A stretch of DNA of 64,000 nucleotides from Planctomycetota bacterium (lineage in GTDB: Bacteria; Planctomycetota; UBA1135; JACQFD01). Location of the stretch: the NCBI GenBank assembly GCA_016792805.1, contig JAEUHX010000076.1, positions 29,541 through 93,540 of the forward strand, read 5' to 3'. Below, piece by piece: positions 1 through 64,000 of this stretch (positions are counted from its first letter, which is position 1; every line of letters begins with the position of its first letter). The notes below the pieces were generated by a model, which saw only the letters and a list, made by a program, of their open reading frames with translations, searched no databases and was not told where the DNA came from. The position numbers and the translations under genes were made by a program.

Positions 1-132
1 CTCGCCTGCGAGGGCGACTTTCGGCAGTGTCGTCGCCATGGCGACGGCGCCGACGCTGTGGATTCCGACGCCTTGGAGGAAGCGGCGCCGCGAAAGCGGC
101 TGCGGCTCCTTGGATTCGTCCTGGGATTTCAT
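1..132 (-). CDS. 5' end of a Tat-exported protein; the gene runs off the left edge
   Basis: The reverse strand from CAT 130-132 reads MKSQDESKEPQPLSRRRFLQGVGIHSVGAVAMATTLPKVALAGE. This has an S-R-R-x-F-L twin-arginine motif followed by a hydrophobic stretch. Only 44 codons lie in the window, so it is absent from the ORF track. Confidence 0.45.
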   Translation of the reverse strand, partial: MKSQDESKEPQPLSRRRFLQGVGIHSVGAVAMATTLPKVALAGE

Positions 133-309
133 GGGACGGCTCGGGGGCAGGGTATTGGCGGGCGGTGTAACGGTGCCGCATCGCGCATCCGATCGGGGGC
201 GCGATTGGGAGACGAGGATACGCCTGTGTACGCGGGGAGGCGAGCCGCTCATGAGCTTTGCTGGCGACACCTCTCCAACGTGGCTTGGTTCGTGGCAGAT
301 CAATCGGAT

Positions 310-333
310 GGAACCCGCACCACGCCGGGCGTC
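310..333 (+). promoter_or_regulatory. Candidate ECF-sigma-type promoter (GGAAC-N16-GTC)
   Basis: GGAAC lies at 310-314, followed by a 16-nt spacer and GTC at 331-333 (CGTC at 330-333). It is about 95 nt upstream of ATG 431. It sits in the divergent intergenic region between the Tat-signal gene and protease 1. Confidence 0.3.
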
Positions 334-430
334 CGTCTGCAGTAGGCTTCGATTCCAAGCTGCTTCCCCGCGCCCGCTCGTCCCCGACGCTCACTCGCTC
401 TCGCTTCTGGTGTCTTTCCCGGTGACAGGA

Positions 431-3343
431 ATGCCCCAACCCTCCTCCTCGCTCTCCGCGCTTCTTCTCCTTTCTGCTGTCTCGTTTGCCCAGGAAACTC
501 CTGGACCGCGCCACGGGGTGCTGCCGGAAAACCCGGCGACCCAGCGGTTCTTACTCCAGAGTCATCCGTCATTGCGCGCATTGCGTGCCCACGGGGGAGC
601 CTGGACGGCCCATTTCGATGAGAAGAGCGGCGCACCTCGGCTTGTGACCGGAACCGGACTCGACACGGGGACGGGGCCCATCGCGACGATCGAGGAGGCG
701 CGCGGCGTGGCCGACCGCCTTCTCGCGGAGCTGGCCGATGTGTGGGGAGTGCCGCTTTCGTCGCTCAGCTTCCTGCGGGCCGACAAGGCTGGGCCGATCT
801 ACTTGTTCTCGTGGCAGCAACAATTCCAGGGGCTCGATGTGTTCGGCGCCACGGTGCAGCTCCAGATCCATGAGGCGGGGCGGCTTGCGGCTCTGTCGAA
901 TACCACAGTTGCGATTCCCGATGGATTCACGCGCTCGCCGAAGCTGACGCCGGCGCAGGCGGCCGCGGCCGTGGCGGCCAACAAGCTGCTCGCGACCGGA
1001 GATTCGGTCGATGCTGTCGATTTTGTGGTTTTCCCCAAGGCGGAGAACCGCACCGCCACGCCCAAGCTGGCGTTCGAAGTGGTCGTGGAGCAGGCATCCC
1101 AAGAGGTCTTCGAGATCGTGTTCGTCGATGCGAACGACGGCTCGATCCTCGAGGTCCGTCCAGGACGTTACCATTTCGACGTGAAGGGAAAAGTGACCGG
1201 CACGGCGAACTCGGCGCTGAGCGGGCTCGCGGCTCCCGTTCCTGGAGTGCCGCTGCCGGGCGTGACCGTATCGGTGTCCGGCGTGGGGACGGCGATCACT
1301 GACGAAAATGGCGACTACACCGTCGTCACGGCCCAGCCGGGGCCTTTCACCGTTTCGGCGACGCTCAATGGGCCGACGTTCAATGTGAATAATGCTGCCG
1401 GCAGCGACATGACGGCGTCGACCACGAGCGTCGCAGGTCCCGGTTTTCAGGTCGCCGACTTGGCGTTCAATCCGTCGCCGACGGAATTTGGGACGGCGCA
1501 GACGACAGCAGCCTATCACCATGATGTGGTATTCGATTGGATCCAGTCGAAGCTTCCGACCTATGCGGGATTTGCTTCGCAAGTCACCAATGTGAATGTG
1601 AATGCGACCTGCAATGCGAGCTTCGACCCGAACTCGAACGCGATGAACTTCTATCGCGCAGGCGGAAGCTGTTCCAACACGGCCTTCAGCACGATCATTT
1701 ATCACGAGTTCGGCCACGGCGTGGATGACTACTTTACCGGCATCGACGACGGCGGACTCTCCGAAGGCTACGGCGATATTGTTGCTATGTACCTGACGGG
1801 ACAGGCCCTCGTCGGCACCGGGTTCTCGACTTCCGGGAGCGGGATTCGGACCGGAGAGAACAATACGACGTGGCCCGCTTCGGGCTGCAGCGGGCAAGTG
1901 CATTGCCTCGGCGAGACCTGGATGGGCTACGCCTGGCAGCTCCGCAAGCGATTGGTGACTTCGATGGGGAGCGTCGCGGGGCCGCTGCAGGCGGAGACCG
2001 TGGTGATCGGCACCTTCCTCGTGAATAACTTGTCGATCCCTGCCGCGGTCACGCAGACCTTCATTTTCGATGACAACGACGGGAATGTCAGCAACGGCAC
2101 ACCTCACTATTCCGATCTCGCAGCCGCCGCCGCACAGAAGGGGTTTACTCCTCCCGAGGTCGTGACGATGACGGCCTCCCACGTGCCGCATCCCGACACC
2201 TTCAATCAGACGCAGCCCTATGTGATTGAGGTAACGGTGGCTCCGGTTGGCGCCGCCAGCGTCGCAAGTGTCACCCTCGACTGGAAGATCGATGGCGGAC
2301 TCTTCTACCTGCCGGTGGGCATGACGCCGACGGGCGAGCCGAATCGGTACCGCGCAGAAATCCCGGCGGTCGTTGGGCCGGCCGTTGTCTGCTACCGATT
2401 CCGGGCCACGGATGGAAGTTCGAATCTGCTTACAGTTCCGAAGGGCGACGATTCATACAAATTCGCGGTCGGCAAGCGGTCGAACCTGTTTATCGACAAC
2501 CTCGAGTCGGGCGCTCCGGGCTGGGTCCATGCTCAGATCTCGCAGCAAGATGACTGGAACCTCGGCGATCCGCAGACGCTCGGGACCAATCAGTACGACC
2601 CGCTGACGCCCTACTCGGGCATCCGATGCTGGGGCAACGACCTGCAGATCACGTCCACCAATCAGAATGGGCTCTACCAGCCGAATGCACACAACTATCT
2701 CGAGACGCCGAACATCAATGCCTCGGGAAAGACGGGTGTGCGCCTGCGATATCGCCGCTGGCTGACGATCGAAAAGAGCCAATTCGACATTGGCACGATC
2801 ACGGTCAATGGTGCGCAAGTGTACAAGAATCCGACCTCGGTCGATCTCATCGACGATGCGTGGACGCTCCAGGATCATCCGATGTCGATGGCCAATAATA
2901 ACGCTGCATTCAAGGTGCGCTGGACGCTCGATGCCGACGGCGGACTCCAATACGGCGGCTGGACGCTCGACGACGTGGAGGTCTACGCACTGGAGGCGAC
3001 ACCCGTGCTGAATCTCAATATTACTCCCAGCAGCGCGACGCCGCTCATTGGCAACGTTCTGACGTTCAGCTTCAACGGGACCCCGGGGGCCGGCTGGGAG
3101 CTGTACGTTTCCACCGGCGATGGTCCGGAGCCGCTGCCGGGCGTCGGCATGGTCTCCCTCGACTTGGCCAACGCCGCCTTCTTCGCGGCGGCGGTGCTGC
3201 CGGGCTCGGGCACCGATTCCCTCCCACTTCCGATTCCCTATGAGCCGGCGCTGATCGGCCTCACCTTCTACTGGCAGGGCGCCGCCACCATGGCGGGCGC
3301 GCTGCCGCAGATCAGCAACGGGTTCCAGACCACCTTCCAATGA
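431..3343 (+). CDS. Secreted multidomain zinc metalloprotease (thermolysin/fungalysin-like gluzincin), paralog 1
   Basis: A signal peptide MPQPSSSLSALLLLSAVSFAQE starts at ATG 431; the track start at 38 is an Arg-rich upstream extension. An FTP/PepSY-like propeptide block is present (WQQQFQGLDVFGATVQLQIHEAGRL). The zinc motif is HEFGHGVDD...GLSEGYGDI. There is a CarboxypepD_reg-like unit (VTVSVSGVGTAITDENGDYTV) and a jelly-roll MAM/LamG-like region (FIDNLESGAPGWVH...WTLDDVEVY). The protein ends in a recurrent C-terminal domain. Confidence 0.85.
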   Translation: MPQPSSSLSALLLLSAVSFAQETPGPRHGVLPENPATQRFLLQSHPSLRALRAHGGAWTAHFDEKSGAPRLVTGTGLDTGTGPIATIEEARGVADRLLAELADVWGVPLSSLSFLRADKAGPIYLFSWQQQFQGLDVFGATVQLQIHEAGRLAALSNTTVAIPDGFTRSPKLTPAQAAAAVAANKLLATGDSVDAVDFVVFPKAENRTATPKLAFEVVVEQASQEVFEIVFVDANDGSILEVRPGRYHFDVKGKVTGTANSALSGLAAPVPGVPLPGVTVSVSGVGTAITDENGDYTVVTAQPGPFTVSATLNGPTFNVNNAAGSDMTASTTSVAGPGFQVADLAFNPSPTEFGTAQTTAAYHHDVVFDWIQSKLPTYAGFASQVTNVNVNATCNASFDPNSNAMNFYRAGGSCSNTAFSTIIYHEFGHGVDDYFTGIDDGGLSEGYGDIVAMYLTGQALVGTGFSTSGSGIRTGENNTTWPASGCSGQVHCLGETWMGYAWQLRKRLVTSMGSVAGPLQAETVVIGTFLVNNLSIPAAVTQTFIFDDNDGNVSNGTPHYSDLAAAAAQKGFTPPEVVTMTASHVPHPDTFNQTQPYVIEVTVAPVGAASVASVTLDWKIDGGLFYLPVGMTPTGEPNRYRAEIPAVVGPAVVCYRFRATDGSSNLLTVPKGDDSYKFAVGKRSNLFIDNLESGAPGWVHAQISQQDDWNLGDPQTLGTNQYDPLTPYSGIRCWGNDLQITSTNQNGLYQPNAHNYLETPNINASGKTGVRLRYRRWLTIEKSQFDIGTITVNGAQVYKNPTSVDLIDDAWTLQDHPMSMANNNAAFKVRWTLDADGGLQYGGWTLDDVEVYALEATPVLNLNITPSSATPLIGNVLTFSFNGTPGAGWELYVSTGDGPEPLPGVGMVSLDLANAAFFAAAVLPGSGTDSLPLPIPYEPALIGLTFYWQGAATMAGALPQISNGFQTTFQ

Positions 3344-3372
3344 GCCGCTAGAACCCAGCCTGGAATCGACCC

Positions 3373-3411
3373 GGCATGAGCGCGGAGACCCCGCGCTCAT
3401 GCCATTTTCTC
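3373..3411 (+). terminator. Rho-independent terminator between the two protease paralogs
   Basis: A perfect 13-bp stem ggcatgagcgcgg/ccgcgctcatgcc (3373-3385 and 3391-3403) encloses the loop agacc and is followed by attttctc. The hairpin overlaps the ATG the ORF track used at 3376, which argues against that start. Confidence 0.7.
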
Positions 3412-3489
3412 GGGCGGTTCGTCGGGCTGCGGATGAAAGGGGTATCGTCGGACGCAGCTGACCCGATCGCGCCACTCTGGGCATTGCCC

Positions 3490-6345
3490 ATGGTTCGCTC
3501 CTCCGTGATTGTTCCCCTTTTCGTCGCGTTGCTGTCGGTGCCCTCGGGCCCGTGGGCCCATGGGCTCGATCCCGCTGGGCGCAATGGGGCGGAGAGGCGC
3601 GTCGACGCGATCTCGAAGCGCAGTGGCGGTGGCTGGAGGATCCGTTGGGACGGCGGACGGCCTGCCTTCGCCAGCGGCGGAAGCTGGCTTTTGGCGCCTG
3701 GGGGTATCGGGAGCGAGTCCGAAGCGCTCGCAATTGCGGCGTCGCTACTCCAAGAAGTGCCCGAGCTGTGCGCATGCGGTGCGGCGCTTCTCGATGGACC
3801 GCGCATCGTGGGGACCGGGCCGCTCTATGTGCTCGAGTTCGGGGAGCGCTGGGCCGGTCTCGAAGTTGTCGGCGCGCGTCTCCAGCTTCAGCTCCACCGC
3901 TCGGGGCGGCTCGTGGCATGGAGCGACACGACGCTGGCGATTCCCGAGGGATTCCCGCGGCGGCCCTCGCTCACGCCGGCCGAGGCGCAGGAGGCGGCAC
4001 AACAGTTAGCAGGCGGCGGCCAGGCCGAAGTGCGCGATTTCGTCGTCGGCGCGGCGATCGAGCGTGGAATCGCAGAGCCGCGCCTCGCTTATGTGACAGC
4101 CGTTTCCGGAGTTGCCGGAGGCGAGCGCGAGATTTGGACGATCGACGCGTGCAGCGGCGCACGATTGAGCGCCGCACCCGAGGACTTTCACGCGGCCGAC
4201 ATCCGCGGAACGGTGACCGGAACGCTCAACCCCGCGTTGAGCGGCGCGGCGCCGCCCGTCCCCAATATTCCGATCTCGGGCGTGACCGTTTCCGTCGCGG
4301 GGATCGGCTCGGCGATCACCGATTTCGACGGGAACTTCATAATTCCAACGGCGGTGCAGCAGCCGCAATTCGTGAAGGTCACGCTCGACGGCCCAAGCTT
4401 CGATATCGACTCCGCCACGGGCGACTTCACGGCATCGAAGCAGTCGACGCCGAGCGGCACCGACCAGGTGGTGCTGCTCGAACTCAATAAAATCCCGCAA
4501 GACTTGGTGACGCCGCAGCTCAACGCCGCAGTCCTCCATCGCGTGGCCGATGAATATGTGCGCTCCCGAATCGGAGGATTTGTGGGTTTTCCGGCGCAGG
4601 TCGTGGCCGTCAACCTGCCGATCGGGTGCCTCGCGTCCTACAACCCCTCGAGCAAGTCGCTTCAGTTCGGCGGCGAGCTGTCGGGATGTGTGAATTTCGC
4701 CTTCTCGACGATCCTGTTCCACGAGTTCGGCCACAGCGTCGATGATTTCTACGGCGGAATCCAAGCGCCCGAGCTGTCGGAGGCTCTGGGGGATGTCCTA
4801 GCCACTTATCTCACTCATCAGCCGGTGATCGGCGAGGGCGCTTCGGGCTCTCCGGGCGGGCTGCGGAGCGTCGAGAACGCGGCCCAGTGGCCCGGTGCGA
4901 GCTGCGGAGGTGATCCTTACTGTTTGAGTCAGCCCTTCGCAGGCTTTGCATGGGAGGTGCGCAAGCGGGCGGTGGCATCGCTCGGCGACGCAGCGGGGGT
5001 CGCGCTCGCGGAGAGGCTGCTGCTCGGCACATTCCCGGCGAACAACACGGCGATTCCGGACGCGCTCGTTCAAGTTTTCCTGCTGGACGATGACGACGGG
5101 ATTCTGTCCAACGGCACGCCCCATTATGCACTCTTGTCGGCGGCGGCGTCAGCGAAGGGATTCGCACCGCCTCCGATTGCTACAGTAAGTGTCAGCCATT
5201 TGCCGCATCCGGACACCTGGAATCAGACTCAGCCGTTCACGATTCTCGCGAATGTGGGTTCCTTGACGGGCTCTGCACCGACGTCGGTCTCTCTCGAATG
5301 GTGGGCCGACGGAATCCCGTTTCCGGCGCTCACGGCGATGCTCCCGGACGCGAATGGTACTTATCGAGCGCAGATCCCGGCACTGCAGGCTCCGATCGTG
5401 GTGAGCTATCGGTTTCGAATTGTGGATTCACTGGGGTTGGCCTGGGAGATTCCTCCCGCGGGGAATGCGTATTCGTTTGCCGTCGGAAAGAAGACAATCG
5501 TTCTGCAGAGCGATTTCGAGAGCGGTCCCGCCGGTTGGCAGCATGCGGCACTCGTCGGCAACGATTCTTGGCAGCTCGGCACGCCGCTCGGCGGCTCGCA
5601 GCTCGATCCGACGTTCGCGGCGGAGGGAGCCGCGTGCTTCGGCAATGACCTCGGCGCCGGCGCGAGCGGCGATGGGCTGTATGATTCGGGCGAAGTGAGC
5701 TATCTCGAGTCGCCGCCTTTCTCGGCGGGCTCAAGCAGCAATCTTCGTGTTCGGTTCCGGCGCTGGCTCACGGTGGAAAAGGGCTCGAAAGACCAGGCGA
5801 CGCTTTCCGTCGGCGGCGCGACGCTCTTTATGAATCCGTCGGCGAATGACATTCTGGACACGGAGTGGACTTATCAGGATCTGGCGCTGCCCTCGGGCCT
5901 TCCGCCGCAAGCGCGGCTGCGATTCACGCTGGCGGCCGATGGAGACGGACAGCTCGGCGGCTGGAACATTGACGACGTGGAGGTCTATCGCCTGGAGCCG
6001 ATTCCACAGATCGCGATTCACGTCGGCTCCGCGACCACGGCTCCGCCGCTCAATTCGGTTGTCACGGTCGATCTCACAGGAACGTTGGGCGCGTCTTGGA
6101 ATCTGTATGCTTCGGCGACGTACGGCGCGGTCTCGCTGCCGGGGTTCGGAGTGGTGGAGGTGGGGGAGCCGGTGGCGCCGGTCGGCGGCGGTCAGATCCC
6201 GGCAACGGGCGGGTCGCAATTCGCGTTTTTTGTACCGTTTCATCCAGCGCTGATCGGTCTGAAGACATGGTGGGTGGCCGGAGCCGTGACGACCGGCGCC
6301 TCGCTCCCGCAGATCAGTAATGTGCTGGAGCTGACGTTCCAGTAG
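3490..6345 (+). CDS. Secreted multidomain zinc metalloprotease, paralog 2
   Basis: It aligns by eye with 431..3343 along its whole length. A signal peptide MVRSSVIVPLFVALLSVPSG starts at ATG 3490. The zinc motif is HEFGHSVDD...ELSEALGDV. It has the same jelly-roll region and the same C-terminal tail (..PALIGLKTWWVAGAVTTGASLPQISNVLELTFQ). Confidence 0.85.
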   Translation: MVRSSVIVPLFVALLSVPSGPWAHGLDPAGRNGAERRVDAISKRSGGGWRIRWDGGRPAFASGGSWLLAPGGIGSESEALAIAASLLQEVPELCACGAALLDGPRIVGTGPLYVLEFGERWAGLEVVGARLQLQLHRSGRLVAWSDTTLAIPEGFPRRPSLTPAEAQEAAQQLAGGGQAEVRDFVVGAAIERGIAEPRLAYVTAVSGVAGGEREIWTIDACSGARLSAAPEDFHAADIRGTVTGTLNPALSGAAPPVPNIPISGVTVSVAGIGSAITDFDGNFIIPTAVQQPQFVKVTLDGPSFDIDSATGDFTASKQSTPSGTDQVVLLELNKIPQDLVTPQLNAAVLHRVADEYVRSRIGGFVGFPAQVVAVNLPIGCLASYNPSSKSLQFGGELSGCVNFAFSTILFHEFGHSVDDFYGGIQAPELSEALGDVLATYLTHQPVIGEGASGSPGGLRSVENAAQWPGASCGGDPYCLSQPFAGFAWEVRKRAVASLGDAAGVALAERLLLGTFPANNTAIPDALVQVFLLDDDDGILSNGTPHYALLSAAASAKGFAPPPIATVSVSHLPHPDTWNQTQPFTILANVGSLTGSAPTSVSLEWWADGIPFPALTAMLPDANGTYRAQIPALQAPIVVSYRFRIVDSLGLAWEIPPAGNAYSFAVGKKTIVLQSDFESGPAGWQHAALVGNDSWQLGTPLGGSQLDPTFAAEGAACFGNDLGAGASGDGLYDSGEVSYLESPPFSAGSSSNLRVRFRRWLTVEKGSKDQATLSVGGATLFMNPSANDILDTEWTYQDLALPSGLPPQARLRFTLAADGDGQLGGWNIDDVEVYRLEPIPQIAIHVGSATTAPPLNSVVTVDLTGTLGASWNLYASATYGAVSLPGFGVVEVGEPVAPVGGGQIPATGGSQFAFFVPFHPALIGLKTWWVAGAVTTGASLPQISNVLELTFQ

Positions 6346-6376
6346 AGAGACGCACGCGGACGAACCCGCAGCAATA

Positions 6377-6440
6377 GATAAGTGGGGTTAGCGCGTGCGA
6401 CTTCTTCTTGGCGGATAAGTGGGGTCGGCGCGTGCGCCGA
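6377..6440. repeat. Two direct copies of a short repeat at 37-bp period (gataagtggggtNNgcgcgtgcg)
   Basis: The copies are gataagtggggttagcgcgtgcga (6377-6400) and gataagtggggtcggcgcgtgcgccga (6414-6440). The reverse complement of the same unit recurs at 49396-49563. Confidence 0.7.
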
Positions 6441-6468
6441 CCGGTGTGAGCGCGCGTGCGCGCGTGGC

Positions 6469-6918
6469 TAGCGAGTTGTGACTCGGGAAGAATGGGGCGT
6501 GGTCCGTCTTGGCGCGGCAGCGAACAGTCCAAGAGGCCATTCCAGGACTCCTCCGAGCTGCGCGCGGGACTCGGCGCCCAGCGCGGCGTTGCGCGGCCTC
6601 GGCGTAGCTTCTCGCTACGCCTGCGGCGCGCGCTTTGCGCTGAGCGCCGACTCCTCGCGCTCGCTCTGCGGAGGAATCCTGTCATGGCCTCCCGACGCTC
6701 GGCGGCCCAGTGGCTGCGCAGAATCCGACCGGCGCTTCGCGCCCGTCGGATTCTGCGCGCGCCATGGCCTCGCGTCTGCGGAACTCGCCGCGCCAAGACC
6801 GACCCACGCCCCATTCCAAGCCGTCCCTCATTGGTGAAGCCGAAAGTGTAAGTTCCTCCGTAGGGCGCGGGCATCGCCCGCGACGATCGCGCGCGCGCTT
6901 GCGCGCGCGGATGAAGAA
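6469..6918. repeat. MITE-like nested-palindrome intergenic repeat, copy 1
   Basis: Three blocks recur at 48921-49329. Block 6481-6543 matches 48933-48995 with 2 mismatches in 63 bp. Block 6693-6827 matches 49067-49201 with 2 mismatches in 135 bp. Block 6858-6918 matches 49269-49329 with 1 mismatch in 61 bp. There are inverted repeats of about 30 bp (6490-6518 versus 6787-6816). A central near-perfect 43-bp palindrome lies at 6716-6758 (gcgcagaatccgaccggcgc ttc gcgcccgtcggattctgcgc). Confidence 0.8.
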
Positions 6919-6986
6919 AGGAGTGGGGGAGCGGCGCAAAGCGTTTGAGTTCCCGCGCGGCTCGCCTGATGTGGGAGGCCAACTCC

Positions 6987-8087
6987 TTATAGAAATTCTC
7001 CGCCCACGCGTGTGGCGAACCAGAGGACGCCGGCAAGTGCAATGATCGCGGAGCCGCCGAGAACGGCGAATCGCCGGTAGGTTGACGCGGAGCGCGCGCG
7101 CCAGGCAAGGAGCAAAGGCATGGCAATGGCGATTGCAATCGCCTGGGCGGCCTCGACGCCAAGATTGAAAGATGCCAAACAAATCGCGCGCGCTCCGGCG
7201 GGAAGGCCGGATTCGGCGAGGGCGCCCGCGAATCCGAGCCCATGGATCAGCCCGAAGCCCGCAGCCGTCCACACGCGGCCAACGGACTCTTTGCGCACAC
7301 AATTTTCGATCCCCACATAAACCACGCTGGCGGCAATGGCGGGTTCGACCATAGAGGCGGGGAGCGAAATCCAGCCGAGCGCAGCGAGAGCGAGCGTGAT
7401 GGAGTGGGCCGCGGTGAAGCCCGTGGAGATGAGGAGCGCTTCCCGGACGCGGCGCGCAGCCAGGAGGAGCGCCGCGAGAAACAACAGATGGTCATACCCC
7501 GTGAAGACGTGCTCCATCCCAAGCAGCCCATAATCGAACGCCGAACGGATGAGCGATTCGGCTCCCGGTTCGAGCTCGCGATCGAAAACGGAGTCTGCCC
7601 GGAACAGGAAGGGATCGTCCACGGCACCATAGCGAATACGCCCCAAGCCCTGGTGGCGGGGGTCGTGCTGTCGCAGCGGGCGATATGTGATGCGCAGCCG
7701 CTTGGGCGGTTCCGGCGCCGTCCAGCTCAATCGCAGCACGAGGTCCTCGGGAAACTCCGCGGTGGAGGGCGCCGTTTCGAATGCTTCGAGAGAGGAATCG
7801 AGGGAGCGCCCGTCGGCCTCCACAGAGATCCCGGGGAGAAAGAGCGATTCCAATCCGAAGCGCTGACTCAACACATCTTCGTGGCGCGGGCGCGGCCTCG
7901 GCGATCCGGGCTCAAGATCACGCAGCGCGTAGAAATCAACAAATCCTACGAGGTCGGAGACCTTCATCCGCGTCTCAAGGCGAATGGCGGTCTCCGAAAT
8001 GGTGAAGACGGGATACGAGATCGTATCGGTGTGCGCTGGCGCGTGGATCGCCACGAGCGCGAGCAACGCCAAGGTGAGCAGAGCCAC
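6987..8087 (-). CDS. HupE/UreJ-family membrane protein
   Basis: The signal peptide is MALLTLALLALVAIHAPAHT. The motif GYDHLLFLAALLL and multi-TM C-terminal half (GLIHGLGFAGALAESG) are typical of the HupE/UreJ_2 family. It starts 7 nt downstream of the FG-GAP gene stop. Confidence 0.75.
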   Translation of the reverse strand: MALLTLALLALVAIHAPAHTDTISYPVFTISETAIRLETRMKVSDLVGFVDFYALRDLEPGSPRPRPRHEDVLSQRFGLESLFLPGISVEADGRSLDSSLEAFETAPSTAEFPEDLVLRLSWTAPEPPKRLRITYRPLRQHDPRHQGLGRIRYGAVDDPFLFRADSVFDRELEPGAESLIRSAFDYGLLGMEHVFTGYDHLLFLAALLLAARRVREALLISTGFTAAHSITLALAALGWISLPASMVEPAIAASVVYVGIENCVRKESVGRVWTAAGFGLIHGLGFAGALAESGLPAGARAICLASFNLGVEAAQAIAIAIAMPLLLAWRARSASTYRRFAVLGGSAIIALAGVLWFATRVGGEFL

Positions 8088-8094
8088 TGAGACG

Positions 8095-9582
8095 CTACAG
8101 AACTCTTACGCGAAGCGCCCGCGAACTGCTCAAATGGAACGGGCTTGGCATGCACAGACCCGCCGTTGGCCAGGCAGAGATCAGTTGAATGAAGAATGCC
8201 TGTCCGGAGAGTGCGGGCTGCGGCGGAATCCCCAAGCTCACGAATGCTGAGGCCTCCGAGTCAGCTCGCGCGTCCAACACCAGAATCTGTGAGGAAGCAC
8301 TCAGGTCGATGTGGAGGAGCACGCCGGCTCCGAAGAGGTCGGAGCCGGCCGCGTCGACGGCGTCGCCGACCAGCAGCAGCGCGAGGGATCGAAAAGGAAC
8401 ATTTGTGATTGTGATACCGAAGCTGTTGTTTCCAACTATCGGAATGGAACTCGCGGCGATCCCCTGGACTCCGAGACAGCCCGCCGTGCCAGAGCCGATG
8501 GGCACGGTTGCGGGCGCCGAAGGCGTCAAATTCTGCATCGCAACGACAGATTGTGGAGCCGGGACTGCTGCAGCGAGATCTATGGATCCGTCAGCGCTGA
8601 AGTCGATTGCGGCGAGGCCGACTCCGCTCGCAATCCCCGCGATCACCACAGGCGCGGCGAATCCCATCGCTCCATCGCCCGACGCGAAATACACACCGCC
8701 GGAATCGAGCCGCGTGAAGACGACATCCGGCTTCCCGTCGCGCTGAAGGTCACAAATGCGGACTGAGAAGCACTGGCCTCTGGAGAGAATCGGCACGGGG
8801 GGCCCAAGGCCGCCCGCTCCATCGCCCTTCAGAGCTGAAACCCCGCTGCCACCCGCGGCGACATCGAGATGGCCGTCGATGTCGAGATCACCAACTGCGG
8901 CGACGAACGCGGAAACGGGAATCGAGAAGGGCGCCGAAGCAAAAGTGCCCCCCGTGTTTCTGTGAATCACGAGCTTCGAGTTCGACGCGGCCACGATGTC
9001 CGGGAGCCCATCGTCCGTCATATCGGCGAGGAGCACGGAGAATTGTGCTGAGAAACCATACAGGTCGCCAACTGGCTGAAGTGATCCCGCCCCGTCTCCC
9101 TTCAAGAGTCCGACTCCAGTAAAAAAGTAACCTCCGACGGCATCGAGATCGCCGTCGCCGTCCCAATCTCCTGCGGCGACGGAGTTGACGTCGTCGATGA
9201 GAAACAAGTTTTGTGTATTCACATAGCTTCCGCTTCCGATGCCGAGCAGCACCTGGAGGTAGGGTCCGAACGCTGCGTTGGCAATCAGGATGTCGGAAAG
9301 CCCATCCTCATTCAGATCGCCCGCCGCGATGTCATAGGCGGCGCCTGTCGTGGCGCTGAACTGTTGTGTGCCGAATCCGCCGACGCCATCTCCGAGCAGC
9401 GCCACGACCCCGTGGGACGAGCCTTGCCTCGCGCTCGCCACAAGGTCGCCGAGGCCGTCGCCGCTGGCGTCGAGCGCCACAACCTTCGGGAACTCGACGG
9501 GAGCTGGAATCGCTTGGGCGCTGAACGGGGGGGATCCTTGAGCGAAGCTTGTCCAGAGGACCGCAAGCGTCATCGGATTCAT
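8095..9582 (-). CDS. Secreted FG-GAP/VCBS-repeat protein with the recurrent C-terminal domain
   Basis: I place the start at ATG 9582 (MNPMTLAVLWTSFAQG); the track start at 10077 is an Arg-rich extension that overlaps the sigma gene. Calcium-type loops repeat (DLNEDGLSDI, GDWDGDGDLD, DMTDDGLPDI, DLDIDGHLDV, DLQRDGKPDV, DFSADGSIDL). The tail is ...GIPPQPALSGQAFFIQLI.... Confidence 0.8.
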   Translation of the reverse strand: MNPMTLAVLWTSFAQGSPPFSAQAIPAPVEFPKVVALDASGDGLGDLVASARQGSSHGVVALLGDGVGGFGTQQFSATTGAAYDIAAGDLNEDGLSDILIANAAFGPYLQVLLGIGSGSYVNTQNLFLIDDVNSVAAGDWDGDGDLDAVGGYFFTGVGLLKGDGAGSLQPVGDLYGFSAQFSVLLADMTDDGLPDIVAASNSKLVIHRNTGGTFASAPFSIPVSAFVAAVGDLDIDGHLDVAAGGSGVSALKGDGAGGLGPPVPILSRGQCFSVRICDLQRDGKPDVVFTRLDSGGVYFASGDGAMGFAAPVVIAGIASGVGLAAIDFSADGSIDLAAAVPAPQSVVAMQNLTPSAPATVPIGSGTAGCLGVQGIAASSIPIVGNNSFGITITNVPFRSLALLLVGDAVDAAGSDLFGAGVLLHIDLSASSQILVLDARADSEASAFVSLGIPPQPALSGQAFFIQLISAWPTAGLCMPSPFHLSSSRALRVRVL

Positions 9583-9718
9583 TCCAGCGAGGCTACCCAC
9601 AGCTCCGGAGCGCACGGGCGAAAAACCTGTCGCAGAGCCCGCGCGGGAGTTCGTACTAGCCGCATGTGCGCGCCCTGGCTCTGCGAATCGAGGCTCCCGT
9701 CCGCCTCCCGGCGGCGTG

Positions 9719-9743
9719 GGAACGCGTCGGCCGGGTGCTCGTT
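9719..9743 (+). promoter_or_regulatory. Candidate autoregulated ECF-type promoter (GGAAC-N17-GTT)
   Basis: GGAAC lies at 9719-9723, followed by a 17-nt spacer and GTT at 9741-9743 (CGTT at 9740-9743). It is about 120 nt upstream of the sigma start at 9864. Confidence 0.3.
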
Positions 9744-9863
9744 TCGCCAGCCGTGACACCGACGTCGCGCCCCGCCGGAGGGAAGTCTCGCAAGCTCCTC
9801 GCGCCTCGGTCGGACAGAATTGGCGCACCGGTGAACCGAACGCCCCAGCAGCCGCTTGGGAGC

Positions 9864-10511
9864 ATGACTCCCGAGGAGACCGCCATGGTGCGCGCCGCCA
9901 TGAAGGGCGACGCCGCGGCGTTCGAGCGGATCGTCCGCCAGTACCAGGAGCCCGTGTTGGCAGCGATCTATCGGCTGCTCGGCCCGCGCTCCGTCGAGGA
10001 CGCCGAAGACGCCGCCCAGGAGGTCTTCGCCAAGCTCGCGAGGGCGATTTCCACATTTGATTTCGCACGGCGCACACGATTCTCGACTTGGCTCTTTACA
10101 TTTGTTCGGAATCACTGTTTTGACGTGATGCGCCGACGGCGGGCGCCCATGCTGCCACTCGGCCGTCGCGGCGACCCCGACGAGGCCGAATCGCTGCCGG
10201 CGAGTGACGAGCCGCCGCCTGCGCGAAGTCTCCAATCCTCCGAGGCGCGGCGATTATTGGCCCACGCCATCGCCCAGCTTCCGGAGCCTGAGCGCGAAGT
10301 ATTTGTCAGGCGCGAGATCCAGGGGCTCTCGATTCTCGAGATCGCCAGCGAGATGGACACGCCCGCACCGACGATTCGAAGTCGGTTGCACCGCGCGAAG
10401 CTTGAGCTGCGGGCCAAGCTCGAGCCCTACCTCCGCGACGGCTCTGCGCCCTTCCTCCGTCCGCAGGCGGCGCACCCGGAGCCGCCCCCCGTACAATCCC
10501 ATTCCGCGTAG
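9864..10511 (+). CDS. ECF (sigma-70 family) RNA polymerase sigma factor
   Basis: Region 2 is present (DAEDAAQEVFAKL...FSTWLFTFVRNHCFDVMRRRR), as is region 4 (LPEPEREVFVRREIQGLSILEIASEMDTPAPTIRSRLHRAKLELR). I place the start at ATG 9864 (MTPEETAMVRAAMKGD). Confidence 0.9.
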   Translation: MTPEETAMVRAAMKGDAAAFERIVRQYQEPVLAAIYRLLGPRSVEDAEDAAQEVFAKLARAISTFDFARRTRFSTWLFTFVRNHCFDVMRRRRAPMLPLGRRGDPDEAESLPASDEPPPARSLQSSEARRLLAHAIAQLPEPEREVFVRREIQGLSILEIASEMDTPAPTIRSRLHRAKLELRAKLEPYLRDGSAPFLRPQAAHPEPPPVQSHSA

Positions 10512-10523
10512 CAAACAAATAAA

Positions 10524-11054
10524 GTGACAATTTCCAGGCAGAACCCAGATCCGGCGCAGGAGTGCGCCAGGCTTCGTCCGTTGCTCCCGGCGATTCTCGA
10601 CGCCGAGGACCCCGACATTTCCACAGTCCGCGCCCACGTCGCGGATTGTGTAGAGTGTGCACAGATCGCCGCAGATCTCGTGCGGCTCGAGGCGTGGGTC
10701 TCGGCAGACCGTGCGCCCGCACCTTCGACTCATTTCGCCTCTGCGACGGCGGCGCGCATGGTTCGCGAGCTGGAGTCCTCGCGCCGGCCGAGAAGGCTCC
10801 TTCTGCCGCTGACGTCGCTTGCGGCGGTTCTGCTTCTCGGCATCGGAACTGTGATATGGCAATCGTCGGGGCCTGAGACGGTGAATGCTCCCATGCGGGC
10901 CGGCGATCGCATGAAGCTTGAGCGCGCTCTGCGCAGATCCGGTCGTTTCTTTACATCGGCGGCGACGGCCGATCTGGCGCTTCCATTTGTGCCTACGGAC
11001 TCGCTTGCCGAAGTTCACCGATGGCAGGCAGCGGCGAGAAGGGCGAGCCGGTAA
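10524..11054 (+). CDS. Anti-sigma factor (zf-HC2 type), single-pass membrane protein
   Basis: HVADCVEC matches the H-x3-C-x2-C motif. There is one TM helix (LLLPLTSLAAVLLLGIGTVIW). It lies 12 nt after the sigma gene, and its TAA overlaps the next ATG (TAATG at 11052-11056). Confidence 0.8.
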   Translation: MTISRQNPDPAQECARLRPLLPAILDAEDPDISTVRAHVADCVECAQIAADLVRLEAWVSADRAPAPSTHFASATAARMVRELESSRRPRRLLLPLTSLAAVLLLGIGTVIWQSSGPETVNAPMRAGDRMKLERALRRSGRFFTSAATADLALPFVPTDSLAEVHRWQAAARRASR

Positions 11055-12604
11055 TGGGTGTCCTGACGGCAGGCATCCTCTGGGTGCTCGCGGCCACCGC
11101 TTTCGGCGGCGTTCACGAGCCCATCGCTCCGCTGCTGCCGGCGCCGCTGCCAAGCGGGGTGCGCAGCCAGGGACCGCTCTCCAAACCGGCGTCGAGCCCG
11201 GCTGTCGACGTTCCCGCGGACATTCTTGCAAAGATCACCGATCTCGACCGCGCGCTTGTCGCCGATGACCGAAAGGCGCTGCTGGCTCTCTCTGCCGGAG
11301 CTCCCTGCAATGATTCGTTGTGCTGGCTTCGAAGAGCGGAAGCGCTTCTCGAGTGGTTCGACGTCACGGAGCAGCGCACGGAGCCGCACCATGTCGCGAC
11401 GATTGGCGATGCTACTGCCGTTTATGTGAAAGTTTACCAATCGCGACGATGCCGCGGCGGCAAGAACTCCGCTGAAGAGACTGCCGTGGAGCCGCGCGTG
11501 CTGATGTTCCGCCGCACGCAGCAGGGGCTTGTGCTCGTACGTGTGGAGTCGTGGTCCGGCGGACATCTGAAGTGGATCTCCGGGGAGAGAATCGCCTGCT
11601 CGCCCTGCGGGTGGCAAATGAAGCGCCCCGAAGGCTGGTTCGTCGTTCCCCATACGGCGGCGGCCGGGGGCGCCTTCGACTCCGTTTCTTTTGTGCATTC
11701 GGATCTGTCGGTTTCCCTCGACGTAGATTGTCTGGTGGTTCCCAAGACGGAATCCCCGCTCGAGACGGCGACGCGCGACGAGGAGATGGCCGCCAGCGCG
11801 GAAGGCGCAAGCCATGCGGCGGCGGTGAAGCAGATTCGCCGAGAGGAGTCCGTCGAGAAGCTTACAGGCGCATCGGTCGATGGGCTTCGCGCAACACTCA
11901 TCTCCGACGTCGCGACTCAGGAGGGCGGGTCCGCTCGTCACTGGCGGGTCTACCGAGCCTTTCCTCCGTTCCTTTTTGTGCAAGTGGCCCACGGCCCCTC
12001 GAAGGACGTGGCGCAGCTTGAGCCGCAGATTCAGCTTCTTCTCGATTCTCTGGCATTGGACGGGCGGATCGTCGGCAGCCGAGATCAGGCGTTGAAGGTG
12101 GCTTCAGCCCATATGAGGGATTCCGAAGTAGGGAACGGCGAGCTGCGCTGCAAGTCACAGAAATTTGCGGTGAACGTTCCTGAGGGGTGGCACGCGCTGC
12201 CGCGCCCGGGAGTCGGCCGGTTTTGTTGGACTTTCCAGCACCCCGATCATGCCGATGTCTCGATCACGATCGTGGCTCGCGAAACGGAGGGCGCGGACTG
12301 GACGGAACCCGATGTGCGATCGTTTCTCGATGCCCGACGCGAGTCGATCGCCGCGTGGGCCAAGGCTGAGCCGAAGGTTCTCCGCGACACCAGGCGGAAG
12401 CACGAGAAGTCGGGAGAGCTTCTGTACGAAGTGGAGTCGGAGTGGAAGGAAGGCGGCACCGCGGGCGTGGTGCGCGAGCGCATCCACCTGATTCCCGTTG
12501 GCTCCATGTTGCTCTGTATTGTGATTCGCGCGCCTCAGGCGAAATTCTCGGCGCACGTTGAGACTCTGGAGCGGATCGTCGCGTCCTACCATAGAAACAA
12601 ATAG
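11054..12604 (+). CDS. Secreted hypothetical protein with two PsbP/DcrB-like modules (tentative)
   Basis: The signal peptide is MGVLTAGILWVLAATAFGG. Two blocks follow the 'P-E-G-W + beta strands' pattern (MKRPEGWFVVPH..., VNVPEGWHALPR...). It is translationally coupled to the anti-sigma gene. Confidence 0.6.
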   Translation: MGVLTAGILWVLAATAFGGVHEPIAPLLPAPLPSGVRSQGPLSKPASSPAVDVPADILAKITDLDRALVADDRKALLALSAGAPCNDSLCWLRRAEALLEWFDVTEQRTEPHHVATIGDATAVYVKVYQSRRCRGGKNSAEETAVEPRVLMFRRTQQGLVLVRVESWSGGHLKWISGERIACSPCGWQMKRPEGWFVVPHTAAAGGAFDSVSFVHSDLSVSLDVDCLVVPKTESPLETATRDEEMAASAEGASHAAAVKQIRREESVEKLTGASVDGLRATLISDVATQEGGSARHWRVYRAFPPFLFVQVAHGPSKDVAQLEPQIQLLLDSLALDGRIVGSRDQALKVASAHMRDSEVGNGELRCKSQKFAVNVPEGWHALPRPGVGRFCWTFQHPDHADVSITIVARETEGADWTEPDVRSFLDARRESIAAWAKAEPKVLRDTRRKHEKSGELLYEVESEWKEGGTAGVVRERIHLIPVGSMLLCIVIRAPQAKFSAHVETLERIVASYHRNK

Positions 12605-12663
12605 ACCGCCGCCGCGCCTCGGCGCGAAGACTGCGTTCACCCCGTGACTCGGATCGCTTATCG

Positions 12664-15600
12664 GTGCGTACCTATTCTCTGACCTCGGCGGCGCTTTCTC
12701 TCACACTTCTGTCTGCATGCGCTTCGCGGGAGGCACCGGCCAGCTCTGGGCCCGCAGCCGCGCGAACTGAGACCGCGGCGCGGGCGAGCGGCTTCACTCG
12801 CACCTCCACCAGCGAAGAAGTGTTGTCCTTTCTGAGGGATCTCGCGAAGCAATCCTCCAGGGTACACATCGGTGAGATCGGCAGGTCTTCCGAGGGCCGC
12901 GAGATTCCGCTTGTGGTACTTGCGGACCCGCCCGTGGCCGCAGCGGAGGACGCAAAGAGGAGCGGCAAGCTCATCGTGGCCCTGCTCGGGAACATCCATG
13001 GCGGAGAGGTGGATGGAAAGGAGGCTCTCCTCGAGCTGACTCAAAGCCTCGCGAATGCCGCGACGGGAGACATTCTCAAGAATGTGATTCTATGTGTGAT
13101 TCCAAATTATAACCCCGATGGCAATGACCGGTTTTCGGCGCAGAACCGGCGGGAGCAGGGCGGACCCCATCCCGTCGGTGCCCGGGAGAACGCCGCCGGC
13201 CTGGATCTAAATCGCGACTTCGTCAAGGCGGAGGCCCCGGAGACGCGGGCGCTTCTGCGATTTCTCCGTACTTGGGATCCCGCCGTTCTTGTCGATGCGC
13301 ACACAACCAACGGATCCCTGCACCGAAACCTCATTACCTATGCCGGTCCGAAGCACCCGGCGGGAGATCGTCGCGTTATTCAGTTTGTGCGCGAGCGGAT
13401 GCTCCCCGGTCTCCAAAGCACCATGGCCTCCGTCCACGGGATCTCCACCGGTCCCTACGGGTTCTTCTCCAATGGGCGGACTCAGTGGGTCACGTTTCCC
13501 GACGAGCCCCGATTCGGAACCAATTATGTCGGGCTTCGCAATCGAATCTCGATCCTCTGCGAATCGTACAGCTATGCGAGCTTTGAAGATCGCGTGCGAG
13601 GTTCGCGGGCGTTCCTGCAGGAATGTGTGAATTTCGCAGGCGCGCACGCTGCGGAGATCAGAGGCCTCGTCGCTGAGGCCGATGCTACGACGGCAGGCGC
13701 GGCGAGCGCTGGCGGCTCCGTGGCGCTTCGAACCGTGGTGCGCCCCTTCGAGCCGAAGATTACGATTCCGGGGTTTCGGGAAGGCGACGGTCCCGACCGG
13801 GGCGAGCCGCGCGATCTCGAAGTCTCCTTCGTCGATGACTTTGTGCCGGTGAAGTCGTCGGTATTGCCCCGGGCGTATCTATTGCCGTCGGACTCGAAAG
13901 CCGCAGTGGAACTCCTGCAGCGCCACGGCATCCCTGTTGAGATTCTTCGGGAAGATTTGGATCTCACCATCGAACGCTCGATCGTTGAGAAGTGCGTTCA
14001 GTCGGCGCAGGAGTTCCAGAAGCACAAGCTGCTTCAGCTGGAGACTTCCCGGAAGGCCGAGGTGCGCCTTGCCCGAGCGGGGTCCTTTGTGGTGCGCACG
14101 GGCCACTCCCTCGGAGTGCTCGCGAGCTATCTCCTCGAGCCCGAGTCGGAGGACGGGCTCCATGCATGGGGACTCCTCGGAGAGCGATTCGAAGCCGGTA
14201 CGGATCTCCCCATATGGAGAGTGCCGAATGCAACAGCCATGCTCACGACGGCCTATCGGCCTCTCGAGGAGGACCGCACTCTGCGAAAGCGGATCACCTT
14301 CGAGCTTCTGTATGAGAGGCCCGATCCTCCGCAGTTCCAGGGCGGTGCACACGGAATCGAAGGCTGGTGCGAAGACGGCGAGCACTTCTTACAGAGAAAG
14401 GAAGGGCGGATGTGGAAAGTGAATGCTGCAAGCGGCGCCGCCGAACTCTTCGGAGGCGATGCCGCGGAGATGGCGCGCGCGCTGGAGAAAGTTTCGCCGG
14501 CAGCGGCAAAGGCGCTGCGCGACTCGGGCGGAGCAACTGCTGTGTGGAGCAGCTCTCGCGAAGCTGTTTTCTTCGACTACGCAAACGATCTGTATTACTG
14601 CCGCACCGACGGGAAGGGGGCAGCGCGGCTCACTCAGACGCCCGACGCGGAGGAGGAGGTCGCGAGCTTCAGCCCCGATGGGAAGCTCATCGCCTTCGTC
14701 CGGGCAAATAATCTATTTGTTGTAGACGTTCTGACGCAGAAGGAGAAATCGCTCACGACGGGCGGACATGACCGGCTCCGGTTCGGGAAGGCCGACTGGG
14801 TCTACTTCGAGGAGCTCTTCAACCGCAGCTGGAAGGCCTATTGGTGGAGTCCGGATTCGAAGCGTCTCGCGTGGCTTCGCTCCGACTCGGCGGATGTTCC
14901 CACGTATACGCTCGTGAATGACGTGGGGCCGAAGCTCGAACTCCAGGCGGTCGCCTACCCTCGCGTCGGAGAGCCCAACCCCGTCGTCGACGTTCAGGTC
15001 GGAGATGTGGATTCCGGCGCCGTACGGACGCTCGATCTCTTGCCGTACCCGGCGAAGGATCGGCTCGTCACAGCCGTCGGCTGGTGGCACGACGGAGCTG
15101 CGTTGTTCACTTGCGTTCAGAATCGCGAGCAGACATGGCTCGATTTCATGGCGTTCGGCGCGGATCAGACCGCCGGAACGAAGCTGCTCCGCGATTCGAC
15201 GCAAGCCTGGATCGAATCGCCTCAGGTGAAGTTCCTGGAGGACGGCAGCTTCCTGCTGAGCAGTGAACGCACAGGCTGGCAGCATCTATACCGTTACTCG
15301 CGCGATGGCATCCTGCGCCACGCCGTGACGAGCGGGGAGTGGGAGGTTCAGTCGATCGAGCGAGTCGACGAGAAGGGAGGATTTGTGTATTTCGTCGGCA
15401 CGAAGGACGACCCTCTCGCGCCCAATCTGTATCGAGCCCGCCTCGACGGCTCCGGCGTCGAGCGGCTCACCCAGGAAGCCGGCGCGCACACGATCCGATT
15501 CAGCCCCCGCGGGCCCTGGATCATGGACACGGTCTCGCGGCGAGACGCGACTCCGCGCACGGTGCTTCTCTCTCTCGACGGCACTCCCGTCCGCACTCTC

Positions 15601-16401
15601 GACGCCAATCCCGTTTATGTGCTCGAAGAGTATGAGTTCGGAACTGAGCGATCGATTGAGATTCCGTGCTCCGACGGCGGCGTGATTCCCGCCACGCTCC
15701 TACTTCCCGCCGATTTCGATCCGACGCGGAAGTACCCCGTCTGGTTCAAGACCTACGGCGGCCCCCATGCGCCGACGATCGCGCAGCGATGGGACGCGGC
15801 TCGTCCGCTCGAGGAGGCACTGGTCAACAGCGGCATTTTGGTGTTTCGCGCAGATCCGCGGAGCGCGAGCGGACGCGGCGCAGTGTCCGCATGGAGATGC
15901 TATAAAAAGCTTGGCGTCTCCGAACTCGCCGATGTCGAGATCGCCATCCGATGGCTCATCGCGCATCACCCCTTCGTGGATGCGAGCCGCATTGGTATGG
16001 AAGGCCACAGCTTCGGCGGCTTCCTTACCGCCTATGCGCTCACCCATAGTGATCTTTTCGCCGCAGGCATCGCCGGTGCTCCCGTCACCGACTGGCGGCT
16101 TTACGATTCGATTTATACCGAGCGTTATATGCTGACTCCACAGACCAACGCGCAGGGGTATGAATCTACTTCTGTTCTCTCCGCCGCAAAGCAGCTCCGA
16201 GGCAGACTTCTCCTCCTGCATGGACTGCTCGACGACAACGTACATCCGCAGAACTCCACGCAACTGATCCAGGCACTTCAGACGGCCGGGAAGCAGTTCG
16301 AGTTCATGGCCTATCCGCAGGCTCGGCATGGCATTCGCGGGAAGCACTACCAGCGGCTCAAGTGGGATTTTATCCAGCGTTCGCTGCGCGCTGCGGGCTA
16401 G
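12664..16401 (+). CDS. Lipoprotein fusion: M14 zinc carboxypeptidase domain plus DPP-IV-type S9 serine peptidase (beta-propeller and alpha/beta hydrolase)
   Basis: The lipobox is LTLLSA-C after a GTG start. M14 motifs are NIHGGEVDG (His codon 12997-12999, Glu codon 13006-13008), NPDGNDRF and DAHTTNG. The S9 triad context is GHSFGG (Ser codon 16009-16011), LLHGLLDDNVH and YPQARHGI. There is no stop or frame change between the halves. Confidence 0.85.
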   Translation: MRTYSLTSAALSLTLLSACASREAPASSGPAAARTETAARASGFTRTSTSEEVLSFLRDLAKQSSRVHIGEIGRSSEGREIPLVVLADPPVAAAEDAKRSGKLIVALLGNIHGGEVDGKEALLELTQSLANAATGDILKNVILCVIPNYNPDGNDRFSAQNRREQGGPHPVGARENAAGLDLNRDFVKAEAPETRALLRFLRTWDPAVLVDAHTTNGSLHRNLITYAGPKHPAGDRRVIQFVRERMLPGLQSTMASVHGISTGPYGFFSNGRTQWVTFPDEPRFGTNYVGLRNRISILCESYSYASFEDRVRGSRAFLQECVNFAGAHAAEIRGLVAEADATTAGAASAGGSVALRTVVRPFEPKITIPGFREGDGPDRGEPRDLEVSFVDDFVPVKSSVLPRAYLLPSDSKAAVELLQRHGIPVEILREDLDLTIERSIVEKCVQSAQEFQKHKLLQLETSRKAEVRLARAGSFVVRTGHSLGVLASYLLEPESEDGLHAWGLLGERFEAGTDLPIWRVPNATAMLTTAYRPLEEDRTLRKRITFELLYERPDPPQFQGGAHGIEGWCEDGEHFLQRKEGRMWKVNAASGAAELFGGDAAEMARALEKVSPAAAKALRDSGGATAVWSSSREAVFFDYANDLYYCRTDGKGAARLTQTPDAEEEVASFSPDGKLIAFVRANNLFVVDVLTQKEKSLTTGGHDRLRFGKADWVYFEELFNRSWKAYWWSPDSKRLAWLRSDSADVPTYTLVNDVGPKLELQAVAYPRVGEPNPVVDVQVGDVDSGAVRTLDLLPYPAKDRLVTAVGWWHDGAALFTCVQNREQTWLDFMAFGADQTAGTKLLRDSTQAWIESPQVKFLEDGSFLLSSERTGWQHLYRYSRDGILRHAVTSGEWEVQSIERVDEKGGFVYFVGTKDDPLAPNLYRARLDGSGVERLTQEAGAHTIRFSPRGPWIMDTVSRRDATPRTVLLSLDGTPVRTLDANPVYVLEEYEFGTERSIEIPCSDGGVIPATLLLPADFDPTRKYPVWFKTYGGPHAPTIAQRWDAARPLEEALVNSGILVFRADPRSASGRGAVSAWRCYKKLGVSELADVEIAIRWLIAHHPFVDASRIGMEGHSFGGFLTAYALTHSDLFAAGIAGAPVTDWRLYDSIYTERYMLTPQTNAQGYESTSVLSAAKQLRGRLLLLHGLLDDNVHPQNSTQLIQALQTAGKQFEFMAYPQARHGIRGKHYQRLKWDFIQRSLRAAG

Positions 16402-16567
16402 CTGCCAAGCCCTTTCGCGTTCCGGCAGGCGAGCGTACGATCGAGGGCGCGTCGAGCCGCTTCGGACGAGTCAAGGCGTCGTCCCCTGTGATCCCTCGAG
16501 GCTCGGCGTCTCGCGGCGCGAGGCCTTTTCTCGCTCCCGAGCCCGTTCTCATGCCTCCACCCCGAGC

Positions 16568-18817
16568 ATGCGCATCGCCGCTCTCGGCGGCTTCGCCGCC
16601 GCGTTCTTTTGTTTCGTTGCACCGGCATCGGCACAACTGCTTTCAGTGTCCACCGATGTCCCAAAGGCGATCCCCGACAATAACCCGGCTGGGATCCAGT
16701 CGTCTCTGACGGTCGGCGCGCCCGGCGCCTTCATCGGCGCGATCTACGTCGAAGTAGACATCACGCACACTTATCAGGGAGATCTTGGAGTTCAACTCGT
16801 GCACCCCGACGGGACGGTGGTTGCGCTGCACTCCAACACCGGCGGAAGCGCGGACAACGTGCAAGAGGTGTTCAAGGTGACCTCTCTGTCGGGGAAGCCC
16901 GCCTCCGGTGCTTGGACGCTTCGTGTGCAGGACACTGCCAACATTGACATCGGCACGCTCAACGCATGGTCCCTTGCATTTGTCGGTTCGGTTACCGAGG
17001 TCTCATCGACCGACGTGCCGAAGTCGATACCTGACAATAATCCGACGGGAGCGACGTCGCTCACGACGATCAATCTCCCCGCGCAGCAGCTTGCTGCCGT
17101 CTACTGCCGAGTCGATATCACCCATACCTACATCGGCGATCTTAATATTACGCTCACCCATCCGGGAGGCCCTGTCGCGAGTCTGTGGGCCAATCAGGGT
17201 GGGGGTGTGGACAATCTGCACAAGATTTTCGACGTAACGTCGCAATTCGGCGCGCTGAGTGCGAACGGAACGTGGTCGCTCTCTGTGATCGACAGCGCAA
17301 ACATCGACATCGGAACGATCGACAACTGGACGCTGATTTTCCTCTACTCGGCGACGGTCGAACTCGGTCCGCCGCAATATGTGAGCGTCGGTGACGGGCC
17401 CACCTCGGTGGCCGCAGGCGATATCAATCATGACGGTCTCCTCGACCTCGTGACGGCTAACACGATCAGCAACACCGTGTCGGTGTCTTTCCAGGGGCCG
17501 GCTGGCGTCTTCGCCGCGGGCGGCGCCGGAGTTCCCGTCGGTGCGTCGCCGCGCTCGGCGCTGACGGCCGATTTCACCTCCGACACGTTCGGCGAAATTG
17601 TGGTCGTCTCCTCCGATGCCCACAGTGCCACCGTGCTGCAATCGGTGGGTCCGTTCTTTCTTCCGACGACGGTGCTGCTCGGAGCGGGCACAGCGCCCTT
17701 CGATGTCGTGGCGGCGGACTTCAATCTCGACGGGAACCTTGATTTCGCATCCGCCAACAAGAATACGGGCACAATCACACGAGTCTTCGGCGGCGGCGCC
17801 GCCCATACCTATTCGCCGCAGCCGCAGATCGGTGCCGGCGGCTCGGGCACGGTCGATCTCTCCGTCGGAGACCTGAACCTCGACGGCGCGCCCGACCTCG
17901 TGGCCGCGAATTTCTCGGGCGTGTCGATCGGCGCGTTGCTGAACTCGGGCACAGGCGCGTTTGCTCCTGCAGTTTCTGTGAGCACTTCCACTCCGGGGCC
18001 GAGCAGCGTAGAGGCTGCCGACATGAATGGAGACTCGCTGCTGGATCTCGTGACAATGAATGGAGGCATTCCGACCATTCATTTCGGAGCAGGCGCGACG
18101 GCCTTCGGCCCGGCGACCACAGTTCCAACCACGGCGAGCGGATTCAAGTGTGGTGCCGTCGATCTCAATGGCGACGGCTACCTTGATATGCCCATCGTCG
18201 ATCCGCTTGGCACAGTAAACGTGCTTATGGGCGTCGGCGGCGCGGTGTTCACTTCGGGCACCCAGATCCTGACTGGCGGGCTGGTCTCGGACGTGCTCGC
18301 CGCGGACCTCAACAGCGATGGGTTCATTGATATCGCTCTGGCGCAGCCGATGGGCGGTGGCAACGATCGCGTTTCAATTGCGCTTAATCAAACTGTTGCA
18401 ACCCGCGTGGGCGATTTCGGCACCGGCTCGTTCGGCTGCGGAGGCATGCTGGGCTTCGGCAGCAATTCCATCCCGGCAGTGGGAAACGGCGCCCTGAAAT
18501 TCGTGGCAACGAACGCTCCTGCGAACTCCCTCGGCGTCTGTATCATCACGGACGCTGCGGATATCCCCGGCAGCGACCAGCTTTTCTTGAACTTGCTGCT
18601 GCACGTCAATCTGTTTGCTTCGACGTCGATCTACGCGTTTGACATGCCGAGCGATCGCAACGGCACGGCAATCGTTCCGGTGCCGCTGCCGAGCGATCCG
18701 CTGCTCATCAACGCGCTGTTCTTTGGGCAGGCGATCTTCGTGGAGCCCGCCGCCTGCAGCGGCGCGCTTGTTGGATTGGTGAGCACGCGCGGCGGATCGA
18801 TTGTGATCCAGCCGTAG
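16568..18817 (+). CDS. Secreted protein with two proprotein-convertase P domains, FG-GAP repeats and the recurrent C-terminal domain
   Basis: The signal peptide MRIAALGGFAAAFFCFVAPASAQ starts at ATG 16568. Two P-domain blocks are present (VDITHTYQGDLGVQLVHPDGTVVAL; VDITHTYIGDLNITLTHPGGPVASL). FG-GAP loops include GDINHDGLLDL, DFNLDGNLDF, DLNLDGAPDL, DMNGDSLLDL, DLNGDGYLDM and DLNSDGFIDI. The tail is ...VPLPSDPLLINALFFGQAIF.... Confidence 0.85.
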   Translation: MRIAALGGFAAAFFCFVAPASAQLLSVSTDVPKAIPDNNPAGIQSSLTVGAPGAFIGAIYVEVDITHTYQGDLGVQLVHPDGTVVALHSNTGGSADNVQEVFKVTSLSGKPASGAWTLRVQDTANIDIGTLNAWSLAFVGSVTEVSSTDVPKSIPDNNPTGATSLTTINLPAQQLAAVYCRVDITHTYIGDLNITLTHPGGPVASLWANQGGGVDNLHKIFDVTSQFGALSANGTWSLSVIDSANIDIGTIDNWTLIFLYSATVELGPPQYVSVGDGPTSVAAGDINHDGLLDLVTANTISNTVSVSFQGPAGVFAAGGAGVPVGASPRSALTADFTSDTFGEIVVVSSDAHSATVLQSVGPFFLPTTVLLGAGTAPFDVVAADFNLDGNLDFASANKNTGTITRVFGGGAAHTYSPQPQIGAGGSGTVDLSVGDLNLDGAPDLVAANFSGVSIGALLNSGTGAFAPAVSVSTSTPGPSSVEAADMNGDSLLDLVTMNGGIPTIHFGAGATAFGPATTVPTTASGFKCGAVDLNGDGYLDMPIVDPLGTVNVLMGVGGAVFTSGTQILTGGLVSDVLAADLNSDGFIDIALAQPMGGGNDRVSIALNQTVATRVGDFGTGSFGCGGMLGFGSNSIPAVGNGALKFVATNAPANSLGVCIITDAADIPGSDQLFLNLLLHVNLFASTSIYAFDMPSDRNGTAIVPVPLPSDPLLINALFFGQAIFVEPAACSGALVGLVSTRGGSIVIQP

Positions 18818-18843
18818 CGCTGAGGGCGTGAGCTGTAGCGAGG

Positions 18844-18870
18844 GACGTCCGTGCGAGGAGCGCGGACGTC
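18844..18870. terminator. GC-rich hairpin between convergent genes (possible bidirectional terminator)
   Basis: An 8-bp stem gacgtccg/cggacgtc (18844-18851 and 18863-18870) encloses an 11-nt loop. It has no clear U tract, hence the low confidence. Confidence 0.3.
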
Positions 18871-18908
18871 TCTCGCGACGCCGCTTTCGCTCCTCGGGTG
18901 AGGCCTCG

Positions 18909-19823
18909 CTACCCGAGGCCCTGCCCGAGCCCCGAAGGCGCGCGGCGCTTGCCGACAAAAAGCGCCAGCACCGCCAAAGAGAGAACATAGGGAAGCGCGC
19001 GAAACGCCTCTGGCGCCACGTTCCAGCCTGCGGCCGCAAAGCCGTACTGTGCCGCGAGGGCGCCGCCGAAGAGCAGGGCCGCAGAGCCCACCCACCCGGG
19101 CCGGTGATTTCCAAAGATCACCAATGCCAATGCTAAGAAACCGCGGCCGGCCGTCATTCCTTCTACGAAAGTCCGAGTGTCGGCAATCGAGAGGCATGCG
19201 CCGCCTGCGCCCGCGAGTGCCCCACAAATTCCGAGCGCGCGCGCTCGGACGGAGATCGTAGCAATTCCGAGCGACGCCGCCGCGAGCGGTGACTCGCCGG
19301 CAGCACGCCAACGAAGCCCTGCTGACGTGCGGAAAAGGAAGATCCCCGCAGCCGGAACGACCAGGATCAGCGCATATGTGATCGCGTGGTGTTGGAAGAG
19401 TACAGTCCCGAGGAAAGGAATCTCACTCAGCAGCGGAACCGTCAGCGGCTCAAGGCCGGGAGCCCGCACATCGCCTCCAGCCCGGGAGAGCGCTGCCCGC
19501 CAGGCGACCGCGGTCCCGCCCGCAGCCAGCAGGTTCATCGCGGTCCCGGCAATCACATCGTCGGCTCGAAGCTTGAGAGTCAAGAATGCGAATAGAAGCG
19601 CGAAAATTGACCCTGCGGCGATACCACAGAAAACTCCCACAGCAGCCGAGCCCGAAGCGTGGGCGCCAAGCACCGCGCCGAGGGCGCCGACCAGCATGGC
19701 TCCCTCGAGCCCGAGAAAGAGAACGCCGGTCGACTCCACAATGGTCTCCCCGACGGCGGCAAGCGCGATCGGCGTCGCCAGCGCCACCGCCAAGTGCGCG
19801 GGCTGCTCGAGCGGGAGGCTCAT
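18909..19823 (-). CDS. ABC transporter permease (BMP/nucleoside-sugar type)
   Basis: The product is polytopic and hydrophobic. An ATGA start/stop overlap with the upstream permease lies at 19820-19823. It is the last gene of a binding protein-ATPase-permease-permease operon. Confidence 0.8.
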   Translation of the reverse strand: MSLPLEQPAHLAVALATPIALAAVGETIVESTGVLFLGLEGAMLVGALGAVLGAHASGSAAVGVFCGIAAGSIFALLFAFLTLKLRADDVIAGTAMNLLAAGGTAVAWRAALSRAGGDVRAPGLEPLTVPLLSEIPFLGTVLFQHHAITYALILVVPAAGIFLFRTSAGLRWRAAGESPLAAASLGIATISVRARALGICGALAGAGGACLSIADTRTFVEGMTAGRGFLALALVIFGNHRPGWVGSAALLFGGALAAQYGFAAAGWNVAPEAFRALPYVLSLAVLALFVGKRRAPSGLGQGLG

Positions 19824-20881
19824 GCGGGCTCCTCCGCGGCACTCTCTGCCGTGGCGCCGCTGCGGCTCGCGCGCTTGGCCGCGAAGTCAGCCGCCAGCAA
19901 GCCCATGAGCGCTGTGGCTTCAATGACCTGCGCCACCGCGGCAGAGACGCCCGCGGAGCGCTGCATCTCCGCCGCCGAGGACTCCAGTGCGCCGAAGACG
20001 ATCGCCGCGGCCACGATTCCGAGGGGATGGAGGCGCCCGAGTAGCGCCACGGCGATCGCAACATATCCGATTCCCCCCGAGAGATCGCCGTAGAGCCTTC
20101 CCGTGAGGCCTGCAACTTCGACGCCTCCCGCCGTGCCCGCAAGGGCGCCCGACATCGACGTGGCGAAGAAGGCTACTTTTGCCGGCTCGAACCCCGCGAA
20201 CCGAGCGGCTTGGACCCCGAGCCCGACCGCGCGCAGCCGCAGCCCGAGCGCCGTTCGGAAAAGTAATAGATAGCAGCACCCCGCGGCCGCGAGGGCCAAC
20301 AGAAATCCTGCGTGAAGGCGCGTCGGAGGCGCGAGCTGCGGCAGCATGGCTTCGGCAGCAATGCGGTCGCTCTGAGGATAGGCGCGTGCGGCCTCCTGCA
20401 GCGGGCCGCGGACGAGCCAGGATGAAAGATTCAGCAATACGAAGTTCAACAAAATTGTCGAGAGGACCTCGGGCACTGAGCGTCGGTAGCGCAGCCACGC
20501 GGCCACGGACGCCGCGGCAGCGCCGCCGCAGGCGGCAGCCGCGAGCGTCGCCGCCGCTGCGATCGGAGCCGGGACGCCGCCCATGTGCAGTCCAACGGCG
20601 ACGGCTGCTGCAGCGCCCGCCATGATCTGACCCTCGGCGCCAATATTGAGGACTCCGGCGCGGAACCCGAGCGCCACCGCCAGCCCCGCGAGGAGCAGCG
20701 GAGTCGCTCGCGTCAGGGTTTCCCCGACTGCATATAGATCGCCGAAAGCGCCGCGCACGACGGCGGCGAGCACATCGCCGGGGTCGGCGCCAGCGGCAAA
20801 GAGCACAGAGGATCCCGCCGCCACAGCCGCCAGAAGAGCGGCGACAGCCGTCCATCCGGGCTGGAGTTGAGTGATCTTCAC
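19820..20881 (-). CDS. ABC transporter permease (BMP/nucleoside-sugar type)
   Basis: I place the start at GTG 20881 (VKITQLQPGWTAVAALLAAVAAG), which overlaps the ATPase TGA (GTGA). The track start at 21286 is an Arg-rich extension inside the ATPase gene. The product is polytopic. Confidence 0.8.
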   Translation of the reverse strand: MKITQLQPGWTAVAALLAAVAAGSSVLFAAGADPGDVLAAVVRGAFGDLYAVGETLTRATPLLLAGLAVALGFRAGVLNIGAEGQIMAGAAAAVAVGLHMGGVPAPIAAAATLAAAACGGAAAASVAAWLRYRRSVPEVLSTILLNFVLLNLSSWLVRGPLQEAARAYPQSDRIAAEAMLPQLAPPTRLHAGFLLALAAAGCCYLLLFRTALGLRLRAVGLGVQAARFAGFEPAKVAFFATSMSGALAGTAGGVEVAGLTGRLYGDLSGGIGYVAIAVALLGRLHPLGIVAAAIVFGALESSAAEMQRSAGVSAAVAQVIEATALMGLLAADFAAKRASRSGATAESAAEEPA

Positions 20882-22347
20882 TCGAACTCTCCGCCCGCCA
20901 TGGCGGTGCCGATGGCCGCGATCGCCCTTTCGTCGAGGGGAGCCTCGAACGGGCCGCGGGCCTTCCCTCGGCTCAGCACGAAGACCCGGTGGGCAAGGGC
21001 CGCAATTTCGTCCAAGTCGGGCGACACGAGGACGACGCCACCGCCGTTGCCGGCGAATTGTAGGATCTCCCGATGGACCGATGCCGCAGCGTCGACGTCG
21101 AGCCCGCGCGTCGGGTTCGCTGCGATGAGCACCGAGGGCTGCCTTGCGAGGGCGCGCGCGATCACGATTTTTTGTTGGTTCCCGCCGGAAAGCTCCCGCG
21201 CAGCTGCGTCGGGCCCGGGGGCTCGGATCGCGAATCTTGAGATCGCCGCAGCCGCCGCATCGCGGAGGGCGCTCGGGGGAAGCCATCCGCGCGGTGCAGC
21301 CCTGTCGAGAAGGATGCGGTCGAGGTGGAGATTCTCACCCATCGAGAAGCCGGCCAGTAGCCCTTCGGCGCGCCGGTCGGGAGGAATGGCGGCTACCCCA
21401 TGCGTGCGATCGCATCGAACGGAGCCCGCGAAGCTGCGCAGGCCTACGAGGGCCTCCACGAGCTCCTGCTGTCCGTTGCCGTCAACGCCACAGAAGCCGA
21501 CGATCTCGCCGCTGCAGACATGAAATGTCATGGAGTCGAGTGGCACCCCGGCGCCCTCCCGGGCCGTGGTGAGCTGTTGCACCTCCAACAGCACCTTTCG
21601 TTGGGCAGGTGCCGGTGGGCGCTTTGGTGACTCGACGGCGTGGCCAACCATGGCGCGGGAGAGCTCGGCTGGATCGGCACCTTCTGTGATGAGTTCCTTG
21701 ACGAGCCGGCCACGGCGCAGCACGGCCACGCGTGTGCACGCTTCGATCACCTCGTGGAGCTTGTGATCAACAAGCACCACGGCGACTCCCGACTCGCGCA
21801 GCCGGCGCACAACCGCCAGCAAATCGCTCACTTCGGCAGGTGTCAGCACCGCCGTCGGCTCATCCAGAAGTAAGCATCGCGTGGGGCGGGAGAGAGCTTT
21901 CAGAATCTCGACCCGCTGGCGAGTGCCGACGCTCAATGATTCGCATGGCGCGTCGGGATCTCCGGGGTCGAGCCCAAGCTCCGCCGCCAAAGCGCAGACG
22001 CGCGCACGCATCTCTGCGCGCCGGGGAAAGGCCGGCAGCCCCGACGCCAACGCAACATTTTCCGCCACCGTGAATCGCCCGATCAGGGAGTCGTGCTGCG
22101 GGACCACTCGGATCCCGAGCGCGGCGGCGTCGCGCGGCTTGCGAATGTGTACGTTCTTCCCTTCCCACTCCAACGTGCCTCCGTCGGGCTGTACAGTTCC
22201 CGAGAGGATCCCGACGAGCGTCGACTTGCCGGCGCCGTTCTCGCCGATCAGCCCCAGCGACGTTCCCGCTTCGAGCGAGAAGGAGACGTCTGCCAGCGCG
22301 GCCCTTCCGTTGTAGGCCTTTCGGAGCGACTGTGCGCGAAGCAGCAT
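20878..22347 (-). CDS. ABC transporter ATP-binding protein with duplicated ATPase domains
   Basis: The Walker A motif is GENGAGKST. Signature motifs are LSVGTRQRVEILKAL and LSGGNQQKIVIARAL. Walker B motifs are LLLDEPT and LIAANPTRGLDV. Confidence 0.9.
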   Translation of the reverse strand: MLLRAQSLRKAYNGRAALADVSFSLEAGTSLGLIGENGAGKSTLVGILSGTVQPDGGTLEWEGKNVHIRKPRDAAALGIRVVPQHDSLIGRFTVAENVALASGLPAFPRRAEMRARVCALAAELGLDPGDPDAPCESLSVGTRQRVEILKALSRPTRCLLLDEPTAVLTPAEVSDLLAVVRRLRESGVAVVLVDHKLHEVIEACTRVAVLRRGRLVKELITEGADPAELSRAMVGHAVESPKRPPAPAQRKVLLEVQQLTTAREGAGVPLDSMTFHVCSGEIVGFCGVDGNGQQELVEALVGLRSFAGSVRCDRTHGVAAIPPDRRAEGLLAGFSMGENLHLDRILLDRAAPRGWLPPSALRDAAAAAISRFAIRAPGPDAAARELSGGNQQKIVIARALARQPSVLIAANPTRGLDVDAAASVHREILQFAGNGGGVVLVSPDLDEIAALAHRVFVLSRGKARGPFEAPLDERAIAAIGTAMAGGEFE

Positions 22348-22420
22348 CTCGTGGGTTCCGGGACGCGTCCGCAGCTTCTGCGCGGCCTGCTGCGGCGCCG
22401 GGGGTAGGGCTCAGCCGCTG

Positions 22421-23416
22421 CTATTGTGCGGAGTAAGGAATCTTCAAGGATCCGGATGCGATCTTCGAATCGAGCTCCTCGACCTGCTTCAGGACCTCCG
22501 CGGGAACCCTCGCCTTCATCGCCGGATTCCAAACAATTCCCACCATGCCTTCCTTGCGGGTCCATTCGATGCGGCGCCCGCGGAATCGCCCTTCCTGGAT
22601 CTCGCGGGCGATTTCCACAAAAGACTTGGGCACGTCGGTGACTGCGCTCGCGACGACGGCTTTGGGAGCCGAACTCGATTGATCTTTGGTGCAGCCGAAG
22701 GCGAAGACACCTTTCTGCTCCGCGGCCTCCAACATCCCGAGGCCGGCGGCGTCGGCGTCGTGGAAAAGAACGTCACAGCCGGCCTCGATGAGCGAGAGAG
22801 TTTGGGCGCGGGCGGCACCGATGTCGTGCCAGTTGCCAACGTAAACCTGGCGAACCTCAAAATTCGGGTTCCCGAGCTTGGCTCCCTGCTCGAATGCATT
22901 AAAAGCGCTTCGAACCGGCGGAATGTCTTCCCCGCCGACGCACCCGGCCTTCCCGGTCTTCGAGAGCGACGCAGCGATCCGGCCGCACAAATACGCGGCA
23001 TCCTCGACGCGCCAGACCATCGACGCAACGTTCTCGGAGTGCACGCCCGGCGCACCGGCGCTCACGAGGAATTTCGTTCCAGGAAACTCTTTGCCGACCT
23101 TCAGCGCCGCGTCGCCGAATTCGAATCCGTGGCCGAAGATGAGCGTGGCGCCCGCCCGAGCGTTGGATCGGTAGCCTTCCTCGAACTCCGACGGATTCTT
23201 GACCTGCTGCTGCGATTTCTTGGCGCCGAGTTCCTTCTCGATCCGCAGAAGCCCTTCATAGGCGCTCGCATTCCAGCCGTTGTCATTAACCGGTCCGGGG
23301 GAGAGCAGCGCCACGTGGAGCTTCGCGGGCGAGTTCGGCGACGAGCCACCGGAGCAGCTCGCCGCCAGCAGGAGCCCGATGCACGCAAGGAAGCGGAAGG
23401 GAGCCATGCGGCGCAT
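22421..23416 (-). CDS. BMP-family (PnrA/Med-like) ABC substrate-binding lipoprotein
   Basis: The lipoprotein signal is MRRMAPFRFLACIGLLLAAS-C. LLSPGPVNDNGWNASAYEGL is typical of Bmp/PnrA proteins. The start could be 23416 or 23407; the track start at 23515 is an extension. Confidence 0.8.
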   Translation of the reverse strand: MRRMAPFRFLACIGLLLAASCSGGSSPNSPAKLHVALLSPGPVNDNGWNASAYEGLLRIEKELGAKKSQQQVKNPSEFEEGYRSNARAGATLIFGHGFEFGDAALKVGKEFPGTKFLVSAGAPGVHSENVASMVWRVEDAAYLCGRIAASLSKTGKAGCVGGEDIPPVRSAFNAFEQGAKLGNPNFEVRQVYVGNWHDIGAARAQTLSLIEAGCDVLFHDADAAGLGMLEAAEQKGVFAFGCTKDQSSSAPKAVVASAVTDVPKSFVEIAREIQEGRFRGRRIEWTRKEGMVGIVWNPAMKARVPAEVLKQVEELDSKIASGSLKIPYSAQ

Positions 23417-23525
23417 GGTAGCGCGGAGTGGGGTGGTTCCCTCATCCTCGCCCGCACACGCCCTCGGAAGCGCCCGCAGAAGCGGCGCGACACGCGCCCT
23501 CCGTCCGTAGGTCACGCTGCGATCG

Positions 23526-24086
23526 TTACTGCACGAGGCCGACAGTCTTGAACTTCAGAGTCATGTTGTCGTCGGTCACCGTGCTCGAGAGGTACAGAGT
23601 GCCCGTCACTTTCGTCGGATTGAACGTGCCCTTGGCGAATGTGGTCTTCGAGACTGCACACATCCGAGCCATCGGATCGGTGTAGGGCGCCTGCGGCATG
23701 AAGCTGTAGGTGCCGAACATGATGCTATTCCCGATCGAGTCCACCTGTCCCGTGAGCTGCATGCCGCCGACGCCGTTCGGATTATCAGCAATAATCCACA
23801 GCTCGCGGCTTACATAGATGAGATAGAAGCTCCCAGTCTGGCTCGGGTCGATATTGAGAAAGTTGCCAACGAAATCGTCTTTCACTCCTCGCAGGATCTC
23901 GGACACGATCTTGTCATTAAACTTTCCCGAGATCGGCTTCACACCCGGATTTAACAGAACTCCCGCCTGCACATTTGTACCCGTGACCGACAGGCGAAAC
24001 ACAGGAGCGCCGCGCAGGCTTGCGCGGGCCGAAGGAAGAAGTGAAAGAAACGCGAGTAGTGCGGTTGCTTTGTAGAGGCTTTTCAC
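23526..24086 (-). CDS. Small secreted hypothetical protein (lower-GC orphan)
   Basis: The signal peptide is MKSLYKATALLAFLSLLPSARA. The rest is beta-rich with no motif I recognise. Lines 23761-23880 count about 48-53% G+C against a much higher background. Confidence 0.6.
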   Translation of the reverse strand: MKSLYKATALLAFLSLLPSARASLRGAPVFRLSVTGTNVQAGVLLNPGVKPISGKFNDKIVSEILRGVKDDFVGNFLNIDPSQTGSFYLIYVSRELWIIADNPNGVGGMQLTGQVDSIGNSIMFGTYSFMPQAPYTDPMARMCAVSKTTFAKGTFNPTKVTGTLYLSSTVTDDNMTLKFKTVGLVQ

Positions 24087-24145
24087 GGTGAGTTCTCCGA
24101 ACAGAGGAGCGAAGCCTCGACGCTATCCGAAGCGTTTTGGCGGCG

Positions 24146-25123
24146 CTACCTCGCCGCGCGGCGCAGGCGATCAGCGACGCCTTCCCAGCGCGCATCCGCT
24201 GGCGGCCGTTCCACCCAGATCTCCGCGGCACCCGCTCGATCGAGACTCCGCAGCACGGCGAAGAGCTCCCGTGCCGCCGCATCCGGGTCCGACGGCATCG
24301 GGCGCCACCGCGCGGGATCCGCCTCGATCGCGAACGGCATCCGTGCGTAGACCGCCACCGACGGTGGGATCGCGTTCTGTTCCCAGGCGCGCCGAAGCGC
24401 GTCCGACTCCATCAGACGTACGCGCGCCCGCGGCGCGTAGTGCGACTCCAGAGTGCCGGGCGCCCGTGGAGCGCCTTCGCCAACCGTGGCGAGCGGTTCT
24501 CCGGCAGCCTCCTCCAGCCGACCGCGATCGATGGTGCCGGGGCGGAGCAGCTGCAGACGCTCCCCGCTGCAGTCCACGATCGCCGACTCGATTCCGACAG
24601 GACAGGGCCCGCCATCGAGCACTGCTAGATCGTCGCCGAGCTCGTCCCGCACGTCGCTCGCCGCCGTCGGACTGATGCGTCCGAAGCGGTTGGCGCTTGG
24701 CGCGGCAATTCCCGGAACTCCAAGGGAGGCCGCCTGAATCAGCAGCGCCCGCGCCACCGGGTGCGCGGGCGATCGAAGGCCGATGGTGCTCTGTCCCGCC
24801 GCCGCGGCATCCGCGACGCCCGGCCTTCTTCGGAGAATCAGCGTCACGGGGCCGGGCCAAGTGTGCCGCACGAGGTTGCGCGCTGCGGGCGGCATCGGCT
24901 GCGCAAAGAACTCGGCGCTCGCCTCATCGAGCACATGCACGATGAGAGGGTGGTCGGCCGGGCGTTTCTTGAGGTCAAAGATCTTTCGGACGGCGCCGTC
25001 CCGATCGGCGCGGGCGCCCAGCCCATAGACCGTCTCCGTGGGGAATGCCACGAGCTCGCCGGAGGCGATGAGCTCTGCCGCTGCTCGGATTGCGGCGGGG
25101 TCGGATCCGGGGAGAGTTGCCAC
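24146..25123 (-). CDS. tsaC: L-threonylcarbamoyladenylate synthase (Sua5/YwlC type, t6A biosynthesis)
   Basis: YrdC-domain motifs are present (LVAFPTETVYGLGA, KKRPADHPLIVHV, SANRFG), together with a C-terminal Sua5 domain. Confidence 0.9.
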   Translation of the reverse strand: MATLPGSDPAAIRAAAELIASGELVAFPTETVYGLGARADRDGAVRKIFDLKKRPADHPLIVHVLDEASAEFFAQPMPPAARNLVRHTWPGPVTLILRRRPGVADAAAAGQSTIGLRSPAHPVARALLIQAASLGVPGIAAPSANRFGRISPTAASDVRDELGDDLAVLDGGPCPVGIESAIVDCSGERLQLLRPGTIDRGRLEEAAGEPLATVGEGAPRAPGTLESHYAPRARVRLMESDALRRAWEQNAIPPSVAVYARMPFAIEADPARWRPMPSDPDAAARELFAVLRSLDRAGAAEIWVERPPADARWEGVADRLRRAAR

Positions 25124-25159
25124 AGAAGTGCGCCACGATCGATCGCAGCGCCATACAAG

Positions 25160-28100
25160 TTACATCAGCTCGCGGACCTGCGCTGGCTTGGGGGATCGCA
25201 TGGCATGCGCCATGGCCCGAGCCAGATCGTGAACGCGATAGGGCTTCTTCAGCAGCGCCAGCGCGCCGCGGGCGAGCAGCGCGTCGGCGGCATTGCCGGC
25301 GGCGTAGCCCGTGGTAATCACAATTCGCGTGCCCGGGTCGCTCGCCTGCATTGCGGAGAACACCTCCTCGCCCGACATCCCCGGCATGGTCAGATCCAAC
25401 AGAACGACGTCGACCGCCGAGCCCTGGGCTCGCAGCACCTCGAGTGCCTCCCGGCCGCCCGGCACCGCAATCGGCTCATAGCCGAGCGTCGCGAGCATGT
25501 CGCTCGTGACGCGCCGGAGCGTCGGCTCGTCCTCCACGACGAGCACGGTGCCCGTCCCGCGCAGCAACTCCATCGGCTCTGGGATCTTTTTCGGCTCCTG
25601 CGCTCGCTCCGCGCTCGGGAAGGAGAGGCGGAATTGTGTTCCTTCGCCCGGCCGCGAGCGGCAATCAATCGTGCCCCCGTGGGCACGCACCGTGGCGAAG
25701 ACGATCGCGCACCCGAGCCCGGTGCCCTTTCCTTGGGGTTTCGTCGTGAAGAACGGTTCATACAGGCGACGCAACACTTCGGGCGGCATGCCGACCCCGG
25801 TGTCGGCCACTTCCACGACGACCCGCGGGCGGTCGCCGTCGACGGCCTCGATCGAGGTCGTCAGAGTGATCTTGCCGCCGCGAGGCATCGCGTCGCGCGC
25901 ATTGGTTGCGAGGTTCAGCAGCGCCTGGCGAATGGCCGTCTCGTCTCCCACGAAGTAGCAGGCGGACGGCGCGAGGTGAACCACGATCTCGATCGACGGG
26001 TCGAAGGTGTGCCGGAGCACATCGACGATGCCCGAGACGATCGAATTCAATTCTGTAACGACGCGAACCCCGGGAGCTGTGCGGCCGAGCACCAGGAGGC
26101 GGCGGGCCAGCTCGGCCGCCTGCTCCGCCACCGTCTCGATGCCGGCGATGTGCTCCACGAGCGGCGAGTCGGCAGGAAGTTTGGATCGAAGGAGCGTGGC
26201 CAAGCCCACGATGCTTCCGAGGTGATTGTTGAAATCGTGGGCGAGGCCCGCGGCAAGCTTCCCAAGGCTGTCGACCGTCTTCGCCTGCAGCGCCCGCGCC
26301 TCGAGCTGGCGCCGTTCTGTGACATCAGAAACGATAGCCACAATTTCGTTTGAGCCCGCAACTCGAGAAAGCGCCGCCGCGGCATCGAAGCTATCGGCCC
26401 CGCGCCGCCCTTTGAGGAAGCCCACCCAGTGGCCCGAACTGCGCACTGCGGAGAGCGCCGAGGAGATCGTTTCGGCTTCCGACGGGTCGAAAAGCAACGC
26501 AATGGATCCGCGCTCGTGAATCGCACTATTCCCAGCGAACATTGAATAGGTGCCTTCGTTGGCGTAGCCGATCGAGCCGTCGGCAGATAGCGAGAACACA
26601 GCTTCGCGCATCGCTTCCACGAGGGCCGAGCGCAGCCGAACTGCCTCGAAGAGCCGCACTTGCACAATGGCTGCGGCGGCGAGCCCGCCGAATCGCTCCA
26701 GCAGCTCGAGGTCGCGCTGCTGGAAGGGGAGATGGGGCGCAAGCTGCCCGACGGTCAGCACGCCGACTGTGACGCCTCCCGCAGTGATCGGCACCGCCAG
26801 CACCCCAAAGGGCACCGGGTCGGGGCCCTTTGCGCGCCGCAGCCGTTCGGCTGCCGCGGGAAGCATGTTCAGATCCTCCCGCATCTCCTCCGGAGTCAAT
26901 AGATGGCCACGCTGCGACCGGAAGACTTGTCCGAGATATGTGGTTGCAATAGGCACGCGAAATGCCTGCGGATTCGCCTCAGCCGGGAATCCGCGCTCGA
27001 AGCGGGATACCAAATATCCTCCCTCCTCGAAAAATAGCACGCCCGAGTCGGCATTCGGGAAGAGGTCCACGGCGCGCTGGACCACATCTTGTAACAGCTC
27101 ATCGGGCTCGCGCAGCGCCGTGAGGTCGCGCGTGGCGTCAAGAAGCGCCGCGAGCTCCGCCGCGCGCCGCTCCAGCGCGCGTTCGGCCCGCTGGCGGTCG
27201 AGATCGGTCGCGAGGAACTCGCCAATAATCTTCAGCGATTCCACCTCGTGCGTCGTGAAACCCGTCGGCGAGTCCGACAGAGCCACCAGCACGCCGAGCG
27301 GCGTGTGGTCCGGCGCCAGCAGTGGCACGCTCACAAATCCCTGAATGTCGAGAGCCGCGAGTTCGGCCGCGTGCGCGAGCGTGGGATCTTTGGGAATCCC
27401 CTGGATGAGAACTCGCCGCTCGTCGAGAGCCGCATCCCAAGGATAGGGAGGCGCGAGGCGGGCTAGCGCATCGAGGCGATGCACCGCAGAGCCGGCGGCG
27501 AGCTCGAACCGCGTCGCGGCGCGGCCCTTCACGGCGGGTTCGACCGGGACGCCCACGCCGACGAGGCGCAGGTCGAGCGCTTCGGCCGTTTCCGCCAGTA
27601 GGCGGTCGGCGCGGATGGTCGTTCCGGTCTCGGGAAGAATCGTGATCGTCAATTTGCCGACGATCTCGCGCGCCGCCTCGCCGCTCGACAGCTCACGCAT
27701 GTGGCAGAGAAACGCCTCGTGGTCGCCGAGCCGCGCATGAGTGAGGATCACGAATGCGGGAGCGCGAGCGCCGTCGGGGCGGAGCACGCTGTATACGGCG
27801 GCGAGTGTGGGGAGCTGGCGCGCCTGTTCGAAATGCCGCCGAAAGCGGGGCCGGCTGCGCGGCTCAAGAATCTCGGCGAAGGCAAGCCCGACGACGTCGC
27901 GCGGGTCGCGGCCGGTGATCGAGCGGATCGCCGAGTCACAGGATTTTACAAATCCGTCGCCGCTCAGCGTCAGAACGGCCCGAGCCAGGTGCCGCCGCAG
28001 CGCATTCGGCTCGCCGTCGGTCTCCGCCACAGCCGCGGCCCGAACGAGCACCGCCGCGGAGAGGAGCCGGCCGCGGGCGCGCTCGAAAGCGTCGTCGCGC

Positions 28101-28435
28101 GACAGCACGGCGCAGGCGAGGGGAGGCTTCTTCGGTTCATCGCCAATTCTTACAAATGCGATGCCGCTGCCGCGGCCGGCTCTTGCCAGTGCGGTGGCTG
28201 CGAAGAATCCGGTGGCATTCGCGGTAACCGTGGTGCACCGGTCAAAGGTCGTCGCCTCGAGCCCCTCCTTCAATAATCGCTCGGCGTCGAAATTTGTTTC
28301 AATGCCGTAGCTCGAATACGCGGCTGCATCCTCCGACTCGAAGAGGATCAGGCCGGGAACGTTGGCGAGCCGCGCCAGCAACCTGGCGAGGTCCGGCTCG
28401 CCGCGGCTCTCGGAGCCGGCGGCATGCTGCCACAC
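25160..28435 (-). CDS. Cytoplasmic hybrid sensor histidine kinase/response regulator (GAF/PAS modules)
   Basis: The H box is LAHDFNNHLGSIVG. ATPase boxes are LLNLATNARDAM, DTGVGM and GTGLGCAIV. The C-terminal receiver reads VLVVEDEPTLR...VVLLDLTMPGMSGEE...LKKP. I see no TM segment. Confidence 0.9.
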   Translation of the reverse strand: MWQHAAGSESRGEPDLARLLARLANVPGLILFESEDAAAYSSYGIETNFDAERLLKEGLEATTFDRCTTVTANATGFFAATALARAGRGSGIAFVRIGDEPKKPPLACAVLSRDDAFERARGRLLSAAVLVRAAAVAETDGEPNALRRHLARAVLTLSGDGFVKSCDSAIRSITGRDPRDVVGLAFAEILEPRSRPRFRRHFEQARQLPTLAAVYSVLRPDGARAPAFVILTHARLGDHEAFLCHMRELSSGEAAREIVGKLTITILPETGTTIRADRLLAETAEALDLRLVGVGVPVEPAVKGRAATRFELAAGSAVHRLDALARLAPPYPWDAALDERRVLIQGIPKDPTLAHAAELAALDIQGFVSVPLLAPDHTPLGVLVALSDSPTGFTTHEVESLKIIGEFLATDLDRQRAERALERRAAELAALLDATRDLTALREPDELLQDVVQRAVDLFPNADSGVLFFEEGGYLVSRFERGFPAEANPQAFRVPIATTYLGQVFRSQRGHLLTPEEMREDLNMLPAAAERLRRAKGPDPVPFGVLAVPITAGGVTVGVLTVGQLAPHLPFQQRDLELLERFGGLAAAAIVQVRLFEAVRLRSALVEAMREAVFSLSADGSIGYANEGTYSMFAGNSAIHERGSIALLFDPSEAETISSALSAVRSSGHWVGFLKGRRGADSFDAAAALSRVAGSNEIVAIVSDVTERRQLEARALQAKTVDSLGKLAAGLAHDFNNHLGSIVGLATLLRSKLPADSPLVEHIAGIETVAEQAAELARRLLVLGRTAPGVRVVTELNSIVSGIVDVLRHTFDPSIEIVVHLAPSACYFVGDETAIRQALLNLATNARDAMPRGGKITLTTSIEAVDGDRPRVVVEVADTGVGMPPEVLRRLYEPFFTTKPQGKGTGLGCAIVFATVRAHGGTIDCRSRPGEGTQFRLSFPSAERAQEPKKIPEPMELLRGTGTVLVVEDEPTLRRVTSDMLATLGYEPIAVPGGREALEVLRAQGSAVDVVLLDLTMPGMSGEEVFSAMQASDPGTRIVITTGYAAGNAADALLARGALALLKKPYRVHDLARAMAHAMRSPKPAQVRELM

Positions 28436-28442
28436 CGCGCGC

Positions 28443-30005
28443 CTACACCTTGCGCGAGACGGACTTCGCTTGGAGGAACAGCCCCAAATAATCGCGGCCG
28501 CCCGCCTTCGAGTCGGTGCCGCTCATATTGAATCCGCCGAAGGGGTGGGCGCCCACGAGGGCACCTGTGCACTTGCGGTTCAAGTAAAGATTTCCCACAA
28601 AAAACTCGTCGCGGGCGCGGGCGAGCTTTTTCTCGTCGCGAGTGAACACCGCGCCGGTGAGGCCGAACTCGGTGCCGTTGGCGATTCGGAGCGCGTCGCC
28701 GAAATCCTTGGCGCGGATGACGGCGAGCACCGGGCCGAAGATCTCCTCTTGGGCGATCTTCCCCGTGTCGGGAACGTCGATGATGACCGTCGGCTGGAGG
28801 AACCAGCCGGCGCCCGGCGCGACACCTCCGCCCGTCAGCAGCTTCCCTTCGCGCTTGCCCGCCTCGATGAACTCAAGAATCTTGCGGCGCGCGCCTTCAT
28901 TGATCACCGGGCCCATGCTCGGGTTGCGCTCGGCGGGGCCGACGGTGATCGCCTCGACCTCTTTCTTGAGCTTCGGAATGAACTCGTCGTAGACCGCCGT
29001 GTCGACGATGGCGCGCGAGCAGGCGGAGCATTTTTGACCTTGGTAGCCGAAGGCGCTCGCTGCGACGGCCTTGGCGGCGACGTCGAGGTCGCAGTCGCGG
29101 TCAACGATGATGGCATCCTTTCCGCCCATCTCGAGAATGGTGCGCTTCAGCCACAATTGTCCAGGGTGAACCTTCGCGGCGCGCTCGTGGATCTGGATGC
29201 CGACTTCTTTGGAGCCGGTGAATGCCACAAATCGAACCTTGGCGCTCTCGACGAGGCGGTTGCCGATGGTGGAGCCGCCGCCGGTCACGAAGTTCAACAC
29301 TCCGGCCGGGATGCCGACCTCGCGCAGCAAGCTCACTAAATCGGCGGCGATGGCGGCCGAGTCGGAGGCGGGCTTCAGGATCACCGTGTTGCCGGTGACG
29401 AGCGCCGCCGTCGTCATGCCCGTGAGGATCGCCAGCGGGAAGTTCCAAGGAGGAATCACGGCGCCGACGCCGAGCGGAAGATACAACAGCTCGTTGCGCT
29501 CACCCGCAATCGGGGTCACGCGGCTCGGATCGGGGCCGCCATAGCGCAGCGCCTCGAGGGCGTAGAACTCAAGAAAATCGATCGCCTCCGCGGTGTCGCC
29601 GTCGGCCTCCGCCCAATTCTTGCCGACTTCATACACCATGCGCGCGGAAAAGTGATGCTTGCGCGCGCGCATGAGCTTGGCTGCGTCGAGCAGGTATTGC
29701 GCGCGCCGCTCCCAGGAGACCTTCGACCACTGCGGGAACGTGCGGTAGGCGGCCTCGATGGCGCGGTCGGCGTCGGCGATCGTGCCGAGCGGGAAGCGGC
29801 CGAGGATGTGCGTCGGCTCCGACGGATCGATCGACTCGAAGAGCGGGCGATCGACGACCTCCTCGCCGTCGATCCACATCGGGTGCGTCTTCCCGCTGCG
29901 CGCGCGCACGTCCTTGAGCGCCTGCTCAAACGCGCGGCGATTCTCGGGTGTCCACTCGGTGAACGGCTCGTTGGTGAAGGTGCGGGCTTGGAGATTGACC
30001 GGCAT
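28443..30005 (-). CDS. pruA: 1-pyrroline-5-carboxylate (L-glutamate gamma-semialdehyde) dehydrogenase
   Basis: ALDH motifs are FTGSKEVG, LEMGGKDAIIV and GQKCSACSR. The N-terminus and length match PruA/RocA-type enzymes. Confidence 0.85.
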   Translation of the reverse strand: MPVNLQARTFTNEPFTEWTPENRRAFEQALKDVRARSGKTHPMWIDGEEVVDRPLFESIDPSEPTHILGRFPLGTIADADRAIEAAYRTFPQWSKVSWERRAQYLLDAAKLMRARKHHFSARMVYEVGKNWAEADGDTAEAIDFLEFYALEALRYGGPDPSRVTPIAGERNELLYLPLGVGAVIPPWNFPLAILTGMTTAALVTGNTVILKPASDSAAIAADLVSLLREVGIPAGVLNFVTGGGSTIGNRLVESAKVRFVAFTGSKEVGIQIHERAAKVHPGQLWLKRTILEMGGKDAIIVDRDCDLDVAAKAVAASAFGYQGQKCSACSRAIVDTAVYDEFIPKLKKEVEAITVGPAERNPSMGPVINEGARRKILEFIEAGKREGKLLTGGGVAPGAGWFLQPTVIIDVPDTGKIAQEEIFGPVLAVIRAKDFGDALRIANGTEFGLTGAVFTRDEKKLARARDEFFVGNLYLNRKCTGALVGAHPFGGFNMSGTDSKAGGRDYLGLFLQAKSVSRKV

Positions 30006-30066
30006 GGCGCGGGCTAGGAAAGGGGGGCGAGCATTCTAGCTGGCGAGTAGGCTGGCGCGGACTCCC

Positions 30067-31797
30067 ATGGAGCGATCGTCGAAGCAGGGTGTGGCGTCCG
30101 ATCCCGCGCGCGCCGGGGTGAGTCGGCGGCATTTGTGGTCTTCCACCGCCGTTCGCGCCGCGATCTTGGTGCTTGGGATTGCGGGAGTCGTCGCTCTAGC
30201 TTGGGTCACCCGGCCGGATTTGGAGGAGGGCGCGGACCCGTTTTGGGCGCCGCCTGAGCTCGGCAGCCACGGTCCGAAGTCGGAGCCGGCTGTGGCACAA
30301 GGGCTTAGCGATTCGGAACGCCGAGCCGCGAGCGCGACGGCGGAAGACGACAGCGTCCGAGTGCCTAGCGCGCCTCTCCACTCTCGGCCGCCGATGCGGC
30401 TCTCGATTCGCGTCCAAGGGCTCGATGGGCAGCCGCTCGCCGGGGCTGCGGTGCGTGTCTCAAACCGGTTTGCCTTCTTCGTCAAGGAGGCTGATCGCAT
30501 CTGGGAAGCAACAAGCAACGACAATGGGCTAGCCGTTCTGGAAGATTGGCCAAGCGGAGTGCCCGCGATCGTATCTGTCACATCTCCTGGTCTTGTCTTC
30601 TTTGAACGAGAGTTCTCCATATCGCCACTCCAATACGATCAGGAGGTGGTGCAGAAAGCCATATCCCAAGCGGGAACGATTCGCGGCCGCCTCATCCGGC
30701 GATCAACGATGCGCGCAGTGGCAGGCAGCGTCGATGCGAGCTTCGGGGGATCAATCGAGAGCGGTGATTTCCATGACTCGAGCAGTGGAATCGAGGCAGC
30801 ATCCGATAAGGATGGACAATTCATCATGTATGGTCTTTCAGCCGGGAAATGGACTGCATTCGTTCGGTCGAGTTCTACAAGAGATCGGGTCATGGAATTC
30901 ACGCTTGTCTCGGGCGAGGACCGAGACCTCGGCGACATATTCTTGGAGGAACGACTCACATTGGAAGGTCATCTGAGGAATACCAATGGATCCCCGCGAG
31001 TCGGGGTCCGAGTCTCAACGCGTGAGGCTGCGTGGCGCTCGGACTTTGGCGAACATGATGATATCACAGATGCCGTCGGCCGCTTTCGAGTCCAAGCCGC
31101 GTCGTGCATGAATGGTGTGCAATTGTGGGGGTGGGAAGCAGGGAGTTCGGATTCCGTTGTGAGGCTGCTTGGGAGTTTCGACAAGCCCATGAGTGACCTC
31201 TCCCTTTCCTGGGAGCAATTCGGAAACCTCGACGTCGTAGTGCCGAGTTCGGGGGGAATGCGTCCGGGTACACGGGTGATCGTCGAGCTTGAACCGATTC
31301 AGGCGCGCGTTCACACACGGGCACTTCGTCGAATCGGCAAGGCCGGGGGCGACGCCATCCAGTTTCGTTCGCTGCCTCCGGGAGAGTACGCGATCATAGC
31401 CTTCGGATCTGAAGCGTCACGATTTCGACAGAGAGGATTCATCACAATCCCAGAGAGTGCAGATCTCACCCGCCACACATGCATTCTCGAGGAGGAGCGA
31501 ACAGGTCCACGCATTCGAATTGTCGACACAAGCGGAGTTCCGATAAGTTGCGTTCGAGTGGTATGTTATCAGGGTGTTGGTCAAACTGATTACTTCAACG
31601 CGACTATCCGAACAACGGACTTTGATGGGTATGCAGTGCTTGAGGGAGCAGCTGGGAAGATCCGGCTCAACGTAAGAGGGGCAGGCTTGAAATCCTGGTC
31701 GAAGAAGTTCGACCTCCCCGACGTCGCAGCCGACATCGACCTCGGGACCTTTCAGCTCGAGCGTCTCACAGATCCGCAACGCGCGAAGAAGCGTTGA
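30067..31797 (+). CDS. Single-pass membrane protein with CarboxypepD_reg-like beta-sandwich repeats (family member A)
   Basis: The N-terminal TM is AVRAAILVLGIAGVVALAWV. It is a paralog of 32868..34574 (LAVLEDWPSGVPAIVSVTSPGLVF versus LVMFEDWPSGIPFRIVVTAEAHVY; GTIRGRLIRRS versus GGVRGRLVSRS). Part of the gene counts 45-52% G+C (31501-31620). Confidence 0.7.
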   Translation: MERSSKQGVASDPARAGVSRRHLWSSTAVRAAILVLGIAGVVALAWVTRPDLEEGADPFWAPPELGSHGPKSEPAVAQGLSDSERRAASATAEDDSVRVPSAPLHSRPPMRLSIRVQGLDGQPLAGAAVRVSNRFAFFVKEADRIWEATSNDNGLAVLEDWPSGVPAIVSVTSPGLVFFEREFSISPLQYDQEVVQKAISQAGTIRGRLIRRSTMRAVAGSVDASFGGSIESGDFHDSSSGIEAASDKDGQFIMYGLSAGKWTAFVRSSSTRDRVMEFTLVSGEDRDLGDIFLEERLTLEGHLRNTNGSPRVGVRVSTREAAWRSDFGEHDDITDAVGRFRVQAASCMNGVQLWGWEAGSSDSVVRLLGSFDKPMSDLSLSWEQFGNLDVVVPSSGGMRPGTRVIVELEPIQARVHTRALRRIGKAGGDAIQFRSLPPGEYAIIAFGSEASRFRQRGFITIPESADLTRHTCILEEERTGPRIRIVDTSGVPISCVRVVCYQGVGQTDYFNATIRTTDFDGYAVLEGAAGKIRLNVRGAGLKSWSKKFDLPDVAADIDLGTFQLERLTDPQRAKKR

Positions 31798-31871
31798 TCG
31801 CGCCAATCGCAGCGCTTGGATTGAAGCGCTTTGCGAATCACACGCAGGCGCATACCCCTTCCTCACTACGG

Positions 31872-32861
31872 ATGATCCTCCTCGCGCTCCTGTTGCAGTC
31901 GGCTCCAGCACTCGAGCTAGACGACATTCTCCGGGCCCAGCGCGCGGCGGCAACGCAGCTGCGGCAGGGAATTGTGGTTTGTAAGTTTCGGTCCTATCTC
32001 CATACCCTGGGCACAAAACCGTACTCGACCGAAGGCCGGCTCTATTTCGGCTTCGACGGAGAGCGATTGAGAGTGGAATCCGCTTTGTGGGGATTCCAGC
32101 CGGGCGCCGCGGAGCCGACGTTGTTCGAATCCGTTGAGGTCGTTCACGAGTCGGGGGCGTTTCAGCTACAGAAGAGCGGAGCCTGGGAGCCATTTCGTCC
32201 CCAAGATGTGCGCTTGGTGGTCGACCCTCGGACGCTCGGGCGATCCTGGACCTCGCCGCAACAGGGGCTCGCGGAGAGCCTTGCGTCTCTTGGTTTTGCG
32301 CCTCCCGAGGTTCGCGAGCTGCATCCAGGCGTCCTTCGGCTCGAGGCGAGCAAGCAAGGCGATTCGATCCCGCCTGCACAGCGTGCCAGTTTTGTTGCAG
32401 ACCTCCATCGGCAGAAAGGATTTGTATTTCAGCGCGCTGTCATGCTTAGGGAGAACGGGCAGCCCTTTCGACAGATAGCGATCTCGGACTGGGCTGAGTC
32501 TCGAGATTCTTGGCTTCCGGTGCGTGCTACGCAGAAGAGCTTCACTTCTTCGGGCCAATCCTTGTCCGAGCTCGACATGGCACTTCGGTGGAGCGGAGTG
32601 AACGCGGCGCCGGTGAATGTGGATTGGTTCTCAAAGGAGAATCGAGCGACGTCGGGCGAGCCATTGAAATGGTCCTTCGGTGATCTTGATCAGCTCGCGG
32701 CCGTCGCGGGGCCGTTGACTCTCGATCCCGCGTCGGGGGCGAGCCACGGACCGGAGCCGACGGTTCGAATCCTCAAAAGTGCAGCGGCTCTGCTCGGTGT
32801 CGCCTCGCTCTTGGGGCTTTTCATCATCCTGCTCGTTCGTCGAAGCAAAGCCCGGCATTAG
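31872..32861 (+). CDS. Secreted hypothetical protein with a C-terminal TM anchor and basic tail
   Basis: The signal peptide MILLALLLQSAPA starts at ATG 31872. An alternative is TTG 31794, which overlaps the upstream TGA. The C-terminus is ...GPEPTVRILKSAAALLGVASLLGLFIILLVRRSKARH. The body is beta-rich, and a LolA-like fold is only a guess. Confidence 0.6.
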   Translation: MILLALLLQSAPALELDDILRAQRAAATQLRQGIVVCKFRSYLHTLGTKPYSTEGRLYFGFDGERLRVESALWGFQPGAAEPTLFESVEVVHESGAFQLQKSGAWEPFRPQDVRLVVDPRTLGRSWTSPQQGLAESLASLGFAPPEVRELHPGVLRLEASKQGDSIPPAQRASFVADLHRQKGFVFQRAVMLRENGQPFRQIAISDWAESRDSWLPVRATQKSFTSSGQSLSELDMALRWSGVNAAPVNVDWFSKENRATSGEPLKWSFGDLDQLAAVAGPLTLDPASGASHGPEPTVRILKSAAALLGVASLLGLFIILLVRRSKARH

Positions 32862-32867
32862 CCATCC

Positions 32868-34574
32868 ATGAGCCAATCCCAAAGTCGTTGGGCGTGGGCC
32901 TTCGCGAGCCTGGCCGTCCTTTGCCTCCTGGCATGGATCGCGCTGGATCGCATCTCGCGCAGCGCGGAAATAACAGTTCAGAACTCGATGCGAGAGCACG
33001 CACACAATTTCCTCGCGGCCGAATCGGCAAACGACATTGCCGCCGCTTCGCCCTCAACGGCTCGGCGGCTCTCCGAATCGGCGCCCGCATCCGTCGGCGA
33101 GTCGGCGCCTCCGGCAAGCTCGCCCCTCTGGACGCCGAGACGGCCGCCCACGTGCCTGCGCGTACGCGTCTTCGGGCAGGGCGATGCGGTTATCGCAGGA
33201 GCACTTGTGGTAGTTTCTCCGGAGTGCAGCCCTGATTTCTACTATCAAGGCAAGCGCCTCGCGGAGAAGACCGACGCCGCCGGACTTGTGATGTTCGAGG
33301 ATTGGCCGAGCGGCATTCCGTTTCGAATTGTGGTAACTGCAGAAGCCCACGTCTACCGCGAGCGGGTCATTCATCCTCCGCCCGATCGAAAGGACTTCGA
33401 CATCGAGGTGCGTCCGGAGTTCGGCTTAGGAGGCGTCCGGGGGCGCCTCGTCTCTCGCTCGTCGGGCGCTGGAGTCTCGGGCGCCCTCGACGTGGAGCCT
33501 AATCGCCCGATGGATCCCGTTCGCGACGCGCGGACGGGTTATGCCCGCTCGACCGTCACTGACGCGGAGGGGCGATTTCAATTTGCGGGGCTCACGCCGG
33601 GCACATGGAAGCTCTTCGCCGGATCGCACGCGACATCCGTTGCAACAATTCCTGTGACGGTGACCGAATCCACAATCGTGGAGCTCGGAGACGTGCTCCT
33701 GGAGGATCCGGTGTACCTCGAGGGCGTGTTGCTCGACGAGGATGGGAACCCCATGCCGGGGATTCAATTAAGCAGCTCCGCGTTTCCAGCGCATCGGATG
33801 ACAACTCAATACAATACCAAGGGGGTTCCCTGGGTGCGGAAAACGGAGAAGGACGGCAGCTTCCGCCTGCAGGCCCAATATGCCGGCGCCATCACCAGGA
33901 TCATGGGAAACGACTATCGATCTCCCGCGCACCATGGATTCGATCGGATCTTCGGCCCATTCACCGCACCTGCCCGCGACTTGCGGCTTGTCTGGAAACG
34001 CTACGCCGATTTGGTGGTTCGCGCTCGGCTCAAGGAGAGCGGGCGACCCGCAACGCAAGCTCTCGGCTCGCTTGTCACTACCGACCCGAAGAACAATCAG
34101 TCGATTGGAACCGTCAATGTGGACGCCGATCCGGTCACCGGCGAACTCCGATTTGTGGGTGCGCCTCCGGGGCAATACTCGATACGCGTCTTGACTCATG
34201 ACGGCAGCGGGGCGGCGGTATCGATAGAAGTCTTGGTTCCTGAAGTTCAATCAACACACTATTTCACGGTTGAGCTGCCGGAGCCAAAGGGGAAGATTCG
34301 GGCTCGGTTCATCGATTCTCGGAGCTCCCCCATTAGCCTCCTGCCTGTTCGTGCATTCTGGGGGCGTTCCACAAGCGGCCACCCCTGCATCCTTCGAAGA
34401 GAGACTCGGTTCTCCGGTGACATTCAATTCTATGGAATCGTCGGTTCGATTCGACTCGAAGTCAACGATCCGGAGTTCGAGCCCTGGTCTAGAGAGATCG
34501 ACGCGCCGAATGGTGATTTCGACGTCGGCACCGTCGTGCTCTCGCGCCTTCCCGAATATTGCGTTACAAAATGA
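32868..34574 (+). CDS. Single-pass membrane protein with CarboxypepD_reg-like beta-sandwich repeats (family member C)
   Basis: The N-terminal TM is WAFASLAVLCLLAWIAL. It is a paralog of 30067..31797 over its whole length and starts 6 nt after the preceding stop. Confidence 0.7.
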   Translation: MSQSQSRWAWAFASLAVLCLLAWIALDRISRSAEITVQNSMREHAHNFLAAESANDIAAASPSTARRLSESAPASVGESAPPASSPLWTPRRPPTCLRVRVFGQGDAVIAGALVVVSPECSPDFYYQGKRLAEKTDAAGLVMFEDWPSGIPFRIVVTAEAHVYRERVIHPPPDRKDFDIEVRPEFGLGGVRGRLVSRSSGAGVSGALDVEPNRPMDPVRDARTGYARSTVTDAEGRFQFAGLTPGTWKLFAGSHATSVATIPVTVTESTIVELGDVLLEDPVYLEGVLLDEDGNPMPGIQLSSSAFPAHRMTTQYNTKGVPWVRKTEKDGSFRLQAQYAGAITRIMGNDYRSPAHHGFDRIFGPFTAPARDLRLVWKRYADLVVRARLKESGRPATQALGSLVTTDPKNNQSIGTVNVDADPVTGELRFVGAPPGQYSIRVLTHDGSGAAVSIEVLVPEVQSTHYFTVELPEPKGKIRARFIDSRSSPISLLPVRAFWGRSTSGHPCILRRETRFSGDIQFYGIVGSIRLEVNDPEFEPWSREIDAPNGDFDVGTVVLSRLPEYCVTK

Positions 34575-34607
34575 GCGCTGGCCACCGCGGAGACGTGAAT
34601 GACACAG

Positions 34608-36542
34608 CTACTTAGGCTGCGCTTCGACGGAGATGGAGTGGATCGCCGAGGCGGGGGAGGCAAGGGCGAGCGCTTCAACGCGAAGCCACGTGGCTCCGGC
34701 GGGCACATCGAGCCAAGCATCCGGCGGGACGGGGGAGCGATGGATCTTTCCGTCTTTGCGCCACGTGAGGAGCGGTGGCGCCGACTGTTTTGTACCATCA
34801 GGCCACAGAACGAGCCCCTCGACATGGACGCGCACGCGGCCGACGCCGGAGAGGTCGAGGACCGGCAGCGCCACTTGCTCTCCCTGCCGTTCGCCCACGC
34901 GCTTCGCTGCGGGATGCAGAGTCTCCGCGGCCTGCGGAAACTGTAACGGGAACGGCTCCCGATCGGCGGGGAGGGAAAAGACCAACGATTCGCCCGCTTG
35001 GAGCCGCCGCGCCGGAGCGGGATTGCTCCAATCGACGAGCTGCTTGCTCTCCCAATCCATCCGGAAGAGCGCATCCACGTCGAACACCGCCGAATAGAGC
35101 GCCGTCGGCTCGAGGTCGCGGCGGCCAGCGAGCGCCGGTAGGGCGAACTCGAGCTCGCTCTGCACCCCTTCAATCAAATCTGGAAGTCCATAGATCGCGA
35201 TCTGTGACTTCTGCGGCAGCTTTGCCAGCTCCGCGCTGCTCGCCTGCGCGGCGACCTCAATCGCCTGCGCCGCGCGCCGGTAGGCGCCGAGGTTCCATTG
35301 CCCGATACCGAGGCTCGCCGCCAGCGCGGCCGCGGGAATCGCCCAGCGAAGGCGTCCTGCACCAGCGAAAGCCCATAAAAGCGACAGCCCGATACCGGGA
35401 GCATACAGATGCCGCACATGGGTCAGATAGGGGTCGAGCGGGAACTTCGGAAGCGTCGTCGCGAGAAGCAGCAAGAAGACGGCGCCTCCGACCACTAACC
35501 CTCTCCGCGCCGCCGCGCGCGCCGGCAGAAAAGCCAGCGCGGCCACGGGGAGCGCGCTCGCGATTCCTTCCACCCAGGGTCCGACGCCCGGGCGCACCGG
35601 CAGCCAGCTCCGCGCCGGGAGGTCGGTCGCGAAGGCTTCGGCCGCAGTCGCGAGCGTTTCTGCGGAGAGCATCTTTTTCCCGGTGATCGGATCCACATAT
35701 CCGCCGAACCCGCCGAGGAAGGCCCATCTCGCCACAAATCCAGAGCCCACCACCGCTGCGAACGGCATCGCCGCCCGCACCCCCGCACGCCAGCGGCCAA
35801 GGCGCCCGCGGCATCCGGCCAGAAATGCCACACCTACGATGGGATAAATGGTCTCCTTCGAGAGCACGGAGAGCGCGCAGAGCGCGGCGGCGCCCGCCAC
35901 GCGTCCCGCGCTCGCGCCGCGCGGGGGAATGCACAAAAGAGCCGCCCACGCAAAACCCGTCGAGAGCAGCAGCTCGGCATTGGTGATCCACGCCGCCGTG
36001 TCGAGCCCCGACGGGTGCGCCGCAAAGAGGAGCGCGCCCGCGAACGAGAGGCCGCGCGGCGCCCCGAGCCTGCGCAGCACCGGGCCCGCCAGCGCGGCGT
36101 TGGCCGCGAAAAGTATTGTGCACAAAATGTGCCCCGCGGCGGCGTCCGTCGGCGCAAAGCGTCCGAGGAACCACCACAAAACCCACACCACCGGGCGAAA
36201 CCACATCTCGCCCTTCGAAGGATTGAGCAACGCGTCGAACGGGTGGGGGCGCAGGCCGTGGAATCGCAGGTGCGCCCAATCGTCCGAAAAGTAAGGAAAG
36301 GCCAGCGTGGGCGCGGCCGCAAGCGCCGCCACCAGCGCCGGAGCGCCGAGCAGAATCCAACGGCTGCGCGGCGAGCGCAGATCGCATACGCGTCCGCGCC
36401 CGCGGGCGAGGAACGCCGCTGCGAGCGCGAGCGCCGCGATATGGCATCCATTGACGCCCGCCGGGCCGAGCAGGGCCAGCGCGGGGTTCACCGCCAGCAG
36501 TGCAGCCAGGGCGGCGAGGAGGGCTCGAACCGCTCGATCCAC
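34608..36542 (-). CDS. Polytopic membrane protein, putative GT-C-fold glycosyltransferase (PMT/TMTC/ArnT-like)
   Basis: There are at least 10 hydrophobic segments in the N-terminal roughly 400 aa. An acidic motif in the first loop (FPYFSDDWAHLRF...MWFRPVVW) resembles the GT-C DD/DE loop. The soluble C-terminal domain is about 230 aa. Confidence 0.5.
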   Translation of the reverse strand: MDRAVRALLAALAALLAVNPALALLGPAGVNGCHIAALALAAAFLARGRGRVCDLRSPRSRWILLGAPALVAALAAAPTLAFPYFSDDWAHLRFHGLRPHPFDALLNPSKGEMWFRPVVWVLWWFLGRFAPTDAAAGHILCTILFAANAALAGPVLRRLGAPRGLSFAGALLFAAHPSGLDTAAWITNAELLLSTGFAWAALLCIPPRGASAGRVAGAAALCALSVLSKETIYPIVGVAFLAGCRGRLGRWRAGVRAAMPFAAVVGSGFVARWAFLGGFGGYVDPITGKKMLSAETLATAAEAFATDLPARSWLPVRPGVGPWVEGIASALPVAALAFLPARAAARRGLVVGGAVFLLLLATTLPKFPLDPYLTHVRHLYAPGIGLSLLWAFAGAGRLRWAIPAAALAASLGIGQWNLGAYRRAAQAIEVAAQASSAELAKLPQKSQIAIYGLPDLIEGVQSELEFALPALAGRRDLEPTALYSAVFDVDALFRMDWESKQLVDWSNPAPARRLQAGESLVFSLPADREPFPLQFPQAAETLHPAAKRVGERQGEQVALPVLDLSGVGRVRVHVEGLVLWPDGTKQSAPPLLTWRKDGKIHRSPVPPDAWLDVPAGATWLRVEALALASPASAIHSISVEAQPK

Positions 36543-36563
36543 GGTGCGCCCGTCGTCTCCCCG

Positions 36564-37427
36564 CTACTCCAAAAGCCTTTTATACACTTCGCGAGTCGCC
36601 GTGCTGCGGTTCAGCGTGTAAAAGTGAACTCCAGGCGCGCCGCGGTCGAGCAGCTCGCGCGCCTGCGCCGTCGCGTGGTCGCAGCCGACGCGGAATACCT
36701 CCACCGGATCGCCCGCACACCGCTCGAGCCGTTTCAGCAGCGGCTCCGGCAGCTTCGCTCCGCACATTTTTGTGAATCGCTGGATCTGCTCCAGGTTCGT
36801 CACCGGCATCAACCCGGGCACGATCGGCACCGTGATTCCTGCCGCGCGCGCGGAATCCACAAATCGGAAATAATCGGCGTTGTCGAAGAAAAGTTGCGTC
36901 ACCAAGAAATCGACGCCGGCGTCGACCTTTATCTTCAAATGGGCGAGGTCGAGCGCGTGGTCGCGGCATTCCACATGCGTCTCGGGGTAGCAGGCGCCGC
37001 CGACGCAGAAATCAAAATTCTCCTCGAGGAATCCGACGAGCTCGCTGGCGTAGCGGAAGCCGCCCTCGACTGCGCGAAAGGCGCTCTCGCCCTTCGGCGG
37101 GTCGCCGCGAAGCGCCAGCACGTTGCGCACTCCCGCGTCGTGGAGCGTCTGCGCGACGGCGGCGAGCTCCTCCTTCGTGTGCCCGACGCAGGTGAGGTGC
37201 GCCATCGCAGTAAGCCCAATTTCGCGCTGAATGCGCGACACGAGCGCAATGGTGCGATCGCGCGTCGAGCCGCCCGCGCCGTAGGTCACCGACACGAAGT
37301 CGGGCCGCAGGCGCCGCAGCTCCTGAATCCGGCCAAAAAGCGCGTCCACCCCGGAGTCGTCCTTCGGCGGAAAGAACTCGAAGGAGAAGACGGGGCGGCC
37401 GAGGTCGAACAGGTCGCGGATGCGCAC
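36564..37427 (-). CDS. metF: 5,10-methylenetetrahydrofolate reductase
   Basis: Motifs are FSFEFFPPK, VTYGAGGSTRDRT, ALRGDPPKG and TQLFFD. I place the start at GTG 37427 (VRIRDLFDL). The remainder of the 500-aa track ORF is an Arg/Gly-rich extension. Confidence 0.9.
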   Translation of the reverse strand: MRIRDLFDLGRPVFSFEFFPPKDDSGVDALFGRIQELRRLRPDFVSVTYGAGGSTRDRTIALVSRIQREIGLTAMAHLTCVGHTKEELAAVAQTLHDAGVRNVLALRGDPPKGESAFRAVEGGFRYASELVGFLEENFDFCVGGACYPETHVECRDHALDLAHLKIKVDAGVDFLVTQLFFDNADYFRFVDSARAAGITVPIVPGLMPVTNLEQIQRFTKMCGAKLPEPLLKRLERCAGDPVEVFRVGCDHATAQARELLDRGAPGVHFYTLNRSTATREVYKRLLE

Positions 37428-37486
37428 GGTGGCCAGAATATCGGCCGAAACCTCGATCCCGCCGTGGCGCGTCGCGGGCGTGGCGG

Positions 37487-39523
37487 TCAGCGCCCACGCG
37501 ACAGGGCCGGATGGCGCGCCAGCTCCTCCGCGGCCAGCGCCGCGCGCGCCGCGTGAGCGGCCGCCCGCGGCAGCCAGCCGCCGGAGTGGAAATCCAGGTC
37601 GCGAGTCGTGGCGCGCCCCGTGTTGAGGAGCGGAGCGGGGGAGATCGCCGCGACGAGCGCCGCCGTCTCGTTCCAACGGGCGACCGCGAGGTGCACGCCC
37701 GCCGATGCGCCCTGGCCGGCTCCGGTGTGGAGGAGCACCGGCACGGCTCCCGTGCCGCGGATGAGATCGCAGAGCGTGCGCAGGTTGCGGCCCAGCGCGA
37801 GACGGCTCGGCTCCGTGATCGTGGGCTCGTCGGGAAGCGGGCGCTGCGCGCTCCGCACCGCGCGCAACGGAACGCCGCAGCGCGATGGGTCGCGCCCCAC
37901 CCGCGGCGGCACCCGATCCCAAGGGAACTGCTCCCCGATCTCGAACGGCTTTCGCGCGTGGGATCCGTCCGTTCGGAACCCAGGCGTCAGGATCGGCAGG
38001 CTGTCCTCGAGGTCGTGGGCGAGGATCACCATGTCGGGCCGAACACTCTCGGCGCGAAGGTGCCACGCGGCGAGCGACTCGGCCGTCGTGTAGCCGGGAA
38101 ATGCAAAGTTCACGACTTCGGCGCCGGCGATGCCCCGGCTGCGAAGCTCCGCTTCGAGGCGCCGCGGGAAGCTCTCCGGCTCAGTGCACAAAAGCCCATA
38201 AGCAGAGGATCCTCCGAGCACCACAATTCGAGGTGCCGCCTTTTCCGCGGCAGGAAGCGGCCCGCGGCCGCCAAGCGAGTTGTGCGGGCCGAGCGTGCCG
38301 GCGGCTGGGCCCGACCGCGGACCATACAAAAGGAACGGGAGCGGTTCGACGGCGGCGCCGCTGCGGAGCGCCTCGGTTTCCACGCACTCCGGCGCCGCAT
38401 CCACAATTGGATCATTCACCCGATCGGGAACGCGAAAGCGCGCGGGCTCCGCGGGCGCGGGCCGCTCGAGAAGTTTCTTTTCCACACACGCTTTTGCGAG
38501 CAGCTCGGCGAACCGCGCCGCGCCCTCGGAAGTGTGGTGAACGGGATCGTCGCCAAAGAAGCTACCCGCCGACGGAAACGATCGGGAAATATCCACCATC
38601 GGTACCTGGTGCGCCTGCGCGAAGCGGCGCGTGCGATCGTTCATCGCCTCCATCTTCTCCTGCCAAGCTTGGCTCAGCGGCCGATAGGTGTGCGGCACGA
38701 GCAGGAGGGCAATTCCACGATAAGTTGCAATGGAATGAACCCCGGTCAGCGCGCGCTCCCACGGGGACGACCCGCCCGAAACCGGCCGGCTCACGGGGCG
38801 CGATGCGGGCCCCGAGAGGCCGCGGTTTCGCTGCGTCCAGTACGACAGGGCCGAGCGGCCCGGCGGAACCAAAAGCGAATCTTGAAGGACTTCCACAAAA
38901 AAGCTCTTTCTGAGCAATCGCTGCGGCGTTGACCACTCGCACTCTTCCTCGGTCCAAACTCTCCGCAGCTCGAGCGGCGAGCTGGCAAGGTGCTCCGCCG
39001 TCAGATCATTGGCGCCGTGGTAGACCACGAGCAAGTCGGGCTCATGGTCGAGCACCTTCAACAAAAGCTGAAAGAACGTCTCCGTGCCCGTGTAGCCCGG
39101 CACACCAAAATTGAGAACCTCAACATTCTTATCCGGCCGCATAGCGCGCAGCCAATCCTCAAGCTGTACCGGATAAGTTTCTTCCTCGCCGAGTGAGGTT
39201 CCAAACGTCGTCGAGCCGCCGAGGCATGCGATGCGAAACACCCCAGCCGGCTTCGCAATGGGGCGATCAAGCCCGCGAAGCCCCATGCGGGACACGCGCT
39301 CTCCCGTGCCCTTTTGTGTATTCGGCGCGAGCTCCCAGACGAGGTAGGGATGGGGGCGGTAGATCGACGGCTTCTCGAGCGCTCCCAGCTCGGCGCCGGC
39401 CCGCCAAGCAATCGCGCGCAGCAGCCCTTCCGCGAGCAGGACGGCGAGCGCGCAGCCGAGAGCCAGCGCGCGCAGGCGCGCAGAGACCCGATGCGTGGGA
39501 ACCCGATGCGTGGGCGTGCCCAT
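37487..39523 (-). CDS. Membrane-anchored protein with two tandem SGNH/GDSL-hydrolase-like domains
   Basis: The N-terminal TM is [19 protein letters not shown]. Block I-like motifs occur twice ([13 protein letters not shown]; [12 protein letters not shown]). A DxxH-like block follows the first domain (GDDPVHHT). Confidence 0.7.
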
Positions 39524-39607
39524 GGGAACCTGTCGGCGCCGTCCCGGTGCGGTGGGTGCGGCGCTCGTGCGCGGAAGATACTCGCGGGTCGGCTCGCCCG
39601 CCCGTGG

Positions 39608-39811
39608 CTACGCCAGCAGATCCAGCAACGTGCCGAGAGTCCGATCGGCCACCTTCACGACGGCGGCGCCGGTCTCCACTTCGAGTTCCGCCACGCGCAG
39701 TTCCACGATCGGCTCGGGCTCGATCTCGCCCGCGGCAAGGCGCTCGGCGGCGCGCGTCATGCGCGTCTCGCCCGCCTGCATCATCGAAAGGCCGATTCCC
39801 GCGATCTCCAT
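39608..39811 (-). CDS. Small hypothetical protein (67 aa), weak YjfB/'putative motility protein'-like pattern
   Basis: The product is [26 protein letters not shown]...[19 protein letters not shown]. Third codon positions are strongly G/C as in neighbouring genes. It lies 84 nt upstream of the SGNH gene on the same strand. I recognise the family by pattern only. Confidence 0.4.
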
Positions 39812-39945
39812 GCTGCCGTTCTCGGCCGGCGTGCGCCGCCGCCGGAGCGGCCGGGCGATCTTTTCCGCAAGCCCTGCGCGCGCTGCGCGGGCTTTCCGAG
39901 CGCCCGGAGCAGTTTCGCCACCGGCTCCTATACTCCGCGCCCCCT

Positions 39946-41493
39946 ATGACGCAGTCGCCCCACGAACGCCTTCAGCACATGCGCCGCGAGTCCGAGATGG
40001 GCGGCGGCCCCGAGCGCATCGAGCAGCAGCACAAGAAAGGGAAGCTGACGGCGCGCGAGCGCGTCGCGTTTCTCTTGGACGACGGCTCGTTCCTCGAGAG
40101 CGACCGATTTGTGACCCACCGCTGCACCGACTTCGGCCTCGACCAGCAGAAGTTCCTCGGCGACGGCGTCGTCACCGGGCACGGCCGCATCGATGGGCGC
40201 CCGGTGTTCGTCTTCGCGCAGGATTTCACCGTGTTCGGCGGCAGCCTCTCGGAGGCCCACGCGGCGAAAATCTGTAAGATTCTCGACCAGGCGATGAAAG
40301 TTGGGGTTCCGGTGATCGGGCTCTGCGATTCCGGCGGCGCGCGCATCCAAGAGGGCGTCGTCTCCCTGGGCGGCTACGCCGACATCTTCCTGCGCAACAC
40401 GCTGGCGTCGGGAGTGGTGCCGCAGATCTCTGCGATCCTCGGGCCTTGCGCGGGCGGCGCCGTCTACTCCCCGGCGCTGACCGATTTCGTGTTCATGGTG
40501 GAGGGCACTTCCTATCTGCACATCACCGGCCCCGACGTGGTGAAGGCGGTGACCCACGAAGATGTAACCTCCGAGCAGCTCGGCGGCTCATCGGTGCACA
40601 TGCAGAAATCGGGCGTGGCTCATTTCGCCGCGCGCGACGACCGGGAGTGCTTGACACAAATCCGAGAGTTGATGTCGTACCTTCCGCTCAATAATGCGGA
40701 GGATCCGCCGGTCATTCCCTGCGAAGACGATCCGCTGCGGCGCGACGCGAAGCTCGATTCGATCGTGCCGGCCGATCCGCAGAAGCCCTACGACATGAAG
40801 GACGTGATCAAGCTCGTCGTCGATCACGGGAAGTTCCTCGAGGTGCAGCGCGATTTCGCGCGCAACATGATTGTCGGATTCGCGCGGCTCGGTGGGCGCT
40901 CCGTTGGGATTATTGCCAATCAGCCCGCCCACCTGGCCGGCTGCCTCGATATCGACGCATCGGTCAAGGGCGGCCGCTTCATCCGCTTCTGTGATGCGTT
41001 CAATATTCCGATCCTGACGTTCGAGGACGTCCCCGGGTTCCTCCCGGGCACACACCAAGAATACGGCGGCATCATCCGGCACGGCGCGAAGCTTCTATAT
41101 GCTTATTGTGAAGCCACCGTTCCGAAGCTCACGGTCATCACGCGCAAAGCCTATGGCGGCGCCTACGACGTGATGGCAAGCAAACACATCCGCGCCGATT
41201 TGAACCTCGCGTGGCCCGGCGCCGAGATCGCCGTCATGGGAGCGGAAGGTGCGGCGAAAATTATCTTTCGCCGGGAGATCCAGTCGGCGTCCGATCCGAA
41301 GGCCGAGGAGGCGCGCAAGATTGCGGAGTACCGCGAGAAGTTCGCCCATCCCTATCACGCGGCCTCGCGCGGCTACATCGACGACGTGATCGAGCCGAGC
41401 GAGACGCGATCGAGGCTCATCGCCGCGCTCGAATTGTTGCGCACGAAGCGCGACCGCAACCCGCCGCGCAAGCACGGGAACATCCCGCTGTAG
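39946..41493 (+). CDS. pccB: Acyl-CoA carboxylase carboxyltransferase subunit (propionyl-CoA carboxylase beta / methylmalonyl-CoA carboxyltransferase-like)
   Basis: I place the start at ATG 39946 ([15 protein letters not shown]). Motifs are [35 protein letters not shown] and [10 protein letters not shown]. The track start at 39193 is an extension. Confidence 0.9.
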
Positions 41494-41521
41494 TGCCGGC
41501 TTTTGTGGTTTCTTTGCGGCG

Positions 41522-42211
41522 ATGTCCGGTATGCCTCGAGCGGCTTGGTGGGCTGCGGCGATCGCAGCGCTGGTGCTCGCGGCGATCTCGCTTTTCGTTT
41601 GGCTCTCGTGGCCGCATCTCCCCGATCCGCTCTCGGCCTCTGAAAGAGCTCGAGAGCTCGGCCGAAACCGGCTGCGCGCGCTGCTGCGGGCCCACGGAGC
41701 CGACGCCAGCGCTTCGGTTTGGCGGGAGACGGAATCGCTGCGGGCGGTTGTTCTGGAGGATGAGTGGAGCCGTAAGCAGCTCTCGGGGGCTCAACTCGTG
41801 CTCTGGCCCGCCTCCGATCGCCTCGTCCTGGGCTCGACCGATACGTTGGCCTTTGAACTTCGCTCCCTCCGCTACCTGGCGTCGCTGCCGTTCAAATTCG
41901 CGGACCCCGGGGTGGTCGTTGCCGAGATGGAGCCGGAGCCTGCCACGGGATATCCGCGGCTGCTGATTGGCTTCGAGCCGAGACCCGGCGCTCCCGAGGG
42001 CGACCGCTATGCCGCCATGATCCACCCGGAGACGGGGCGGCTCGCGGCGCTGGAATACCGCCCCACGGAGGTCTTCTGGCCCGCCGGCGTACGCGTGCGC
42101 TACCGATGGATCGAGGGTCCGCGCGGCCTGCTGCTCCCCGAGTCGATCGTGGCCTACACCGTGCCCTTCGGCCTCAGAACCCACTCGATCCGTCTCCGGA
42201 GCTGGAGGTAA
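41522..42211 (+). CDS. Membrane-anchored hypothetical protein
   Basis: The N-terminal TM is AAWWAAAIAALVLAAISLFVWL, followed by a beta-rich periplasmic part. I recognise no motif. Confidence 0.55.
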   Translation: MSGMPRAAWWAAAIAALVLAAISLFVWLSWPHLPDPLSASERARELGRNRLRALLRAHGADASASVWRETESLRAVVLEDEWSRKQLSGAQLVLWPASDRLVLGSTDTLAFELRSLRYLASLPFKFADPGVVVAEMEPEPATGYPRLLIGFEPRPGAPEGDRYAAMIHPETGRLAALEYRPTEVFWPAGVRVRYRWIEGPRGLLLPESIVAYTVPFGLRTHSIRLRSWR

Positions 42212-42348
42212 CCACCCTCTGGACGGGAGCGCTCCGACGCAGCAGACTTTCCCCTTGCCAGATCGGCGATTCCCGTTGGAGACACCGGGGCGCCCTGGCA
42301 ATCCCCGACCGCCGGCTTTCTCCCGTCGGCAGCCCCCGAACACGAAGG

Positions 42349-45300
42349 ATGGGAAATCACGTGGCACGAGACGCAGCGATCCAGGATCTCGAGCACCAAT
42401 TTTGGGCTTGGCGTTTTGTGGTATTTGGGGCGAAGCTCGGAAAGACTCCGGAGGTGCGTCCCGAAGAGAGCGCCGAGGTTCTCGCGGAGAGATGGTTCAT
42501 CTTGGGGCAGAGCCTGCTCATGGGGCTGGCGCAGTTCATCATTCGCGATGAGCATCTCGCGGAAGAGGCGGTGGCGGATGCGCTGAGGAAGTCCAAGGAA
42601 GCTGCCGAAGGGTTCGACGGCCGGTGTCCTGTCTATTGGTGGCTTCGGAAAATTGTTCGGCGTGCTTCGATCCACCAGGCCAACAAACGGAGCCGTCGAC
42701 AGGACGCGATTCCGTTCGCCGACGCGCCGGTCGAGATCATTGCTGCTGACCGCGATCGATCCTTGGTGAGCGCGGCAGATCTCGAAGCGGCCATTGAGGC
42801 CATTATTGCGAGTCTGCCCGAGAAGCAGGCCACTGCCATTCATCTCCTGCTCTTTCAGGAGATGACCATTTCCGAGATTGCACAATTGCTTGGCGATAAG
42901 TACGATGCGGTCCACTCTCGCGTGTACGAAGCGAAGCTCAAGCTTCGAGATGAGCTCAGGCGCAAGGGGTTTTCGCTTGCGGTGCTTGGGGAGGTTCCGC
43001 TCTTGGCGAATGCGATGCGATCCGTCAAGCCGAGCAGCGAAGCGACTGCGCGGATCGCGGCTTTGGCGCGCGCGCCGATGCGAAGAGGTGTCATCCGTCA
43101 GCCCTGGTTCATGGGCTCCATGGCGGCGGCGTCGGCTGCGGCTCTGCTGGCATCGATCAGTGTGCATGCATGGGCGATCGATGCTTCGGGCGGGTCACAG
43201 AGCATCCGTGGCGACGTATCCCACGAGAATGGAAATCAGCCCACAAATCCAAGTGTCGCAACGATGCCTGGCGTCGGCGGCAAGACGAGCCCGGCGCAGG
43301 CCGTCGCATCCAGCGGCGGCTACGGGGTTTCGGGGCGGATCCTGATGCCGCAATCACAAAACGGAGTGCCCGTGCCGGTCGCGGCCGGAGAAGTCCGCTA
43401 TCGCGACAACGACGGCAATGAACGGCTCCTGGCGGCCATTGTGAACGGCGAGATCGTGTCCGTTTCGGACTTGCCGAAGGGCCTGAAACCGGGGCGGATC
43501 ATTTTCATCGATAGCGCGAAGAGCGCGGCGCGCGTCGAATTTGTAAGGGCGCCAGGCCCCAATACTGAGATTTCACTTTTTCCGGGATGGAATGATCTCG
43601 GCGTGCTGACGCTCGATCCCATTGCTTGGGTGAGTGCAAGTGTGATGTATTCCAATGGCACTCCTGCGCCGGGAATGTACATTGCATTCTCCTCGGATCT
43701 GAAATCTCCCGCGGCGGGGCGTTTCAACGGTACCGTGCGTACAGATGGCGATGGGCACGCACGGTTTGCCGTTCCGGCCGGTGTTCAGACGAAGATTCGC
43801 GTCTACGCAGCCGATTACACCTCTGAGCCTCAGATCATGACTCTGGCTCAGGGCCAAGAAGTGGGAGCGGCTCCGTTCACTCTTCCCGATCTCGTGAAGG
43901 CGAAGTACCGATTCGTGACTCCCGCGGGCGGAAGCATTCATGCGCCGATGCTGCGGAAGAAGTCGGACGGCCTCGTGACGGCGAATCTCCAGGTACAGCC
44001 AAGCTCCGATCCGGAGGTGGTGGAGGTGTTGCGCAAGCCGAATGTCCCGCTTGCGATCGATCTCTGGTTGACGCCGAAGGACTTCGTTGCTGTGACTTTG
44101 CCTCCGCTTTCGGAATCGGTCTCCGAGCCGATTCCCATCGCCGTTGCCGCGGACACTTGGACTGCGAGAATTGCGCGCCCCACGGCTGTGAGCGAAGGCG
44201 AGCTCGTTACAGTTGTTATCCCGGGCGCAGCGCGGCCGATCTTTGAGAAGGAGGTTCCATTCGGAGCTTTCCTCGATCTCTCACTGCCTCGTCCGGAGTC
44301 CGCAAACAGCCCGCTCACGGTCTGGGTCCTCAAGGACGGCCACCCCGTTGGGATCTGGAATTGGACTGTCGCACAAAAAACATGGGCCGAGGGACAGGCC
44401 CCCGCAGAGCTCTCAAAGCCCGAAGTCACCTGGGCGCCTCAGGTTCTCGACGCGGAGGGATCGCCGATTCCCGGCGCGACCGTCGGCGCTCGATTGGGCG
44501 ATCGGACGGTCTATGCGGAGGTCACCAATACCGAAGGACGAGCAACGCTCTCGGCGATTCCGTCGAGCGAGCTCACCTTCTATGTCGTTGCTCCCCAGTA
44601 TGCGCCGTGGATTCTGGAGCCGCCTCATGCGGGATCGAGCCTTCCGGCGACCGTTCCGCTCGCCCGGGTATCGTGGCTCGAGCTGCGACAGCTGAGTGAA
44701 GACCACGGATCGGAAAAGTGGTCTTTCACTCCGCCGGAGGAGATTCTTGAAGGGAATCGGGCGAACGACCGTGGAACGAGGATCTTCCGCGTGCCTACCG
44801 GTGCCGTTGTCAGAATTCCTATTTGGGTTACGGGAGGCCGGTTCGGTCGGGCGCGCCAGTCCGGTCCCCTCGATACCTCGGTGGTCGACTCGATCGATCT
44901 CGCCTTCGTACCGGGGGAGACCATCACGCTCGATCTCACCCAGGGGCTAACGGATGGGGTGGCTTCGATGGTGGCCAGCACGGGCGGGCTCTCTCCCGCC
45001 AATTTGGCGTGGGGCGCATTGTCCACGGACGACAAATTCCTGGCCGTCGGGCGAATTCAGAATGACGGTTCTTTCGACATTCGTGGGTTCGTGGACGGGG
45101 CCGTGGTGGATGTCTTTCCGATGGCTATGGGCGCGCTGAGCCCCGGCTCGAATCCCGAGGAGGTCAGGCGACGCATTGAAGCTCTCCGCGCGAACCCGCT
45201 GACTCGGGAATCCGTTGCCACGATCAAGATCCGAGCGGGAAGGTCGGGACAGTCCGCCGGGAATCCGGTGGGTGTCGATTTCTCGTCCATTGCCGCAACA

Positions 45301-45582
45301 GTTGCACTCCGCCCGGACGCGCTTCTTCCCGGAGAAAGTTTGGATCTGCGCGTCGTGCCCAATGTTTTCTCCTCCGTGAATGAATCGTTCCGAGCTCGTT
45401 ACGAGTTACAAAATGGTGATGAGGTGCAATTGGCGGCGGGCGCTTATGTGGTGAGACTGCGGCTGCAATCGCCACGGGCGATTCCGGGATACACCCTCGT
45501 GTCCCAGCCCGGATTGGCAGGCTCGGCAGTCTTCGAAAGATCGATGGAGGTGAAGCCCGGCGAGCGAATCGAGCTGCCTTAG
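42349..45582 (+). CDS. ECF sigma-factor domain fused to a TM helix and a large extracytoplasmic beta-sandwich repeat region
   Basis: Sigma region 2 is present (DEHLAEEAVADAL...PVYWWLRKIVRRASIHQANKRSRRQ), as is region 4 (LPEKQATAIHLLLFQEMTISEIAQLLGDKYDAVHSRVYEAKLKLRDEL). A hydrophobic helix WFMGSMAAASAAALLASISVHAWA lies at about nt 43104-43172. About 800 aa follow with CarboxypepD_reg-like units (VLDAEGSPIPGATVGARLGDRTVYAEVTNTEGRATL). I place the start at ATG 42349. Confidence 0.7.
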   Translation: MGNHVARDAAIQDLEHQFWAWRFVVFGAKLGKTPEVRPEESAEVLAERWFILGQSLLMGLAQFIIRDEHLAEEAVADALRKSKEAAEGFDGRCPVYWWLRKIVRRASIHQANKRSRRQDAIPFADAPVEIIAADRDRSLVSAADLEAAIEAIIASLPEKQATAIHLLLFQEMTISEIAQLLGDKYDAVHSRVYEAKLKLRDELRRKGFSLAVLGEVPLLANAMRSVKPSSEATARIAALARAPMRRGVIRQPWFMGSMAAASAAALLASISVHAWAIDASGGSQSIRGDVSHENGNQPTNPSVATMPGVGGKTSPAQAVASSGGYGVSGRILMPQSQNGVPVPVAAGEVRYRDNDGNERLLAAIVNGEIVSVSDLPKGLKPGRIIFIDSAKSAARVEFVRAPGPNTEISLFPGWNDLGVLTLDPIAWVSASVMYSNGTPAPGMYIAFSSDLKSPAAGRFNGTVRTDGDGHARFAVPAGVQTKIRVYAADYTSEPQIMTLAQGQEVGAAPFTLPDLVKAKYRFVTPAGGSIHAPMLRKKSDGLVTANLQVQPSSDPEVVEVLRKPNVPLAIDLWLTPKDFVAVTLPPLSESVSEPIPIAVAADTWTARIARPTAVSEGELVTVVIPGAARPIFEKEVPFGAFLDLSLPRPESANSPLTVWVLKDGHPVGIWNWTVAQKTWAEGQAPAELSKPEVTWAPQVLDAEGSPIPGATVGARLGDRTVYAEVTNTEGRATLSAIPSSELTFYVVAPQYAPWILEPPHAGSSLPATVPLARVSWLELRQLSEDHGSEKWSFTPPEEILEGNRANDRGTRIFRVPTGAVVRIPIWVTGGRFGRARQSGPLDTSVVDSIDLAFVPGETITLDLTQGLTDGVASMVASTGGLSPANLAWGALSTDDKFLAVGRIQNDGSFDIRGFVDGAVVDVFPMAMGALSPGSNPEEVRRRIEALRANPLTRESVATIKIRAGRSGQSAGNPVGVDFSSIAATVALRPDALLPGESLDLRVVPNVFSSVNESFRARYELQNGDEVQLAAGAYVVRLRLQSPRAIPGYTLVSQPGLAGSAVFERSMEVKPGERIELP

Positions 45583-45915
45583 CAGAAGCCTTTGGCAAGT
45601 GTCATTCGAGCTGCGCACGCGGGCTTTTTGGCGATCTCATCGTTGGACCGCCTCGCCGAACTCGATGCTGCCTTTCGCGCGCATCGTTGCGATGTCGCGA
45701 TCGAAGAACCTCGAAGCGCTTGATTGCAGTCTGTCCGCAGCCCTCCCCCCACTGAAAGGGGCGGCGATCCAGCCCATCGCCGATCGCCGGTGACGGGACG
45801 CGTTTGGTCTTGGTGTCACGGGCGCCCCGAAGGCACGTGACCTCCCGCGCAGACGAATCCTTCCGATGCGCGTGGAGTTCCCGCACACCGATTCCTCGCA
45901 CATGGAGTTATTGCT

Positions 45916-46461
45916 ATGTCTTCGGTGGTCACTCTTCTCGGCTCGGTCTCTCCGGCAACGGCGAGCGCGATGATCGACGGGCTCGCTCCCAAGCTCGGAT
46001 GGTCAACAAAACCGGAGGATATCCTGGGCGCCAAGCTCTGCCTCGACGAAGCCTCGTTTGTAACCATTTTTTCGGTATTTCCCGTTGCGAACGCGGGCGA
46101 GTTTCCCTCGGTCCTGGCGATCAGCGACTTCGGCCAGATCTATAAGTTCGTCGTTACAGGTGCGAGCGCGTCTCTTCCAACGGGAGAGACTGCAACGATC
46201 GTCTCGGCGAGCTATGGAGTCTCGAAGAAGACCAAACATGTGATCTTTCGCCTGACCACACTGGCGGCCTCTGACGGATCCACGAAGGAGGTCAAGGTGT
46301 GCAAGTGTAAGGATGGGGCGGCGGAGGCGTTGCTCGACGGCGATCCGGTTCTCTGCTACGTGGAATGGGTCTGGGTTCCCTTTCCTCGGCCCCTCTGCCT
46401 CAACGACGAGTGCCCCATCGAATGTCGCTTCCAGGAGTCCATCTGCTCTTGTTCCCAATAA
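45916..46461 (+). CDS. Orphan hypothetical protein with a Cys-rich C-terminus
   Basis: A GGAG lies 8 nt upstream of the ATG. No signal peptide is evident. There are 8 Cys in the last 53 aa (CKCKDG...LCYVEW...PLCLNDECPIECRFQESICSCSQ). The antisense ORF 46003..46554 is Arg-rich and unlikely to be real. Confidence 0.55.
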   Translation: MSSVVTLLGSVSPATASAMIDGLAPKLGWSTKPEDILGAKLCLDEASFVTIFSVFPVANAGEFPSVLAISDFGQIYKFVVTGASASLPTGETATIVSASYGVSKKTKHVIFRLTTLAASDGSTKEVKVCKCKDGAAEALLDGDPVLCYVEWVWVPFPRPLCLNDECPIECRFQESICSCSQ

Positions 46462-46846
46462 TCGTGGCTTCCTAGGTTCCAGGGGCTTCGATCGGGTCTC
46501 GTTGTTCTTCGAGCACGTGGTTGGAGAACCGCTCTCCAGCGGTTCGAAGTTCACTTTTCGCGAGATTGAGGAGAGACGCGTGAGGCGTAGCCAAGGAGTT
46601 TCGTCGATCGCGGCTCGACGGTGAGATTGCGAAGAGGGGACGAGAAGCGCCGGAATGAGTCCTTCAGCGGCCTGCCCGGAATCCGCGAAGGAATCCGTTC
46701 TTGCGTTGGCGGCGAGACGCCATTCGCCGAGCGTCAGCTTCGGCGCCGACGAGACGAGCGAACACTTATCGGACGGCGTCCGGCTTCGAACCGCGGCGCT
46801 TTCCCTTCGAGCGCCAGCTCGGTACGGTCATGGGGAACTGCGCCCC

Positions 46847-48331
46847 ATGTTCCGCAAGGTCCTCATCGCCAATCGCGGCGAAATCGCGCTCCGCGTCATC
46901 CGCACCTGCCGCGAGCTCGGAATTCCCACCGTTGCCGTCTATAGCGACGTCGACCGCAACGCCCTCCACGTCCGCATGGCCGAAGAGGCCGTGCGGATCG
47001 GCGCGGCGCCGCCGAGTCAATCGTATTTGAAGGTGGAGGCGATTCTCGATGCGGCGCGCTCCACCGGTGCGCAGGCGATCCACCCCGGCTACGGCTTTCT
47101 GAGCGAGAAGGCACATTTCGCTGAAGCCGTTGAGCAGGCCGGGCTCACGTTTATCGGGCCGCCATCGACGGCAATGCGGCGCATGGGAGACAAGTTGTCG
47201 TCCCGCACCGCCATGGTGAAGGCTGGCGTTCCGGTCGTTCCCGGGCTCACGGAGCCGGTGGCCGACCTGGACGCTGCCGTTCGGGAGGCGGCCAAGATCG
47301 GCTACCCCGTGGCGCTGAAGGCGGCCGGCGGCGGCGGTGGAAAGGGGATTCGCCGCTGCGCGGATCCGAAGGATCTCCCGTCGGCTTTCCGCACGGCGAG
47401 CGGCGAAGCGCTCTCTGCCTTTGGCGACGGCAGGATCTACATCGAGCGCTATCTCGATCGCCCTCGGCACATCGAGGTGCAGATCGTCGGCGACAAGCAC
47501 GGCAATGTTGTGGCCGTCGGCGAGCGCGAGTGCACGATTCAGCGGCGCCACCAGAAGCTGCTCGAGGAGGCGCCGTCGGTCATTCTCGATGGCGCGTCAC
47601 GCCAGGCGATTCGCGAAGCGGCGGTGAAGGCGGCCAAGGCCGTCGGATACCACAATGCCGGAACTGTGGAATTTCTCTGGAGCGGGGGTCAGTTCTTCTT
47701 CCTTGAGATGAACTGCCGCCTCCAGGTGGAGCACCCGGTGACGGAGATGGTCTACAGCGTCGACCTCGTGCGTGAGCAGCTCCGCGTGGCCGCCGGAGAG
47801 AAGCTCACACTTCGCGACGGCATGGAGCCGCGCGGGCATGCGATCGAAGTGCGCGTGAACGCGGAGGATCCCGACAAAGGATTCCTGCCCTCCATCGGCA
47901 AAGTTGCCAATATTCGGCTGCCCGGAGGACCGTGGGTGCGCGTCGACTCGGGGCTCTACCGCGGATATGAGGTCACGCCCTACTACGACTCGCTTCTCGC
48001 AAAAGTGATCGCTTGGGGAGCTGACCGCGCCCAGGCGATCGCGCGTATGGAGCGGGCGCTGGCGGAGCTGCACGTCGGCGGCGTGAAGACGACGGCGCCG
48101 CTGGCGCTTCGCGTGCTGCGCGATCCGAGCTTTCGCGCGGGAGATTTTGACACTCACTTTTTGGAGACTTTCACACCCCCGCGAAACGCGGAGCGCGAGG
48201 AGGTGGCGGCGCTGGTGGCGGCGGTTCACAGACACCTCGGCACGTCGCGGCAGGCGCTGAAGGCGCGCAGCCAGGGGGCAGCGAGCGGCGGATTGTCGCC
48301 TTGGGTCGCGTCGTGGAGGGTGGGCCGATGA
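46847..48331 (+). CDS. accC: Biotin carboxylase subunit of acetyl/propionyl-CoA carboxylase
   Basis: The start is MFRKVLIANRGEIALRVIRTCRELGI at ATG 46847. Motifs are GGGGKGIR and FLEMNCRLQVEHPVTE. Confidence 0.92.
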   Translation: MFRKVLIANRGEIALRVIRTCRELGIPTVAVYSDVDRNALHVRMAEEAVRIGAAPPSQSYLKVEAILDAARSTGAQAIHPGYGFLSEKAHFAEAVEQAGLTFIGPPSTAMRRMGDKLSSRTAMVKAGVPVVPGLTEPVADLDAAVREAAKIGYPVALKAAGGGGGKGIRRCADPKDLPSAFRTASGEALSAFGDGRIYIERYLDRPRHIEVQIVGDKHGNVVAVGERECTIQRRHQKLLEEAPSVILDGASRQAIREAAVKAAKAVGYHNAGTVEFLWSGGQFFFLEMNCRLQVEHPVTEMVYSVDLVREQLRVAAGEKLTLRDGMEPRGHAIEVRVNAEDPDKGFLPSIGKVANIRLPGGPWVRVDSGLYRGYEVTPYYDSLLAKVIAWGADRAQAIARMERALAELHVGGVKTTAPLALRVLRDPSFRAGDFDTHFLETFTPPRNAEREEVAALVAAVHRHLGTSRQALKARSQGAASGGLSPWVASWRVGR

Positions 48332-48867
48332 AGTATTTTGTGAACGTTGCCGGGCGCGATCTGGAAGTGGTGTTCGAGCAGCGCGGCGACGACGTGTACG
48401 CCCGCGTGGGCGATCGTGAGCACCGCGTCTCGTACTCGGAGGTCGATGGCCTCGGGCAGTACTCGATCCTGGTGGATGGGAAGTCGTGGGCCGCGTCGAT
48501 CGAGGCACCGAAGGGTTCCCACGGGAAGTCCTTGGAAGGGGAGTTCTCGGTCGGGCTCGCGGGTGAGGTTTTTCCGGTGCTCATTGAGAACGAGCGCGAG
48601 CGTGCGGCGCACGCCGCAGAGCGCGGAGGCGGCCGCGGCCCTCGGACGGTTCAAGCGGCGATGCCTGGAATTGTGGTGTCGCTGCTGGTGAAGGAGGGCG
48701 ACGTGGTGGAGGAGGGGGCAGCGCTGCTCGTGCTGGAAGCGATGAAGATGCAGAACGAGGTCCGTGCGGAGGCGGCCGGCCGCGTGGAGAAGATCCATGC
48801 AGAAGCCGGAAAGACGGTGTCGGCCGGGCAGAACCTGGTGACGCTCGGGCCGGTGCCGGAGAAGTAA
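48328..48867 (+). CDS. Biotin carboxyl carrier protein (biotinyl/lipoyl domain)
   Basis: An ATGA overlap with accC lies at 48328-48331. The biotinylation motif is LVLEAMKMQNEV. Confidence 0.85.
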   Translation: MKYFVNVAGRDLEVVFEQRGDDVYARVGDREHRVSYSEVDGLGQYSILVDGKSWAASIEAPKGSHGKSLEGEFSVGLAGEVFPVLIENERERAAHAAERGGGRGPRTVQAAMPGIVVSLLVKEGDVVEEGAALLVLEAMKMQNEVRAEAAGRVEKIHAEAGKTVSAGQNLVTLGPVPEK

Positions 48868-48920
48868 CGAACGCTCGATTGTTGAGAATTTGGCGTGGCC
48901 GACCATGGCGCGCCCGCGGA

Positions 48921-49329
48921 TAGCGAGTCATCACTCGGGAAGAATGGGGCGTGGTCGGTCTTGGCGCGGCAGCGGACAGTCCAAGAGGCCATTCCGGGAT
49001 AAGTTTGATTTGAGCACTCGGGAAGAAAGGGGCGTGGTCGGTCTTGGCGCGACAGCGGACAGTCCTCGACGCTCGGCGGCCCATCGGCTGCGCAGAATCC
49101 GACCGGCGCTTCGCGCCCGTCGGATTCTGCGCGCGCCATGGCCTCGCGTCTGCGGAACTCGCCGCGCCAAGACCGACCCACGCCCCATTCCAAGCCGTCC
49201 CGCATCTGTGAAGCGGATGGGGGGTGCGACCTGGCGCGGCAACATCCCCACAGATTCCTTCGTTGTCGCCGTAGGGCGCGGGCATCGCCCGCGACGATCT
49301 CGCGCGCGCTTGCGCGCGCGGATGAAGAA
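48921..49329. repeat. MITE-like nested-palindrome intergenic repeat, copy 2 (with a duplicated left arm)
   Basis: It has the same blocks as 6469-6918. The left arm is present twice (48933-48995 and 49016-49066). It lacks the hairpin-rich segment of about 145 bp found at 6548-6692 in copy 1. Confidence 0.8.
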
Positions 49330-49395
49330 CCCAGCCACGGCCTCAAGTTCCACAGCCCGATCGCCACCGCGCGGGGCGCGCCCCGCGGAGACTGG

Positions 49396-49563
49396 TCGGC
49401 GCACGCGCCGACTCCACTTCAATAAAATCCTCCTGCGCACGCGCCGACCCCACTTCTACAAAATCGTCGATTCCGCGCGTTGAACTCAGTTCAACAAAGT
49501 CGTCCAGCACACGCGCCTATACCACTTCTTCAAAGTAGTTCAGCGCGTGCGCAGACCCTACGG
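49396..49563. repeat. Degenerate tandem array, period about 36-38 bp (gcgcacgcgccgaccccacttc...), the reverse complement of the 6377-6440 repeat
   Basis: The units are tcggcgcacgcgccgactccacttcaat (49396-49423), ctgcgcacgcgccgaccccacttctac (49434-49460), cagcacacgcgcctataccacttcttc (49505-49531) and a degenerate cagcgcgtgcgcagaccctacgg (49541-49563). A palindrome ttgaactcagttcaa lies at 49480-49494. Confidence 0.7.
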
Positions 49564-49618
49564 ATCGATTGGGAAACGCTCTCGCCGCGGCTTTTATTGC
49601 AACCCCGGCAGCGGTCCG

Positions 49619-50176
49619 CTAGCTGAGGGGTTTCGAGCGGACCCAGTCGCGGAGCTTTGGGAGCGAGCGATCGGTGTATTCGGGTGAGAGTCGCTCGAGG
49701 AGAAAGGTTCGGAAGACTCCGTCGAGCGCCGTCGAGATCTGCTCGTAAGCGGTGACGGTCTCAAGCGCGCGCACATGGGCCTCTTCTTCCTCGCTCTCGG
49801 GGACGGAGCAGGAGCGAAGGGAGAAGGTCTCGGCATCAAAAGTGGTATTCCACTCGCGGTCGGCGTCGGCCACGATGAGCCGCGCGCGCACGAGCCGCTT
49901 GCCGCGCTTCAGGGCCGCTGCGGCCTCCACTCCGGAAAGCGGCCGGCCGTGGCGCAGCGACTGTTCGGGGCGCTTGCCCTCCTCGTCCTCGCGCCGATCG
50001 CGCAGGACGAGCGGGCCGTCGAGCGCGATGCCAACGGATCGCCCGCCGCCGAGGTCGTACTCCGACTCGCCGGCCTCAAAGCGCCACCAAAGCCACGTCA
50101 GGAACTCCTCGCCGAGAAACGCGCGCTCGTCGCGCGCCACCTGCGGCTCGGACTCTTTTGCGGATTTCGGACTCAC
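49619..50176 (-). CDS. RdgC-like protein, C-terminal-half homolog
   Basis: AFLGEEFLTWLWW...KRGKRLVRARLIV...FDAETFSLRS...ALDGVFRTFLLERL aligns by eye with the C-terminal half of RdgC (LTLTEWV...AGKVVTKLAL...RFDADFILM...LIQNLIEGL). The GTG start overlaps the upstream TGA (GTGA at 50173-50176). Confidence 0.55.
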   Translation of the reverse strand: MSPKSAKESEPQVARDERAFLGEEFLTWLWWRFEAGESEYDLGGGRSVGIALDGPLVLRDRREDEEGKRPEQSLRHGRPLSGVEAAAALKRGKRLVRARLIVADADREWNTTFDAETFSLRSCSVPESEEEEAHVRALETVTAYEQISTALDGVFRTFLLERLSPEYTDRSLPKLRDWVRSKPLS

Positions 50177-50823
50177 GCCTCCACCTCCTGCGCGCGGGCC
50201 GATGCCGCGCGCGAACTCCCGACGAGATCGGCCGGGCTGATGTGCGACATTACTTTTCGAAGCGGATCGGGCAGCTTCAATCGCTCGGCGACGATCGACG
50301 GCGTCGCTGGCGCAAGCGACCGCCGGAAGCTCTCGCGGAAATGCCGCGCGACGCGCTCGAGCGTCGCTCCACCTGTTGCAAAAACATACAGAACACCGCG
50401 CCGCGGATTCCAGATGCAGTCGGTGATCGACACCGAGGGCAGCGCGCGCGCCATGAGTTTGCGCTTGGTCTCCTCGAGGATCTCCTTCTTCTGCGCGCGG
50501 CCAAGCGGCTTGCCGCCCGATGCGGCCGCGCGCAGATCGGCCGAGGCGTGAATCCGAAGCAGCGTCGCCGGAACCTTCTTTCGGTCGATGCGCAGCGCGA
50601 AGACGAGGAAGTGCTCCGCGATCACATCTTCCGGCTCGAATCGGGCGCCGCTCAGGTCACCCCGTGTGACCCAGCCGACCGATTCATCGTCGGTGGCGCT
50701 CCCCTCGATCGGCTTGAACCGCTCGCGCTCAAGCGCTTTCAGAAGCGACAAATCGGAGACGTCGGCGGGCTCGCCCTCGACGAAGAAGCGCACAAAGGAG
50801 CCCGAGCGCCGGAATCGATGCAT
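50173..50823 (-). CDS. RdgC-like protein, N-terminal-half homolog
   Basis: RFKPIEGSATDDESVGWV...LVFALRIDRKKVPATLL...KKEILEETKRKLMARALPS...CIWNPRRGVLYVFA...LERVARHFRESF aligns by eye with the RdgC N-terminal half (FTPCG..MGWVPP..VICARKEEKILPSPV..LLPRAF..MMWIDTVNGLIMVD..LALLRKSLG). Confidence 0.6.
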   Translation of the reverse strand: MHRFRRSGSFVRFFVEGEPADVSDLSLLKALERERFKPIEGSATDDESVGWVTRGDLSGARFEPEDVIAEHFLVFALRIDRKKVPATLLRIHASADLRAAASGGKPLGRAQKKEILEETKRKLMARALPSVSITDCIWNPRRGVLYVFATGGATLERVARHFRESFRRSLAPATPSIVAERLKLPDPLRKVMSHISPADLVGSSRAASARAQEVEA

Positions 50824-50928
50824 GGGATGCCGCGGAGTGGAATGACCCTTCGAGCTCGCCTCGAGGGCGTGGCGTTGTACCGCACCGCGGTGGGCGCGCC
50901 AGCCCCCCGGAGAATGGTGACAAATCGG

Positions 50929-51804
50929 TCACCGGCTTGCGCCAGAGGACGCGCCGCGCCAGCGGCCGAGCGACTGTGCGAGACGCAGAAGCGGAGCGAG
51001 CTGCGGGGGGCTGCCGGCGAGGTCGCGCGCCGTGAGCCGTGCTGCTCGCGCGAGCGCGCCGAGGAAGCTGCGCGGACGGCGAATTCCGAAGAGCTGCGCC
51101 TCGATGACGGCGTCGTCGCGGTGGCGCGCGAAATCCCGCGCGAGCCCGCTCTCATGGGAATGGGCAACGACGGCATCGGCGGCGAAGGCGATCCCGTGGC
51201 CCGCTTCGAGCGCGCGCTTTCCCCAGTCGAGATCTTCACCAAAAGGAAGATTACGAAAAGGAAGTTCACGAAAGACGCTCGCTCGGATCGCGGAGGCCAC
51301 ATTATTGAAGTGACAGAAAATCCTCCGGTCCGCGGCGTTCCAAGAGGCGAAGTCGGGATGGTCGGCGAGGCGTTTCACGAGGCGCGCTCGGCCCGCCACG
51401 AGGTCGCGCTCCACGTCGCGGCGCACGAGAGTCGTGGCGTTCTCGTGGGGAACCACGCGGGCGTAGGCGCCGGCGATCGTCGGATCGGCGAGCGGCGCGA
51501 GCAGCGAAGCAACAAATCGATCGCCGACCGGAAGCGCGTCCTGCACCAGAAAAACAACAGCCGTTGCTGTCGTTCCCTCCGCTGCGCGCGTCCGTGTGGC
51601 GCCATGATTGAACTCCGACTTGGCGATGGAGATCACCTGTGCTCCCTCCCGCGCCGCTAGCTCGGGCGTGCCGTCGCTCGACGCCGAATCGATCACCACG
51701 ATCTCGCGAACGATCCCCGCCGGCTGCTGAGCCCGCAGGCGCGCGAGGAGCTCGGCGAGCTGCGCGCCAGCGTTCCAGGTGGGGAGGACGACGCGGGCAT
51801 CCAT
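50929..51804 (-). CDS. Family 2 glycosyltransferase
   Basis: GT-A motifs are VVLPTWNAG...VVIDSASSDGT...FLVQDALP. I place the start at ATG 51804 (MDARVVLP); the track start at 51891 is an alternative. Confidence 0.8.
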   Translation of the reverse strand: MDARVVLPTWNAGAQLAELLARLRAQQPAGIVREIVVIDSASSDGTPELAAREGAQVISIAKSEFNHGATRTRAAEGTTATAVVFLVQDALPVGDRFVASLLAPLADPTIAGAYARVVPHENATTLVRRDVERDLVAGRARLVKRLADHPDFASWNAADRRIFCHFNNVASAIRASVFRELPFRNLPFGEDLDWGKRALEAGHGIAFAADAVVAHSHESGLARDFARHRDDAVIEAQLFGIRRPRSFLGALARAARLTARDLAGSPPQLAPLLRLAQSLGRWRGASSGASR

Positions 51805-51896
51805 CGGCGGCGGTTCTACCCGATCGGGACGGCGCGCCGACGCTCTGTAACCGCCGACCGCTGGGCGCGCGTACGAGGCCATACTCCCCACGCCGC

Positions 51897-52382
51897 GTGG
51901 ACCCCACTCAACGCTTCGAGCAGCTCGCGGAGCTTGCCGGCCCGGTGCTTTCGGCCGTCATACGCCGCTTCGTGCGCGACTCGGGCGCCGCCGAGGAGGT
52001 TCTCCAGGATGTGCTCCTCGAGGTGTGGCGGAGGCTCGACGACCTCGACCCCAAGCGCGACCCCATGCCCTACCTCCGTAAGCTCGCTGTGAGCCGCTCC
52101 ATCGACTGGCTTCGGCGCCGGCCGGGGTTTGCTCTCGATGGCGCGAGCGCCGCCGAGGAACTCGCGGCGCCGGTTCCAGCGGCGACGCGCCTCGAGGCCG
52201 ACCTGAGCGCGCTGCCCGACCACGAGAGGGCCGCGATTTTATTGTATTATCAGGAACAGCACTCGGTCGCCGAGATCGCAACGATTCTGCAGGCGTCGGT
52301 CTCGGCTGTGAAAGTGTGGCTTTTCCGCGCTCGGGCGAAGCTTCGCCCGCAATTCGAGCGCGAGGCGCGAGGATCGAAATGA
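51897..52382 (+). CDS. ECF sigma factor (compact, 161 aa)
   Basis: The start is GTG 51897. Region 2 is present (AEEVLQDVLLEVWRR...YLRKLAVSRSIDWLRRR), as is region 4 (LPDHERAAILLYYQEQHSVAEIATILQASVSAVKVWLFRARAKLR). Confidence 0.85.
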   Translation: MDPTQRFEQLAELAGPVLSAVIRRFVRDSGAAEEVLQDVLLEVWRRLDDLDPKRDPMPYLRKLAVSRSIDWLRRRPGFALDGASAAEELAAPVPAATRLEADLSALPDHERAAILLYYQEQHSVAEIATILQASVSAVKVWLFRARAKLRPQFEREARGSK

Positions 52383-52852
52383 GCGAACTCGGCTCCTCTG
52401 ACTGCGCCCACTGGGCCGCCCTGCTCCGAGGAGAGGGCGAGGACGCCCGCCTCGGATCGGAGGCGGCCGCGGCCCTCAGCGCCCATCTATTGCATTGTGA
52501 GTTTTGTGCTCGAGAACTCGAGGCCGACCGACATCTGTCGCGGGAACTGGCGTCGATCACCATCGAGCCCCTCGACCGTGAGCTCGTTCGCCTCGTCGCG
52601 CGTCGCGTTGCACGCGCTCAGCGCGGGAGCCGGTGGCGGCTCGGGCTCACCCTGGCCGCCGCCGCGCTGGCAATGTCCGTGGCGCTTGATCGCAGCCTTG
52701 CGCCGCGCCGTGAAGCCCTGCCGGTGCGGCCAGCCTCGCCCGCCGTGAAGACAGCCTTCGAGGAGCGCGTGGTGCGCGCCGGCTCCGCGGGTCTGCGCTC
52801 GACTCTCTCTATGTCACGCCGAACTCGTTACTCATCGGGAGTTCAAAGATGA
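52379..52852 (+). CDS. Anti-sigma factor (zf-HC2 type)
   Basis: An ATGA overlap links it to the sigma gene. HLLHCEFC matches H-x3-C-x2-C. There is one TM helix (WRLGLTLAAAALAMSVAL). Confidence 0.8.
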   Translation: MSELGSSDCAHWAALLRGEGEDARLGSEAAAALSAHLLHCEFCARELEADRHLSRELASITIEPLDRELVRLVARRVARAQRGSRWRLGLTLAAAALAMSVALDRSLAPRREALPVRPASPAVKTAFEERVVRAGSAGLRSTLSMSRRTRYSSGVQR

Positions 52853-54207
52853 AAGCTTTCGGATATATGATTCTCGCAGCTTCCGCATTCTCGGCCGTCG
52901 CGGTCGCGCAGGATGCGCAGAATGCGCCTGTGGGATTCTCTGGGACCGGGCAACGGCAGGCGGCGCCAGCTCCCACCCTCCCTCAGTCCGCCGTCGTAGC
53001 CCGTTACAGAATGCCCTATGGCGATCTGAAGCGGTTCGACCCTCCGGCGCTCGGGCGTGAGAGCGTGAAATCGGCGGCGGTGCCGCGTCTTGCGGCGAGC
53101 TCCGCCGCGGCGCCCGAGCGCCTCACGCTGTTCGAGTCGGTGCTGGCGAATCGGATTCTTGAACTTCCCCGCGTGCGCGCCGTGGTCTTCGGCCGAGAAT
53201 CGACCGTGCGTCGCGGCGTGCTCACGGCTCCCTCGGACGCAGCGCCCATCGCCTCGGAGACCTCGGATCAGCCATTTCTCGAGGTGCGCGCCGACGACCG
53301 TGAGTTCGAGCCGCAAGTGCAGCGGATCTTGAATGAGTATCAATCTTTGGCATCGCAGCGATTCGATCTGGAGACGATCTTCGTAACGAGTTCGGCGCCT
53401 TCGCTCGCGATCGATGGCGCCGCGGTGTCCTACGTCTCCGATTCCGAGTTCGAGCAGGTGCGAGCCGCTGACTCGAAGGAGCCCCGGGACCTCCTCTCCG
53501 CTCCCCGGCTTACGCTCTCTCAGGGGAGCGTCGGGAATATTGCAGCTCTCAATCAGCGGGCATTTGTTACGGGCTATGACAAGCAATCGATCGGCTCGTC
53601 GACGATTCTCGATCCGGTGGTGGAAGTGTTGCAGACTGGCCTCGTTCTCGAGGCATCCGTCGTGCAAATTCCGGGTGCGAACGGCGGAGTGTGCCAGGTG
53701 GCCTTGACTCTCGCCGACGTCCTCGACCCCGTGCCGACGGCGGAACTCAAGGTCGCTCCGAGCCTTGCGCCGGTGACGATCCAGCTTCCCGAGGAGAATC
53801 GCACGACCTGGAAGTCCGAACCGTTGCACTTCAATGATGCCAGGCACGCATTCCGCGTGACCGGGATTCGTTACCTTGGACGCAAGGCCGCCGCCGCGCC
53901 CATGGGCAGCGATGCCACAGAAGCTCATGAGTACAAATCGCTCGAATTCTACTTTCGCGTGATGCCGGCTTCGGCGCAGTCCGGAGCCGGCGAATGGGGC
54001 CGGGTGCTGCTTCTCGACGGGGACCGGCGCCGAGTCGTGGTCCGACGCTCGGAGAGCTCGGCCGGCGCTGCCAGCGACCGCGCCACGACTGTCACGGAGA
54101 CGGGGCGCCCGCCTTCCGTGCTCGAGCTGGAGACCGACTCCGGCGCGATCCTGATCTATCGCGTGGTCGAGGGGCCGATGCCGCGCGTCGACGATCCCGT
54201 GCGATAG
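52849..54207 (+). CDS. Secreted protein with a divergent secretin-like core (tentative)
   Basis: An ATGA overlap links it to the anti-sigma gene. The signal peptide is MKAFGYMILAASAFSAVAVAQ. The segment LLSAPRLTLSQGSVGNIAALNQRAFVTGYD...VEVLQTGLVLEASVVQIPGANGGV...PVTIQLPEENRTTWKSEPLHFNDARHAFRVTGI...KSLEFYFRVMPA follows the GspD/PilQ/CpaC secretin-domain pattern. Confidence 0.45.
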   Translation: MKAFGYMILAASAFSAVAVAQDAQNAPVGFSGTGQRQAAPAPTLPQSAVVARYRMPYGDLKRFDPPALGRESVKSAAVPRLAASSAAAPERLTLFESVLANRILELPRVRAVVFGRESTVRRGVLTAPSDAAPIASETSDQPFLEVRADDREFEPQVQRILNEYQSLASQRFDLETIFVTSSAPSLAIDGAAVSYVSDSEFEQVRAADSKEPRDLLSAPRLTLSQGSVGNIAALNQRAFVTGYDKQSIGSSTILDPVVEVLQTGLVLEASVVQIPGANGGVCQVALTLADVLDPVPTAELKVAPSLAPVTIQLPEENRTTWKSEPLHFNDARHAFRVTGIRYLGRKAAAAPMGSDATEAHEYKSLEFYFRVMPASAQSGAGEWGRVLLLDGDRRRVVVRRSESSAGAASDRATTVTETGRPPSVLELETDSGAILIYRVVEGPMPRVDDPVR

Positions 54208-54238
54208 AGCCTGCGCGTGGCACTATGGGGTTCGCTCC

Positions 54239-55546
54239 ATGCGCCACGCGTTTGTGATCCATCAGTTCCTGCCGCGTCACCACACCGGCACGGAGCAATA
54301 TGTGCGCGCGCTCGCGCTCGAAGCGCGCCGCCGCGGCGAGGAGGCGCGCGTGCTCACGCGCGAGCCGTCGCTCGCGCCGACCACGTCCGTGCGCGCCGTC
54401 ATCGACGACGAGGTGGAGGGGATCGCGGTGCGCCGCCTAGCCCTCGGTGGCGATGTGGAGCCGAACCCCGTGCTCGCGTCCCACGACTCGCCGATCGCGG
54501 CGGTCGAGCTCTCGCGCTTTCTCGCCGAATTCCGCCCCGACGTCGTACATCTGTTTCATTCCATGGGTTTCGGTGTGGCCGCCCTTCATGCGGCGCTTGC
54601 CCACGGCGCTCCGGTATTTGTTCACGCCACGGATTTTTTTGCAGTCTGTCCGATTGCAACTCTCACGCTTCCGGACGGCTCCGCGTGCGCCGGCCCGCCC
54701 GACAGCGGCTTCGGCTGCTTTCAGTGTATTCATACAGAAGTGGGAGCTGTGCTGCGGCGCGAGGCGCTCCTCGACGCAGCGCGCACGGTCCATCAGCTTG
54801 CGGGGCCGCTCCACGGACACCGCCGCATGTTCCCCGCATGGGCCCTCTCGCTCGCTGGGCGCAGGGAGCGGCTGCTGGAGGCGTTCGGGCGCGCGCGCGC
54901 GATCGTGGCGCCCTCGCGGTTCCTGCGGGATGAGCTGATCCGACAGGGGGCTGATGCGAGGCGCGTGGCGCTTGTTCCTTACGGGCTCGACCTCGGCCGA
55001 CTCGAAGGGCTCGCGCCCGCCGGTGAACGGCCTGTGACTTTTGGATTCTTCGGAACGGTCGCTCCCCACAAAGGTGCACTCGTGCTGGCTCGGGCGTTCT
55101 CACAAATCACGGAAGATGTGCGCCTCGTGATCCGCGGGAGGATCGGTGAGTTTCCCGAGTATAGTGCACAAATCGAAGCGGCCGCTGCCGCCGACCCGCG
55201 CATCCGGCTCGGCGGACCGTTCGCGCCGCGCGAGCTCGGCCGCGCGCTGAGCGAGATCGACGTGCTGGTCGTCCCGTCGCTTTGGCACGAGAACACGCCG
55301 TTTGCAGCCCTCGAGGCGCTCGCCGCCGGGCGCCCGGTGATTGCGTCGGATGGAGGCGGCCTCGCGGAGGCGGTCGTCCCCGGTCGCGGCGGACGGCGCG
55401 TGAAAGCGGGAGATGTGGGGGCGCTCGCCGCTGCGCTCCGCGCCTGGAGCGAGCGCAGCGCCTTGGCGCGCGCGCAGCGCGAGATTCCGCCTCCCCGCTC
55501 GGCGGCCGCCGCCTTCGACGACCTCCGAACCCTCGCCGTCGCGTAG
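54239..55546 (+). CDS. Family 4 (GT-B) glycosyltransferase
   Basis: The motif HENTPFAALEALAAGRPVIASDGGGLAEAV (E-x7-E type) is present. A Cys cluster CPIATLTLPDGSAC...GCFQC is inserted in the N-terminal half. Confidence 0.85.
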   Translation: MRHAFVIHQFLPRHHTGTEQYVRALALEARRRGEEARVLTREPSLAPTTSVRAVIDDEVEGIAVRRLALGGDVEPNPVLASHDSPIAAVELSRFLAEFRPDVVHLFHSMGFGVAALHAALAHGAPVFVHATDFFAVCPIATLTLPDGSACAGPPDSGFGCFQCIHTEVGAVLRREALLDAARTVHQLAGPLHGHRRMFPAWALSLAGRRERLLEAFGRARAIVAPSRFLRDELIRQGADARRVALVPYGLDLGRLEGLAPAGERPVTFGFFGTVAPHKGALVLARAFSQITEDVRLVIRGRIGEFPEYSAQIEAAAAADPRIRLGGPFAPRELGRALSEIDVLVVPSLWHENTPFAALEALAAGRPVIASDGGGLAEAVVPGRGGRRVKAGDVGALAAALRAWSERSALARAQREIPPPRSAAAAFDDLRTLAVA

Positions 55547-55557
55547 CATCGGAAGCC

Positions 55558-55776
55558 GTGAGCCAAGACGCCGTCGCCGCCGCCCTTCGCGACCTCCAGG
55601 CCTCCGTCGATCGCCTGCGCGCCGACCTGCAGGCGAAGGACGCTGAGATCGCGCGGCTTCGCGAGGCGCTGGCCGATCGGGATAGCCGCATCCGCGCCCT
55701 CGGCGAGCAGGCACTCCATCTGATGGACCTCCTTCACGAGGCGCGGGCGGCGGTTCCACCTTCGGCTCCCCGCTGA
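55558..55776 (+). CDS. Small coiled-coil protein (72 aa)
   Basis: GTG 55558 is preceded by GGAAG. Heptad-like sequence is present (LRDLQASVDRLRADLQAKDAEIARLREALADRDSRIRALGEQAL). G/C is high at third codon positions. It lies between the GT4 stop (55546) and the next start (55797). Confidence 0.5.
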   Translation: MSQDAVAAALRDLQASVDRLRADLQAKDAEIARLREALADRDSRIRALGEQALHLMDLLHEARAAVPPSAPR

Positions 55777-55796
55777 CCGATCTCGGGGGTGAACCC

Positions 55797-58502
55797 GTGC
55801 CCACCACCGCGCATCCGCCGCTTCCCGTCGACCGCACGCCGAGCGTGACGATCGCGCTCTTCGACGGCGACCGCGGAAACCTTCAAGCGCGCCTGCTGGA
55901 GGCGGCGGCCCAGGACTACGCCGGGCCGCTGCAGACCGTCGTGGTCGCTTCGGCCCATCGCGACGCGCTCGCACCGAAGCTTGCGGCAGCGCCGTGGGCG
56001 ATTTGCGCACCGCGAGCGGGGCGCGGAGCCGATGCGCTCGAGGCGGCACTCGAGTGCGCCGCCAGCGACTGGATCGCGCTTCTCCCCGGAGAAGCCCATC
56101 CCCATCCGCTATGGGTGGACGAGCTAGTCGCCCTCGCCGTGGGACGGCCCGATGTCTTTGCAGTCGCGCCGTCGCTGCGTCGCGGAACCGGGGCGCTGCT
56201 GGGAGCCGGAGCGCGCGTGCGCGAAGACGGCGGCTGGGAAGGGAGCCTGGATGAGCCGGCGGAACCTTCGTCCGAGATCGCCTGCGCGCTCGGCGACGGA
56301 CTGCTCGTACACGCGCCCGCGCTCCGCGAATTGTTGCCTCTCGAAGCGGGGCTCGACCTTCGCGCGCTCGGAGTCGAGATCACTCTTCGCGCGAGGGCGC
56401 GCGGGTTGCGCATCGTGTATGCGCCTCGGAGCCGCGTCGTGGTGGCCGCTCGAGCTCAACAAAAAGGGGAGAAGCGTCTCACGATCGATGAGCAGGCGGA
56501 ATTGTTGCTTGTGGCTCGCCATCAGCCGCAGTCGCTCGCGCGCGCTCTCGGGCGCATGGCGATCGTCTCCGACCGCAACGACGCCGCCGAGGAGGTGCTT
56601 CGCGAGGCGATGCGCCGCGCAGGCATCGACTCGCCGCAGGCGCTTCCGAAACTTTTGTTGGAAGGGGTCGCCGGCTGGGCACGGCGCGCCTTCGATGCGG
56701 AGTCACAAATCGTCGAGCTGCGCGATCGGCTCGCTGCGATCGAGCACGAGCACCACGAGACCCTCGTGACTCTCCACCGCGAGATGTCATGGGCGCACAC
56801 GCTCAATCAGAAGGTGGCTGACATGACGTCGGCCGGCGAGCGCGAGCGGGCGAAGGCGGCCGCCGATCTGGAGAAGGCGCGCCAGGATGCCGATCGCGAG
56901 AAGGAGGCGGTGGTTCGCGCGCTGGCGGAGGCGGAGCGCAAGCTCGGCGTCGCGCTGCGGGAGCAGGAGCTCATTGCCGCGGAGCGCGCGGGGCTCGTTG
57001 CAACAGAAACGCGGGTCGCGTCGCTGGAGGCCCGGTGGCGCGATGCCGAGCAGAGGCGCGAGACGGCCGAGCGCGAGGGTGCGGTCGCGGCCGAGCGGGC
57101 GCGGCTCCTCGAGGAGGCGCGCGCGATGCTCGAACAGGCGAGGCGCGAAGCCGAGGAGGCTCGGCGCGCGGAGGCGGAGCGACGCGCGCAGGCGGAGCTC
57201 GAGCTGCGCACATCCCAGGACCGCGCGCGCGCCAGCGCCGAGGAAGTCGATGTGTTGCGTCGCGACGCAAAGGCCGCGGCCGCCGAGAGGGTCGAACTGG
57301 GAGCGCGCCTCGCGGCAGCGGAGGAGGCGTTTCGCGGCGCTTCGGGTGCGCTGGCAGCAAGCCAGTTGGAAGCATCACGCCTCGCAGAGCGGCTCGCCGA
57401 GACGGAGCAGCGCCGTGAGAAGGCGGAGCGAGCGCTGGCGGACCAGCAGGTGGAGACGCAGGCGCTTCGCGATTCGCTCGCCGCGCGTGCGACCGCCCTT
57501 ACAGAAGAGCTCACTGCGGAGCGGCGCGCCCGCGAGGAGAGCTCGGCGTTGGCCGAAAGCACTGCGGAGAGGCTTGTTGCGCTCGAGGCCGATCTCGAGG
57601 TGGCGGTGTCGGCGCGCACGGTGCTGGAGCGCGTGGCGAGCGAGCAGCGCGTACAGCTCGATCAGTCGCGTGCGCGCGCCGAAGGGCAGGATCAGCGGAT
57701 TCGTGAGCTTTCGAGTGCGCTCGAGGGGCTGCGGCGCGATCTGGCCTCGGCGGAGTCGGCCTACGCTGGCGAGCGGACGGAGCGGCTTCGGCTTGCGGAA
57801 GAGGTGGCGGCGCTGCGCGTTCAGTGGAACGACTCGGTGGAGCGCGAGGAGCGCGTCATGGCGGAGCTGGTGCAGCTCCAGGCCGATTCCGAGGCGGCGG
57901 CGCGCGCCCATCGCGAGACGCTGGAGCGCTGGGAGCGGGAATGGACGGAGCATCGCACGGACCTCCAGAGGCAGCTTGCGAGCGAGAGGCTCGAGCGGAG
58001 TTCGCTGGAGCAGCACCGCGGGCATCTGGAGACTCTTCTTACAGAAACGCGCGGGCGCGCGGCGGAGCTCGAGGCGGCGCATGCGCAGACGCGCGAGGAG
58101 CTCGAGCGATTCCGGATGGAGATGACGGCCTATGCGCAGCGCCTCGAGGCGGAGCTGAACATGGTGCGCGCGGAGAATGGTGAACTTCATCAATCTCTCC
58201 ATGCCGAACAAGTCCATGCGGCGATGCTCCATGAGAATCTGCGCGGCGCGTGGGCGACGATCGAGTCGCTGCGCCGCTCGCTCGATGAGACGCACGCACG
58301 CCTCGCCGAGCGCCAGGGGGACCTGGCGCGGCTGCGTGCACAGATGCTCGCCGATGCGGACAAGATGGCGGAGCGGCTGGTTCGATATCTGGAAGAGATT
58401 CAGAAGCCGCGCTGGATGGGGCGCAAGCTCTCCCGCGACGAGCGCGCGTGGCTCGTGGGCCCCGGCGCTCGATATGTGACTTCAAAGATCGGGCCTGGGT
58501 AG
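55797..58502 (+). CDS. Degenerate GT2-like N-terminal domain fused to a coiled coil of about 600 aa
   Basis: The N-terminal roughly 230 aa follow GT-A spacing (SVTIALFDGD...TVVVASAHRD...SDWIALLPGEAHP). The usual Asp positions are replaced. From about nt 56700 to 58400 the sequence is continuous E/R/A/L-rich heptad repeat (AERRAQAELELR..., LEADLEVAVSAR...). Confidence 0.7.
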   Translation: MPTTAHPPLPVDRTPSVTIALFDGDRGNLQARLLEAAAQDYAGPLQTVVVASAHRDALAPKLAAAPWAICAPRAGRGADALEAALECAASDWIALLPGEAHPHPLWVDELVALAVGRPDVFAVAPSLRRGTGALLGAGARVREDGGWEGSLDEPAEPSSEIACALGDGLLVHAPALRELLPLEAGLDLRALGVEITLRARARGLRIVYAPRSRVVVAARAQQKGEKRLTIDEQAELLLVARHQPQSLARALGRMAIVSDRNDAAEEVLREAMRRAGIDSPQALPKLLLEGVAGWARRAFDAESQIVELRDRLAAIEHEHHETLVTLHREMSWAHTLNQKVADMTSAGERERAKAAADLEKARQDADREKEAVVRALAEAERKLGVALREQELIAAERAGLVATETRVASLEARWRDAEQRRETAEREGAVAAERARLLEEARAMLEQARREAEEARRAEAERRAQAELELRTSQDRARASAEEVDVLRRDAKAAAAERVELGARLAAAEEAFRGASGALAASQLEASRLAERLAETEQRREKAERALADQQVETQALRDSLAARATALTEELTAERRAREESSALAESTAERLVALEADLEVAVSARTVLERVASEQRVQLDQSRARAEGQDQRIRELSSALEGLRRDLASAESAYAGERTERLRLAEEVAALRVQWNDSVEREERVMAELVQLQADSEAAARAHRETLERWEREWTEHRTDLQRQLASERLERSSLEQHRGHLETLLTETRGRAAELEAAHAQTREELERFRMEMTAYAQRLEAELNMVRAENGELHQSLHAEQVHAAMLHENLRGAWATIESLRRSLDETHARLAERQGDLARLRAQMLADADKMAERLVRYLEEIQKPRWMGRKLSRDERAWLVGPGARYVTSKIGPG

Positions 58503-58529
58503 CTCCCGCCGCCGGCATCCGCGGAGAAC

Positions 58530-58562
58530 AAAAAAAGACCCGCCGAAGCCGGGTCTTTTTTG
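58530..58562. terminator. Bidirectional rho-independent terminator
   Basis: The sequence is aaaaaaa-gacccg-ccgaagc-cgggtc-ttttttt. The stem (58537-58542 and 58550-55) is flanked by an A run and a T run. It lies between the convergent stops at 58502 (+) and 58578 (-). Confidence 0.8.
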
Positions 58563-58577
58563 TGGCATCCGAACTAC

Positions 58578-59837
58578 TTACTTCTTCGCGCCGTCTGCCG
58601 GTGCGCTGGCCGGTGCGCCCGCCGGCGCACTCGCTGGCACACCCTTCGGCTTGCGCGGGAGCTGCGGGGGCACGAACGGCTCGTAGGCCGGGTCGAGCAC
58701 TTCCACCTGCATGCCGCGAATCAGCGCCTGGATCTGCCCCTGGGCCTGCTCGAACGGAACGCCGAAATTGTAACCAAGCAGGATGCGCCGAATCGTGACT
58801 TTTGCCGCCGTCGGATCGTTGGGATTCTCCTGAAGCGCCTCCAGCTTCAGGATCTCAACACCCTGAATCGTTGCAATCGGCCCAGAGATGTCGCCCGGCT
58901 TCATCTCCTGGATCGCCGCGCGCTCAAAATCATTGAGGATCATCGGATTCGCTTCGAAGCGTCCGCCGAAGGCCTTCGTCGACGGGTCGTCCGACACGTT
59001 CGACGCCAAGTCCTCAAACGTCTTCTGCCCGGAGATCACCTGCGAGCGCAGGTCGTTCGCGCGCTTGAAGAGTGCGGGAATCTGCGGCCCCGTCGATTTC
59101 AGCACTGCGGCGCGCGGCAACAGCGCCTGATTCAGCACAAATTGCGCGAGCGACTCATCGCGGGCGTCTTTCATGTAGCGACGGCGCGCCGAAACCATCT
59201 TCTCGAGGTCTCCCCGGAAGACCGGCTCGCCGTGCACAGCGGCGATCTGATTCGCCGCCTTCTCGGGATCGAACGGCGGGAGCGTCGGACCCGCCGGCTG
59301 GGAAGCCGTCGGGGCCGCCGAACTCGAAACTGCCAGATCCCGCCGAAGCTCCGGCGATGGCTTGAAGCCCGCCGTGGCGTCGATTCCACGCGCACCAAAG
59401 AGCCGCTTCGTCGTCTCGCCGGCAACCATCGTCTCGATGCCCATGGCGCGCCGTTGGATCTCGATCGCGATGTTCGAGACCTCCGTGCGGATCGCCTCAA
59501 TCTCCGGCTTGGGCGGCTCGGCCTCCGGCGGCTTCGCATTCTCCGTCCCCGACATCCGCCGCAGCGTTTGAACACGCGTCGCCAACGTCGTCAGGCGTGA
59601 CGAGAGCCGCTCCGCCTTTTGTTCAATCGTGAGCGGCGTCGGTGGCGGGAGCTGCTGCGGCGCTGTGCCCGTGAGCGCTGTACCCGGATTCGGCCCGCCA
59701 GGAGCCGGGATGGCGCCCCCCTGGGGACCGGGAATCGGAAGGGGGGACTGCGGAAGCGCGAGGAGGCTAAAAGCGAGGAGAAGCATCGGAGCGGCCGTCG
59801 GGTTGTGGGCGAGCAGAGTATCGGACTCGCCGGGCAT
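58578..59837 (-). CDS. Periplasmic parvulin-type peptidyl-prolyl isomerase (SurA/PpiD-like)
   Basis: The PPIC-type rotamase block is QKTFEDLASNVSDDPSTKAFGGRFE...FERAAIQEMKPGDISGPIATIQGVEILKLE. The start is ATG 59837, or ATG 59786 (MLLLAFSLLALPQSP). Confidence 0.75.
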   Translation of the reverse strand: MPGESDTLLAHNPTAAPMLLLAFSLLALPQSPLPIPGPQGGAIPAPGGPNPGTALTGTAPQQLPPPTPLTIEQKAERLSSRLTTLATRVQTLRRMSGTENAKPPEAEPPKPEIEAIRTEVSNIAIEIQRRAMGIETMVAGETTKRLFGARGIDATAGFKPSPELRRDLAVSSSAAPTASQPAGPTLPPFDPEKAANQIAAVHGEPVFRGDLEKMVSARRRYMKDARDESLAQFVLNQALLPRAAVLKSTGPQIPALFKRANDLRSQVISGQKTFEDLASNVSDDPSTKAFGGRFEANPMILNDFERAAIQEMKPGDISGPIATIQGVEILKLEALQENPNDPTAAKVTIRRILLGYNFGVPFEQAQGQIQALIRGMQVEVLDPAYEPFVPPQLPRKPKGVPASAPAGAPASAPADGAKK

Positions 59838-59896
59838 CCACTACGAGCCCAACCCGGCCTACGCTGGCGCGCCGCGCGCCGCCGCGTGGGGGGCAT

Positions 59897-60937
59897 TCAG
59901 AACTGCACGACCCAGAGCGCCATGATTCCGACGTCGGGGCGCTCCCGCGGATCCTCGAGAAAGGGGAGGTTCCCTGGAACGAGGAACAGATCGACGCCGC
60001 TTCCGAAGACGAGCGAGAGGGTCGAAAGGCGCCCGAGCGAACGCTGAAGCTGGAGGCGCGCGCGAACGCTCGATTCCTCGTAGTCGAGCGTCGCGCCGGC
60101 CTGGAGGCGCCAGGGACCGAGCTTCTGTTGCACTTTTGCGTTCGTCGTGGCGCCTCCAATGCGCACGTCGAGCGGGCCCGTCTCATAAGTGATCCCCACC
60201 AGATCCCCGGGGTTGCGCCACGCGCGCGGAAAGCCGCGGAGCCCGAGATCGCCGAGGTCGAGCGGATCGCGGGCAGAGGTGGAATCGCCGAGCAGGGTGC
60301 GGGCACCTTGGCCGAAGAGCCCCGTCTCGCCGTCGAATTCGCGCTTCAGACGGTCGAGGATTTGTGTCTCCCCGAGGGCATCGTTGGCGAGGCCGGTGAT
60401 CGGCGAGCGCGCCCTCCGCTCGAGGAGCGCGTTATTGTAAGCATAGTCGACGGGGCGCAGCCGCGGCCGGTCCCGCAGCGGGTCGACGGAGATCGGCGGC
60501 AACGTCCAGGCGCGCTGAAGCGCGATCTGGAATTGAATGTCGTCGACGAGTTGGAATCGCTCCCAAAAACCGCGCCCGAGCTCCGTCAAGAACGCATCGG
60601 GCTTCTTCGCGCGCAGTCGCCGGGCGAGCGCGTCGTCGAGGGGCGCATTGGCTTGGGGCGCGGTCGCGTTCTGGGCGCCGTTCTCGTCGGTCGGCTCCTG
60701 CGAATGGCCCATCGCAAACGCCCGAGGCCGCGCGGGCCGGTTCGGCGCGACGGCGGCAGCCGGTTCGTCGCGCGCCTGCGGCTCGTCCCACAGGCGAGTG
60801 CGATCAAATCGGATGGGCTCCGGAGGAGCCGCCCGACGGGCGATCGGCGCGGGCTCGGGATCGGGCGTCGCAGCGGCAATGGGCTCGCCCGCCGTCTGGA
60901 TCGACAGCGCCCAGCAGATCGAGGTGAGCGAACCCAT
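59897..60937 (-). CDS. Hypothetical outer-membrane protein (beta-barrel-type C-terminus)
   Basis: I place the start at ATG 60937 (MGSLTSICWALSIQTAG). The C-terminal half alternates beta-like segments and ends ...GIMALWVVQF, with a terminal aromatic residue. The track start at 61348 overlaps the upstream gene. Confidence 0.5.
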   Translation of the reverse strand: MGSLTSICWALSIQTAGEPIAAATPDPEPAPIARRAAPPEPIRFDRTRLWDEPQARDEPAAAVAPNRPARPRAFAMGHSQEPTDENGAQNATAPQANAPLDDALARRLRAKKPDAFLTELGRGFWERFQLVDDIQFQIALQRAWTLPPISVDPLRDRPRLRPVDYAYNNALLERRARSPITGLANDALGETQILDRLKREFDGETGLFGQGARTLLGDSTSARDPLDLGDLGLRGFPRAWRNPGDLVGITYETGPLDVRIGGATTNAKVQQKLGPWRLQAGATLDYEESSVRARLQLQRSLGRLSTLSLVFGSGVDLFLVPGNLPFLEDPRERPDVGIMALWVVQF

Positions 60938-61005
60938 GGCTGCGCAAAGAGCAATCGGCGAGCCGCCCCTGTGTCTAAACCGACCTCGGACTCTTGCGAG
61001 GGCTG

Positions 61006-62712
61006 CTATCGGGCGCGCCAGCGCACGGCGACAGCATCGATCAGGTCGCGGTCGGTGGATTGGGCTGCTTCGAGCGCATCGCGGAAGCGGCGATAGAGCC
61101 GGCGCATCGCCAGGCGAGCGGATGGGCCAAGGTGGCCGCCTTCCGCCTCTCCCATCGCGCGTGCCAGGATCGTTCCCATCAGAAAGAGGTGGGTCGCGGC
61201 ATCGGCGAGCGGCGCGAGCGCGAGCTGTTCGTCGATCACTTTGCTCCGGTGCCGGCGGACGAGTTCCTCTGCGGCGGCGCCAAGTGCGCGGGCGCTCTCT
61301 GCGGCGAGAAGCGCTTCCGAGCGCAGCTCCGGCGGCACGCCGGTCCACTTGGGTGGCGCCAGCGTGCGCCGAACCCGCTTGCCAGCAAAGCGGCCGAGCA
61401 CCGAGGCGCCGGCAATCGGGTGCTTGAGCGCGTTGCCGACCTCCTTCAGCTCCTCGCCGGGGCTGCGCAGCCCCTGGAGTGCAAGAAACAGCCGGAGGAT
61501 TTGATTGGTACCCTCAAAAATGAGATTCACGCGGGCGTCGCGGACGCGGCGCTCGTGCGCATACTCGCGCATGAACCCCGATCCGCCGGCGACCTGAAGG
61601 CAGTCATTCACAATTCGCCAGAGCGATTCGGTCGCGAAAATCTTACAGGCGGCCGACTCGAGGGCGACGTCGCGGGCTCCCGCGTCGAGCTTCCCCGCGA
61701 CCCAGTAGCAGCCCGACTCCATGGCATATAGATCGGCTTCGGCGTTCGCGAGGAGTTCGGCGACGAGGGCGAACTCCACGATCGGTTTCCCGAATTGTTG
61801 CCTTGTTCGTGCGTGGGCGACGGCCTCGTCGAGGGCCGCGCGGCCGAGGCCGAGGCAGCCGGCGGCAAGCCCGTGGCGGCCGCCGTTCAGCACTTCGACG
61901 GCGATCTTGAAGCCTCGCCCTACCTCGCCGACGCGGTCTTCGTCGCGCACGATTACGTCTTCGAAGTAGACGGCCGTCGTGGAGGAGCCCTTCAGCCCCA
62001 TCTTGTCCTCCTCCTTGCCGATGGAAACTCCAGGCGCATCGCGCGGCACGAGGAAGCAGGTCAACTTTCGCTCGCCGGGGCTCTGCGGGTCGGGCGTTTT
62101 CGCGAAGACGGTGAACAGCCCCGCGATGCCGCCGTTAGTAATCCACAATTTCGAACCGCGGAGGCGCCAGGAGCCGTCGGGGAGCGGGTCGGCAAGGGTT
62201 GCAATCGCCTGCACGTCGCTCCCGGCTCCGGGCTCCGTCAGCGCGAACGCGGCGAGCTGTTCGCCCGATGCCAGCTTGGGGAGCCACCGGGATTTCTGCG
62301 CGTTAGTTCCGAAAAGTAGGATTGCTTTGAGGCCGATTGATTGGTGAGCTCCCACAGTTGCGGCCGACGCGGTGCAATGGCCAGCCAGCGCCTGCAGCAC
62401 GCGGCAGTAGGCCGTGTGGGTGAGACCGAGACCGCCGTGCTCGGCAGGCACGAGCATTCCAAAGAGGCCGAGCTCGGCAAGCCCATTGAGAACGGCGCGC
62501 GGAATCTCGGCGCGGCGATCGATCTCGCGCGCGTCGATGTGCTCGCGCGCAAACGAGGTGACTGCTTCCACCATCGCGTCGGTCGAATCGCGCTCGTCGG
62601 CCGGGCGCGCCGGATAGGGAACCAGCAGCTCGGCCCGAAGTTCACCGAGGAAGAGAGATCGCAGAAAGCTCTCGGGCGCGGCAGCTGCCGAACGGGAGCG
62701 GGTGGGAGACAT
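61006..62712 (-). CDS. Acyl-CoA dehydrogenase (long, FadE-like, with a C-terminal extension)
   Basis: ACAD blocks are present (GAFALTEPGAGSD, WITNGG, ...CLQVAGGSGFMREY..ERRVRDARVNLIFEGTNQI). Confidence 0.88.
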   Translation of the reverse strand: MSPTRSRSAAAAPESFLRSLFLGELRAELLVPYPARPADERDSTDAMVEAVTSFAREHIDAREIDRRAEIPRAVLNGLAELGLFGMLVPAEHGGLGLTHTAYCRVLQALAGHCTASAATVGAHQSIGLKAILLFGTNAQKSRWLPKLASGEQLAAFALTEPGAGSDVQAIATLADPLPDGSWRLRGSKLWITNGGIAGLFTVFAKTPDPQSPGERKLTCFLVPRDAPGVSIGKEEDKMGLKGSSTTAVYFEDVIVRDEDRVGEVGRGFKIAVEVLNGGRHGLAAGCLGLGRAALDEAVAHARTRQQFGKPIVEFALVAELLANAEADLYAMESGCYWVAGKLDAGARDVALESAACKIFATESLWRIVNDCLQVAGGSGFMREYAHERRVRDARVNLIFEGTNQILRLFLALQGLRSPGEELKEVGNALKHPIAGASVLGRFAGKRVRRTLAPPKWTGVPPELRSEALLAAESARALGAAAEELVRRHRSKVIDEQLALAPLADAATHLFLMGTILARAMGEAEGGHLGPSARLAMRRLYRRFRDALEAAQSTDRDLIDAVAVRWRAR

Positions 62713-63090
62713 GGCACTTCACGGCGTTTTTTTTGCGCCGTTCCATTGCGGACAACCGCGGCTCGAGCGTAGCGTTTTCGGCGCTCAATGAGCGAAACCC
62801 AGAACGCGACCGACTCCCGCCTGCGAGCCGTGGCAGACACCGAGGCGAGCTCGGCGCCACCACAGCCGGGCGCCCCTTCGAAGGATTCTCCCGCGCGCCA
62901 CCACGCAACGCGCGCCTCCGAGCCCCGAGCGCCGCTTCCCGACGGAAGCGGATTGGCGGGCGCGGCGGCGCGCACGGGTTCTCTGGGCGCCGCCTCGACA
63001 AGCGCTGGCTCTCTGCTCTCATCCGGCGAAAATCTCACAATTCGCACTTCCGACCGCCCCTCGTCACTTCCCCGAACCAAACTTCGATCG

Positions 63091-64000
63091 ATGGCGCACG
63101 CCGAAATTCGTGATTCGACCCGCGGCTGGACCTCGCGCGACGCGGCCGAGCTCTACAATGTTCACTCTTGGGGCGCGCCCTATTTTGGAGTGAACGAGGC
63201 GGGGCACGTCGTAGTGCATCCCAACGGGAACGAGGGGTTCCAGATGGATCTGTATGAACTCGTGTCCGACTTGCGTCGGCGCGGGTTCAGCCCGCCGCTG
63301 CTGATTCGATTCAGCGACATTTTGAAGGCGCGCGTCGACGAGCTCTGCGGCGCGTTCCAAATGGCCATCAAGGATTCGGAGTACCAGGGCGCTTACCGAG
63401 GCGTCTATCCGATCAAGGTGAACCAGCAACGGCACGTGGTGGAGGAGCTGGCGGAGTACGGCCGGCCGCACCACCTCGGGCTCGAGGCCGGCAGCAAGCC
63501 CGAACTGCTCGTGGCGGTGGCGCTCCTCGATGACCCCGAGGCGCTGATCATTTGTAATGGCTACAAGGACAAGGCCTACATCGAGACAGCGCTTCTCTCG
63601 CAGAAGCTCGGCCGCAGGACAATCATCGTGGTCGACCGCTATCGCGAGATCGATACGATCCTGCAAGTGAGCAAGGAACTCGGGATCCGGCCGAATATTG
63701 GTGTTCGCGCGCGCCTCACGACGAAGGGCGCCGGCAAGTGGGTCGAGTCGACGGGCGACCGCTCGAAGTTCGGCCTCACGACGACGGAAATTGTGGAGGT
63801 CGTGGAGCGGCTCAAGAAAGAGGACATGCTCGACTGTCTGCAGCTCTTGCATTACCACATCGGCAGCCAGATCACGGCGATCCGCGCGCACAAGGATGCC
63901 CTGCGCGAGGCCTGCCGCATCCTGACCGAGCTGTACAAGATGGGAGCCAGCATGCGCTACATCGATTGCGGCGGCGGCCTCGGCGTCGATTACGACGGCA
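63091..64000 (+). CDS. speA: Biosynthetic arginine decarboxylase, 5' part (runs off the right edge)
   Basis: My translation from ATG 63091 reads MAHAEIRDSTRGWTSRDAAELYNVHSWGAPYFGVNEAGHVVV...YPIKVNQQRHVVEEL...GLEAGSKPELL...HYHIGSQI...IDCGGGLGVDYDG. It is not in the ORF track because there is no stop within the window. The track ORF 63064..63891 (-) is its antisense. Confidence 0.88.
   Translation, partial: MAHAEIRDSTRGWTSRDAAELYNVHSWGAPYFGVNEAGHVVVHPNGNEGFQMDLYELVSDLRRRGFSPPLLIRFSDILKARVDELCGAFQMAIKDSEYQGAYRGVYPIKVNQQRHVVEELAEYGRPHHLGLEAGSKPELLVAVALLDDPEALIICNGYKDKAYIETALLSQKLGRRTIIVVDRYREIDTILQVSKELGIRPNIGVRARLTTKGAGKWVESTGDRSKFGLTTTEIVEVVERLKKEDMLDCLQLLHYHIGSQITAIRAHKDALREACRILTELYKMGASMRYIDCGGGLGVDYDG

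Follow-up and report, generated by a model that had tools for sequence, protein, structure and literature searches.

An ECF-type sigma domain fused in frame to a candidate membrane anchor and an orphan beta-rich domain in an uncultured planctomycete

Results

A divergent three-gene block between two carboxylase genes

The window (the whole 64,000-nucleotide stretch analysed here) contains a block of three genes, flanked by a carboxyltransferase gene that ends at position 41493 and a biotin carboxylase gene that starts at position 46847 (Table 1). Among 37 other genomes, 25 have these two carboxylase genes side by side, both of the other Planctomycetota loci among them. The block has diverged much more than the sequence on either side of it, with sharp boundaries set in near-identical genomic backgrounds. 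The block is a lineage-restricted insertion between two normally adjacent genes. Its central gene encodes a predicted sigma domain, a hydrophobic span and a long C-terminal domain in one polypeptide; here we will refer to it as the fusion gene, to the version in the window as allele A and to a second, diverged version as allele B.

Table 1. Positions of the features in and around the fusion gene, numbered along the window
Feature	Positions	Strand	Remarks
Hyperdivergent three-gene block, 5.3 kb	41500-46850		between carboxyltransferase and biotin carboxylase genes
Upstream co-diverging gene, 229-aa orphan	41522-42211	+	strong N-terminal signal anchor, KD 2.39
Intergenic region, candidate promoter or 5' leader	42212-42348	+	conserved blocks
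Fusion gene	42349-45582	+	1077 aa plus stop, one uninterrupted ORF
N-terminal extension, residues 1-44	42349-42480	+	before canonical ECF core; 77% identity between alleles
Sigma region 2, residues 45-120, divergent	42481-42708	+	Pfam r2 under cut-off
Sigma2-sigma4 linker, residues 121-145	42709-42783	+	low pLDDT
Sigma region 4, residues 146-205	42784-42963	+	Sigma70_r4_2 above gathering score
Juxtamembrane segment, predicted cytoplasmic, residues 206-252, 47 aa	42964-43104	+	77% conserved between alleles
Hydrophobic span, residues 253-276, WFMGSMAAASAAALLASISVHAWA	43105-43176	+	ends A-W-A, -3/-1 signal-peptidase-type motif
S/G/A/P-rich disordered linker, predicted periplasmic, residues 277-322	43177-43314	+	20% identity between alleles, equal length
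Orphan beta-rich C-terminal domain, residues 323-1077, ~755 aa	43315-45579	+	56% identity between alleles
Weak CarboxypepD_reg-like beta-sandwich, residues 429-507	43633-43869	+	19.6 bits, under cut-off
CarboxypepD_reg-like beta-sandwich, residues 698-756	44440-44616	+	32.5 bits alone
Downstream co-diverging gene, 181-aa orphan	45916-46461	+	C-terminal Cys-rich region in both alleles
Canonical ECF / ZAS anti-sigma pair	51897-52379 and 52379-52849		two separate genes

The intergenic region upstream of the fusion gene carries conserved blocks at 42219-42235 and 42277-42292 and a 42-nt identical run that leads into the start codon. The downstream orphan possibly starts at Met19 (position 45970). 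We considered the upstream orphan as a classical anti-sigma factor and rejected it, as it has about ten cytoplasmic residues, no Cys and no Pfam or NCBIfam match. No site-2 protease gene was identified within the window.

The fusion is a genuine, conserved reading frame

The frame of the fusion gene is open from position 42106 to the stop codon at 45580-45582. Protein conservation between the alleles sets in precisely at MGNHVARD, and upstream of this point the frame is disrupted by 1-nt indels in the alignment of the intergenic region; both observations support a start at ATG 42349 or, as chosen in the NCBI model MBL8696248.1, at the alternative GTG 42361; we use the former.

An earlier sequence-only reading of this DNA had proposed that the sigma and membrane parts are joined in frame, and comparison with relatives upholds that proposal. 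Allele B, which comes from other assemblies, has the same architecture and is 59% identical, with zero gaps over 1077 aa, and the gene was seen on at least eight contigs drawn from NCBI, Logan and JGI. Identity between the alleles at the three codon positions is 0.69/0.78/0.48, dN/dS lies between 0.14 and 0.35 in all segments, the junction included, and the coding-type pattern of substitution continues through positions 42950-43250. Because a 59%-identical allele aligns without gaps and purifying selection extends across the junction, a frameshift artefact is excluded. Metagenome-assembled genomes do contain errors, and the Streptomyces clavuligerus ortholog of ECF52 is split by a stop codon (PMC5826349), but the suggestion that two genes were joined here by a frameshift or a lost stop in assembly or sequencing is effectively refuted by the same continuous frame in both alleles and in all three sources. 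The fusion architecture is conserved under purifying selection in a family of two alleles only, both from uncultured organisms.

The N-terminal domain is a divergent ECF-type sigma domain

Three lines of evidence support the identification of the N-terminal domain as an ECF-type sigma domain. First, the NCBIfam sigma70-ECF model TIGR02937 matches residues 61-203 with 52.8 bits against a cut-off of 42.9, spanning model positions 18-165 of 165 (residue 61 falls at model position 18). Second, Pfam Sigma70_r4_2 matches residues 148-199 with 32.2 bits against 25.7. Third, the top PDB sequence matches and the Foldseek matches of the AlphaFold model are all ECF sigma factors. As in ECF (group 4) factors generally, the core consists of sigma2 and sigma4 without sigma3 or sigma1.1, and it is preceded by a confidently predicted helix over residues 2-29. 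The earlier identification of ECF regions 2 and 4 thus stands on TIGR02937 and Sigma70_r4_2 and falls short on Pfam Sigma70_r2, where the fusion scores 18.2 bits, under the cut-off of 24, against 43-58 bits for the two canonical ECFs of the same window. Its closest sigma relatives are at most 33% identical, and among NCBIfam subfamily and equivalog models none comes near its cut-off (best 51.7 against 126.4). We also looked for a target promoter motif or regulon and established none.

Of 15 columns with at least 70% conservation among canonical ECFs, the fusion departs from the consensus at five. The region-2.2 Gln, present in 15 of 16 canonical ECFs examined, is replaced by A76 in both alleles, D77 takes the place of the Glu that follows it, R105 that of the region-2.3 Asn, and the region-4.1 Arg is missing; W98, L99, I102 and the HTH pattern are kept. 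Since these deviations include the region-2.2 Gln and the region-2.3 Asn, binding of RNA polymerase is not assured. The first reading of the sigma domain had overlooked the changes at these near-invariant positions.

Such losses, with the sub-threshold region 2 score and the remoteness of all relatives, would fit a sigma-like decoy, that is, a membrane-tethered mimic that titrates away an anti-sigma factor or some other partner, or that serves as a scaffold. PhyR, which has a sigma-like domain, provides an analogy. We nevertheless regard a decoy as quite unlikely, given that two sigma models score above their cut-offs with the ECF model covered full-length, that the W98/L99 core, the HTH pattern and ten of the 15 columns are retained, and that no PhyR_sigma-like Pfam match was found in the fusion. 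In addition, at least one ordinary ECF (L084) also lacks the region-2.2 Gln, and dN/dS is 0.14-0.18 in sigma2 and sigma4.

The hydrophobic span looks like a captured signal peptide

Residues 253-276 form the hydropathy maximum and the only hydrophobic helix of the fusion protein. Judged against the classical Kyte-Doolittle membrane threshold of 1.6, the 19-mer value of 1.68 in allele A (1.72 in allele B) is in line with the earlier call of a transmembrane candidate: it exceeds two cytosolic controls (1.02 and 1.33) and the transmembrane segment of a bona fide ZAS anti-sigma factor in the window (1.44), and is lower than in the firm signal anchors nearby (2.1-2.4). With a crude Hessa-scale sum of +2.3, the span is only marginally hydrophobic. 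Net charge on its N-terminal and C-terminal sides is +5/-2 in allele A and, more weakly polarised, +3/+2 in allele B.

The juxtamembrane segment that precedes the span contains two short helices predicted with low confidence, is as conserved as the sigma domains and has no Pfam match; its 47 aa leave too little room for an anti-sigma domain of class I. No recognisable anti-sigma domain is present at the fusion, either in cis or in the two neighbouring genes, by Pfam and NCBIfam searches, and residues 206-1077 yield no FecR or anti-sigma match at E <= 1. The sequence-only reading had noted that no zf-HC2 gene is adjacent, and indeed both neighbours are without a match in either database. C93 is the only Cys in the entire fusion protein.

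Read from an internal Met244 (ATG 43078-43080) in the juxtamembrane segment, the anchor looks like a captured, cleavable Sec signal peptide, with a charged n-region (M244-RRGVIRQP), an h-region (WFMGSMAAASAAALLASISV) and small residues at -3 and -1 in a c-region that reads HAWA|I in allele A and HAWA|A in allele B; this call applies the von Heijne -3,-1 rule directly to the sequence. The A-W-A motif is kept in both alleles and conservation drops sharply right after it, from 79% identity in the span to 20%. This signal-peptide character had gone unremarked in the first reading. A search for a Shine-Dalgarno-like sequence before ATG 43078 found none.

These features raise the possibility of a bifunctional fusion that senses nothing, in which the sigma gene would have captured a gene for a secreted protein. 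Signal peptidase would always cut after AWA276 during export, the beta-rich part would be an ordinary periplasmic or surface protein, and the remaining sigma-anchor stub would be cleared or released constitutively, so that the extension would couple the dosage of the sigma domain to synthesis or export of its own C-terminal half. A loose analogy is FlgM, whose export frees sigma-28. Constitutive processing would agree with the complete textbook signal peptide and conserved AXA motif from Met244 onward, with a weakly hydrophobic span that is closer to an h-region than to the firm anchors nearby, and with an ectodomain that changes far more quickly than the cytoplasmic part (56% identity, against 70-79%); a scenario of gene capture in Planctomycetes has also been published (PMC7671368). 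We think it unlikely all the same. The absence of indels in 1077 aa and the high conservation of the juxtamembrane segment suggest that the two halves are functionally coupled and not joined by mere accident, no Shine-Dalgarno-like sequence lies ahead of ATG 43078, and cleavage is not guaranteed at a signal sequence that lies internally, 250 aa from the N-terminus.

The C-terminal domain is an orphan

The AlphaFold model of the C-terminal domain is nearly all beta-strand but of low confidence (pLDDT 43). Pfam PF13620 (CarboxypepD_reg) scores 45.1 bits over the whole fusion protein against a gathering score of 32.3. Of the CarboxypepD_reg-like units described previously, one stands at threshold on its own and the second is weak (Table 1); Pfam finds nothing in the remaining ~600 aa of the ectodomain, and no WD40 or PQQ matches were found in the fusion protein. 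Two other earlier claims about this region are not borne out. The ~800 aa had been described as repeats, but BLASTP of the ectodomain against itself detects no internal repeat. Kinship had been proposed with the genes at 30-34.5 kb of the window, but the best BLASTP match has E = 0.27, and an exhaustive HMMER search of 1.84 billion representative proteins found no relatives of the ectodomain. PF13620 is the only tie between them, and this domain is a generic fold module and not evidence of function shared with genes 30067 or 32868.

Discussion

A candidate membrane-tethered pro-sigma factor

We infer membrane insertion, topology, sigma activity, cleavage sites, proteases and the sensed signal of the fusion from the features above and from better-characterised systems. 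The reading we prefer, at about an even chance, is a single-pass, self-contained pro-sigma factor with the ectodomain as input or stability module, activated by regulated proteolysis. The protein would sit N-in, C-out, with the divergent sigma domain and its extra N-terminal helix facing the cytoplasm and held at the inner membrane by the weakly hydrophobic Ala/Ser-rich span. The span and everything downstream of it may once have been a secreted protein in its own right, which the sigma gene captured along with its Sec signal peptide (n-region MRRGVIRQP, h-region, c-region HAWA). The ~755-aa orphan domain of beta-sandwich-like modules would then lie in the periplasm behind the disordered linker. 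The membrane-spanning extension may thereby take the place of separate sensor and anti-sigma functions, as the sequence-only reading had suggested. A proposed origin of planctomycetal ECF extensions, in which an inserted sigma gene captures a downstream gene (PMC7671368), fits the fusion, as the block is inserted between two normally adjacent genes.

Activation would begin with a site-1 cut in or beside the linker. Because AWA276 is conserved, signal peptidase I is a specific candidate for this step, as for RsiV and RsiP, where signal peptidase is the site-1 protease (PMC4183432, PMC6066255, PMC8844934). The sigma domain would next be released to bind RNA polymerase by a site-2 cut of the S2P/RseP type within the helix-destabilised span. 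There is precedent in IutY, in which sigma and anti-sigma share one polypeptide and experiments have demonstrated release by Prc and RseP (PMC5411451); the same mode of action is predicted for ECF52/48/53 (PMC8999054, PMC5826349). By analogy with these systems, tethering followed by proteolytic release is likely the most economical mechanism for the fusion.

Could the sigma domain work without cleavage, recruiting RNA polymerase while tethered in the manner of ToxR or CadC, with the ectodomain acting through conformation or oligomerisation? A flexible 47-aa tether and sigma2-sigma4 linker, both of low pLDDT, and the lack of a recognisable autoinhibitory anti-sigma domain would allow it. We judge it highly improbable, since no membrane-bound sigma working in holoenzyme was found in PMC8999054 or PMC7826278 and the Ala/Ser/Gly-rich span and AXA motif resemble proteolysis substrates.

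The extreme divergence of the block suggests diversifying or frequency-dependent pressure on the signal that is sensed. A more speculative and very unlikely extension, by analogy with pherotype loci such as comQXP and agr, is that the block is a polymorphic, self-contained signalling cassette of co-diverging specificity types, made up of the 229-aa anchored periplasmic protein, the sigma-anchor-sensor fusion and the 181-aa Cys-rich protein, in which a cognate partner that binds the ectodomain would trigger release by signal peptidase. If true, ECF sigma factors would gain a new input logic, and Planctomycetota a novel class of envelope signalling specific to kin or strain.

Among the classes of ECF regulation, the one that relies on sigma factors fused to membrane-spanning extensions is the least understood, and IutY is the sole fused ECF with experimentally characterised proteolytic activation in the cited literature (PMC5411451). 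As a fusion without an anti-sigma domain, the pro-sigma factor proposed here is a minimal test case: should it prove inactive on the membrane and active once cut free, tethering by itself would be enough for control. The conserved AXA site makes the specific prediction that signal peptidase is the site-1 protease. The fusion also seems to preserve its moment of origin, an intact signal peptide turned membrane anchor, which would lend concrete support to neighbour-gene capture as the source of planctomycetal ECF extensions. With only two alleles of the family known, both in uncultured organisms, the practical impact is limited.

Comparison with known systems

Membrane-spanning fused ECFs are already known, namely IutY, ECF52/48/53 and planctomycetal extensions (PMC7671368, PMC7826278, PMC8999054). 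IutY of Pseudomonas putida (ECF243), a sigma/anti-sigma hybrid of cell-surface signalling (PMC5411451), has in one polypeptide the layout predicted for the fusion, with the ECF sigma domain in the cytosol, one membrane span and a domain in the periplasm, and the sequential proteolysis by Prc and then RseP shown there is only proposed for the fusion. IutY has a FecR-type anti-sigma and periplasmic domain, whereas the FecR features of the ECF243 type are absent from the fusion, with only 47 aa between sigma4 and the span. IutY works with the TonB-dependent receptor IutA; no TonB-dependent receptor is linked to the fusion, whose neighbours are two orphans, the carboxyltransferase and the biotin carboxylase. 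The fusion further differs in its orphan ectodomain and far more divergent sigma domain.

ECF52/48/53 (e.g., SCO4117; PMC5826349, PMC8999054), for which proteolytic excision has been proposed (ECF52; PMC5826349), have an ECF core, then a transmembrane region, a linker of low complexity and a binding-type domain outside the cytoplasm, an order that the fusion would share if its candidate span crosses the membrane. These groups are exclusive to Actinobacteria; a ZAS domain separates sigma4 from the membrane, the linker is rich in proline and a carbohydrate-binding module is present. The planctomycetal fusion, in contrast, has no zf-HC2 match, one Cys, an S/G-rich linker and no carbohydrate-binding module.

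From the same phylum, ECF57 and WD40-type ECFs (Pinto & da Fonseca 2020, PMC7671368; PMC7826278) resemble the fusion in a large C-terminal extension that is poorly conserved relative to sigma2 and sigma4 and in an origin for which the best explanation is that a sigma gene was inserted and captured the coding sequence next to it. They differ in their WD40-like repeats and in two conserved Cys that link sigma2 and sigma4, neither of which the fusion has. Its captured piece, unlike theirs, begins with an apparently intact signal peptide, from which an extracytoplasmic location of the extension is predicted.

RsiV/sigmaV and RsiP/sigmaP (PMC4183432, PMC6066255, PMC8844934) resemble the fusion in the anchor, through a type II membrane protein with an AXA-type site just outside the span. 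There, the signal-peptidase cut starts regulated intramembrane proteolysis and frees the ECF sigma; cleavage at AWA276 is only predicted. They are Firmicutes systems of separate sigma and anti-sigma proteins with a known ligand (lysozyme / beta-lactam sensor).

Finally, the canonical pair in the same window has a ZAS anti-sigma factor whose single span is, like the anchor of the fusion, Ala-rich and weakly hydrophobic. Unlike the fusion, this protein carries an H-x3-C-x2-C motif and its periplasmic tail is short, and its partner sigma scores normally (r2 42.9 bits, r4_2 54.2 bits). Set beside these systems, the fusion gene is an unusual, fast-evolving, single-lineage candidate for one-protein envelope-to-gene signalling.

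A single gene for the sigma domain and its extension

The frame that encodes the fusion (an ECF-type sigma domain, a hydrophobic span, a linker and a beta-rich ectodomain) is open from 42106 to the stop codon at 45580–45582 and specifies a product of 1077 aa. Its start is either ATG 42349 (MGNHVARD...) or a GTG four codons downstream, the latter chosen in the public annotation (MBL8696248.1, 'MAG: sigma-70 family RNA polymerase sigma factor [Planctomycetes bacterium]'). We place the start here because protein conservation between alleles begins precisely at MGNHVARD and because 1-nt indels disrupt the frame in the intergenic alignment upstream.

The fusion is genuine and is one gene. A second, diverged copy from other assemblies (allele B; proteins P0002, P0019, P0020 and P0021) is 58–59% identical to the window copy (allele A), with the same architecture and zero gaps in the alignment, and the two allele clusters together are found on at least eight contigs from NCBI, Logan and JGI sources. 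Identities between the alleles at the three codon positions are 0.69, 0.78 and 0.48, and in sliding windows the coding-type substitution pattern continues through 42950–43250. The sequence-only reading that the sigma and membrane parts lie in one frame is thus upheld by these contigs, and the probability of an assembly or sequencing artefact is negligible. In a Nei–Gojobori comparison of the two alleles, dN/dS is 0.14–0.35 in all segments with finite dS (sigma2, 0.18; sigma4, 0.14; juxtamembrane segment, 0.31; span, 0.29; ectodomain, 0.26–0.27), while the periplasmic linker is saturated.

Coordinates of the features discussed (window positions unless stated)
Feature	Position	Strand	Remarks
Probable large secreted protein	38–3343	+	
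Mechanical ORF	8095–10077	-	Longer than the third ECF sigma, which it partly overlaps
Third ECF sigma	~9850–10511	+	Within ORF 9666–10511; Sigma70_r2 57.7 bits, r4_2 56.7 bits
1245-aa ORF	12664–16401	+	M14 zinc carboxypeptidase, DPP IV N-terminal and S9 prolyl oligopeptidase domains
Probable large secreted protein	16328–18817	+	
Carboxyltransferase gene	ends 41493		Block border
229-aa gene	41522–42211	+	Orphan
Intergenic region upstream of fusion	42212–42374		
Fusion	42349–45582	+	
Internal Met244	ATG 43078		
Conserved 20-nt element	45793–45812		L001 (another fetched locus) ~4530–4550
181-aa gene	45916–46461	+	Orphan; start at Met1 or Met19 uncertain
Biotin carboxylase and BCCP genes	from 46847		Block border
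Canonical ECF sigma	51897–52379		
ZAS-type anti-sigma	52379–52849		HLLHCEFC
398-aa orphan	53011–54204		
202-aa gene of L002	L002 6401–7009	-	Also in L003, likewise a syntenic JGI contig; between GDSL-lipase and 67-aa genes

An atypical ECF sigma domain

Residues 61–203 match positions 18–165 of the 165 in the NCBIfam model TIGR02937 (sigma70-ECF) at 52.8 bits, over the cut-off of 42.9, and residues 148–199 match Pfam Sigma70_r4_2 at 32.2 (gathering score 25.7); Sigma70_r2, at residues 55–117, reaches 18.2, under its cut-off of 24. Of the ECF regions 2 and 4 claimed earlier, region 4 and the overall ECF assignment therefore stand, whereas region 2 falls short of its Pfam model. A phmmer search against PDB sequences returned ECF sigmas only (AlgU at the top, E = 2e-6), and every Foldseek match to an AlphaFold model of residues 1–300 was an ECF sigma (SigE, SigH, AlgU, RpoE, SigW, SigK and CnrH). 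In this model the sigma2 and sigma4 bundles are confident (block pLDDT 84–93), as is an additional helix at residues 2–29, N-terminal to the canonical ECF start; confidence is low in the sigma2–sigma4 linker and residues 211–252. No NCBIfam ECF subfamily model came near its cut-off for the fusion, and the nearest relatives of its sigma part in a word-indexed search of 5.8 billion proteins are canonical ECFs of normal length with at most 33% identity.

Judged by alignment with 12 canonical ECFs, including the window's two ordinary ECFs and E. coli RpoE, the sigma domain is atypical. Of the 15 columns with a conservation of 70% or more in canonical ECFs, both alleles retain 10. In place of the region-2.2 Gln-Glu, allele A has A76-D77 and allele B has A-V; in place of the region-2.3 Asn they have R105 and S, respectively. 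Further columns deviate at R112 (N) and at the region-4.1 Arg (A161). Mutational work on sigma70 and sigma32 has established that Gln at this position of region 2.2 takes part in binding to core. The region 2 deviations speak for a sigma-like decoy, a reading that we nonetheless consider quite improbable. The same Gln is also absent from one ordinary ECF among the fetched loci, which gave just four more independent ECFs, too few for a frequency of its loss.

A putative membrane span with the anatomy of a signal peptide

The hydropathy maximum of the entire fusion lies at residues 254–272, where the Kyte–Doolittle 19-mer value is 1.68 in allele A and 1.72 in allele B (classical criterion, 1.6). 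Two cytosolic proteins encoded in the window, used as controls, give lower values (1.02 and 1.33), as does the transmembrane segment of the genuine ZAS anti-sigma (1.44), and firm signal anchors nearby give higher ones (2.1–2.4); on a crude Hessa-scale sum the span scores +2.3 vs +5.1 for the ZAS anti-sigma span. Net charges in the 20 residues before and after it are +5/−2 in allele A, with a far weaker bias (+3/+2) in allele B, and because the N-side flank is the more positive, an N-in, C-out topology is favoured on balance.

Counted from internal Met244, the segment has the anatomy of a complete predicted Sec-type signal peptide: MRRGVIRQP would be its n-region, WFMGSMAAASAAALLASISV its h-region and HAWA, which is unchanged in allele B and places Ala at −3 and −1, its c-region. 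No Shine–Dalgarno-like sequence was seen ahead of its ATG. Identity between the alleles drops from 79% in the span to 20% over the following 46 residues, an S/G/A/P-rich linker.

The ectodomain

Pfam CarboxypepD_reg matches residues 698–756 (32.5 bits for the unit alone, 45.1 for the whole protein) and, weakly, residues 429–507 (19.6 bits); the ectodomain has no other Pfam match. Since self-BLASTP found no internal repeats, the earlier description of about 800 aa of repeats does not hold. Apart from the cluster of the protein itself, an exhaustive HMMER search of residues 278–1077 against 1.84 billion representatives gave only four weak hits, all to lone Ig-like units. The AlphaFold model, built from two sequences, is nearly all beta-strand at pLDDT 43, and with it Foldseek returned only non-specific strings of Ig-like domains (TM-score ~0.1). 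The ectodomain is thus predicted to be beta-rich, and the low-confidence model informs no further. It had also been assigned to one repeat family with the '30–34.5 kb module' of large secreted proteins; BLASTP against these (genes starting at 30067, 31794 and 32868) and four other large secreted window proteins gave nothing better than E = 0.27, so that any kinship is limited to a shared generic Pfam fold.

A fast-diverging three-gene block

The fusion lies between two orphan genes, and the three form a block of 5.1–5.35 kb. The 229-aa product of the upstream gene has a strong N-terminal anchor and ~10 cytoplasmic residues, and word-indexed searching found homologs of it only in the two allele lineages. 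The 181-aa product of the downstream gene has a C-terminal Cys-rich region (CKC...C...C...EC...C...C.C) conserved in both alleles; it may be a disulfide-rich partner that is secreted, or a cytoplasmic protein that binds zinc. For both orphans Pfam, NCBIfam and PDB gave no match, in agreement with the claim that no zf-HC2 anti-sigma gene is adjacent. Both were rejected as anti-sigma factors, the 229-aa protein also because its cytoplasmic residues are too few for such a domain.

In 25 of 37 other genomes (loci L004–L083) the biotin carboxylase gene follows the carboxyltransferase gene within 400 nt. Both other Planctomycetota loci are among them, the genes lying 16 and 176 nt apart, and for this reason the likeliest reading of the block is an insertion that splits a conserved gene pair. 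The flanking proteins share 97–99% identity with those of L002, a syntenic JGI contig, as against 78% for the 229-aa protein, 58% for the fusion and 76% for the 181-aa protein. Nucleotide identity with L002 (9150–14200) falls from ~97% to 60–77% at 41500 and recovers at ~46866; dS is 0.4–1.6 inside the block vs 0.14–0.47 in the flanks. With two alleles compared, this divergence may stem from allelic replacement or from long-term diversifying selection. The block borders showed no convincing direct or inverted repeats, no mobile-element signs and no sigma-70-type promoters, with terminators at background level, and there was no Rfam match. The 202-aa gene of L002 has no window counterpart by tblastn (E <= 1e-5).

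In word-indexed protein searches the fusion and the 229-aa protein had one homolog each. Genome-contig and metagenome-contig scans gave no further relatives, the sole metagenome match (locus L084) being an ordinary Bacteroidetes-type ECF/anti-sigma pair, and no plasmid matched.

Between the 229-aa gene and the fusion, the intergenic region reaches the conservation of coding sequence. Two blocks stand out, CTGGACGGGAGCGCTCC, with the 10-nt palindrome GGAGCGCTCC inside it, and TGGAGACACCGGGGCG; a 42-nt run across the fusion start codon is identical in both alleles. Neither block has a second copy in the window, including near 30067 and 45916. The conserved 20-nt element ACGGGAYGCGTTTGGKCTTG lies some 100 nt ahead of the 181-aa gene, in intergenic sequence that otherwise aligns poorly and just after a GC-rich hairpin 3' of the fusion gene; it may be a promoter. 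A motif common to both intergenic regions, ACGGGA-N14-17-GWC, was rejected as a promoter because its 5 matches equal expectation (5.03).

Other genes of the window

Between the two genomes the canonical ECF sigma is 96% identical, its ZAS anti-sigma 80% and the 398-aa orphan 75%, on which evidence these genes are a putative second regional case of fast-evolving envelope-sensing partners. Exported peptidase-like proteins are abundant. The 1245-aa ORF is an unusual fusion of three peptidase modules; of the two probable large secreted proteins in the table, one has proprotein-convertase P-domains and FG-GAP repeats and the other is fungalysin (M36)-like and carries an FTP propeptide motif along with a weak CarboxypepD_reg unit.

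A proposed tethered pro-sigma

The analysis shows directly how the domains are ordered, that this order is conserved and that the anchor resembles a signal peptide in its anatomy, and no recognisable anti-sigma domain occurs in the fusion or in the adjoining genes. We propose, with about as much belief as doubt, that the fusion is a tethered pro-sigma freed by proteolysis. Inserted N-in, C-out, the protein would be held back by its tether from productive holoenzyme formation, perhaps with help from the 47 conserved juxtamembrane residues and from the helix at the N-terminus; that the sigma is instead active while tethered seems to us very improbable. Proteolysis would then release the sigma, and signal peptidase is a candidate site-1 enzyme because the conserved AWA closes, on the outer side, a span that is weakly hydrophobic and rich in Ala, Ser and Gly. 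Such processing might also be constitutive, without sensing, which we regard as unlikely. The tethered pro-sigma could have originated when an inserted sigma gene captured a downstream gene for a secreted beta-sandwich protein.

Comparison with known systems

The concept of a sigma and a membrane part in one polypeptide is already established. In IutY, experiments have established that Prc trims the single polypeptide and RseP then cuts it (PMC5411451), and ECF52, ECF48 and ECF53 are predicted to act likewise (PMC8999054, PMC5826349). By analogy with these sigma/anti-sigma hybrids, we propose a similar mode of working for the fusion. It is not of the IutY/ECF243 type, since it lacks both the FecR-type domains and the TonB-dependent receptor found there; it falls outside ECF52/48/53, having no ZAS domain, Pro-rich linker or CBM, a single Cys and a different phylum; and without WD40 repeats or the Cys pair it is not ECF57. 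Signal peptidase has been demonstrated as the site-1 enzyme for RsiV and RsiP (PMC4183432, PMC6066255, PMC8844934). The origin proposed for planctomycetal ECF extensions is that a sigma gene inserts, runs on into the gene downstream and captures it (PMC7671368), a scenario that the anatomy of the fusion matches. What distinguishes the fusion is the lack of an anti-sigma domain, a putative signal peptide as anchor, an orphan ectodomain and an atypical sigma2, together with its location within an apparently inserted cassette that diverges fast and has sharp borders.
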